From Thecamonas trahens ATCC 50062 (lineage: Eukaryota > Protista > Apusomonadida), in NCBI RefSeq assembly GCF_000142905.1, contig NW_013657673.1:571976-618594 (forward strand): a stretch of DNA of 46,619 bases, in the 5' to 3' direction. Both the position numbers and the translations under genes were made by a program. This document shows positions 1 to 46,619 of this stretch, in pieces; positions within the stretch are counted from its first letter, which is position 1, and each line of letters starts with the position of its first letter. The notes under the pieces are model-generated. The model was not told the DNA's origin. It did not search any database and saw only the letters and a list, made by a program, of their open reading frames with translations.

Positions 1-2547
1 CACGCCGCACCTGGCTCTCATCTGCTCCGGACGATGCGGCCTGCGTCCCGTGACTCTAGCACGTTGCTGACTCGTCGTCTCAGTCCGATATCCACGTCCC
101 ACGTACGCACCGAAGGTCCAACGCAAAGAAGATGATAATCTCGCATGCTGAGCTTGCTGCGTCATCGTACGACTCACATAGAGACAAGGCGTTGTAATGC
201 GTCAGCAAGCGCGATCATCCTCGTCGTATGTTCTGATCACTTCGCCGATCTACAGAAGCATTCTCTGTGCCGCTCCGAGCAGGAAATGTCGTCCTACTCG
301 GCATCGTCGTCCGGCTCCCGGGGTCCCTCGGCCGTCGCGGACTCGTTGTATTCGGCGGATGTCACGACCACCTACGCAGCGAAGTCGGGCACGACGGGCA
401 AGAAGGGCAAGAAGGGCAAGAAGGGCAAGAAGGGCAAGAAGGGCAAAAACAAGAAGGTCGCGGCCGCAGAGGTCTCTGATGGCTCGGCGGGCGACCACGC
501 TGCACCTGCGCTTTCGTCTTACTCGGGCGATGCGGCCGGCTACCAGGGCCTCTCGCCCGTGGCGGACTCGTCGTATTCAGCTGATACCGCCACCAACTAC
601 GCACCGAAGCGCGGCAAGAAGGGCAAGAAGGGCAAGAAGGGCAAGAAGGGCAAGAAGGGCAAGAAGGGCAAGAAGGGCAAAAGCAAGAAGGTTGCGGCCG
701 CAGAGGTCTCTGATGGCTTGGCGGGCGACCACGCTGCACCTGCACCATCGTCCTACTCGGGCGATGCGGCCGGCTACCGGGGCCTCTCGCCAGCCACCGA
801 CTCATCCTACTCGGCCGATGCTGCCACCAACTACGCACCGAAGCGTGGCAAGAAGGGGAGGAAGGGAAGGAATGGCAAGAAGGNNNNNNNNNNNNNNNNN
901 NNNNNNNNNNNNNNNNNNNNNNNNNNNNNNNNNNNNNNNNNNNNNNNNNNNNNNNNNNNNNNNNNNNNNNNNNNNNNNNNNNNGGCCGCAGAGGTCTCTG
1001 ATGGCTCGGCGGGCGACCACGCCGCACCTGCGCTCTCGTCCTACTCGGGCGATGCGGCCGGCTACCGGGGCCTCTCGCCAGCCACCGACTCATCCTACTC
1101 GGCCGATGCCGCCACCAACGACGCACCGAAGCGTGGCAAGAAGGGGAGGAAGGGAAGGAATGGCAAGAAGGGCAAAAGCAAGAAGGTTGCGGCCGCAGAG
1201 GTCTCTGATGGCTCGGCGGGTGACCACGCTGCACCTGCGCCCTCGTCTTACTCGGGCGATGCGGCCGGCTACCGGGACCTCTCGCCCGTGGCGGACTCGT
1301 CGTATTCAGCTGATGCCGCCACCAACTACGCACCAAAGGCCAACGCAAAGAAGAAGAAAATGTCGCGTGCTGCGCTTGCTGCGTCGTCCTACAACTCACC
1401 TAGAGACACGGCGTTCTCATCGTCACCAGCGGGCTCAGCCTCGTCGTATGGTACTGATCACCTTCGCCGAACTACAGAAGCATTCACTCGCCGCTCCGAG
1501 CGGGAAATGTCGTCCTACTCGGGCGATGCGGCCGGCTACCGGGGCCTCTCGCCCGTGGCGGACTCGTCGTACTCAGCTGATGCCGCCACCAACTACGCAC
1601 CGAAGCGCGGCAAGAAGGGCAAGAAGGGCAAGAAGGGCAAGAAGGGCAAAAGCAAGAAGGTCGCGGCCGCAGAGGTCTCTGATGGCTCGGCGGGCGACCA
1701 CGCCGCACCTGCGCTCTCGTCCTACTCGGGCGATGCGGCCGGCTACCAGGGCCTCTCGCCCGTGGCGGACTCGTCGTATTCAGCTGATACCGCCACCAAC
1801 TACGCACCGAAGCGCGGCAAGAAGGGCAAGAAGGGCAAGAAGGGCAAGAAGGGCAAGAAGGGCAAAAACAAGAAGGTTGCGGCCGCAGAGGTCTCTGATG
1901 GCTCGGCGGGTGACCACGCCGCACCTGCACCATCATCCTACTCGGGCGATGCGGCCGGCTACCGCGGTCTCTTGCCAGCCACCGACTCATCCTACTCGGC
2001 CGATGCCGCCACCAACTATGCACCAAAGACCAAGGCAAAGAAGAAGAAAAGGTCGCGCGCCGCACCCGCCCCGCTGTCCAGCGAGTCTTCAGGCGATCGC
2101 GCGACGCCGCCCTCGCTCTCGTCTTCAACGGAGAGTGAGTATTCGACCGACATGGCGATGTACTCGCTCCGCAACCGGGAGCTTTCGTCGTATTCGACCA
2201 ACGCCCGCGCCGCGTACCGTTCTCGCTTGCCGCCAACCTCGAACACGTCGTCATTTCTTCCGCCACGCCGTCGCAGACACATCCACCCGTCCATGTTTGA
2301 TGCCGACACGGACTACGTCGACTTTCTGCGCCCGGGCGAGACCACCACTGCGCTCACCCGCGAGCCGTCGGCCTCGCCGCGCGCCGGCCGCTACCCGTCA
2401 CGCAACTCGCACAAAGGTCGCTCCGCGCCCTACTCACAGTCGTACTACTCGGACGACGCCTACTCGGACTACGGCTACGCCGTCTCGCTCCGCATCCCTA
2501 TCCACGCCGACCAGACCTTCCGGCCGCAGACCCTCACTCTCGAGTGA
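1..2547 (+). CDS. Low-complexity tandem-repeat protein: (GKK)n Lys-rich blocks alternating with Ser/Ala/Asp/Tyr-rich units; 5' partial, spans an N gap
   Basis: Frame of ORF 145..2547 is open across about six copies of KVAAAEVSDGSAGDHAAPAxSSYSGDAAGYxGLSPxxDSSYSADxATNYAPKRGKK, with a unique C-terminus and TGA at 2545-2547. Bases 1-~300 are a noisy copy of ~1225-1520, so the true start lies upstream of the window. Confidence 0.7.
397..2050 (+). repeat. Coding tandem repeat: ~200-240 bp units containing a variable-length 9-bp minisatellite (GGCAAGAAG)n
   Basis: GGCAAGAAG arrays at ~397-444, 613-678, 1609-1647 and 1816-1863; unit anchor gcggccgcagaggtctctgatggc recurs near 460, 694, 985, 1189, 1663 and 1879. 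Confidence 0.95.
884..983. other. Assembly gap (100 N)
   Basis: Run of N inside the tandem repeat. Confidence 0.99.
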
Positions 2548-2596
2548 TTGTCTTCATTCTCGCTACTTCCTCTCCCTCGCATCCACAGTGAAATCG

Positions 2597-5500
2597 TCAG
2601 AAACGCGGCGTTGGCTTTCGCTTGCCTTTCGGCTTGGGCGCGGGCTTGGGCCTGGGCGCAACCGCTGGCTTGGGTGCCGGCTTGGGTGCCGGCTTGGGCG
2701 CGGGCTTGGGCCTGGGCGCAACCGCCGGCTTGGGTGCTGGCTTGGGTGCTGGCTTGGGTGCTGGCTTGGGCGCAGTCTTGGGTGTCGGCTTCGGCAGCGG
2801 TTTCGGCAGTGACTTGGCAACCGGCTTGGCAACCGGCTTGGTAACCGGCGCCGTGCTTGGCCGCGGCAGCGGCTTGGGCTTGAGCTTGGCAGCACTGGCC
2901 GCTGCCGCCGGCACAGGCTTGGCCGGCAGAGGCTTGGCCGGCAGCGGCTTGGCCGGCAGCGGCTTGGCTCGCTCGGCGCTATTTGCAGGCTGGACCTTGG
3001 GCGACGTCCGCGCTGCGTTCTTGGACTTGGACTTCTTCTTCTTTTCTGCCGACGACGGCACCGGCGGTAGCGGCGTACTGGCCTTTGCCCGCGCCATCGC
3101 ATCCAGCTGCGCCGGAACCGCCACAGCCACGGGCGCGGCTGCAGGCACCGGCGCTGGAGCGGACGGCCGCTTTGTCCGCGACTTGGTCTTGGGCGGCTTG
3201 GAGCGGAGCGGCGTGACCTGGATGTGGGTGAGCGGCACCACACCCTCGGTGGCCCCCATCCGCACTAGAGCCCATCCGTCGTCGTACCGCTCCAACACCA
3301 ACATCTCCATCCCCATCTCCATCGCGAGCTCGTCGTCCGATCGCGGCTCGAACGGATACAGCGCCTTGGCCGCCACCGTGCCGAGGTACGACGTCGGCAT
3401 GACACCGGGCTCGGCGTCCTGGCGTCCCACCGCCACAACCTCGGACCACCCATCCGGAAAGTGCCGGAGGACCATAAACTCGTCGCCGGCCGACACACCC
3501 ACAAGCTCGCCCTCACTGGCAATGCCCGAGAACGGTGCAATCGCCCGCATCAGCGGCGTGTCCACTGCCGGTCCACCCCGCCCCGCTCCTGCAGCCAGAG
3601 GCGCGTGAGCCCCCGCTCCCGCCACGGCAGCACCAAAGCTCTTGCCCACCGTCGACACTGTGTTCGGCACGGGGCAAGCATGTCGAGTGAATACGGCTGC
3701 TCGTCACCATACGGTGACGCAATCGTGAGGAGGAGCGCGTTACGCGCCGCCGCCCGCCGGCGCATCGCCACCACTCCTGCAAACACCGCCAGGCAGACAG
3801 CGCAAGCCGACGCGCCCACAACCACAAAGAAAATCGTCGATGACGTCATCGACTCGTCCTTGGACGGCGCCGCGCCAACCTGCGCTGCGCCGGCCGAGAC
3901 CTGGCCAGTCCCGCTCGCCGCGTTGTCGCACGGGCCAAGGCAGTCACGCGCTGCCGCAGGCCGCGCCAGCTGGTCGCATGCATCCTCCGGCGCCTCAGCC
4001 GGCGGCGTCACCGCCATGTCCTGGCACTTGATGACTCGTGTCTCTTGCCCCAACTGCGCGCACGCCGCCGGGCACGTACTCCACGAACCGGCCACCCACG
4101 TGTGGATTGAGCACACAACCCAGTGTTGCAGGTCTGCTGCAGCGCCGGCATGGGATCAGTGCAGAAGGTGTCGGCCACCACAGCCGATCCGTCGCGGTAG
4201 CACGTCGCCGTCCGGGTCTGGAGCCCTTCCGGGCCGCACGGCTCCGAGCAGGTGGTCCACCCCGACGTCACCCATGCATACGTCGGGCACGCCTGAGTAT
4301 TGCATATCTGCGTCGCTGCCGGCTGCGTACCGGCGTCACAGTTGGCATCGGCCACCGTCGAACCTGTCGACGACTCGCACTCGACCGTCCGGCTCTGGCT
4401 CCCCCCGCCGCAAGCCACCGAGCACGAGCCCCACGAGCCGGCCACCCAAGAGTAGGTCACACACACCTGCGAGTTGCACGACTGACTCGTCGCTGGCTTG
4501 CTGCCGGCGTCGCAGTTTGTCTCGGCGACAATCGTCCCGGTCGCCGACTCGACGCAATCCACGCTGCGGCTCTGGCTTCCGCCGCCGCACGCCACCGAGC
4601 AAGCGCCAAACGACCCAGTCTGCCACGAGTACGTCGCGCACGACTGGGTGTTGCATGCCTGGCTCGTCGACGGCTTGGCCGCCTCGATCTCGCACAGTGC
4701 ATCGTCGATGACCGTACCTGACGCCAGCTGGCACGTCACCGGACGAGTCGCGACACCACCGCCGCAGCTGACTGAACAAGCGCCGTACGTGCCGACAGAC
4801 CAATCAATGGTGTCTGGGTACCAGTTTGTCGTCATCGAGATGGCGTTGTTGAGCGACCGCGCGTTGTCCGAAACGTCCGCCACCCCGGTCGGCTGTCCGT
4901 TGTGCGTCCGCAGCGGCGACGAGTGGTGCTTGACCCGCGTGCCCGGCGAGTACGCCATGGCCGACCGGTACGCATTGCCACTCCAGTGATGCCCGAGCGA
5001 GTAGGGATGGAGCTTCACACCGTCGTTCGCCAGGTCATGGTTACATCCCATGTTGTGGCCGTGCTCGTGCGCAAAGGTGTAGTACCCCACAGCGCACGAC
5101 TGCTTGCACACCGCCACCGCGTACACCGGCGACTGGTTCATCGACGTTGCCACATACCCTACGCCACACGATCCGCCGTGTGTCTGCGTCCACAACGAGC
5201 CGATGTCTGCGCCGTACATAGCCCGGATCGAGGTCACGTCCGAAAACACCCCGTTGTTGTTGCGAAAGTCGGTAAGCATGTTCGAACCCGAGCTCAGCTC
5301 GGTGTACGCATACTCCTTGGTGTACACAATCCGCATGTGCATGTTGACGCCAGAGTTCTGGTAGATCTCATTCGATTCGGTCTCGCCGAGCAGAATGTGC
5401 GCCTCAGCCGCCGACGTCCCGCCGCGCCCGTTCTTCATCGCGGTCGTGTACGCCACAAACACGTCCAGGATCGGCACGCCGCCCGCAGTCGTGTCGTCCG

Positions 5501-6676
5501 ATGCTAGCCGGTTGGCGGCGTCGCTGGACTCGTCGTCCGCCATCGCAGCGTCGGCCGGCGGAAGCACAGACTCCTCGTCAGGAAACCGCTGCTGGTCGAT
5601 GGTCCGCACCTTGTGCATCGGGTCTGGGTCATTCTCGCCACTTCCATGGTACCGAAGCTGATAGTGCTCCAGCGGGGCGCTCGGGTCCTTGTGGGCCTCG
5701 TGGACAAGGTTGGCCACCACCACGTGCCTGTGCACTACCAGTGTCGCAGTTCCACACGCCTGGTGCGCCATGGCGTCCTTGGCCGCACACAGCAGCGTTG
5801 CACTCACCGCGAGCGCGTTGTGCAGCCGGCGCGACGTCGACGTGACCTGGACCCGGAATATCTCCTCGTGAACTGCCATCTCAAACTCGATGCCCGGCGC
5901 CAGCGACTCGGCAAGCTCCGGGTCGACAAACACCGCCTCTCGCCGCACAACCTCGTCGTCAATGGGCGACGCCTCGTCAAACGCCAGCGCAGGCACTGTC
6001 GCCTTTGACAACAGCGGGCGCACGTTGCCACGGTCGTCACCCGCAAGCCCGGTCGCCACGTACTCACCCGTGTACACGGCACGCTCAAACGAGCTGTCGT
6101 GGGCCAGGCCTGCGTCGCTGCGCATCTTGCGCTGCTCCGTCGCGGTGTATGCGTATGCCACGTTGGGCTGGAGGCCTGCAAGCTCGCGCGGCTCGACCTC
6201 CCACGCTCCTGTTGCGCCGTCGGCCGCCACATGAGCATCGCCAGCATACCGCGCCGTCGTGCGGGCCACCACGCTCCCGTCCTTTGCCACCAGCTCGACA
6301 GCAAACGAGGTACGGAACGGATTGGAGCCCATCACCAGGCCGTGATCGATGCGAACCGCTACGGAAAGTCACCCCCAGATGCCAGCCAGCCACGAAACAC
6401 ACATATACGACAGCAATTGCATCAGGCCCACCACGTTGGTCAATCACCACCACATACCACACACAGCATGGTAGGGAGGTGGCGCAACAATGAGGTACAC
6501 GTCGTTCATCGAAATGTTCATCGAAAATAGGTTTTTTTTTTGGAAGCGTTGGTGACGGGAAAAAAAAGGGGGGGGGCAGAGTGAGTCGGTTGGACGGCCG
6601 TGCTCCGCCCACCGTGCGTCCGTCAGAAGAGGTCTCCGAAGGTGTGACCGGAGCAAGCACGGCGGGGGGGCGGGGG

Positions 6677-6707
<31 letters not shown>

Positions 6708-6768
6708 TACCTTGGATTGTGATAGAGAGACAGACAACAAACGCGACTAGTACAACCACATTGGCCAT
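2597..6768 (-). CDS. Type I membrane zinc metalloprotease, ~1,270 aa: signal peptide, prodomain, reprolysin/peptidyl-Asp (M12B/M72-like) domain, 5 TSP1 repeats, TM, 2 SH3 domains, PKPA-rich tail
   Basis: Exon 1 6768-6711 (MANVVVLVAFVVCLSITIQ, donor GTACGT) joins in phase 1 to the acceptor TAG at 6361-6359; an extra small exon near 6530-6457 is possible. Zinc motif HEHGHNMGCNH at ~5069-5037 with Met-turn YRSAMAY. WxxGxxxxCSVxCGGG TSP1 repeats. TM TIFFVVVGASACAVCLAVFAGVVAM-RRR. SH3 motifs ALYPFEPRSDDEL...DDGW...EGVVP. Joins ORFs 4008..6335, 3550..4116 and 2597..3670 through 1-nt frameshifts at ~4120 and ~3672. Confidence 0.85.
2630..2970 (-). repeat. Coding Pro-Lys-Ala repeats (PAPK, PKPL, PAKPL), including a 60-bp tandem duplication
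   Basis: ggcttgggcgcgggcttgggcctgggcgcaaccgc occurs at 2631 and 2691; ggcttggg/ggcttggc units run throughout. Confidence 0.9.
6677..6704 (+). repeat. (GA)n microsatellite in intron 1 of the protease gene
   Basis: gagagagaga... directly visible. Confidence 0.9.
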
Positions 6769-7256
6769 GGTTGGTACTGTTGGAGTGGAATGGCAATGGC
6801 CTTGGTCGTGTGGTGGCTGGCGCGTCTGTTCGGCTCCCGCGAGCCCATTTCCGCTGTTTTCGGCTCATTTGTTGCATAATATTGGTCACTGGTCGTAGCC
6901 ATGATTGAGGATGGTTGGCGGTGGAGGCAGCTGACGGTCGAGTGAGTGCTGGGTGCGTATGGCGCGTATATAGCTGTAGCTGTAGGCTGTCGCCATGCAC
7001 AACAGCTATTCCATCCGATGGAGTCGCTGTCTGTGCAAGCATCAAATAGGGTGACAACCATGAGCATCACGGCCATCCTTCTCCATCCTCCTTCTCCATC
7101 CCTCCCATGGCTACCCCCCCCCCCCCCTCCCCTCGAGCCCAGCGACGGTCGGCGTGGCATCGACCTTGACCTCGTCCCCCGTTCCCGAGCTCCAGCTCTG
7201 GCCAGTCACCTCACTACGCGACGGTAGCGCCACACGTCGCCAACCCACCGCCAGCC

Positions 7257-9532
7257 ATGACCACCACAGTATCCGCAATTGTCGTGGTTGTGGCCGTGGT
7301 GGCTCTGGCCACCTCTACCGTTGGGCATGGCGGAGCAGGCGGAGCAGCAGGCGGAGCAGCTCGCGGCGGCAGCGGGCAAGGAGCAAGCAGCCCACCGGTG
7401 ATGCTGCCGTACCATGTCGAGGTTGTTCTTGCTGGACGAGGATGGAAGGAAATTGGTGTGGAAATGGCTCCTGCGGTGGCTGCGCTGCTCTCATCGGTTC
7501 ATCCTCTTCATGTTCCCTGGCTACTGGATGGGGAGAGTCCACGGAGAGTGAGGGTTGGACTGGGCATGGCATACACGGCAAGAGTCACTCCAGATAACGT
7601 TGATGAGGGCATTGCATCGCTCATTACTGCACGGGCCATGTCAGCAGATCGGAACGGCGATACGGTGGCTGTGCCGCGGGGCGATACCGGGACGGCCGAG
7701 AGTGACGTCCTCGTCGACGATGTCCGCCTCATCGGCGCGGAGGAAGTCGAGGCCTTTATCAACAAGAACGTGGTGACGGCTGCTCCTGCGGCGAGCGCCG
7801 ATGTCCAGCATGCGCTGCCGCTGCTGGGTACGGTGGTTTTGTGGCGCCCGGTGTCGACGCTTCTGTTGGCGCGTACGGCTACAGCTACGCCGGCGAAGGG
7901 GCGACGTCGGCGTGGGTCGGGGCATCTGGCCGGCTGGTGGTAGTCGACGTCGAGGCCGCCGTCCTCGAGTTTGGCCGCATCGACCACGGCCCGTCGTCTG
8001 TCCTCCGCTCGACCTTTCCGCGCCGATCCGGTACGCTCGAAGCCGGTGCGCTGGCGCAGACCGTCATTTCGGCCATGGAGCGGGTCTTTGCTCCGGACGT
8101 GGTTCCGGCAGCGACGCCGCTCCGCGCACTCAAGCCCGACTCGGCGGCTGACAAGGTCCTCGTCTCAATTGTCGAGTTCCACGACTCGGTTGTCGCCGAC
8201 AACGCGTATGTGCGTGCGGTTGACGTAGAGGCGGTCTTGGCCGAAGCCTCCAAGCTGACGACGCCGTGGCGGTCGGTCCTTGTGGCGCACGGGCGGCACG
8301 GGCTTCACGACCACAAGCACGTGGCTATGGCGCTGCAGCAGGCACTGGTCGCTGGCTCGCGGATGGAGGCTGTCACGCGCACAGGCGACCGCGCTCAGTC
8401 GCCCGAGTACACTCTCGTCTCGCGGCCGTACATCGACGCCAACCTCCTTCGCGCTGCGCTTGCAGAGGCGTCGGACATGCTCGCTGGCGGCCTGCTCGAA
8501 AACTCGCCATACCACTCGATCCTATTTGAGAGTCGCGGCGGCGAGGCCAAGCCACATGCACGTGTGGTGCCTGTCTACGTCTTTGAGCTCGCGCGGCTCC
8601 CGCGCGGCGTGTTGTTTGGCGACGGCTCACGGGTGGTGGCGTTTGATGACTGCGTCCTAGTCCTGGCGCCGCAGGCTGAGACTCTGCTGCCGCTGTTTGA
8701 CGTCAGCGGAGTCCGGACGGCAGTCTCGCGCAGAGTTATGCGCCCGGTGCTGGCCGGCATCGCTCGCGCCGTCGCCGGCCTCGTCCCCTACACCGAGGCC
8801 TGGTCTGCGGCACGGGGCAAGATCGAGACCTCGTACCAATGGGCAGTAGGCGGGCATGCGTACGGTGAGTTTGCGCGTGGGTACGAAAGCCTTGGCGACG
8901 CCGATGGGGTGCGAGGCCGGGTGCTGATGAGCGAGGCGATGCGGCACATGGACACTGCCGTGTGGCTTTACGAGAGTGTCGTCGACGCAGCGGAGGAGTT
9001 TGCGCGCGAGCTAATGTACAACGCGGCTGGCGATGATCTCTCGCACAGCCACGCGGCGACGATGCTCGGCGAGCGACTGTTCATTGACCGGCTCTTCCAC
9101 TACCGCTACGCCGAGGTGCTGGTCGCCTCGTCGCGGGTCCGCGAGACGGTTGCCTACCTCCATGACGAGCTCGCCCGCGAGGAGGGCGCCATCCGAACCG
9201 CGCTCCTGGCGTGGATGGATGGCGCGCCTGGGTACCTTGAGCTTGTTGTTGATGCCCGCCGGCGTATGGACGAGTTTGCGGCGCGGGCGGCGAGCACGCT
9301 GCAGCAGGCGCGCGCCGATCTCGAGTGCTGCGAGTTTGTGCACGAGACGGCGCCGACCAACATGACGACTATCTCGTCGACAATGCCGCTCATGGTTGCG
9401 GTCATGGTTGCGGTCATGGTGGTTCTCGTCCGCCAAAAGGAGCTTGATGTCCACCGGATGCAGGATCGCCACGACGTGCTCTTTGCCCGCCGCGCCCGCC
9501 GCGCCCGGCTCAGCGGCCCCTCCCGCCGGTGA
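7257..9532 (+). CDS. Conserved uncharacterised type I membrane protein resembling plant At4g16180/At3g28720 family, ~760 aa
   Basis: Hydrophobic N-terminus and C-terminal TM (PLMVAVMVAVMVVLV). Motifs AWVGASGRLVVVD, FAPDV, RVVPVYVF, WAVGGHAYGEF and LECC match this family as recalled. ORFs 7257..7943 and 7841..9532 join by adding one T to TTTT at 7837-7840. Confidence 0.7.
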
Positions 9533-9566
9533 TACCCTCGCCCTTCTCGCCGCAGAGCTCTTAGTC

Positions 9567-10303
9567 TCAATTGAACGACAGCGCCGAGCCGCACGTCGAC
9601 TTGAGGCACGAGAGCACGATCTTGCGCCCATACGGAATGTACGAGAGGTACAGCCAGGCCAGCGCCGAGACCTGGACAAGGACCAAGACGACGGTTGTCG
9701 GCCGGGCCTTGAGCACCAGCGCTGAGTAGAGCGTGCAAGCCAGCGAGAGAAAGTAGACAATCGACGCGCCTCGCCGTGATGCCTTGCACATGTTCGTCAT
9801 GTACCGTGCCGGCCCCACAAACATCATCGACGACAGAATCGACAGAATGTTGCCCAGCGTGTACACCAGCGCAAACTTGTACAGCCTCAGCGTTGTCAGG
9901 TACGTCGTCGAGAACAGCGAGAGAATCATCCCAAGACCAAAGGTGATGACAAAGCCGTAGAATCTCTATCCCCCCCCGAAGCCAGCATCAGCAACAATCA
10001 GCAGCATCGACACCAGCCGCCGCCACAGCCAGAGCAACAGCAGCCAGCCAAGTCAACAGCCCAGCCACATGCCCAGCCACAAGCCCAGCCGCATCCACAA
10101 CCACAACCACACATGTTCCCGCCCACACATTCCGTGAGTCCATTCCCATTCACCCCACGCTCCCCTTCGCGCTCTCACACCCTCGCGCCCTCGCGTTGCC
10201 GTACCGTCGACGTTGACATAGTGAGCGAGTTGTTGAGCTCACCAAGAAAGCCACCGGCCTCCTCATCCACCGGCGGCGGCTGGGAGGTCCGAAACCACCT
10301 CAT
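9567..10303 (-). CDS. SFT2: Vesicle transport protein SFT2/Got1 family (SFT2D-like), 165 aa, 2 exons (10303-10205, 9965-9567)
   Basis: Intron GTACGG...GATAG in phase 0 gives MSTST-RFYGFVITFGLG; motifs KFALVYTLGNILSILSSMMFVGP and WLYLSYIPYGR; four TM segments. Confidence 0.92.
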
Positions 10304-10572
10304 GCTCCCGCGGCACAACCACCAAGACAAGTGGTAGTGCGTCGCGAGAAAGGGCAGTCAACTGCCACCACCCTGCTCACGGCCTTGTCGGTGCCTACCC
10401 CTCGCCGCGCTCGCTGGGCGAGCTGGCAAGGAACGCCCGCTCGATTTCACGGCCTTTTCCTGGAGATGACAAACTGGCAGGCGATCGTGATCAGGCTCCG
10501 GTTCCGGGCTCGGACTTGGGGCACGTGCGCACGTGCTTGGCGTCGGGTGCGGCATCACCAAGACTCGTCGCC

Positions 10573-13295
10573 ATGGCCGAGGCAGACGTTCCCCACCCGA
10601 CAGTAGAGGCGTTGTATGCGGCACTGATTGAGGACGACGTGCTGCAACTAGCGCGGGTGCTCCTGACCGAGCGGCCGAGCCCGGCGGTGCTGGGCCTCCC
10701 TCTCCCGCGTGCCTTCAGCTACTCGCTCGGCGAGCTGACGGGCGGTACGCTGCTGCACCTCGCGGTGGTAGTCCGCTCGCTACCGGCGACGCTGCTGCTA
10801 CTGGTCGCTGGAGCGCCGCTGGAGCCAGGAGTCGTCGGCGTGTGGACCAAGGGCACGGCAACGCTGACCGGCACCCCTGCCCAGCTGGCGACCTCGCTCG
10901 GCGCCCGCGGCTTGCCTGCTCGCCAGCTCGCGGCGTATTTGGCGGCGCCGTGGCTCAAGGCCGCGGCGCTGGCGGCAGTGGTTGACTCGGAGGCACATCG
11001 CCCCAGTGCGGCCGAGGCGGTGGAGAGCGGACACAGGGAGGGAGGCGATGACGGCGACAGCCTCTCGCGCGAGGCACATGCTGCAGCGCAGGCGCGCTGG
11101 ATCAAGGCGAGGCTGGCGCTGGAGGAGCAGGTCGAGGAGCTGGAGGAGGAGCGCAATGTGCTTGCGCGCCGAGTCGACGAGCTAGAAGCGCTGACTGAGG
11201 ACAACTACCGGGCATCGGCCGATGCCGCCGCCGAGGCCCGCATCCAGGTCCTGCAGCAAAAGTTCCGCGCCTACCGCGACCGCATGGCCGAGGCACACGA
11301 GGACGACGTGCGGACGATCAACAGCAAGTGGAAGCAGCGGCTGGGTCAGCTGCAGGGCAAATGGGAGGCCGAGTCCCGCGCTGCAGCGCTCGAGCGCGAG
11401 CGTGCCTTTGAAGACCATCTTGCTGCTGTCGTCGAGCGGCTGCGCAAGGAGCACGGGACCCAGATCTCGCTTACACGCAAGGAGTTTGAGTTTTCAAAGA
11501 GCAGAACACTGCTCTCGAGAGCTCCAAGGCCGAGTGGGAGGGCGAGAAGGCGGCCGAGACTGCTAAGCTCCGCGAAGCCTACGAGGCTCGGCTTGCCGAC
11601 GCCACCGCCCAGCTCCGGCTTGAGCATGCCGCCGACGCCGGCGCCCGCGATGCGCGCATTGTCGAGCTCGAGCAGTCACTTGCTGCTACCCGCGCACAGC
11701 TGTCGAGTGCCCGCAGTGATGCTGTCCGCGCCCAGGCCAAGGCCGACGCCCTTACCGCGAGCCTGGGGACGGCCCCGACCGCCGTCGCTGGCACCGAGGC
11801 CGCCACCGCTGGCGCCGCTGACGCGCAGCACACCACACATTCCGTCACATTTGCGCCCTCTACACCTGCGCATCGCGGGCCAGCCAAGTCGTCGCTCACC
11901 GCCGCTCTCTCGCCGGAGCCCACCGCCAAGCCCGCAGCCGAGCCCGCGGTCGAGCCCACCCCACAACCTGCGATGGAACCCACGCCGGAAGCCACTCCGG
12001 ACGTTCCTGCCGTGCCCGCGCCTGCCGCTGCGCCGCAACCACTCCCTCACGCCACTGCCATGGTCCCGGGCTTCCCGCCTCACGTCATGGGCGTCCTCCT
12101 CCGTATGCTGCCGATGCAGCCGCCGTCCTCGCCGCTGGTCACCCGCATCCGCGACTCGCTCGAGACGCTCCTTGCATTTGGCCCGGTCTCGATGGACATT
12201 TCCGATAAGCGGCTGTCTGCGTACGCTGTGCTGAAGCGACTGGAAGTCTTGATGCCGCTGCTCTCGTCGAGCCTTGTTGTCCCGCTCCGCAACTCGACGC
12301 TACAGCGCATGCATCGCATGCTTCGCGAGGCCGACGCGCTGGTTGCGCGTGTACAGCAAAAGTACCGCTTCTCGTCCAAGGTTAAGGACGCCCACTACGA
12401 GGTTGTCCACGGCCTCATCGACGACACCATGGTCTCGGTCCTCGACGACCTCACGTCGATTGTGTGCGAGCCAGAGGCTAGCCCGGCCATGCCGGGCGCG
12501 CGGGTCGCGGCGCGGATGCTGACGGCGCAAGTTGAGGCTGCCTGCGGCCCAGTGCCACCCGGCGCGCTTGCCATCCCTGGTGCCAGCAGCGCGCGCCCGA
12601 CCGGCGGCTCGACGTCAGGTGCGGCCTCGATCGCCGGCTCGTATCGCTCGACTGGCATCGGCTACGAGCCGGACATGCTCAGCTCGTTCAACGTCTCAGA
12701 GCCGTCAGCGGCGTCGGTGCCGGACACTGTGGCCGGCTCGGCACCCGCACACTCGGCGCTGCACGCTGGCCTCGGCCGCCCCGAGCTCTCGTCGACCACC
12801 TCGCGGCTGCCCACCAACACCGCCGCGACCCGTGCCGACTCGTACCTCTTCCGCACCACATCGGCGGTCGAGAAGCGGGAGTCACGTGGCTTCTTTGGCA
12901 GAGACGGCGACGGCGACGAGAGCAAAGGTGATCTCGATGACGACGACGACGAGGTCTTCCGCATCGCCGCTATCCTCCAGCAGCGCCGTGATTCGAGCCG
13001 CGACGAGCCGCCGCCGCCGCGTGTCCCCAAGCCGGACACACCCAAACCCATCGCCAAGCGCGCTGTGTCGAAGAAAAAGCGCCGCAAGAAGAGTGCCCGC
13101 GCATCAACATCCCGCTCTCGCGGCACGGCGCGTGCTCCGGCGGATCCCTTTGCCACCGTCAACGATCCGCTCGGTGCTCTCGCTGGTGACGACAACACCG
13201 ACGTAGCCACCGACGCCGACGCCGACGCCGACGATCCTCGCGAGCGTGCCGTCTCGGCCAACATGACTACCTCTAACTCGATGTTCTCATTGTAG
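10573..13295 (+). CDS. Hypothetical protein, ~907 aa: ankyrin-like N-terminus, long coiled coil, Pro/Ala-rich linker, helical domain, disordered tail
   Basis: GGTLLHLAV and GTPAQLA ankyrin-like motifs; E/K/R/A-rich heptads. Adding one T to TTTT at 11491-11494 continues the coiled coil (EFFKEQNTALESSKAEWE...) with no stop into ORF 11973..13295. Confidence 0.7.
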
Positions 13296-13571
13296 GCCAT
13301 TTTGAACCGTTGAACGCACCCATCTGATCAACGTGCTTGCGCACCCGCCAGCCGTCGCGCTCGCGCCAAACGGCCAACCCGCTGACGCCGCCCCATTTGT
13401 CAACTCCCTCAACCCGTCCCCTCTCATCGCCGTTAACTCCCTACACTGCTCTCACAAGAGGTCAACCCACGCCACATTGCACCGCAGCCGAACACAGGTA
13501 CCTCCATCCACACACACACGCGCGCTCCCTCTCTGTCTTTGCCTTAACCTGTCCAACGCTCCAACGGGCAC

Positions 13572-14604
13572 ATGCTCTCGCACCACGCGTCGGTGGCGGC
13601 ACTGTCCAACCCGACAGCGGCATCTGCGGCGCTAAAGCACATGTTCGCTTGCTGCGAGTGCACAAAGTGCCAGGCGGCAGATATCATCAGTGCTGGCGGC
13701 TGTTACTGCTGCTCGTGTCGCTTTGTTCATAACATTGCCGTCCCGGACGTCCTCCCGCTGCTCCGTCCTCTGGCCATGACCTACCCGTTGGAGGACTCGG
13801 CTGTCTTTGATCACCTCCCCCACCCTGGCTCGGCCTACGTTCATCATGTGCTCAAGGCGCCCAAGTCAGTCCTCGATCCTGGTCTTGTGGTCTGGGGTTT
13901 TGAACTCTGTGAGACGCCCGATCGGGTCCTCGACCTCACTCCGCTCATCTTTGGCATCATCTCGTCGCCTATCCCGAGCGAGGCCGCCACCCTATTGGCG
14001 GTCTCGCTCTCCGACAGCGGCGTGACGCTGGCTCCGGTCGCTGGCAGACCCGAGAGCGTGGTCATTCCATGGCCGATGGAAGCCAGCGAACTCTATGGCG
14101 CGCAGTACAGTCTCGAGCTGGAGCTGGTGCCTGTCCTCTCGCCAGGTCCTGCGCTCCAGCTGCGGTCGATGCGGCTGTGCCGGTCAGGTCCAGGCTCTAC
14201 GGCGTCGCTCGACAAAATCCCGGACACTACACTTGACATGCCAAGCCCGCGGCCGACCTGGCCCGTTCCGCAAACCTTCTCGCGCGGCATGTACATGACG
14301 ATGACGGTCAATGAGTCGCTGCTCGGGTGGGCGGTGACCGGGCCGGCACTCTCGCTGGCGTACCACATGACCAACTTGACTGGACCAGTCTCGAGTGCGG
14401 CCGATGCTGACCTCTGTGTATGCCGGTGCCACAAACCGGACGATGTGCTCGCGCACCACTTCTACTGTTGCACATGCCGCGAGGAGCAGGGCGCGGCGCT
14501 TTCCGACTTGCCGAGCCTGATCACACTCAAGGCGGTTCACTCGCTGGCGCAAGTTGTGCTCGGCGGCCAGGCTACACCGCTACTGGAGGGCATGTCTCCG
14601 CGGT

Positions 14605-14637
<33 letters not shown>

Positions 14638-17600
14638 TGTCACCGGCAGCGGCTTTGTTCTCCAAGTCGGGCTCGGGCCTGCTTGACGTTGCCGAGCCCG
14701 GAGAGCAGAGCTTGAACGGCATTGCGCTGCTTCCGCGACGACCGACCGCATCAGCGACTGGCTACGTTGCGCACTCGCTCCCGTCGCTTCTTGCCAACGG
14801 ATTCTACCTCCGCGGCGCCGGCGAGATTGAGATGTCACACTCGCAGACCTCTGCGCCACTGGTTCTTGCGCTCTTTCCACCAGCTACACATGCCATTCGC
14901 GACCCGCGGTGGGCGGCCAACGCGGCCAAGGCCGATCCTCGGTCGCGCGGCGCACCGCTCTCGGTCACCGTCGTTCTGAAGCAGGTTGAGTCGCGGAAGA
15001 GCGACGTCACCTTTACGCTAACCGTCGTCTCCACGCTTGGGCCGCTCGAGGTTGACGGTGAAGCCAGTGACGACGTGACAGTTACTGGCACGCTGCCAGC
15101 CGCCGACGCCAAAGCGTTGCGGCTTGGCATCCTTCCAGTCACCATCGACCTTGTCTATGCACCGGGCGATGGCCACGCGCTGAACGTCGGCCTCAACGGC
15201 GAGGACGTGCTCGCGGTTGTCCTTCCGGTCGCCCGGCTCGTTCCGATCGCTGTTCCGGCACTACTCACCGCCAACGCCACCAACACGCTCGCACGCTCGG
15301 TCAACGTCGCAGAGCTGACGGTCGAGCCCGAGACCGACCCGGCGTCGTTAAGCGAGGCGCAATGCATGTGCTCATGCCATGCACCAGAGCTCCCAGCTCC
15401 GCCGACAAGAGCACGATACCCACGGACGGTGGCATCAGTCTCATGCGAGTGTGGCTGCCACCAGTGCGTCGTTAGGCCAGAGTCGAATCCGAGCTACATC
15501 GGGCTCTTTTCCCAGGCCTACACGGTTCACCACCAGGGCGTGGATGAGTCTGGAATCCGGACTCTTGAGAAAATGCTGGAGGTCGAGGCCTCTGCTGCAA
15601 CCGCAGCAACGATGGCAGCCATCGAGGCTGGCACGCTGGCAATTGCATCGCACTGCTGCGGATGCTCACCGCCGTGCTGCGGCTGCTCGGTCCTCACACC
15701 GGAGCACATGCCGCTGCTCCTCACCTCGTTTAAGGCGCGCAAAGTTGCGTCGCAGCTTGCACTTGTTGGTGCGGCCTCCCTCACAGCCAATGTGATCAGA
15801 CTCACGTCCGATGAGATCGATGCTGCTGGCGCCGTGTGGCTCCGCCAGCCGCGGATTGTTGGCCGAGGCTTCTTGCTCGAGTTCGAAGTGCGTCTGGCAC
15901 CGTCGCTACCGGCCACGCCCGGCTCGGGCGTGACTGCGTTCATCCAGGCCGACGCGGCCGGTTCCTCGTTTGCGCCGGCTCCAGGCAGCGGTCCGGCTCG
16001 CGGCCTCGGCCTCAGACTCGAGACGTCGCCGGCGACGGCTTCGCGCGGCGCCGAGCTAGTGGTCGAGATGTATGAGCCTCAATGTGGTGGAGTGCCGATC
16101 GAGGTTGCGCGCGCGAGCGTCGACGATCACAGCGTGCTGGGCAGTGTGCTCGATGGCGACTTTCACGCCGTTCACGTCGAGTACATCGGCACCAACGCGC
16201 TTCTGGTGGTTGAGCTCGACTACGACGAGGTGGCACGTGTGACGCTCCCACGGGCACTGCTTGGCGCTGAGCTGAGCAACGAGACCGAAAAGGTGAGCTA
16301 CCCGGCGTTTGTTCTTGGCTTTGCTGCGAGTAATCCCGAGACGAGCGCGTCGACCCACGACGTCGGGCGATGGACTTTTACCGTTCCGTCGAGCGTGCTC
16401 GGCGGAAGCGACGGGTGTGTGTGCGACTGCCATCCGCTGTTTGAGCTGACATCCACACTCCCGCCGCGAGCCTTTGCGCCCCACCTTGTCGACGCCATGA
16501 TCGAGCACTGTGGTGGTACACAATGCGGCAATTGCGAGTGCCTCTGTCACGGCGAGCGTGGCGAAGAGGCGAGGCGAAGTGGGCTTGCGCTTGCGGCGGC
16601 GGTCTCGCTCTCGGAACTTGCCGCCGGCGGGGCATCGAGCCCGTATCTGGCGACCAAGCCCGAGAACGTGTGTGGCGAGTGCGCTTGCAAGGGCGTGACC
16701 CGACCGACAGCACTCCCGACGTCGTACTCTGCCGAGGCATCGCTGGGATGCTGCTCGTGCCGGGCGCATCTTGGGCGGGTCTCCGAGTCTGAGGTTGCGC
16801 GGCTGCTCTCGTCGGTGGAGCTGCCGTTCTTTGATGAGACGTACTCACTCCTCTCGCTCTGTGGCGTGGCTGCTGTTGACGAATCGTCGGTGCTCCTGCT
16901 GACACCTGCCACACCGCCGGCGACCCGGACGTCATCGGTGGGCGCGTGCTGGGTCCGGGAACCGCGGCTCCTCACCGATGGCTTTGAGCTTCACTTTGAG
17001 TTTAGCATCCGCACGATGATGGGCTCGATTCCCGGTGACGGCTTCGCACTTGTGCTACAGAGCGATCCCGCTGGCCCGCTCGCCGAAGGCCGGGCTGGTG
17101 ACGGCAACGGGTATGCGGGCATCCGCAACGCGATTGCGCTTGAGTTTGACGTCTACCACCACCACCACGTCGACACTGGCGTGCCGCGGCACACACCGCA
17201 CATCTCGCTCCAAGTGCGGCAGTCGCCAGACACGCCGCTGTCATCGCATCATGACTCGTCGCTGGCACTCTTTCCCGACGCACCGTCGCTGCTCACGCCT
17301 CATAAGCAAAGTGTGGGCATGGTTGTCGGGCCTGACGGGCACGTCGTCATCTCGCTCAATGAGCGCGTTATTCTCACTGCTGACCTGCCGCGCGAGGCGC
17401 TGCCGGACGTCGGCTTTGTTGGCTTTGTCGGCTCGCACTCGTCGCTCACGCACTCGACGTTTGCGATTCACTCGCTTTCGTTTGAGCCGATGCATGGCGA
17501 CTCTGACGCATGTGCGTGTGCGTGCCATCGGCTTGGAACTACAGCGGCGTGTGCTTGCAATTGCCACGCCAGTTGCTGTCCCAGCTGCCTCGTTGTGCCG

Positions 17601-20600
17601 CAGCTGCAGGTACCGGGCTTTTCGTCGCCACTGCTGGCGATCAAAGGCAGCCGGATTGTGTTCAAGCGGTCTTTGCAGTGGGAGGCGTGCGGGGCACGAC
17701 TCGAGGATACCGACAGGCTCAACAAGCTCGTGCTGGATGGACTGGCCTCGCTGCTTGCACGCTCGCCACACACTCGATGGTGCGTGAGCGTGTGGCGGAG
17801 CGACCCACACTGGTATGACGCTACGGCAGACCATCGGGCACACGACAATGTGCGCGATGCCGAGGGCGAGCCTGTGGCTGGCGCGTCAAACATGGATTTG
17901 TGCGCGATGCGAGCAGCAACGGTAGTAGCGTCGCTTGTCGAGCGCGGCGTCGCCGCGGATCGCCTGGAGGGGCGCGGGGCCGGGTCTGATGCGCGGGGCG
18001 GAAGGACGGAGCTCGCCATTCTACAGCCGGCGAAGACGCTGGTGGCTGACAGCGACGCTGAGCGGCTGGCCGACCGGCGGGCGGCGAAGCGAGAGCGTGA
18101 AACCGCAGCGCGACTCCGGGAGGGACTGCCGCGGCATGTATGCGAGTGTGGGTGCCACAACGAGTGGGAGCCCCCGACGCTTGCACCGCCGCCAGCGCGG
18201 GCGCATGCGTGCTGTCAATGCGCGCTGCGTCGCGAGTACAGCTCGCTGGACGACATGCCAGGAGTGCTGTACCGGAGCGGGCCGGGGCTTGTCGAGTTTG
18301 AAGCTCACATTGAGTTTGTGGCGTGCTCGGCAATGCTTGCGCCGGCATCGCTGGTCAACGAGCGGCTGCTCAACGCGGCGTATCACTTGCTGGTGCGGTA
18401 CTTTTTGTAGAGCTGAGCGTTGTGGGACGGGTGAGCGGTCTGCTGGCCGACGGCGTGTATCCGTGGTACGATGCGTCGGGAGGTCTGTGGTACGGGCGGC
18501 CGGAGGAGCTGGCTCTCGCGCGAGCAGCGGCGGTCAAGGCAGTTCTTGTCGACAACGGAGTAGACCCAGTCCGGATCCACACGTCGAGCGGGGCGCCCGA
18601 TGGGCGGCGCGGGTCCGGGCGAGTGGAGCTGGCGCCAGTGGTGGTACCGCCGTCGGCGGCCGATCGCGCGTGTGGGTGCGAGTGCCACGCCGCACCTCAG
18701 CCTGCGGTTTGGGAAGCAGCTTCCGGCGCCGGGTGCTGCGGGTGTGTGGGTGCGCTGTTTTGTGTGCCCGAGGCGGCATCTACGCCGCAGCTGCGGATCC
18801 GCGGCGGTGTGGGCACGCTCACACTCCCCTTGATTTTCATGCTTGGCGAGAGTGCACTCCGAATGCCGTCACCGTCGAACGCGGTTGGTATCCGGGCAGT
18901 CTACGACGTGCTCGCGCTCTATCCGCGGGCGCGGGTACACATTCTTGTCTCTGCGGTGCCGGAACAGTCGGGCGTTGCGGTCTCGCGTCGACATCACAAA
19001 CTGGCGAGTGCGCGGGCGAGGCGGGTATGCAAGATGCTGGTGTCGATGGGCATCGACAATGATCGGGTCCGGGGCGGATGCCAGCAGACTGTGGCGCTCC
19101 GAGCACCTCCTTCGACGTCGCCGCTCCCAAACGTGGTGTTTGACTTTGGCTACGACGCGGCAGCGCCAACGAGAGCTGACCAGATTGTGGAACCGAGCGT
19201 TGCTGACGACTGCGTGTGTGGATGCCATGTACAGGTGGAGGCGGAGGCTGTGCTGCCGCGGGGACCTGTGGCGTGGCCCGAGTATCCACTGGCAGACGAA
19301 ACGGTTGTACGATACGGGTATGCGGCGGATGTGTGCGGTTGCGAGGCATGTTCTGGGCCCGGCGCCGGAGCTGTGGAGCAGAGTTGGGTGCTTGGCAGCG
19401 TGGCGACGGTACGGGCGCGACGGCTACCTGGCCACAAGCAGAGTCGCGCGCCTGATGTGTGCCGCGAGCGAGTGTACGACTTGGCGACGCATACGCAGTC
19501 GGGAGTTCTCGGCTTTGGTTCACGGCACGGGTACACGGGCGAGGACAACAGATACAAACCGCCGCTCTCGACGGCGGACGAGTACTTTGGACTTCTTGAG
19601 CCTGGCCAGCGCCGGTCGTGCGCGGCGCTGATGGCGCCTCCGGCGGTTGAGCACGGCCGGAGGCATGTAGACGACGACGACGAAGTGGCGCTGGTGACGC
19701 GCGCGCTGTCACGGTCATTGACACGTCGAAGCGGAGCAAGTGTGCTGGCAAGCTTGGGCGGTGCGAGCTCGAGCCCGAGTCGGGGCCTGCTCTCGTCGCT
19801 CATTCGGCCGCACCACGACTGCAAGGCGCCGCGATCGCTCTCGCGAGTGCTGCGGCGGATGCCGCCCGGACCGGCACTGGCGCATGCCGTGGCTGAGGGG
19901 CGGGAGCGGGCTTCCCCCAAGCGGCGACGGCGGGGCCGGAGCTGGAGCGAGTCGTCGAGTGAGTCTGGCGACGGGCAGTTCAACGATGCGCTTGTAGAGA
20001 CGACGGACGAGCTTGACGACGTGGACGTGAGCAAGGAGGCACTGAGCGTGGCGCTTGTTGCCGAAGCTCAGCGAGCGCCGTGCTTTGCTGCGAGTGTCGG
20101 CGTGCACAGGGCTTGCCGCTCCCGCTGGTGCAGGTCACGAATGGGCAGCGACTCGACGCGGCGTTTTCGCACACGTCGATGGTGTTTGAGACGGCGGGCA
20201 TGTACACATCGGGACCTGCTATTGTGGAGAACGGCGAGCTGCAGCTAACACCTGCGCCGCCGCAGGGTGTGGCGTCGACGCTGCACAAACAGGGATCGAC
20301 CGGTGGTGGGTTTCTGCTCACGCGGCGGCTGCTGGCGGACGGATTTGTGGTTGTGTTTGAGTACAAGGCCGAGCGCGACGACGGCGGACTCGGACTTGGC
20401 TTTGCGCTTGTGGCGCACAACGACCCAGCGCGGTTCCAGGCGCTCGGCTTTTCGGGCGCCGGGCTTGGCTGTGTTGGGCTGGAGGACGCGTTCTCGCTCC
20501 GATTTGTCTCGTGTCAGCAGCCTGATGGGCCGATTTACACAAGGCTGGGCGTCCACTCTGCGCATGACGGCGGCAAAGTGGCAGCCGTCGAGAACGTGGG

Positions 20601-23600
20601 CGACCTGTGCGACGGAGGCGTCCACGAGGTGCTTGTGCGGTACGAGCCGGCGAGCTCTGTGGAGGCGCCGCTGCTGCATGTCGAGATCGATGGCGTGCCG
20701 CTTATGGCGGCGCGGCTTGTGAGCGGCGACGTGCCTGCAGCCGGCTACCTCGGCTTTACTGGCACGTCTGGCCCTGGGGCGTCATGGCTTCGGCACAGGA
20801 TCTCGCGGTTTGAGTATGGTGCGCTTGCAGGAGTACCGAGCGAAGTGTGCCGGTGCGGGTGCCATCAGCGAGAGCGGGACGGGTTGTGCGGTCCGGCGAC
20901 GGTGGTGTGGCCGGAGCTCGAGTCGTTGTGGCGGTCACCTCTGGCGGTGAGCTCGCCGATCATAGTTCATGTCTCGCTCCACGTGGAGCCGACGAGCGTG
21001 AGCGCTGGGAGCGTCCCAATTGTGGTTGCGCTGTCTGACGGGGCCACGTTTGTGGGCTTTGAGCAAGTGCTCGCGGGGCTGGAGAGTGGCGACGAGTGGA
21101 TGCGAAACGACGAAGTGCTCGGGCAAATGGGCTGGGCGCGGGCCGGCGACATACTTTCGGCCGGGAGTGGGCAGTGGCTGCCTGTGGTAGCGCCGACGCT
21201 GCGAGAGCGGGTGTCACGCAGCGGAACGTGGAACGTGGGCGTGACGTTTGTGGGCGCGGGCTGTGATGGGGCGTGGTGGGCGGCGCGGAGCGGCGAGGGT
21301 CTTGCAGCCTCGCCGGAGCTCGCTGTCTCGACGCTGCCTGTGGAGGCTGTGCTGGCGCGGCTGAAGAGCCCGGCGGCGGCGCCTGTGGTGATGGGGCACG
21401 GGCTTGGCGGGCGGGTGACGGTAGAGTGGCTCGCGGGACGGAGCGACTGTGTGGCGAGCATGGACCTTGCTTCGCTTGGCGTGGAGGTTTACTCGCCACT
21501 TGCGCACGGTGAGTTTGTGATCAAGGGCGCAGTGGTGGCGGTGGGCGGCGGCGGGCGCGTGCCTGTGGTGAATCGGCTGAGCGCAAGCGAACTTGCGCAA
21601 CGAGCACGGTTCAACCGTGCGGTTGAACTGACGTCTGCAGGCGTTTGCGTGTCCAAGGGGCGCGCGCGCGAGCGAGTGCTCACGCTGGGGGTGTGTGACG
21701 GAGGCTTGCGCAGTCAAGCGATGGTGGTTCATGGGGCGTTGCCGCGAGCGCGGCCGCAGCTCTGGCTGCAGATGAGGGTGGAGTCCGAGGGCGCATGCAT
21801 GTTTGGCGTGTCGGACACGCAGCGGCTGATTGGGGTGTGCGTGGAGAATGATGGAAGTCCGAGGGTGGTGGCCGGGCGTGACGACGGCGACCCAGTTGAG
21901 CTCAGTCTCGACGGCCTCCACGAGGTGGACATGAAGTGGTCGAGTGATGCAAAGAGCAAGAGGCGGCCGCTGGTTATTCACCTCAGCTTTGGAGTGTCTG
22001 TTGTCCGAGTCCGAGTTTTGGCAGCCGAGAGTCTCGCCGAGCTGGGCGTTGGCGAGGTGTTTGACGCTGATGTTGTCGACGTGTTTACGCGACCGCTGTT
22101 TGCGGTTGTGGCGAGCACCGGGCTCGACGGTGGAACACGGGTGTCGTCGGTGGCAGTTGGCGCTGGGCAAGGGACGCTCGACGCTGTGAGCGCAGAGACG
22201 CTTGTGGATATTGGAATATGGGCGCGAGAGGTGGCAGTGGACTCAGGAGCTGCAGTTGGAAGCGAAGCCGGGATCGGTGGGCGGGTGTTGAGCGTCTCGC
22301 TGGCTGCACTGAGTCGCGGGGTGTGGGGCCTGGTGGCGCCGACAGCGGAGGCTGAGCGAGTCTGTCGGGAGTACGAGCAGCGAGTCCGTGGCTCTGTTGT
22401 GGAAGTACCGGAGCAGCCGCTGGGCGTGCTTGTTGCCGGGCATGCGGTGGGCGAGCTGGACGCGCGGTTTCGGTGGGTCATTGCGATTCGTGTCCATGTG
22501 GAGTCGCTGCACAAGGCGCGCGGTGAGTTGAAGCGCGAGTCGCTGTTTGTGGGCGTCGGCGACAAGCGGCGGTACGTCGGTTATCTGCGACAGGGCGCGC
22601 CGCGTGTGGGTGAGGCCGGTGGGGCTGTGGTCTCGGGCAAGGCGGTGTTTACGGCCAAGGAAGAGTCTATGGCCTGGGATGGGCCTGCGCTGGACAGCGA
22701 AGCTGCGGTGAGCGGGTGGCACGCCTCGCGCCTCGGCGAACTGTTCACTGTGGTGGTGGGCGTGCCGCGGAACGGGAGGCAGAGCGGCCGCTCGCCGTGG
22801 GTTGGCGTCTACTCGGCATCGGAAGAGCTGTGGCTGGTGCAGGACGAGGTGAGCGGAGTGCTCAGTGACGACGCTTGTGAGCTGGGGCTCATGTTCTGGA
22901 GCCGCGAGGCATCTGCCGAGTATCGGGTGCGCGACGTGTACGTGCAGCTGGTTGACATGGATGCTGGCGGGAGCGTGTACACGCAGGACATGCCGCCGCG
23001 GTGGCTGATGCACCACGGGCGGTTTCCCGGCCGCCGCGTGTGGAGAGCGGGAGCTTGGTGATCGGGCGCGGGTATGCGTACCAGAAGCTGATCGAGGTGG
23101 GGCTGGGCAAGCTTGCGGGGCGGCGGACACGGCCGCCGCTGGCCAAGCTGCTTGTGACGGCGCAAGTGCGGATGACTAACGCAGGACCTGTGCTGGAGCC
23201 ACCGATCTTGTTCGAGCGGTTGTCGGCGTTTGTTAAGCGGGAACAGGCTGGTGCGCTGCGGGATGTGGTGCGGCTGATGGAGCGGTTCCCGTTCCTCTCG
23301 ATCAATGTTACCGGGCACGTGGCGCGGGCGTTTGCGGTTGGGAGCCAACGGAGCGCGCCGGGGCTGGGATCTGACGCGCTGGCGCGCGGACGGGCTGAGG
23401 CTGTGGCGCGGGTGCTTGAGGAGCTGGGACTAGCGCGCAAGCGGGTGCGGGTGGTGTGCGGCGGCGAAGGGCCTGCGACCGGGCCAGCGGACGTGGTGGC
23501 GCTTAGCTGGGACGTGGAGCGCGTGGCTGTGGGCGTGTGGCAGGCCGAGGTTGCCCCGCTTCTTATTCCGACGTTTGACGGCGTAGGCGGCGAGTCTGCG

Positions 23601-26600
23601 CTTCAGCCGGGATGGCAGGTGTTTGGGCCCGGCAGCGTGTCGCTGGTGACCGGCGGGTTCGAGGCCGGGCATGAGCGGCCGCGTGCGGCGTGCAGCCTGC
23701 TGACCAAGACGCGTAAGATGCTTGCGGACGGGTTTTCGGCAGGCGTGCTCGTGAGCGTGGGGCCATCGGCAGCAGCGGGCCTCCTGGAGGCTCGCGGCGG
23801 TGCCGGATCTGTGGTTGCTGGGCGTGCGGGCCTTGTGTTTTCCGATGAGTTGGAGGCCGGTGAGCCTGCGCCGCGGGGGCGGGTGGTTGTTGGTTTTGAG
23901 TTTGGGGTGGAGACGCGGTTGGTGATGCGGTCGTGGGACTGTGACGGTGGCGGGCGAGTGTGGGGGGCCGTGAGCGGCCGCGATGGGCTGTCTGTCATCA
24001 ACGACGGTTTCGAGCACGAGCTGGGCGTGGTTTTTGAGGCAGTGCGTGGAGACGCCGGTGTTTGCCGTGTGAGCGTGGACGGCGACGAGCTGTTGGTGGT
24101 GGCGATGCCTTCTGGCTTTGCTGGGATGCTGCCACTGGGGCACGTAGGTGTGGGCGTGGTCAACGGCGCTGCGGCGACGATCAACGCCGAGTTTCGGTGC
24201 CTCTCGTACAGCTACGGCGGGCCTGCGAGCCTGCGAGCTGGGGTGGTGGCAGAGGTGAGCAAGTGCGAGGCGCCGCCGGTGCCATGGGTGCTCACGATTG
24301 GCGGGTACGGATTCCGGACCAAGGGCGGGGTGGACATGGGCGGTGTTGAGGCCGGAGCAACTGTACCGCCGATGATGATTGGTGTGGCCGCGACGGACCG
24401 GGCGGCGCTCTCGCCGCTGCGTGGGCCGCGAGGCCGGGGCCGCGGGCGGAGTCGGGGCCGGGGCCAGGGCCAAAGAGGTTTGGGCCGAGGTCGAGGTCGA
24501 GGCCGAGGCCGGGGGCGTGGAGGGCGGCGCGGGCCGGGTGCTGGCTTGCTTGGCGGCGTGCAGCTTGTGGTGTCACCAGGGATGGCTGTGGAGTCTGGGC
24601 TGGTGAGCGTGCAGAGTGCAAGCCCTGTTGGCGATCATGTACGGCGAGGCAACCGAGACGGCGGCGGCGGTGTGGAGCGCCGGTGGATGGACGGAGGTGG
24701 GAGTGGAGGGCAGCGGCGTGGCGGCGAAGTTCTCGCGGGGCTCGAGTCTCGTCTAGTGCTCGACGAGTATGGAATGATCTCGCTGGACGACGGCGAGTAC
24801 GCGAGCGGCGGCCATACGCTGGCAGATGGTGCGCGGTTTGGGCACACGAGCGTGAGCAACTACGCGCAGACCAAGGTGTTTGTGTTTGGTGGGTATGGGG
24901 CGAGCGGGCTCGCGCTGGACTCTGTTGTTGTGGGCAAGGTTGTGCGAGACGGGGTGGAGAGCTGGCAACGGATGGGCCGGAGCAAGGGCAGCGGAAGCGA
25001 GGTGCCGCGCGGGCGGGCGTGGCATGCTGCGGTTCAGCTCGGCGGGTACGGCGGGGCGAGCAAGATGGTTGTGATTGGCGGCGAGTATGTGACGGAGCGC
25101 GGTGTGCAGTATCTCGGCGATGTGTGGGAGCTGGAGACTGAGCGCGAGGAGTGGCGTGCTGTTGTGGTACGCGGCAAGTTTGAAGCGCGGTCGATGCATA
25201 GCGCGGTGGCTGTGGGCCTTGCGGGTGGCGACGGCGGAAGCGGCGGGGTGGGACTCGCGGGCGGGAGCCAGTTGGTGTATGTGTTTGGCGGACGCGGGCG
25301 GCGCGGGTATCTGGACGACGTGGTGAGCTACAACGGAGTGAGCCGGGTGTTCAGTTCTGTGAGTACGTGGGGAGCACGACCGCTGGGGCGAGCGGGGCAT
25401 AGCGCGAGCGCGGTGGGCAAGTTCATGTATGTGTTTGGCGGGCGGAGCGGAGGCGGGCTGCTGGGCGATCTTGCACGGCTGGACGTGCAGAGTGGCGAGT
25501 GGAGCCAGGTACTGCTTGCAACTTCGGGCGAGTTGCCGCTGGGACGGTTTGGCGGTGTCATGTGCATGGGCGGTGAACGTATGGTTGTGTACGGCGGATG
25601 GACGGAGAGTGGAGGCTGCGGGTGGGCGAACGACGTGTGGCATGGCGAGGTGGAGGAGGAGGCGCTTGGGCCAGGCGAGGTGGGCGAGGGCGGGATGGGC
25701 CGACTGGGTATGCGGATGCTACCTGGCGTGCAGCAGACGAGGCGACAGGCCGCCCGTGCGGGCCGAGCAGTGCTGGCTCGGCGGGCGACGGCGCCTGTGG
25801 TGGGGACGATGTCTGTCAAGACGCCGTTTGTGATGGGCGGCTCGGGAGTTGCGCTTGCGCCGTGGCGGGTGTGGCCGCAGGCGTGCAAGGTGACGGGCAA
25901 CGGGCTGTACAGCGGGCGGGCGGGCGAGGAGCGCCGGGTGGTGGTTGCTGTGGCGGACGGGCGTGGCGAGGCGTACGAGTATGCGCTCGGGGCGCGGCAA
26001 CGGATTGTGGTTGTGGCTGCGGGGCGGTCGTGGTTCTGGGGCTCCAAGGCAGGCGCGCGGATGAAGGTGGCGACCGAGGCCGAGGCGATCGGGCGCGGGG
26101 TGTACGGTGCGCAGTTTGTGCTCGACAGGATCGGAGTTTACGAGGTGGCGGTGTACTTTGAAGACGAGGACCACTGGCCGGTGCGGACAGCGATCGCGCG
26201 GCGGGTATGCGAGGTGACTGCAGGCGAGGTCGACGCGGCGCAGAGCGTCGTGCTTGCCGAACCGAAGAGCAGCGTGAGCGCCAACGAAATGGTGGAGTGG
26301 CGGGTGGCGCTCCGCGACGAACACGGCAATCCGGTGGCCGGCAGCGAGCTGGAGGCAAGCCCCGCGGGCGGGCGGGTGATGGACCACGGCGACGGGACGT
26401 ACACGGCGCTGTGGGCATTTGTCCACGTCGGGCAATACAGCCTGGCACTTGCACGGGCTGGGCTGGTTGCGCCGGTTTGCGTGCGGGCTGGGCCGATGTG
26501 CGGACACAAGGCTGAGGTGCGGAGAACGAGTGAGGCAGCTGAGCTCGGGGCGTGGCGGCGGCTGCTAGAGGTGGGCGCTGCGCGCGACGAGTGGGGCAAC

Positions 26601-26864
26601 CCGAGCGTGGTCGGGCTCTGTGCCGAGGCTGTCGGCGGGCTCGCAGCCACCAAGATTGCTATCGACGACGACGGCAAGGCCGTGGTCGACGTCAAGTCGT
26701 TTGTGGCCGGGCGGAGCATCCAGATCCGGGTGACGTTGGCCGGCGGGCGGTTGGACGTAGAGGGCTCGCCGGTTGAGATTGTTGTGGCAACCGAGAGTGA
26801 CGACGAGAAGGACGATGAGGGCGAGAGTGGCAGCGTGCCGATCATGATTGTGATGCCCGAGTAA
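13572..26864 (+). CDS. Giant multidomain protein, ~4,430 aa: L-type (legume/ConA-like) lectin domains, 4 OmpA-C-like domains, Cys/His linkers, RG-rich stretch, kelch repeats, filamin/Ig repeats; start uncertain
   Basis: Four consecutive overlapping + ORFs (13572..18410, 18323..20248, 20080..23061, 23001..26864) join by single-base additions at homopolymers 18402-06, 20084-86 and 23023-28; the 18402 junction lies inside an OmpA-like domain. Lectin signature GDGFALVLQ...GNGYAGIRNAIALEFD; kelch RAGHSA...MYVFGG; filamin GNGL and DHGDGTYT. Confidence 0.8.
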
Positions 26865-26926
26865 AACGGATGTGGGCGAGTTGATGGCTGTGGGCGGCAA
26901 GACTCGACTCGCAGAACTTGGGCAAG

Positions 26927-29582
26927 ATGAGCGTGTCGGTTAAGGTCATGTTTGCGCCAAACCCGCCTGTGGACATGACGTTCAACCCAAACGGAACGTT
27001 CTACGATGCCATTACGGCTGCGTCTACAGCATGCCGAGTGGTGGGTCGTCCACCTGCTGATCTCGTCCTTGTCCATGCCACCTCCCGAAAGGCAGTGTCG
27101 CAAGAGGTAGGGAAGCAGGGGGGGGGGTGGGGGGTTGGGGGGTGGCGGTTGTTTTCTGGCTCTCGTCTGGTTTGCCCGCGGGCATGGGTGGCTTCTTTCG
27201 TCGACATGCATTCGTTGTTGTGTGAGGGGGCGTGGGGGGAAAGGGGGCGGGGCTGAGGGAGGGGGGAGGGGGGGGGGGGGGAGAGGGGGGAGAGGGGAGG
27301 GGAGGGGAGGGAGGGGGGAGAAGGAGGGGGGAATTGGGGAGGAGGGGGAGGAGGGAGGAGGGGAGGGGGAGGAAGGCGGGGAAGGGGGAGGGGGGAGTCT
27401 TCTGGCGTGACCTGTCATTTTTTGGCCATGGCTGTTTCAGATTGGCATCGGTTGCGTTGCATGCATGCAATGCATGGTACGGTGGCTAGAGGTGGGAGAG
27501 GACTCATGGAAAGAGTGAGGGCCCTGGGCTCTTTGGGCGTGGATAATTGTAGGAATGGGGCTCGCAATGGATTGCTGAGCTGGATGGAGAGACGCTGGAG
27601 CTGCAGCTGGGGGCGAAGATTGCGGTGCCGATGGCGATTGATGCGCTGAAGCACGACGACCGCAAGATCTTTGTGGAGCTGAAGAAGCGGCTGATGGAGG
27701 ACGAGTTTGCGTCGGTGTTTATCGACGCCAGCGGGCTCAGTGAGCTCATTCGGCTGGTGAAGGAGAGCAAGGGCAACCTGCTCGCAGCAGTGCTTGCGGT
27801 GCTGCCGCTGGCGATGAACTACGCCGAGTGGTCGATTCTGAGCGAGGATGTGGTGTTCAAGATTGCGGAAGGCATCACGTCGCCCAAGTCGAACATTGTG
27901 TCCAACTCGCTGGCGCTGATGCAAGGATATGGAAGCTCAGGGCCTGAGGCTGTTGCGGTCCTCCGGGCGGCGGTTCTCGCGCTTACGGGGCGACGAGCGC
28001 CGGGCCGCCGTCCAAGCCGTACGAGGCCGTGGTCAAGGCGCTGGTCAACTCTGCGGATCTCAACGTGCGGGCCCATGCACTGTCTGTGATCACGACGCTC
28101 CTGCTTGCGACCAAGATGGGAGATGAGCGAAACGCCATGATCGCGGCGCTCTCCGAGCTCGACTTTCCGACCGAGGTCAAGAACCTGGTGATGGACACGT
28201 CGTCGGGCTTTGCCGAGTCTAGCGAAACGCGGGCGTTCATGACAGCGTGGCTGGAGCCAAAGCAGGCTCTGCTCCAGGAGTCGTTCTCGTACGACAAGAC
28301 TGAGCATGCGGACAAGCTTGCGATGCTGTGGCACACGGTGTACCCGACGGAGCAGCTCGAGGGCGAGGTGACGACGCAGTGGAAGAAGTTTGGCTTTGCC
28401 AACGCGGATCCGCGGGCAGACATGAATCGGACGGGAGTGTTTGGCCTCCACTGCCTCCACTACATGTGCTGCAAGGACCCGGTGGAGTTTGCGACACTCA
28501 TCCAGTCGCAGCAGACGCGGACGGACCGCGACTATCCGCTGGCAGGCGCGGCGATGAGCATGGCGGATCTTGTGGCAAAGGAGTTTGCGCTCAAGGCAAA
28601 CGAGCATGACGTGGCGCCTGCCATTCTGCTCGACCACCCAAACGCAGTGGAGGAGATCTTCTGCGTGTGCGTCAATGTGGCGGACCAGATCTGGGTCTCG
28701 TTTGGAGGCGAGTACATTGACTATCCGATGGTGGTGGCCATTGCGCGCAAGACGCTGCAGGAGGTGCTTGGACGGCGGCCGTCGAGCATTGATGCGCTTG
28801 TCCGCGCAGCCGGGCAGGCGGTGACACAGCTCAAGGCCAAGGCCGGATCGATCGAGGAGACGTTTGCGGCGATGGGACTCACGGCCGAGACGGCCGAGAC
28901 GGAGCAGACGCTGGCGATGAAGGCCGCACTGGTGGAGGAGATGATGCCGGTGGTGAAGGAGCAGCTGAAGGCGGTGCTCATGCGCGGCGTCCCGCTCTTC
29001 TTCCCGCCGTCGGGCAAGGTCAAGCAGCCGGTCGGCGTGCGGCTCCAACTCAACTCTCTCGGCAGCCTGCTAGCGTTCACGGCCAAGGATGCGGCTGGCG
29101 AGGCCGCCATCGGTGGCGTGGTCCAGGTCCCGGTCGCCTCGATTGCCGATGTGGTGACCGGTGGCACATGCCCGATGTTTGCCGATCCCAAGAAGCAGGT
29201 CTCGCTCGACAAGGCGCTGTCGATCGCGCTCTTGCTAGCGACACCCATCGGCCCCGAGGACAACCCGCAGGTCGCCGTCCAGTTTGCCGCCACCGACCGG
29301 CGCACGTTTGCCACCGTCACCGAGGGCATCCGGTCGCTCCTCGGCCGGCCGCTCGAGGCCGAGACCTCAATCGAGGACGCCGAGCGGCTGGCAGACATGC
29401 AGCTCCGCATCCGTCTCATCGAGCTCGACGGCGACGTCAACCTGCCAACTGTCGAGCCCGCCCTTCCGCCGCCGCCGCCCTCGTTCGCCTTTGTTGTTCC
29501 CGAGGCCGATCTTGTGCTTGCTGGGCGCGAGCAGCCGTTCCGGGTGCCGAACGAGATCGTGGCCCCGTCGTCGTCGTCGTAA
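26927..29582 (+). CDS. ELMO: ELMO/CED-12 engulfment and cell motility protein, ~736 aa (ubiquitin-like N-terminus, ARM, ELMO, PH, PxxP); exons 26927-27106 and 27553-29582
   Basis: Phase-0 intron GTAGGG...TGTAG. ELMO domain WKKFGFANADPRAD...GVFGLHCLHY...DYPLA; PH-like VASIADVVTGGTCP...VQFAATDRRTF; C-terminal PALPPPPPSFAF. One G added to GGGG at 27987-27990 joins the two ORFs. Confidence 0.88.
27113..27400 (+). repeat. G-rich low-complexity tract in the ELMO intron
   Basis: Many G3-G10+ runs separated by A. Confidence 0.9.
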
Positions 29583-30052
29583 ACAACTATTGCTTTGAGC
29601 ATGGGGGTGACGCGCATGAGCATTGGCGAGAAAATGGTGATCAAGAAAACGGTGCCGCCGCACACGACAGAGAGATCAGACGGTGGAAAGAAACAGGTCA
29701 CGACAATTGATTTGCACCAGATGCAGACCAGTGGCACACGTTTGGCTACGTTGTTGTGTTGGGTGACGGATGGTTGATGCGATGGGGGGAGGGGGGGGGG
29801 GGGGGGGGGGAAAGGAAAGGAGGGGGATCCTCTTTTTCTTAAAAAACCCATGGGGAACGGGGGTTCTACCATCGCCACCCACGGGGTTACCGCCCCGCAA
29901 ACCTTTTACCTCGTTGACCAGGGACTGGGATCCCTGAAACAGGCCTCAAGCCTTTTGATGGGGGTGGGTGGGGGGGGCAGGGCCTGTCTCGTACCACGCT
30001 GCTCTTGATTGTCTTTCCCGGCGCCCCCCCCACCCGAACATGATCTAAAAAG

Positions 30053-30630
30053 NNNNNNNNNNNNNNNNNNNNNNNNNNNNNNNNNNNNNNNNNNNNNNNN
30101 NNNNNNNNNNNNNNNNNNNNNNNNNNNNNNNNNNNNNNNNNNNNNNNNNNNNNNNNNNNNNNNNNNNNNNNNNNNNNNNNNNNNNNNNNNNNNNNNNNNN
30201 NNNNNNNNNNNNNNNNNNNNNNNNNNNNNNNNNNNNNNNNNNNNNNNNNNNNNNNNNNNNNNNNNNNNNNNNNNNNNNNNNNNNNNNNNNNNNNNNNNNN
30301 NNNNNNNNNNNNNNNNNNNNNNNNNNNNNNNNNNNNNNNNNNNNNNNNNNNNNNNNNNNNNNNNNNNNNNNNNNNNNNNNNNNNNNNNNNNNNNNNNNNN
30401 NNNNNNNNNNNNNNNNNNNNNNNNNNNNNNNNNNNNNNNNNNNNNNNNNNNNNNNNNNNNNNNNNNNNNNNNNNNNNNNNNNNNNNNNNNNNNNNNNNNN
30501 NNNNNNNNNNNNNNNNNNNNNNNNNNNNNNNNNNNNNNNNNNNNNNNNNNNNNNNNNNNNNNNNNNNNNNNNNNNNNNNNNNNNNNNNNNNNNNNNNNNN
30601 NNNNNNNNNNNNNNNNNNNNNNNNNNNNNN
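30053..30630. other. Assembly gap (578 N)
   Basis: Run of N flanked by homopolymer-rich sequence. Confidence 0.99.
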
Positions 30631-31036
30631 GGGGGGGAGGGGGGGGGGAAGGCGACAAGGGCAGGCAAGGGATGTACCATGTGTAGGTATGGGAGTAGGG
30701 TGAGTGGCTCACTCTGGGTTATGGTGGGTATGTGCTGTGGTATGTGCTGTGGGCGGCCGTCTGGCTTGGCTGGCTGGCTGGCTGGCTGGCGGACTTGGCG
30801 GACGGGTCGGCCTGGCGGACGGGTCGGCCTGGCATGGCATGTCATGGCATGTCATTGTATGGGATGACATGGTATGACATGGTATGGTATGGCTGTGCCT
30901 GGATTGTCTGGTGGCGCGGTCGGACGGTCGGACGCGGGTGCGTGGTGCTCCCCGGCTCCCGATGCCAATGCTGATGTCGATGGCGGTACTATGGCAATGC
31001 CGCGATGTCGATGCTGATGTATGGTGACGGCAACAG

Positions 31037-31542
31037 TTTGCCATCGGTTGGTGGATGTGGATCGATGCTCATGCGTATGTGGACCACATCAACGACAAGG
31101 CCATCGGCTTTGACTTTTACATCCCCGGCCTGCTCTCCACTGGCGGCCTCGTCATGTACGCAAGCTCTATCGTGCTTCCCCCACCCCCACCCTGACCCCT
31201 CCCTGTCGTCTCTTACTCCCCTCGCTCACTCACGTTGCATGCTCTCCGCCACGCCACAGGATGAACCTGGTCTCGCCCGGCCAGCTCAGCAACGACGCCA
31301 GCTCGATGTTCTCCAACGGGTCGGCCGACCGTGCGCGGGTCTTCTTCCTCATTGCCCTCGTCATTACCTTTGCTGGTGTCATTGGCGGGTTCTGGATCAT
31401 GGCCGCCCACTACGCTAGCGACTCGGACAAGGTCAAGACCACATGGCCCGGCGCCGCCATCGTTCTCCAGCAGCTCTGCCTCCTCGCATCAGGCCTTATC
31501 TTCTTCTTTGGTCGCGACGAGGGCGAGGCGTCGTCCTTCTAA
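31037..31542 (+). CDS. VPS68: Vps68/TMEM50 (UPF0220) family membrane protein; 5' exon missing, probably in the gap; exons 31037-31155 and 31260-31542
   Basis: After acceptor CAG: FAIGWWMWIDA...IPGLLSTGGLVM. Intron GTACGC...CAG in phase 2, then MNLVS...RARVFFLIA...WPGAAIVLQQ...IFFFGR. Confidence 0.88.
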
Positions 31543-31746
31543 AGCAACACCTCCTCCCCTTCCCTGCTGCACACCAGATCAACCCTTCTCTGCTGCACAC
31601 CAGAAGACCCAGTTGCAGAGCGCGGAAGCTCCCGTCGTAGCTGGCACTGTTCAGCCCCCCCCCCCTCGCCCCCCCCCCCCCCCCTCCCTCCTCCCCCCCT
31701 GGGTAGCCAGCAAACACCGCACTCGCTGTCACCTCGCGCGACAGTG

Positions 31747-32751
31747 ATGGCAACCTGGGGTGGAAAGGGCGAGACGGAAGGAGGTGGCAGTGCGACGGCG
31801 GTGGCGGCGACGGCGGTGGCGGCAGCGACGACGACGACCGAGGCAGAGGCGAGCGGCGGGACGGACGATGCGCGGTGGGCTTGGGGCGAGTTCTGCAAGC
31901 TCGTGGCGCGTGCGCCGGGAGACAAGGCGGTGGTCAAGGCCTTTGCGGGCTTGCCCGGGGCAGAGACGCTTTACTTTCGATCCGGAAAGGCGCTGTATCT
32001 CCTGCTGCTTAAGTACTCGGTCATCGGCTACGTGGAGGACGAGGCAAGCGGCGGTCTGCTCGACACGCGTGCTCTGTTTGGTATCGGATCAGCGGCGCCG
32101 GTCCGCGAGGGCGTGCTCAGCATTGTTGGGTTGGAGCGGCTGACCAACGTGCAGATGGCCATGGCCACCGTGCTCGCCGAGAAGGTGCCCGGCGATGTGC
32201 TCGAGGCTGGCGTCTGGCGCGGTGGCGTGCTTGTGGTCATGGCAGGCATGTTGCACATATCTGGCGCCGCCGCCGCGGGCCGCACCATCTATGGCGCAGA
32301 CTCGTTTGCAGGCCTGCCTGATGTTGGCAGCTCATCGAATCCCGATGAGAGCTCGCGATTTGCTGCTGGCGACTTTGCGGTGAGCAAAGAGGAGGTCGAG
32401 AGCATCTTATCTGCCTATGGCCTCGCCGAGCGGGTCACCCTTGTGGAAGGCTGGTTTGAGGAGAGTCTTCCACCGCTGGCCGAGGTAGGCCTGCAGCTGG
32501 CTCTTCTCCGCGTCGACGGCGATCTGTACGCCTCGACATGGACCGTCCTCACCACGCTCTACGACGCCGTCGTTCCTGGCGGCTTTGTCATCATTGACGA
32601 CTACGGCGCGCTAGCCTGTTGCCGCGCTGCCGTCGATGCCTTTCGACGCCAGCGCGGCATTGTCACGCCGCTCATCTGGGTCGACCTCTCGGCAGTGTAC
32701 TGGCGCAAGGAGCGACACCTTGCTTGGGCAGGACTAGCAGAGAGCTCATAA
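31747..32751 (+). CDS. TylF/MycF/NovP-family SAM-dependent O-methyltransferase (macrocin O-methyltransferase-like)
   Basis: Motifs GLERL, VPGDVLEAGVWRGG, ADSFAGLP, GWFEESLP, LLRVDGDLYAST, PGGFVIIDDY and VYWRK; intronless. Confidence 0.93.
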   Translation: MATWGGKGETEGGGSATAVAATAVAAATTTTEAEASGGTDDARWAWGEFCKLVARAPGDKAVVKAFAGLPGAETLYFRSGKALYLLLLKYSVIGYVEDEASGGLLDTRALFGIGSAAPVREGVLSIVGLERLTNVQMAMATVLAEKVPGDVLEAGVWRGGVLVVMAGMLHISGAAAAGRTIYGADSFAGLPDVGSSSNPDESSRFAAGDFAVSKEEVESILSAYGLAERVTLVEGWFEESLPPLAEVGLQLALLRVDGDLYASTWTVLTTLYDAVVPGGFVIIDDYGALACCRAAVDAFRRQRGIVTPLIWVDLSAVYWRKERHLAWAGLAESS

Positions 32752-33049
32752 CTTTGTCCCTTCCCCAAACCACCGTCCATGCGGGCATGGTCATTGCTCC
32801 TCCTTGCACTGCATTGGACGATGTGGCTGAAGCCATGGCTTGTGTGGCTGCGTTGGCTGCTACTCCGTCTTGGGACACATGAGCTTGGGAGTGCTCGAGC
32901 CACTGACTCGAGGCGCGCCTCTGCAATATGGCTGTAAGCCTTGGCAAGGCGTGCTCGGTCCGAGCCAGATCCCAAGCCTTGGTTGGGCCCGTGCTCCGTG
33001 CGTTGGTCGTCTCACGCCGCTACACCTGGCTTTTCACTTCTTCTGAAAC

Positions 33050-34016
33050 ATGTCGAAGCGTCGCACCAAGCGCAAGTCGTCGTTCGGCATCGCGAGCGAG
33101 GTACGCATGAGGGGCAAGGAGCGAAATGCAGCAATGCACACGCAACTTGGGTAGTTGACCTGCCTCTGCGCATGTGATGTTTCTTGCAGGACGTGCTTGT
33201 GTGCAGGGACGGCCGGGAGGGTGCGCGTGCGCTGGGGGCCAAAGTCTCGTTTTTCACCCGAACTCACTGCATCAGGCGCGGGGGCGACCAAACTCACCCT
33301 GTGGCGAACGGCATGGGGCGGTTGCGGGACGGTTGCCATGCGGTGCGTGTAAGGACAGGATACTCTTACTTCGGACACCATTGGTACGTGCGAAGAAGCA
33401 GGCTGTGTGTGGTTGTGGGCTCACGGGTGGTTGTGGTTGTGGTTGTGGGGGCGGGGAGCGGGCAGCGGCCACCAGTGGGCGCCTGACGTCGGTTGGGGCA
33501 TTTTTTTGCGCAGGTTCCTTTCTTTGGTAGTCTGTGAGGGGGGCGGTAACTCACATTTGATGGCAATGATTGCGGGTTGCAGCCGAGTACAAGGAGCTCT
33601 TCGAGTACATTGATGGCGAGGGCAAGGGCTACATCACCAAATCGGACTTGTCGAACCAGCTCATGTCGAACGGGATCCGCAAGACGGCCAAGGAGATCGA
33701 CGACCTGTGGAAGTCTGCCGGCGGTGGCTCGCAGTGCGACTTCAACTCGTTTGTCATGATGATCGACGCCAAGAACTCGACACTGGTGCCGAGCGCAACG
33801 CTCAAGGAGGCTATCGACACCATCGACCGCAACGAGCTCGGTTTCGGTGCCGATCCCTCTGGCCGCATCCTTGCCGACCGCCTCGAGGAAATGCTCCTCG
33901 AGCTCGGCGACAAGCTGTCGGGCGAGGAGGTGGATGCCTTCATGTCGTCGCTCAAGATCGATGGCCGCGGCTACACCGAGACCGAAGCCATGCTCAACCT
34001 CCTTCTCAACAACTAG
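33050..34016 (+). CDS. EF-hand protein, myosin regulatory light chain/calmodulin-like; exon 1 33050-33100, last exon 33583-34016, middle micro-exon unresolved
   Basis: Exon 1 MSKRRTKRKSSFGIASE with donor GTACGC; last exon AEYKELFEYIDGEGKGYITKSDL...LGDKLSGEEVD. The phases require a 3n+1 middle exon; candidates start at 33190 or 33514. Confidence 0.8.
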
Positions 34017-34057
34017 CTGACCCGCGTCTGGCTCGTAAAGTACCCATCACCTTGCGC

Positions 34058-35734
34058 CTACCTCAGCGGGCGGTGTGCTCGCTTCACCGTAGGCGGTATA
34101 AAGTCCGAGTCGTCTGACGTCGACCATGATGAGCTCGACGACGCGTCGCCTGGCGGGGCATATTGTGTCAGGCCCCGATGGCGCTTGGTTGGCCGCTCCG
34201 CTTCCTGGCGGTCGCTTGTGCTGTCGTCAAAGTCGTCGGCGTCGGCGGTAGCGGCGGGGCGTCGGCGTCGGCGTCGGACTTGCCGCTTTGCCGACACCTT
34301 GGGGCTCACCGACCTGCCGCGGCGACGAGCGTGGGAGCGCTGCGGACGCGCATGCTTGTCGAGAGCGATGAGATGAACAATGAGCGCGTCCAGCTCTGCA
34401 AGGGTGAGCCAAGAGTACACAATGAGCTTGTTGGTACGCGGGTGGAGGACATGGCAGAGGTACATCGGACCGTGGTCCGAAGGCACCACGCCGGCGCGGC
34501 GTCTCACCGATATCGGAATGGGTGTGCCATCGGCAAGCTTGTGGTGCATCTGCGGAAAGTAGGTATGGCTCGGCACCTTCTTCGCCTTGACGGCGGCTCG
34601 GATGCGCTTTTTGCGGGTTTGAGACGCGAGCGGATCGACGGACTTGACTGGCCACCGCGGCTGCCGGCTCTGGGCGCTCGGCGGCGACTTTGGCTCTGGA
34701 TTCCGGCTCGACTTGTCCAGCATAGTCATGCACTTAACGATGGCGTCGCGGACAAGGCGAGCCTCTTGAGCAGTGAGCCATCCGGAGAACGCAACTTCGC
34801 GGCGGTAGTCGGCGACGCGAGACTTACCGCACGCATGCCCGACGACAAACTTGTGGAACGCCATGGCCGGGCGGATCGGGTGCATTCGGTACGCAGTGGC
34901 GACTTGGATGTTGAGCACAGCGGTGCGCGAGGTCGCCGAGTCGAGCTTCGGCCAGGTCGGCGGAAACGGTGGGCGGTTTGCTCGTCGCACGACGACAGCC
35001 TCGCGCTTACGGGCGGCAACCTCGAGATTGAGGCCCTCCAGCATGGCCTTTAGCAGTGGCGACGCGTGCAGCAGGAGCTCGCTCGCCTTGCTCACGGCAG
35101 TGCGGGCCGATCGGCTCTTGGGCCGCAGCGACGTCGCGTTGCCCAGCGCCGCCAGATCCGCCGTCCTCATCATGCCTACAGCCTCGGCGGCCGAAGGCAC
35201 ATGCGGGGGCATCGGCAGCTGGCCATTGTGTGCCGTCAAGTACGCAGCCATCCACTCGGCCTCATCACAAGTGAGCCAGCCCGAGTACACCAGCCGCTGA
35301 GGCTTGGCACATATATGCATGTAGAACATGGCGTCATGCTTAGGATGTGTTCCTGAGTCAGCCAGGATTGCTGCTGAGTACGGCTGGCGGGAAGTCGCCG
35401 GCAGAGACCACTTTGGTGGGGCCTTGCGCCGGGCCTGCGGCACGCCAAGGGCATGGATCCTTCGGAGCTCCTTCTCGGCAATCGGATTGACTCCTTCGGG
35501 CCCGATGATGTCCCCTTGTGCGACAGGTAGATCAGGGCCGCAGGTTTGGCCGCGACCGGCACTGGCATCACGCTCACGGCGCTGGCTGACGCTGACGACT
35601 CGGCAGCGCTGTACGCGTCCGTGTCGCTCACTGACGATGGTTCTGGATACGATGACGACGACGATGGTGATGAAAACGACGATGGCAATGACGATGATGA
35701 GGACGATGATGAGGACGAGGACGAGGACGATGAT

Positions 35735-35769
<35 letters not shown>

Positions 35770-35814
35770 AGACGACCTCCTGCCCACCACCCTCGACGAG
35801 CGCAGCTGGACCAT
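34058..35814 (-). CDS. Hypothetical protein, ~585 aa, with N-terminal poly-Ser, three (S/G)WLTxxE repeats and basic stretches
   Basis: MVQLRSSRVVGRRSSSS... (frame of 35236..35982) joins the frame of 34058..35884 by adding one base at CCCC 35512-35515; internal protein-level repeats support coding status. Confidence 0.65.
35648..35778. repeat. (GAC/GAT/GAG)n trinucleotide tract, encoding poly-Ser on the minus strand
   Basis: gacgatgatgaggacgaggacgag... directly visible. Confidence 0.9.
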
Positions 35815-36487
35815 GACAGCGACGCAGCAAGGCGGCGAGCAGTGACTTGGACAGCTGTGCCACAGGTGGGCGTGTGTCGGACAAGCTCTGTGTGGTCGAG
35901 AGAGGCGTGCCAGAAGATGTGGCTCTGGCTCTGGCCCCGGCTGGCGAGTGTGAGAGTCTGGTGACATTGAGCGAGCGAGCAAGACTCTCTAAGAGCGATG
36001 TATGGGGGTGAGCAATGTCGATGGTGCCCTACGGCGCGAGTTAGGAGATGTTGAACATAGCTCTAACTTACAAGGATCATTGGTGTGGGCATGCGAGCTG
36101 TGGATGTGCTTGTGCTATTGCGTACGTGTGCGTGGTTCTGCCCGTCGATGGCCACAGCAGCTGTTTTGCAGCTCTGGCCCTGTGGGGCGAGATTCTACCT
36201 GGTTGCGGCTGGGTCGGTTAAACTGGGCCTCGTTCCACCCTACCCCATCCAGGTAGCCAGCATCACCCCCCACGTCATCCACATGTCCTGCGTAACGCCA
36301 TTCGCCCCGATCTCTCCACGCAACCGTGTTCGCGGCGTTGTCCCCTCGCTCGGCAGCAGGCAGCAGGTCGAGAACGAAAGATTGGGACATTCGATCCGGT
36401 CTGGCTAACGGACACCAGGTGAGGGCGGGAGGCGGAGGGGAGGGAGAAGGACACCACTTGGCTCGAGCAGAGGAGAGCAGGTAGCAT

Positions 36488-38254
36488 ATGTCTAGTGGAC
36501 GTAATACTCCCAGTCGGGGCCTTCGGAAAGGAACGGGTTCGCCTGTCCCGCCGCGGTCGATGGCTCCGTCTCCGGCAGCCGTTGGGCGCCCGTCCTCAGC
36601 CTCGTCCGACCAGACGCTGCTGGCTGGCCACTTTCGCGTCATCCGCTCAGAGCTGCCAGAGGCCACCGACGCACGAGAGGCGAGCAAGGGCTCGCTGCTG
36701 ACTCGCTCGTCGTCAGGCGTACGTGATGGGCCAAGCAAGTCAGAGGCGAGCTCAAGCAGCGTGTCGTTGTCGCGCAAACGGGCGAGGGCCGAGCCACCGA
36801 GCCCGGCGGCGGCGGCGGCGGCGATGGCGGTCGTGCTTCAGCCGTCTGGCGATGAGCCCAAACCGAACCCAGCGAAGAAGGCGCGACTGCTGTCGTCGGC
36901 GCACACTAAGTCGCGTGTCGAGTCGCCGCTCGAGCTGGTGTTCACCGCAGGCGGCGGCGAGGAGGACGAGGACGCCGATGCCGAGTCTGCAGCCGCTGCT
37001 GCGGTAGCCGCTGCGGCAGCTGGTACCGGGGTGGGCGGAGTGGGCGGATCGTCGCCGTCGCCATCGCCGCCGCCGCAGCGTGTGGCCCAGCGCGAGAGTG
37101 CAGGTGCGGGAGCGGGCCGCAAGCCGACGGCGCGGATCACACCGCGGGCCGCGATGCTGCGGGCGGCGGCAGCAGCACGGTCGGGCAAAGGAGGCGCTGC
37201 GCGACGGGTTGGTAGGCCCGACGAGAGTGGTGGCAGTGGCAGCAGCAGCAGTCGAGTGGCAGGGAGCAGGATGGCGGGACTAGGTGGGCGCAAGGTGCCA
37301 CCGCGGCGCAAGTTTGTGGCCGACGAGCTCAACGAGCTGGCCAAGGTGTTCAAGGAAATGGAGGCGTCGCTAATGGCGATGAAGCTACAGCGGCGTGGCG
37401 CGTCACGGTTTGAGCTTGGAGCTGTGGGCATGGTTTCGATTTCGTTGAGCGTGGCGCGATTTACCAAGATTGTGGCGCTGGTGCCGGACATGTACGGCTC
37501 GATCGTGCGGGGTGAGACGACGAAGAGCAATGTGTCCGGCATCTCATTTGCGCTTGCCGGACCCAGCGCTGGGCCAGTCCGGCGCGCCAAGTTTGAAGCT
37601 GTACTGATGCAGCTGGACAAGGCCGTGGCGCTCGGCGGGCGTGACGTGTACCCGGGCGGAGTGGCGTCGATGATCGAGGCCCGGGTCGATGCGCTCCCGC
37701 ACGCAGTCAAGAGCGTGCTCAGGGTCGGTGCGGCACCGGCATCGCAGAAGAACTCGCTCTCGCTGGCGACCACGCCGCAATCTCCGTTCTCGGTCCATTC
37801 TCGGGTCGCGTCACGCATCGGCGGCGGCAGCAGGTCTGTTGCGGCGGCGTCTGGCAAGGCGAGCAAAGAGGCGGCGAGGAGTACATCCGCAGTGACGGGC
37901 GAGGCGTCGCTGGCGGCACGAATTGCGGCGCGCGAGAAGGCCAACCTGCAGGCGGCACAGGCGGCGACCAAGGAGAGCATGTTCTCGATCCGGCGGCTGC
38001 GACAGTGCGCCCAGTTCCTGGTGGTCAAGTTTGCGGCCAAGTCGGCGCTGCCGCTCCGCGGCATTGTCGACGCCGGGATTTTCACTTTTCGGAACCAGTA
38101 CGCGGTGAGGTACGAGACGTCATCATTTGCACGACTGCTCAATGAGCTCACTACCGCGTTGCCTCCCGGTGCGCTGAGCGTCGAGAGCGTGTCCGGCATC
38201 CGCTATCTACGGGTGGATGACAAATCAGCGTTGCGCGCGTTTGGCAGATTGTGA
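36488..38254 (+). CDS. CDT1: DNA replication licensing factor CDT1, 588 aa
   Basis: N-terminal PIP-like QTLLAGHFRVIR; Cy-like KKARLL; central winged helix LAKVFKEME...KIVALVPDMY...RRAKF; LAARIAARE (compare LLERIRAKE); C-terminal winged helix LLNELTTALP...IRYLRVD. Confidence 0.75.
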   Translation: MSSGRNTPSRGLRKGTGSPVPPRSMAPSPAAVGRPSSASSDQTLLAGHFRVIRSELPEATDAREASKGSLLTRSSSGVRDGPSKSEASSSSVSLSRKRARAEPPSPAAAAAAMAVVLQPSGDEPKPNPAKKARLLSSAHTKSRVESPLELVFTAGGGEEDEDADAESAAAAAVAAAAAGTGVGGVGGSSPSPSPPPQRVAQRESAGAGAGRKPTARITPRAAMLRAAAAARSGKGGAARRVGRPDESGGSGSSSSRVAGSRMAGLGGRKVPPRRKFVADELNELAKVFKEMEASLMAMKLQRRGASRFELGAVGMVSISLSVARFTKIVALVPDMYGSIVRGETTKSNVSGISFALAGPSAGPVRRAKFEAVLMQLDKAVALGGRDVYPGGVASMIEARVDALPHAVKSVLRVGAAPASQKNSLSLATTPQSPFSVHSRVASRIGGGSRSVAAASGKASKEAARSTSAVTGEASLAARIAAREKANLQAAQAATKESMFSIRRLRQCAQFLVVKFAAKSALPLRGIVDAGIFTFRNQYAVRYETSSFARLLNELTTALPPGALSVESVSGIRYLRVDDKSALRAFGRL

Positions 38255-38723
38255 GCGCATGTGTTCAATAATTGAATTACGCCAAAAAAGTCGCGTGACA
38301 GTTATTGGCTACTCAAAGTGCGGCTCAGGAGTTGCATGAATGTTGCGGACGCGCCGCAAGATCCGGTGTGAGACCGGGTGAGGCTCCCACCATGGCGAGC
38401 CGTTGAGGGCGCGCGACGAACAGCCAAGTCCGATCCTTCCTCCTACGCTTTAGAAAGAGTCTGAAAAAGGACTTGGAGTTGTTGCTTCTCCAGAAAGCAA
38501 GCATTGTGCGGGCCTTTTCGTAGGTTGCATTGCGTTGCCCTGCCTGCCGACGGTCAACGGTTCGATCTCGCGTTCCGCACGACATGCGTTCGCTGACAGG
38601 CTGGCACTCGACACACTGCGGCGACGCGCGTTTGTCGTGGAGGGAGCCGTGAAGAGGTGGTAGTTCAACACCCTTCTCTCCCGTTACTCAGCGCGGTCTT
38701 CGCAGGGAGCATATTGTGGAGCT

Positions 38724-41700
38724 ATGCCTGTATCAGGCGACGGTGGCGTGACGCAAACGGATAGGGTTGGAAGCCGGCGAGGTGGTTGTGCGGGTGGGGG
38801 TGACCAGGTCCAACCAAGCGGCGGAACTCATTCGCCGACGGCCGACCGCGAACAGTCATGCCGCATTGGAAGCGGTCTCGACGGCAGTATCGCTTCGGCT
38901 GACACGTCCCGGCTGGGCTGGTCCTCCTCGTCCTCCTCTTCCTCCTCTTCGCCGTCCTCATTATCATCATCGACAGCAGGGCCATCGGCGGAGGTGCGAG
39001 AGGCGGAGAACGACGTGGGTGACTCATCGTCATCTCTGCGGTCGAGCGCATCGTACGACTCGGTTTCGCTCGGCGATGCCAACAGGGATTGCGACGGCGA
39101 GCTTGTTGCCGACAACGCAGTGCCGGGTGGCTCTGTTGGAAGTCTTGCGATTGAGCTCGACCGGTCGTGGAAGTCGGATGGTCTGCCCGAGGTGGCGACC
39201 GAGGCCGAGGCCGAAGCCGAGGCCGAGTCTGACGAAGCGGTGATGCGGGCGATGCGCGGCAACCTTGAAGCGTGGCAGGTTACGGCGCCAATGGCCAAGG
39301 GCCGAGAGACTGTGACCAGAGGCTGGAAGCGCGGACTGCGGGGTCTGCTGTTGTCGCTTGTGGATGCGCGAACACCGACGTTTGTGCGGCCGCGAGTGTC
39401 GATGCAGATTGTGCCGCTGGTGGTGACCGGCATCGAGTTTATACAACTCTTTACGCTTGCGCTATTTATCTCAAGACTTGCGGTGCCCGACGCGATGATG
39501 CGCATATTTTCTGTGGCCGCACTCGACTTGCTCATTGGATTCTCGAGCTCGATCGGCAGCGGCGTTGTGTCAGTGTTTGCGGCTCTCGCGGTTGCGGCGG
39601 TGACGTGCAACGCGGCGGTGCTCTACTCGCTGAGAAGCGGCTCACCAGAGCCGCCAGCCCTCGTCTCCCGTGTTGCGTCTGGGCTTGGGCGAGTGCTTGG
39701 GAGGGTTCTGTACCTGCCGGCCCTACATGCCCTGCTTCAACCGCTGGGGCATCTGTGGGGCTGCGAGTGTGCGAGCGAATGGGGCCTGGGCGGTGCGATG
39801 TTTGCGGCGATTCTGGTTTCAGTGCATGCGGTAATGGCGTGTGTGCTGGTGGCGAACCTGTTTCCTGCGGACCCGCGGTCGGGACATGTGGCACGGCGGG
39901 CGAACTCTTGGCTAGACGTGATGATCCTGTTTGGCAAGACGTGGTGGGCGGTGGCGGCGGTCGCTACCGATGCCCAAACCATGCGGCTGGCCGTGCTAGT
40001 GTCACTGGCTGGGGTGGCTGCGGTTTTGGCAGGCGTGACGTGCCTGATGCAACCGTTCTTTGTGGCAGCGATGAACAAGGCGTACTGCGGACTGTTTGCT
40101 GGTCTCGCTGCAGTCATTGTCGTGCTTGCCGGTGCTTGCAGCGACAACTGCGGGAGCGAGCTGTCAATGGTGGCTGTGGCGTCGTCTTTGCTCATCGGAC
40201 TCGGCGCCGGAGCGCTCGGCGCTCGAGTTGTGGCGCCTTCGCGAAAGTCGATGACGATTATCTACTATGTCGGAAGAATGCTTCACAAGCTGGAGCTCGG
40301 GTATGTTGCTGCCGACGTGTACGAGTACAATCTTGAGCGACTGCTGGTCTCTCCGCAACGGCTGGGGCTGTACGGCAACTACCTTGCGATTTCGGTGCAG
40401 GACTATGACGGAGCGAATGTGTTTTTTGAGGCTGCGTTTGCGCATGGGGTGACTGGTACGCACATCGGCCAGGTGGCGGCGTGGCGCGGGTCGCTTGGCG
40501 AGGAGTCGACAATGGCGACAGCGTTTGTGGAGCTTGCGCTGCGGCTGACAGCGACGCCTCGGGCGGTGGTGCTCTCGTTTTGCACATCGCCGTCACTTGA
40601 CACTCCCCAGCGGAACATCGACATGATGTTTCTCCACTTGCGGCAGCTTGTGCGGGAGATCGACGACGTGGAACTGATGTACACTACGCTCAACACGGCA
40701 GAGGTCGTGGCGGCGACAGAGAAATCCCCGCAGTTCCCGTTCCTCCTTCAGCAGCTCCTCTGGTCGCGCTTTGGCGGCAGCCGTTTGGCGCAGCTTGGCT
40801 CGGCACGTGAGCATGTGGTGGCGCGTTTCATGGCATTTGCCGCCAAGCATCGCAGTACACTCTCGGAGGACTCGGTCAACGTACTCGCTGACATCATCCG
40901 GGGACCCGAACATCTCATGGCAAGCTCGACGCTGGCGGCAGCGATGCAGTCGCAAGTCACGATTATTGTCGACATGCCCAGTGCGGTCGGAGGCTTGAGT
41001 GTTGGTGGCATCGACATGTGGAGCTCGGTGACACGAGTTAACGATCGCGAATGCAATGAGGCATCACCGAGCTCGCATCGGTATGGATTTGGCGCTGTGC
41101 TTGCACATGCGCTCACCGAGTTTATCATCTCTCTGAGCGTGGGCGGCGCGGAGGCGACTGTGATCATGGTCGAAAACTACAACGTGGTGGACCGGGCGAC
41201 CCACGCTGCGCTGCGTGTACTGCTGTGCGAGAAGCCCGAGATCTCGCTTGTAGTGGTGACTGATGCACGGGCCCACAAAGGCGGGCGTGTGCTGGATGAG
41301 GCGTGTGGAGTCTGGGCAGCCGATGGCGACGCCATAGACGGGGCTCTGGACGAGTCAGTGGCGTGCCTCAGCACGTGCACATCGATTGAGCGCTTTCGCC
41401 TCGAGATGATGGGCGGGTCATCGGCAATGGCTAAGCTCCCGGGCATGGCTGGGCTGGCGTTTGATGTCGTGGTGGGTGAGTCGACACGAGTGTGCGCGAT
41501 CTGCTGTGCAAGCCATGTAGCGCGCGATGGCAACTGGCTGTGTGATACAGTTCCGGAGCGCAACCCGTCTGAGGGCTGGGTTGCCCGCGACTCGGGGTCT
41601 CTTGCTTCTGCGACGATTGTGTTTGATCCGCTGTTCCGATGCGACGAGTCTGACGTTGCCGGTACGAATGCATCAGCCGTGACCGAGTCGCCTTTGGATC

Positions 41701-44456
41701 CACCCACGCCTGGCATAAGCACGCCTGACGAGTCTTGCAACGGGCTGGTGGGGAGTGGGCTGTCGACACGGAGTACCGTGAGCTTGGGAAATGGCGGCGG
41801 CAACAGTTTGCTTATGCGTCCCGAGTCAGGGCGAGCACAGACAGCCTTGTCGCACGGAGAGGTCTCGAGCGACGTCAGCGCACGGCGTCCACCGCGGCCG
41901 GTGCGGAGCACGCCGTCGCGACGCAAGCGCAAGAGTGACAGGCCAGGGCCACAGCGGAGCAAGCGCCGGGTAGCGCCGGGACTGATGGGCCTCGACAAAG
42001 TGCAGGCCGAAGTTGCGTCGCAGCAAGCGCTGAGCTCGATGTGGCTGGGAGGCCGGGCATCGTCGTCGACGTCAAAGCGGATGGCAGAGAGCGGGGTGCT
42101 GTGCCATGACGCGGCGCGAACGTGTGCAGCCTCGCTGCGCAGTGCCGTTCTTGACTCTGTGCTCAAGAGCCTTGACTTGCGCGGGCTCGACGATATGTTT
42201 GATTCGGTGGCTGTCCTGCTCGAGTTGGCTGCGGTGGTGGGGCGGAGTCACGATACGGCTGTGCTTGCGCTGGCGTATGCCCGTCTGCGTAGCAAGCCAG
42301 ATACGCTGGGCGACACCGAGCTTGCCGCTATGGTGCAGGCGGCGCAGCGGGTCGAGTTTCAGGTTGTCTTCCGGCTCTTAAGGCAGATGGAAATCCTCGA
42401 GTCGACGGCGATGACCGAGCGGCCACAGTTTGCCTTTGTCTACGGCATTGAGCGATTTGCGCTGTTGGCAACGCTCTCGTCGCGGGCCATAGAGTTCTAC
42501 TCGTACCATATCGGGCGCGCATTGGCCGAGACCGACCACAGCGTCTACTCCCATCCTCTGATGTACATTGGATGGAGCAAGGCGGCATGGGACACGCAGC
42601 TGCTCATCCCAGCTTACATCGAGCTTGTGGGCAAGGATGCGACGCGCAGCATCGAGCGCGCCAGGGAACTCCTCCTTCTTATCCACCACAACGACCGACT
42701 GCGTGGCTCCTCTGTAGTGCCTGCTCACATGCAGTCGGCCGGACCGAGCACGTCAGAGATGGACTCGAGGTTTGTGGACGGGGCAACACCCGACCTCGAG
42801 GCCGGACAGAGTGGAGGCAGCCCGGTAGGAAGTGAGGTTTTGGACCTTCTCACGCCGCACCTGCACCATGTGGCGGCAAAGGTCCCGGGCAAGTACCTTG
42901 GCGAGGCATCGTCGTTTGCCGAACGGGCCGAGGCGGCGTCTGGGTTTGTCAAGGTGAGCATGGCGGATCGGCAGCTTGCGCTCACCGTCTATGCGGTCGA
43001 CTTGCTGCGGCGGGCCACCAGCGCACTCTTCAATCACAACGTGGAGACGGAAAACATTGACGATGTTGTAACGCTGCTGGATGCGCATGCAAACGACGTT
43101 GAGTCACAACTTGGTGCGAACTCTGTGGAGACTCGTGTACGGTTTGTACAGGGAGATCTGGCTGCGGCACACGACTCGCTGGTGGCCGGGGCCATGCTTG
43201 CGCGTGCAGAGGGCGTGACGACGACGACAAGCCGGAGCATGCAGAAGATGTACACGGCCGGTGGCTGGGTGCTGTGGAAGATTGGCGATTTTAAGCACTC
43301 GCACGCGTGGCAGCGTATTGCTCTGCGGATGGCGCGAATGCTTGACGACCCGTCGCTGACGGTGTACGCAATGACTGGGCTCGGCATTGCGGCGCGAGAC
43401 ATGGGCCGGTCCGGCGAGGCTGAGGCGTGGCTGTTGCAGGCACGTCACATCTCCCAGTGGATCGGCAACTTGGCGTGGATGGCGTACGTAGACTCGGCGC
43501 TTATGACCGGGTACCTCCGGTCAGGCGAGCTGACCAAGGCGCGCAACCTGTGCATCGAGACGTATGATAAGTGCGCACTGCCGTGGGCGGTGGACAAGGC
43601 GCTCACGACCCTTCTTTCAATTGCTGTCTTGCAACACGACCAAACTATGTTCCAGCACTGGCTCGCGACAGTCATGTCGGCGTCTTCATCCCGACTGGTC
43701 CTCGCTGACGCGCTGGCGCTTGCGGCTATGCTCGCCATGCAGGGCTTTCTTCTTGTCGAGGGTCTCGTGACCGGTGACAACGCGGTCCGCGCCATGCGGC
43801 TCCCACACACCATCACCGAGTGTCGGAGGCCCCTCAAGCTCGCCATCTATGGCTACGGCTCACTCGAAGTGGCGGCAGCACGTACGCGGTTACTTGCGGA
43901 AGAGGTGAAGGCTGTCGGGCTGGCTATGGAACCAGCCAAGCTGGTGCCGTCCGAGGCGCGAGTGATCCGAGCCGCGATGATGGCAGTGACGCTGGTGGCA
44001 GCGGATGTGCTTGCGCGCGGACAAGAGGTCCTCGGCGAGCTGCAACTGCCTGGCAGTCGTCCAGCCAACAACATCCTTGTCGGTTTTGACGCCATTCGAG
44101 TCGATTCACTCGCCGAGGTCGGGGCGACGCCGGCGGTCGACGACGCTGAGCAGTGGCCAGAGGCGAACTCGGAGCAGATCGGCCGGACGCGCTGGGACGT
44201 TCTAGCGTACATGAATCTCGTACCGGAGATGCGGGCCGCACTTTTGAAGTCGCGTCGCGCGGGATTCAAGAGGTATGACGGCGTGTTTGTTGCCGCCGAG
44301 CTTATCGACTGGCTCATCGAGTATGGGATGGCTTCGTCACGGGCGACGGCAGTCATCCACGGCATTCACATGATGGAGTACGGCCTCATCGCACATGTGG
44401 AGCGGCGCGAGATGTTTGCGGACAGCTCGAACCTGCTTTTCGTGTTCTTTGTGTAG
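38724..44456 (+). CDS. Multi-pass membrane protein, 1,910 aa, with degenerate STAND/AAA-like NTPase module, TPR-like repeats and C-terminal DEP domain
   Basis: Uninterrupted ORF. About 7-8 hydrophobic helices at ~39410-40270; Walker-B-like TVIMVENYNVVDRAT; winged-helix-like LLELAAVVGRSHD; TPR-like helices at ~43120-43650; DEP motif KRYDGVFVAAELIDWL...SRATAV...GLIAHV...FADSSNLLFVF. Confidence 0.8.
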   Translation: MPVSGDGGVTQTDRVGSRRGGCAGGGDQVQPSGGTHSPTADREQSCRIGSGLDGSIASADTSRLGWSSSSSSSSSSPSSLSSSTAGPSAEVREAENDVGDSSSSLRSSASYDSVSLGDANRDCDGELVADNAVPGGSVGSLAIELDRSWKSDGLPEVATEAEAEAEAESDEAVMRAMRGNLEAWQVTAPMAKGRETVTRGWKRGLRGLLLSLVDARTPTFVRPRVSMQIVPLVVTGIEFIQLFTLALFISRLAVPDAMMRIFSVAALDLLIGFSSSIGSGVVSVFAALAVAAVTCNAAVLYSLRSGSPEPPALVSRVASGLGRVLGRVLYLPALHALLQPLGHLWGCECASEWGLGGAMFAAILVSVHAVMACVLVANLFPADPRSGHVARRANSWLDVMILFGKTWWAVAAVATDAQTMRLAVLVSLAGVAAVLAGVTCLMQPFFVAAMNKAYCGLFAGLAAVIVVLAGACSDNCGSELSMVAVASSLLIGLGAGALGARVVAPSRKSMTIIYYVGRMLHKLELGYVAADVYEYNLERLLVSPQRLGLYGNYLAISVQDYDGANVFFEAAFAHGVTGTHIGQVAAWRGSLGEESTMATAFVELALRLTATPRAVVLSFCTSPSLDTPQRNIDMMFLHLRQLVREIDDVELMYTTLNTAEVVAATEKSPQFPFLLQQLLWSRFGGSRLAQLGSAREHVVARFMAFAAKHRSTLSEDSVNVLADIIRGPEHLMASSTLAAAMQSQVTIIVDMPSAVGGLSVGGIDMWSSVTRVNDRECNEASPSSHRYGFGAVLAHALTEFIISLSVGGAEATVIMVENYNVVDRATHAALRVLLCEKPEISLVVVTDARAHKGGRVLDEACGVWAADGDAIDGALDESVACLSTCTSIERFRLEMMGGSSAMAKLPGMAGLAFDVVVGESTRVCAICCASHVARDGNWLCDTVPERNPSEGWVARDSGSLASATIVFDPLFRCDESDVAGTNASAVTESPLDPPTPGISTPDESCNGLVGSGLSTRSTVSLGNGGGNSLLMRPESGRAQTALSHGEVSSDVSARRPPRPVRSTPSRRKRKSDRPGPQRSKRRVAPGLMGLDKVQAEVASQQALSSMWLGGRASSSTSKRMAESGVLCHDAARTCAASLRSAVLDSVLKSLDLRGLDDMFDSVAVLLELAAVVGRSHDTAVLALAYARLRSKPDTLGDTELAAMVQAAQRVEFQVVFRLLRQMEILESTAMTERPQFAFVYGIERFALLATLSSRAIEFYSYHIGRALAETDHSVYSHPLMYIGWSKAAWDTQLLIPAYIELVGKDATRSIERARELLLLIHHNDRLRGSSVVPAHMQSAGPSTSEMDSRFVDGATPDLEAGQSGGSPVGSEVLDLLTPHLHHVAAKVPGKYLGEASSFAERAEAASGFVKVSMADRQLALTVYAVDLLRRATSALFNHNVETENIDDVVTLLDAHANDVESQLGANSVETRVRFVQGDLAAAHDSLVAGAMLARAEGVTTTTSRSMQKMYTAGGWVLWKIGDFKHSHAWQRIALRMARMLDDPSLTVYAMTGLGIAARDMGRSGEAEAWLLQARHISQWIGNLAWMAYVDSALMTGYLRSGELTKARNLCIETYDKCALPWAVDKALTTLLSIAVLQHDQTMFQHWLATVMSASSSRLVLADALALAAMLAMQGFLLVEGLVTGDNAVRAMRLPHTITECRRPLKLAIYGYGSLEVAAARTRLLAEEVKAVGLAMEPAKLVPSEARVIRAAMMAVTLVAADVLARGQEVLGELQLPGSRPANNILVGFDAIRVDSLAEVGATPAVDDAEQWPEANSEQIGRTRWDVLAYMNLVPEMRAALLKSRRAGFKRYDGVFVAAELIDWLIEYGMASSRATAVIHGIHMMEYGLIAHVERREMFADSSNLLFVFFV

Positions 44457-44648
44457 CACTGTAAAGCGTACGGCGACGAGATTGTGTGAAGGTATTGTGC
44501 GGCGGGAGCATGATGGGCAAGGCGGGGAGAAGGAGGAGAGAAGGAGGTGGGGGAAGGGACTGATACATTGCCACTTGTGTCACTACCCACAGGTATATCA
44601 TACTCTACTTTCGCTCTGCCTAGCCTGTTCGGGGTTGTGCCAAGCCGC

Positions 44649-45710
44649 CTACGATGTCGCGGACGACGCGGATGACGACTCGGACGGTGCTGATGCCGAG
44701 GCGGCAGCAGACGCAGAAACGGCAACGACCGGGTCCGATATGACGATGTGTTTCGGGACGACGACCGCATCCGAGTCGGCGGCTAGCGAGTTAGCTGAGA
44801 GCGAGATGGCGGCATCGGACATGGTGCGGGAGCGATGACGGGCGAGCGAGCCGAGGTCTCCCAGCTCGGTCCCCGTAGCATCGTCGTCAACCGCCTTGAG
44901 TGTCCCGCCGACGTAGTACTCGTCGATCTCGAGCTGAGCCTCTCTGCGGAGGATGAGGCGGATGTCGAGAAAGTTGCCCACCACGATGGCGAGGATGTTG
45001 ACGAGGACGCCAATCATCACAACTATTCTCCGCAGCATGTAGTCGACAAAGGTGCCTCCGTAGAGTACACCGGCCGTCGCCGCGAGGACCAGCACCGCCA
45101 GCCTGTTGTGCAGCGGCGATCGGTAGGGCCGTTTGGCGCCGAGGTGGAAGACGGCCAATGCGAGGATGAAGACTGCGGCGTTGGCCTTGCTGGCATCGGT
45201 GGTAAAGAAGGTCATGGCCATGACCACACCGAGCTTGCGCACCATGATGGTGACCTCAAACCACCAGGCGGCCGTGCTAAAGCGGGCCACGAGGAAAGAG
45301 AAGCGGAGGAGGAAGATTGTGGGTGGAAGCGCCGCCCGCTGGCTCCGCAGCAGACCGAAGGCGGCGGTAGGTACGCCGATGGCATAGATGACCACAGCGA
45401 CCAAGCCTGGAACAAACAGCCCTGTCCACCAGGCAACGTCGTAGCATCGGCGCGTCGGCTCGGCCGCCATCAGCCAGGTGCCCGACTCGTCGCGGCGGCA
45501 GCCAAAGATGGCAAACGCTGCCTGGGCGAGCGGGAGGTAGAGGAGAACCAGAATCTGAAAGAGAGCACGAGCGTAGGCGCCGATGAGCATGGGCTTGCAC
45601 AGCAAACGTACGCGTATGCCAACAGGGACTGGACAAAGCTAGCAGGCAATGGGATGAACTCGGGTGACGTTGAGGTCGATGGGGTAGGGCGCGGTTGATC
45701 GATCAGATCT
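44649..45710 (-). CDS. 3' part of a multi-pass (~7TM, TRP-C-terminal-like) membrane protein of the type common in protist surface-protein families
   Basis: FGCRRDESGTWLMAAEPTRRCYDVAWW, RFSFLVARFSTAAWWFEVTIMVRKL and RPYRSPLHNRL with alternating hydrophobic helices; probable acceptor CAG near 45710 and a possible 1-nt frameshift at ~45605; upstream exons not resolved. Confidence 0.7.
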
Positions 45711-46442
45711 GCAGATCAACCATGACCACGACACAACAGGGTCAACACAAAATACGTTACATGCAACACTACTGACCATGACTGACGACAACAAAGTTGA
45801 GAATCGATAGTGTAGTGAGCAACGGTCGATCATGGATGTGGACGTCAAGGTCGAAGAAAACAGGGGAGTCAAGAACAAAAAAGCATGACGAATAATGATA
45901 CAAAGCAACAACAAGAGCAAAGGCAATGATCAATGAGAATGCATGTCGATTGTAGTCAACCATCACAGCCAAGAGCAACCACAGCCGAACATGAAGGCCG
46001 ACAATAGCAACAACAAAGCATGTGGAACCATGAACGGCAAAGAACAGAAACATGGATAGCAACCAACAAGAGAAGCAGAAAGAATCGAATGATCAATGAA
46101 CAATAATCAATGACAATCAATTGAATGTCAAACAATCGAACAAGTGACGAATGGCGAATCATGAAATGTTGAATGACATTCATGTCACCCACCAACCCGC
46201 ACATGCGACTCAGACGAACGTGTGACACGGGCAAGTGTCAATGGGGGGATGGGGATTGTGAATCACCATCAAAGACTCAATTCACGCCCATGAACAGCCA
46301 TGCGCATGATGAGATGAAGGATGAGTATGGTGGAATGGGTAAGAATGTGGATGTTGGTCATGGGTGGGATGGGTAGGGGTGGCAAGGGGGCAGTGAGTGG
46401 CGAGTGGAGTAAGTGGTGGTCAGTGGGGAGGAATGGAGTGGG

Positions 46443-46514
46443 GCTAGGGTTGATGAGGCATCAGCTAGGGTTGACGAGGCATCAGCTAGGGTTAGGGTTA
46501 GGGTTAGGGTTAGG
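46443..46514 (+). repeat. Telomere-type (TTAGGG)n tract of ~5 units preceded by a 21-bp duplicated unit
   Basis: ctagggttagggttagggttagggttagg at 46486-46514; gctagggttgaYgaggcatca twice at 46443-46484. Confidence 0.9.
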
Positions 46515-46547
46515 TGCAGCTTGGGGTCGGTGCCGGGGGTGAGGCTT

Positions 46548-46569
46548 TAGGTAGGTAGGTAGGTAGGTA
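46548..46569 (+). repeat. (TAGG)n microsatellite
   Basis: taggtaggtaggtaggtaggta directly visible. Confidence 0.85.
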
Positions 46570-46619
46570 CGTTTCCTTTTATTTTGATTTGTGATTGATT
46601 ATTTTTCTTTTTTTTTTTG

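What the first reader, a model, noticed from the sequence alone, without database searches (positions are those of the whole stretch)
13572..26864. Giant eukaryotic protein combining lectin, OmpA-like, kelch and filamin domains: candidate bacterial cell-wall sensor/scaffold
Seen: four ORFs rejoin into ~4,430 aa. L-lectin folds lie at ~15760-16385, 16855-17490, 20200-20820 and 23610-24215, with more degenerate copies near 13800-15330. OmpA-C-like domains lie at ~17640-18025, 18305-18635, 18825-19145 and 23200-23515. An RG tract (24420-24535), kelch repeats (24830-25650) and filamin-type Ig repeats (25870-26790) follow. No signal peptide or TM is evident. Established: L-lectins bind glycans, OmpA/Pal/MotB C-domains bind peptidoglycan, and kelch and filamin repeats are often cytoskeletal scaffolds. 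Inference: a multivalent receptor/scaffold that could couple recognition of bacterial glycans to the cytoskeleton in a bacterivore. I do not recognise this architecture, and the frameshifts would hide it from automated annotation.
Basis: partly seen in the sequence, partly recalled or inferred. Interest (0 to 1): 0.85.

Follow-up and report, generated by a model that had tools for sequence, protein, structure and literature searches.

The report
Giant lectin–OmpA–kelch–filamin protist gene
The four broken reading frames are one real, uninterrupted 4,431-codon gene of the marine bacterivorous flagellate Thecamonas trahens, split only by three one-letter assembly errors; it encodes a probably cytoplasmic giant protein with a domain mix (legume-type lectin, bacterial OmpA-like, kelch, filamin) seen nowhere else, and its function is untested.

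Summary
The four + strand ORFs (13572-26864) are one gene. Every read set that covers the three junctions has one extra T in a short T-run: two runs of the organism, two marine/estuary metagenomes and, at the first junction, an ENA metagenome contig. So the frameshifts are assembly errors and the product is 4,431 aa. The organism is Thecamonas trahens ATCC 50062. Its public annotation splits the gene into separate models (a 1,612-aa ORF; AMSG_11678).

Profile searches confirm three L-type lectin domains, four OmpA-C-like domains, an RG tract, a kelch propeller and two filamin repeats. A fourth lectin has only weak support. The N-terminal "degenerate lectins" and the 20.9-23.0 kb block match nothing.

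The bacterial-wall-sensor reading is neither shown nor excluded:
- There is no signal peptide or membrane segment, whereas two other T. trahens lectin genes have clear ones.
- Only one lectin copy keeps the metal and sugar residues.
- At least three of four OmpA copies lack the peptidoglycan-binding Asp.

Nine N-terminal modules are each bracketed by CCxC and CxCxCH motifs. These brackets recur around OmpA-like modules in a distant protein known only from transcript-like contigs. That suggests a small, undescribed, probably intracellular, zinc-clasped module family. Both structure predictions failed.

The parts
13572..26864 (+). Whole coding sequence of one intronless gene, 4,431 codons once the three missing T's are counted. 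The start ATG at 13572 is the only ATG between the upstream gene's stop (13295) and the ORF. The stop TAA is at 26862-26864.
18402..18406 (+). Assembly error 1: T5 in the window, T6 in all reads. Frame 0 -> 2.
   Evidence: X1, X5, X6, X10; L007
20084..20086 (+). Assembly error 2: T3 in the window, T4 in reads. Frame 2 -> 1. It lies inside a CCxC motif.
   Evidence: X1, X5, X6; X10 does not cover the site
23023..23025 (+). Assembly error 3: T3 in the window, T4 in reads. Frame 1 -> 0.
   Evidence: X1, X6; X5 and X10 do not cover the site
13719..14414 (+). N1 (aa 50-281): module of unknown fold, bracketed by CCxC (aa 27, 46) and CxCxCH (aa 282).
   Evidence: no family match. AF2 failed.
14469..15362 (+). 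N2 (aa 300-597): module of unknown fold, bracketed by CCxC (aa 299) and CxCxCH (aa 598).
15738..16382 (+). L1: L-type (legume-like) lectin domain. The metal- and sugar-binding positions are degenerate.
   Evidence: PF00139, 37 bits, above cut-off; i-E 5e-15 over the full-length profile
16827..17486 (+). L2: L-type lectin domain. It is the only copy that keeps GDG, EFD, D and H of the metal- and sugar-binding site.
17574..18161 (+). O1: OmpA-C-like module with its CCxC (17574) and CxCxCH (18141) brackets.
   Evidence: i-E 4e-19 against an HMM built only from P0003/P0061 repeats
18207..18691 (+). O2: OmpA-C-like module with both brackets. It spans assembly error 1.
   Evidence: PF00691, 37.6 bits; 2e-9, profile positions 2-166 of 167
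18734..19231 (+). O3: OmpA-C-like module with both brackets. It is the most diverged of the first three.
   Evidence: 3e-4; Pfam E 0.042; weak MotB alignment
19238..20065 (+). Low-complexity linker rich in Ser, Arg and acidic residues, with a KRRRRGR basic cluster. No family match.
20194..20811 (+). L3: L-type lectin domain with degenerate binding positions. It is followed by the last CxCxCH (20848).
   Evidence: 9e-18
20887..23025 (+). U: 713-aa Cys-poor, Gly/Val/Ala-rich block of unknown fold. No internal repeat is detectable by pairwise alignment.
23196..23468 (+). O4: fourth OmpA-C-like domain, without Cys/His brackets.
   Evidence: PF00691, 29 bits, above cut-off; 2e-4; 6e-30, with the domain itself in the profile
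23610..24215 (+). L4: possible degenerate lectin-like beta domain. Support is weak.
   Evidence: z 4.2 against L1; 1 of 300 shuffles reaches its profile score; C-terminal half in register; no Pfam or PDB hit; AF2 failed
24420..24536 (+). Arg-Gly (RGG-box-like) tract.
24831..25650 (+). Kelch beta-propeller with about five recognisable blades.
   Evidence: PF24681 E 9e-36; PF24981 1e-22
25875..26447 (+). Two filamin/ABP280-type Ig repeats (25875-26171 and 26229-26447).
26469..26861 (+). Possible third Ig-like repeat (no Pfam hit) and an acidic C-terminal tail (26790-26861).

Best explanation
SHOWN:
- 13572-26864 is a single, intronless, single-copy nuclear gene of Thecamonas trahens. The assembly dropped one T in each of three short T-runs. 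The true product is one 4,431-aa polypeptide under purifying selection.
- It has two halves.
- Residues 1-2432 are Cys-rich. They form a chain of nine globular modules: two of unknown fold, three L-type lectins, three OmpA-C-like, and a low-complexity linker segment (no module proven) that lies between brackets just before the third lectin.
- Each module is preceded by CCxC and followed by CxCxCH.
- Residues 2433-4431 are Cys-poor. They hold a 713-aa unknown block, a fourth OmpA-like domain, a possible degenerate lectin, an RG tract, a kelch propeller, two or three filamin-type Ig repeats and an acidic tail.

INFERRED:
- The protein stays inside the cell. It has no signal peptide or membrane segment, it carries an RGG box and a basic cluster, and its bracket motif has an invariant His.
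- The CCxC/CxCxCH pair that flanks each module binds zinc and clasps the module's two ends together.
- The protein acts as a long multivalent scaffold. Its kelch/filamin end attaches to other proteins, most plausibly cortical actin or actin regulators.
- Its N-terminal array binds a repeating ligand.
- Most lectin and OmpA-like copies have lost the canonical sugar, metal or diaminopimelate contacts. The array has therefore probably been re-purposed from glycan and peptidoglycan binding to another ligand, with at most L2 (and perhaps O1) still able to bind a bacterial-type glycan.
For: Gene model:
- The extra T is present at all three junctions in every covering run and in L007.
- No joints (introns) were seen across 18200-23200.
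- The pieces contain no stops.
- 12 of 16 natural variants in two metagenomes are synonymous in the inferred frames.
- The genome has no paralogue.

Domains:
- Pfam hits.
- HMMs built from external sequences only.
- The module profiles hit 120 legume-lectin and about 40 OmpA/MotB/Pal/YiaD chains in the PDB.

Degenerate sites.

Intracellular location:
- Maximum 10-residue hydropathy at the N-terminus is 1.18, against 3.2 and 2.6 for two other T. trahens L-lectin genes with obvious signal peptides.
- There is no transmembrane-grade segment anywhere in the protein.

Bracket motif:
- The motifs alternate strictly as CC-domain-H along the chain.
- C, C, C and H are at least 90% conserved in 13 modules from three sources.
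- P0003 has seven such OmpA modules, no signal peptide and a CxxC...CxxH N-terminus.
Against: - No structure could be obtained. Both AF2 single-sequence models had pLDDT 31-34, so folds rest on sequence profiles only.
- The zinc clasp is pure inference.
- About 40% of the protein (N1, N2, the linker, U, L4) has no assigned family.
- Transcript ends were not seen, so an upstream spliced exon carrying a signal peptide cannot be excluded.
- Cys-rich repeats are also typical of extracellular proteins.
- L2 keeps a near-complete lectin site and all four OmpA copies keep the conserved Arg, so binding of bacterial wall material is not ruled out.
- The actin link of the kelch/filamin end is by analogy only. 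No CH domain or other actin-binding domain was found.
- The homodimer test of the last two Ig repeats gave no answer.
Confidence: 0.55

Rival explanations
1. The protein is a multivalent pattern-recognition scaffold that binds bacterial glycans (lectins) and peptidoglycan (OmpA-like domains). It meets them either in the cytosol, after phagosome damage or muropeptide leakage, or at the phagocytic cup. It couples this recognition to actin through kelch and filamin.
For: - Both domain families ancestrally bind glycans or peptidoglycan.
- L2 keeps the metal and sugar positions.
- The conserved Arg of the LSxxRA helix is invariant in all OmpA copies.
- The organism is a bacterivore (established knowledge).
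- The next gene, 62 bp downstream on the same strand, encodes an ELMO/CED-12 engulfment-pathway protein.
Against: - No signal peptide or membrane segment.
- L1 and L3 have lost the GDG Asp and the EFD metal ligands.
- O2-O4 lack the Asp of GHTD, and so do most copies in the relative P0003.
- P0003 carries the same OmpA module with no lectin, kelch or filamin.
- Gene adjacency alone is weak evidence.
Confidence: 0.22
2. The protein is an extracellular or surface adhesin. The true 5' end, a spliced exon with a signal peptide, is missing from this model, or the protein leaves the cell by an unconventional route. In that case the CCxC/CxCxCH motifs form disulfide knots, and the lectin/OmpA array binds prey bacteria outside the cell.
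For: - 3-4.6% Cys in the first 2,400 residues.
- The nearest lectin relatives are giant secreted bacterial adhesins.
- Two other T. trahens L-lectin genes are secreted-type.
- Kelch and Ig repeats also occur in extracellular proteins (established knowledge).
Against: - 13572 is the only ATG in the 276-bp gap after the upstream gene's stop. An in-frame stop lies 27 bp upstream of it.
- The bracket motif has an invariant His.
- The protein has an RGG tract, a basic cluster and an acidic tail.
- P0003 also lacks a signal peptide.
Confidence: 0.12
3. The frameshifts are real in the sequenced strain. The locus is then a decaying pseudogene or four separate genes, or it is read by programmed frameshifting or U-insertion editing.
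For: - The window and the public protein models carry the shifted frames.
- The nature of runs X1-X5 (DNA or RNA) is only guessed by the tool.
Against: - All three sites read +T in runs of the organism from two different years.
- The +T reading is also found in independent environmental assemblies: three at the first site, one at each of the other two.
- All three sites are T-runs, the classic site of homopolymer miscalls.
- Natural variants are 75% synonymous across the junction-flanked pieces.
Confidence: 0.04

Closest known systems
P0003 / P0151 / P0061: unnamed proteins from transcript-like SRA contigs and a JGI metagenome
   Same: They carry the same OmpA-C-like module with the same CCxC ... 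CxCxCH brackets and the same 'GY(T/A)', 'LSxWRAE' and 'GxGTDGxGxRxEL' signatures. Identity is about 30% over O1-O2. These are the only non-self hits to that region ahead of bacterial OmpA. They have no signal peptide.
   Different: They are 1,590-1,657 aa long and hold seven OmpA-like modules only. They have no lectin, kelch or filamin. The N-terminus is zinc-finger-like and Pro-rich. The source organism is unknown and nothing has been characterised.
Bacterial OmpA-C-like peptidoglycan-binding domains (OmpA, Pal, MotB/PomB, YiaD; Pfam PF00691)
   Same: The sequence profile of the four copies and their relatives hits about 40 solved OmpA-like domains (YiaD 1e-12, MotB 3e-7, Pal 8e-6). The helix LSxxRAxxV...L...G with its Arg is invariant.
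   Different: This is a eukaryotic protein with no export signal. The Asp of GHTD is lost in O2-O4. A roughly 20-30-residue insertion lies before the LSxxRA helix. The modules are flanked by Cys/His motifs that are not seen in the solved bacterial chains aligned here.
L-type (legume-like) lectin domains of giant bacterial surface proteins and of legume lectins (PF00139 / PF18483)
   Same: L1-L3 match over the full domain. The profile hits 120 PDB legume lectins. L2 shares 35-45% identity with lectin domains of 1,000-3,600-aa bacterial proteins.
   Different: The bacterial proteins combine the lectin with TSP3, Calx-beta or GSDH domains and are secreted. Here the lectins sit between Cys/His brackets in a protein without a signal peptide, and two of three have lost the metal and sugar ligands.
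Filamins / Dictyostelium gelation factor and kelch-type actin-associated proteins
   Same: The C-terminal rod is built of filamin/ABP280 Ig repeats next to a kelch propeller. The resemblance is in how it may work: as a rod and docking end of a scaffold.
   Different: No calponin-homology actin-binding domain and no BTB domain were found by Pfam. Dimerisation was not supported (no verdict). It is not a member of the filamin family.
Cytosolic glycan and peptidoglycan sensors of animals (galectins, NOD1/NOD2, FBXO2). Functional analogy only, from general knowledge.
   Same: These are cytoplasmic proteins that recognise microbial or exposed glycans and muropeptides without a signal peptide.
   Different: There is no sequence or domain relationship. 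No NACHT, LRR, galectin or F-box domain was found here.

Membership tests
L-type (legume-like) lectin domain, PF00139/PF18483 | Significant full-length match to the family profile | tested here: met
   L1 5e-15, L2 8e-77 and L3 9e-18 against an HMM built from external hits only. PF00139 is above its cut-off. The profile hits 120 PDB legume lectins. This is NOT met for L4 (weak) or for N1/N2.
L-type (legume-like) lectin domain, PF00139/PF18483 | Conserved Ca/Mn ligands (E and D of EFD, a later D, H) and the sugar-binding Asp of GDG | tested here: inconclusive
   Present in L2 (GDG, EFD, D, H, with a His run in place of the Asn). Absent in L1 (GSG, RLE) and L3 (GLG, RFV).
L-type (legume-like) lectin domain, PF00139/PF18483 | ConA-like beta-sandwich fold | tested here: inconclusive
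   The AF2 single-sequence model that included L1 had mean pLDDT 33.8 and is unusable.
L-type (legume-like) lectin domain, PF00139/PF18483 | Carbohydrate binding | not testable with these tools
   Needs a glycan array or pull-down.
OmpA-C-like / MotB / Pal domain, PF00691 | Significant match to the family profile | tested here: met
   Pfam is above its cut-off for O2 (37.6 bits) and O4 (29 bits). O1 4e-19, O2 2e-9, O3 3e-4 and O4 2e-4 against an HMM of external modules. The joint profile hits about 40 solved OmpA-like domains.
OmpA-C-like / MotB / Pal domain, PF00691 | Peptidoglycan (diaminopimelate) contacts: the Asp of GHTD and the Arg of LSxxRA (established from OmpA/Pal structures) | tested here: not met
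   The Arg is invariant in all four copies. The Asp is absent in O2 (GRVS), O3 and O4 (GHVA), and is off by one alignment column in O1 (WRSD).
OmpA-C-like / MotB / Pal domain, PF00691 | Location next to peptidoglycan (periplasm or cell envelope) | tested here: not met
   This is a eukaryotic nuclear gene with no signal peptide or membrane segment.
Kelch beta-propeller | Tandem kelch repeats matching the propeller profiles | tested here: met
   PF24681 9e-36, PF24981 1e-22, and Kelch_3/4/6/1/2 all above their cut-offs. An extra N-terminal blade lies at 24831.
Filamin (actin cross-linker) | Filamin/ABP280 Ig repeats | tested here: met
   PF00630 at 42.5 bits with 2 stretches. The individual repeats score 1.6e-5 and 7.7e-4.
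Filamin (actin cross-linker) | N-terminal calponin-homology actin-binding domain | tested here: not met
   No CH domain appears in any Pfam scan of the four pieces.
CCxC / CxCxCH-bracketed module family (undescribed; P0003-like) | Globular module preceded by CCxC and followed by CxCxCH, in strict alternation | tested here: met
   11 CxCxCH and about 10 CCxC motifs alternate around nine modules up to aa 2432. The same holds in P0003 (7 modules) and P0061. C, C, C and H are at least 90% conserved. No Pfam family covers the motif, and no paper contains 'CXCXCH'.
CCxC / CxCxCH-bracketed module family (undescribed; P0003-like) | Metal (zinc) binding by the brackets | not testable with these tools
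   Inference from the invariant His and the absence of an export signal.

The most novel reading that the evidence does not exclude
The CCxC-module-CxCxCH cassette is a previously undescribed zinc-clasped packaging for domains of bacterial origin (OmpA-like, L-lectin) inside the eukaryotic cytoplasm. On this reading the giant protein is a protist cytosolic mega-receptor. It recognises peptidoglycan and glycan fragments from ingested or escaping bacteria and signals to the actin/ELMO engulfment machinery. It would be an independent invention analogous to NOD and galectin surveillance in animals.
Probability: 0.1. Interest if true: 0.85.

Novelty: new variant of a known kind. Interest (0 to 1): 0.55.

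Why it matters
Practical point: the public Thecamonas trahens assembly contains single-T omissions. Here they break one 13.3-kb gene into several annotated "genes" (a 1,612-aa ORF; AMSG_11678, which carries invented introns). Domain-architecture surveys of this key sister lineage of opisthokonts therefore miss it.

Biological points:
- OmpA-C-like domains are a hallmark of bacterial envelopes. A single eukaryotic protein without an export signal that carries four of them alongside legume-type lectins, a kelch propeller and filamin repeats has no counterpart among 1.84 billion representative proteins searched with its lectin-OmpA region (aa 412-1611).
- The Cys/His brackets define a small, unnamed module family shared with at least one other source known only from transcript-like contigs.
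- If the modules still bind wall polymers, this would be a new kind of prey or pathogen sensor in a bacterivore. If they do not, it is a clear case of bacterial ligand-binding folds re-used as building blocks of a cytoplasmic scaffold.

Tried and rejected
- AlphaFold2 on 13572-16400 (943 aa) and on 23028-24455 (476 aa), both without an alignment, gave mean pLDDT 33.8 and 30.8. The models are unusable, so no fold search was run.
- Complex prediction with two copies of the last two Ig repeats (26172-26801) gave no verdict, score 0.00. This is not evidence either way.
- The protein-atlas search on the U block and on N1-N2 returned only chance-level neighbours, with 95-122 shared features.
- phmmer of O2-O3, O4, L2, U, N1-N2 and L4 against the PDB gave nothing below E 0.08.
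- hhalign of single segments against the lectin profile detected only L1-L3. Pairwise hhalign linked only L1-L2, L2-L3 and O1-O2.
- A search for internal repeats in the U block and the N-terminal block found none above the shuffle range.
- The search for homologous proteins on P0003, on the U block and on the kelch/filamin part found only P0151, the organism's own annotated model P0152, and one weak kelch hit.
- P0002/L007 first looked like a related species at 81% identity. It is the same species at 99.2% DNA identity. Its contig is chimeric: the tail maps to G000:C10:365923-366463.
- Intron explanations for the junctions were rejected. No GT...AG interval of the right length and phase fits the first junction when read by eye, and the reads show single-base insertions with no joints.
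- Fusion with ELMO was rejected, because frame 2 has a stop at 26882 after the frame-0 stop at 26862.
- Literature searches found nothing on this gene, on OmpA in Thecamonas, or on the CxCxCH motif.

Full report
**Gene model**

The region holds four long + strand ORFs in frames 0, 2, 1 and 0, each overlapping the next by about 100-230 bases. Each step is a -1 shift.

- Every run that covers a junction carries one extra T.
 - Behind 18401 (T5 becomes T6): X1, X5, X6, X10.
 - Behind 20083 (T3 becomes T4): X1, X5, X6.
 - Behind 23022 (T3 becomes T4): X1, X6.
- X1 and X5 are runs of the organism itself, from 2011 and 2020. X6 is an estuary metagenome and X10 a marine metagenome.
- An ENA metagenome contig (L007, 99.2% identical) also has T6 at the first site.
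- No joint (intron) was reported anywhere in the stretch.

With the extra letters the pieces 13572-18404, 18407-20086, 20089-23025 and 23028-26861 join into 4,431 codons, and none of the pieces contains a stop. Of the 16 substitutions seen in the two metagenomes, 12 are synonymous in the frames I assign. The frames are therefore coding and under purifying selection. The frameshifts are assembly errors in T-runs, not biology.

X1's depth rises from 3 to 22 towards the 3' end. That would fit a single 3'-biased transcript if X1 is RNA, but the tool only guesses the library type, so I do not count it.

**Gene ends**

- 13572 is the only ATG in the 276 bases after the upstream gene's stop, and an in-frame stop lies at 13545.
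- The stop is TAA at 26862.
- The ELMO gene's ATG follows 62 bases later. The two cannot be fused by a frame slip, because frame 2 has a stop at 26882.

**Organism and public annotation**

A protein search returned the organism's own model: [quoted passage not shown], which UniRef names "OmpA-like domain-containing protein". It sits on a contig of 618,594 bases, which is the contig of this window. That model has 1,466 aa. It starts at 19859 and jumps both downstream frameshifts with invented introns. A second public protein is exactly ORF 1, at 1,612 aa. No paper mentions the gene.

**Domains confirmed**

- **L-type lectins.**
 - An HMM built only from external hits scores 15738-16382 at 5e-15, 16827-17486 at 8e-77 and 20194-20811 at 9e-18, each over the whole profile.
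 - Pfam PF00139 is above its cut-off.
 - A profile that includes the three copies hits 120 solved legume lectins.
- **OmpA-C-like domains.**
 - Pfam PF00691 is above its cut-off for the second and fourth copies.
 - An HMM built only from the repeats of two foreign proteins (P0003, P0061) scores 17574-18044 at 4e-19, 18207-18691 at 2e-9, 18734-19069 at 3e-4 and 23196-23330 at 2e-4.
 - The joint profile hits about 40 solved OmpA-like domains: YiaD 1e-12, OmpA, MotB, Pal and PomB.
- **Kelch propeller.** The match is strong (PF24681 9e-36).
- **Filamin repeats.** Two are detectable, and a third Ig-like unit is not.
- **RG tract.** It is plain in the translation.

**Domains not confirmed**

- The fourth lectin (23610-24215) has only a weak signal. 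It scores z 4.2 against L1. One shuffle in 300 reaches its profile score, and its C-terminal half aligns in register.
- The N-terminal 13719-15362 and the 713-aa block 20887-23025 match no Pfam, PDB or Atlas family and show no internal repeats.

**Binding sites**

In the alignment with 23 lectin relatives, only L2 keeps the GDG Asp, the EFD pair, the later Asp and the His. L1 and L3 have lost them.

In the OmpA-like alignment the Arg of the LSxxRA helix is invariant. The Asp of GHTD is known from OmpA/Pal structures to hold diaminopimelate. It is missing in copies 2-4 and falls one column off in copy 1. Most copies in P0003 also lack it.

**Bracket motif and relatives**

- Eleven CxCxCH and about ten CCxC motifs alternate strictly as CC-module-H around nine modules up to residue 2432. 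There are none after that point.
- The HMMER scan of 1.84 billion representatives used residues 412-1611 as query. It found only three hits that carry two or more CxCxCH motifs.
 - One is the gene's own ORF.
 - One is a same-species fragment.
 - One is P0003, at 30% identity over the O1-O2 region.
- A fourth hit, P0061, also carries the motif. All other hits matched only the lectin.
- P0003 is 1,590 aa long and comes from 4.85-kb transcript-like contigs in six SRA runs. It consists of seven OmpA-like modules, each with the same brackets (its first module carries a CxxC variant of the leading CCxC). It has no signal peptide and a CxxC...CxxH N-terminus.
- In several P0003 linkers the two half-motifs are 6 residues apart. 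In others they are about 100 disordered residues apart, while their distance to the flanked module stays fixed. That is why I infer that each pair clasps its own module. This is inference only.
- The genome-wide DNA pattern for CxCxCH shows its only visible cluster in this gene, judged from the 100 of 450 hits that the tool listed.

**Location**

There is no transmembrane-grade segment anywhere in the protein. N-terminal hydropathy is 1.18, against 3.2 and 2.6 for two other T. trahens L-lectin genes that have obvious signal peptides. Together with the RGG tract, the basic cluster, the acidic tail and the invariant His in the brackets, this favours a cytoplasmic protein.

**Interpretation**

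- I rate the single-gene model at above 0.9.
- I rate cytoplasmic location at about 0.7.
- I rate retained binding of bacterial wall material at about 0.25.
- My best reading is a cytoplasmic, multivalent, probably zinc-stapled scaffold. Its lectin and OmpA-like folds have largely been re-purposed, and its kelch/filamin end docks onto other proteins.
A secreted adhesin with a missing 5' exon is less likely. A real pseudogene is unlikely.

**What failed**

Both structure predictions failed, the dimer test gave no verdict, and the Atlas searches gave only chance-level neighbours. All fold statements therefore rest on sequence profiles.

Every search used the four in-frame pieces, or parts of them, by reference. 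In my scripts the pieces were concatenated with X at each break, only for coordinates, motif counts and local HMM scoring.

Noticed in passing
window 10516-13295 and 26918-29582: The upstream gene appears as two overlapping ORFs in different frames (10516-12234 and 11973-13295). The ELMO gene appears as three (26918-27256, 27625-28089, 28029-29582). These could be further single-base assembly errors of the kind proven inside the giant gene, or they could be introns.
   Followed up: no
G000:C2:50357-50671 (-), locus L013 1198-1965: A second OmpA-like gene in the genome. It is a 255-aa ORF with a canonical 'MGHT' and 'LSLQRA', flanked by Ser-rich low complexity. It has no signal peptide and no Cys/His brackets.
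   Followed up: partly
G000:C2:183253-184032 (-), C27:421219-421971 (-), C38:198272-198841 (+): Three more L-type lectin loci. The C2 and C27 ORFs (about 850 and 1,100 aa) begin with clear hydrophobic signal peptides. The C38 locus looks like the ERGIC-53-type cargo lectin.
   Followed up: partly
window 19875-19954 and 21541: Two independent metagenome assemblies break here. L007 switches after 19954 to sequence that maps 100% to G000:C10:365923-366463, so it is a chimeric contig. X6 has loose ends at 19124, 19939 and 21558, and a contig joining 19875 to 21541 with 24 foreign letters between. This is either assembly chimerism in the low-complexity linker or a structural variant in wild populations.
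   Followed up: partly
L003-L006 (contigs of P0003): The 4.85-kb contigs end in Illumina adapter sequence within about 10 bases of the stop codon and start about 50-65 bases before the ATG. They are discrete full-length molecules with almost no 3' UTR. The source organism is unknown.
   Followed up: no
window 20887-23025: An earlier first-stage note calls this three copies of an unrecognised beta-rich repeat. Sliding-window local alignments found no pair above the range of shuffled controls.
   Followed up: partly
window 4008-6332 (-) and 31744-32748 (+): Neighbouring genes include a reprolysin-type metalloprotease with four or five thrombospondin type-1 repeats, and a TylF-type O-methyltransferase (E 5e-63). 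The latter lies in a locally AT-richer stretch (45% GC at 30-32 kb).
   Followed up: no
window 21686: One run of the organism (X5, depth 4.5) shows an extra G here, near a contig end. X1 (depth 21.8) and X6 do not. This is most likely an error in that contig.
   Followed up: no
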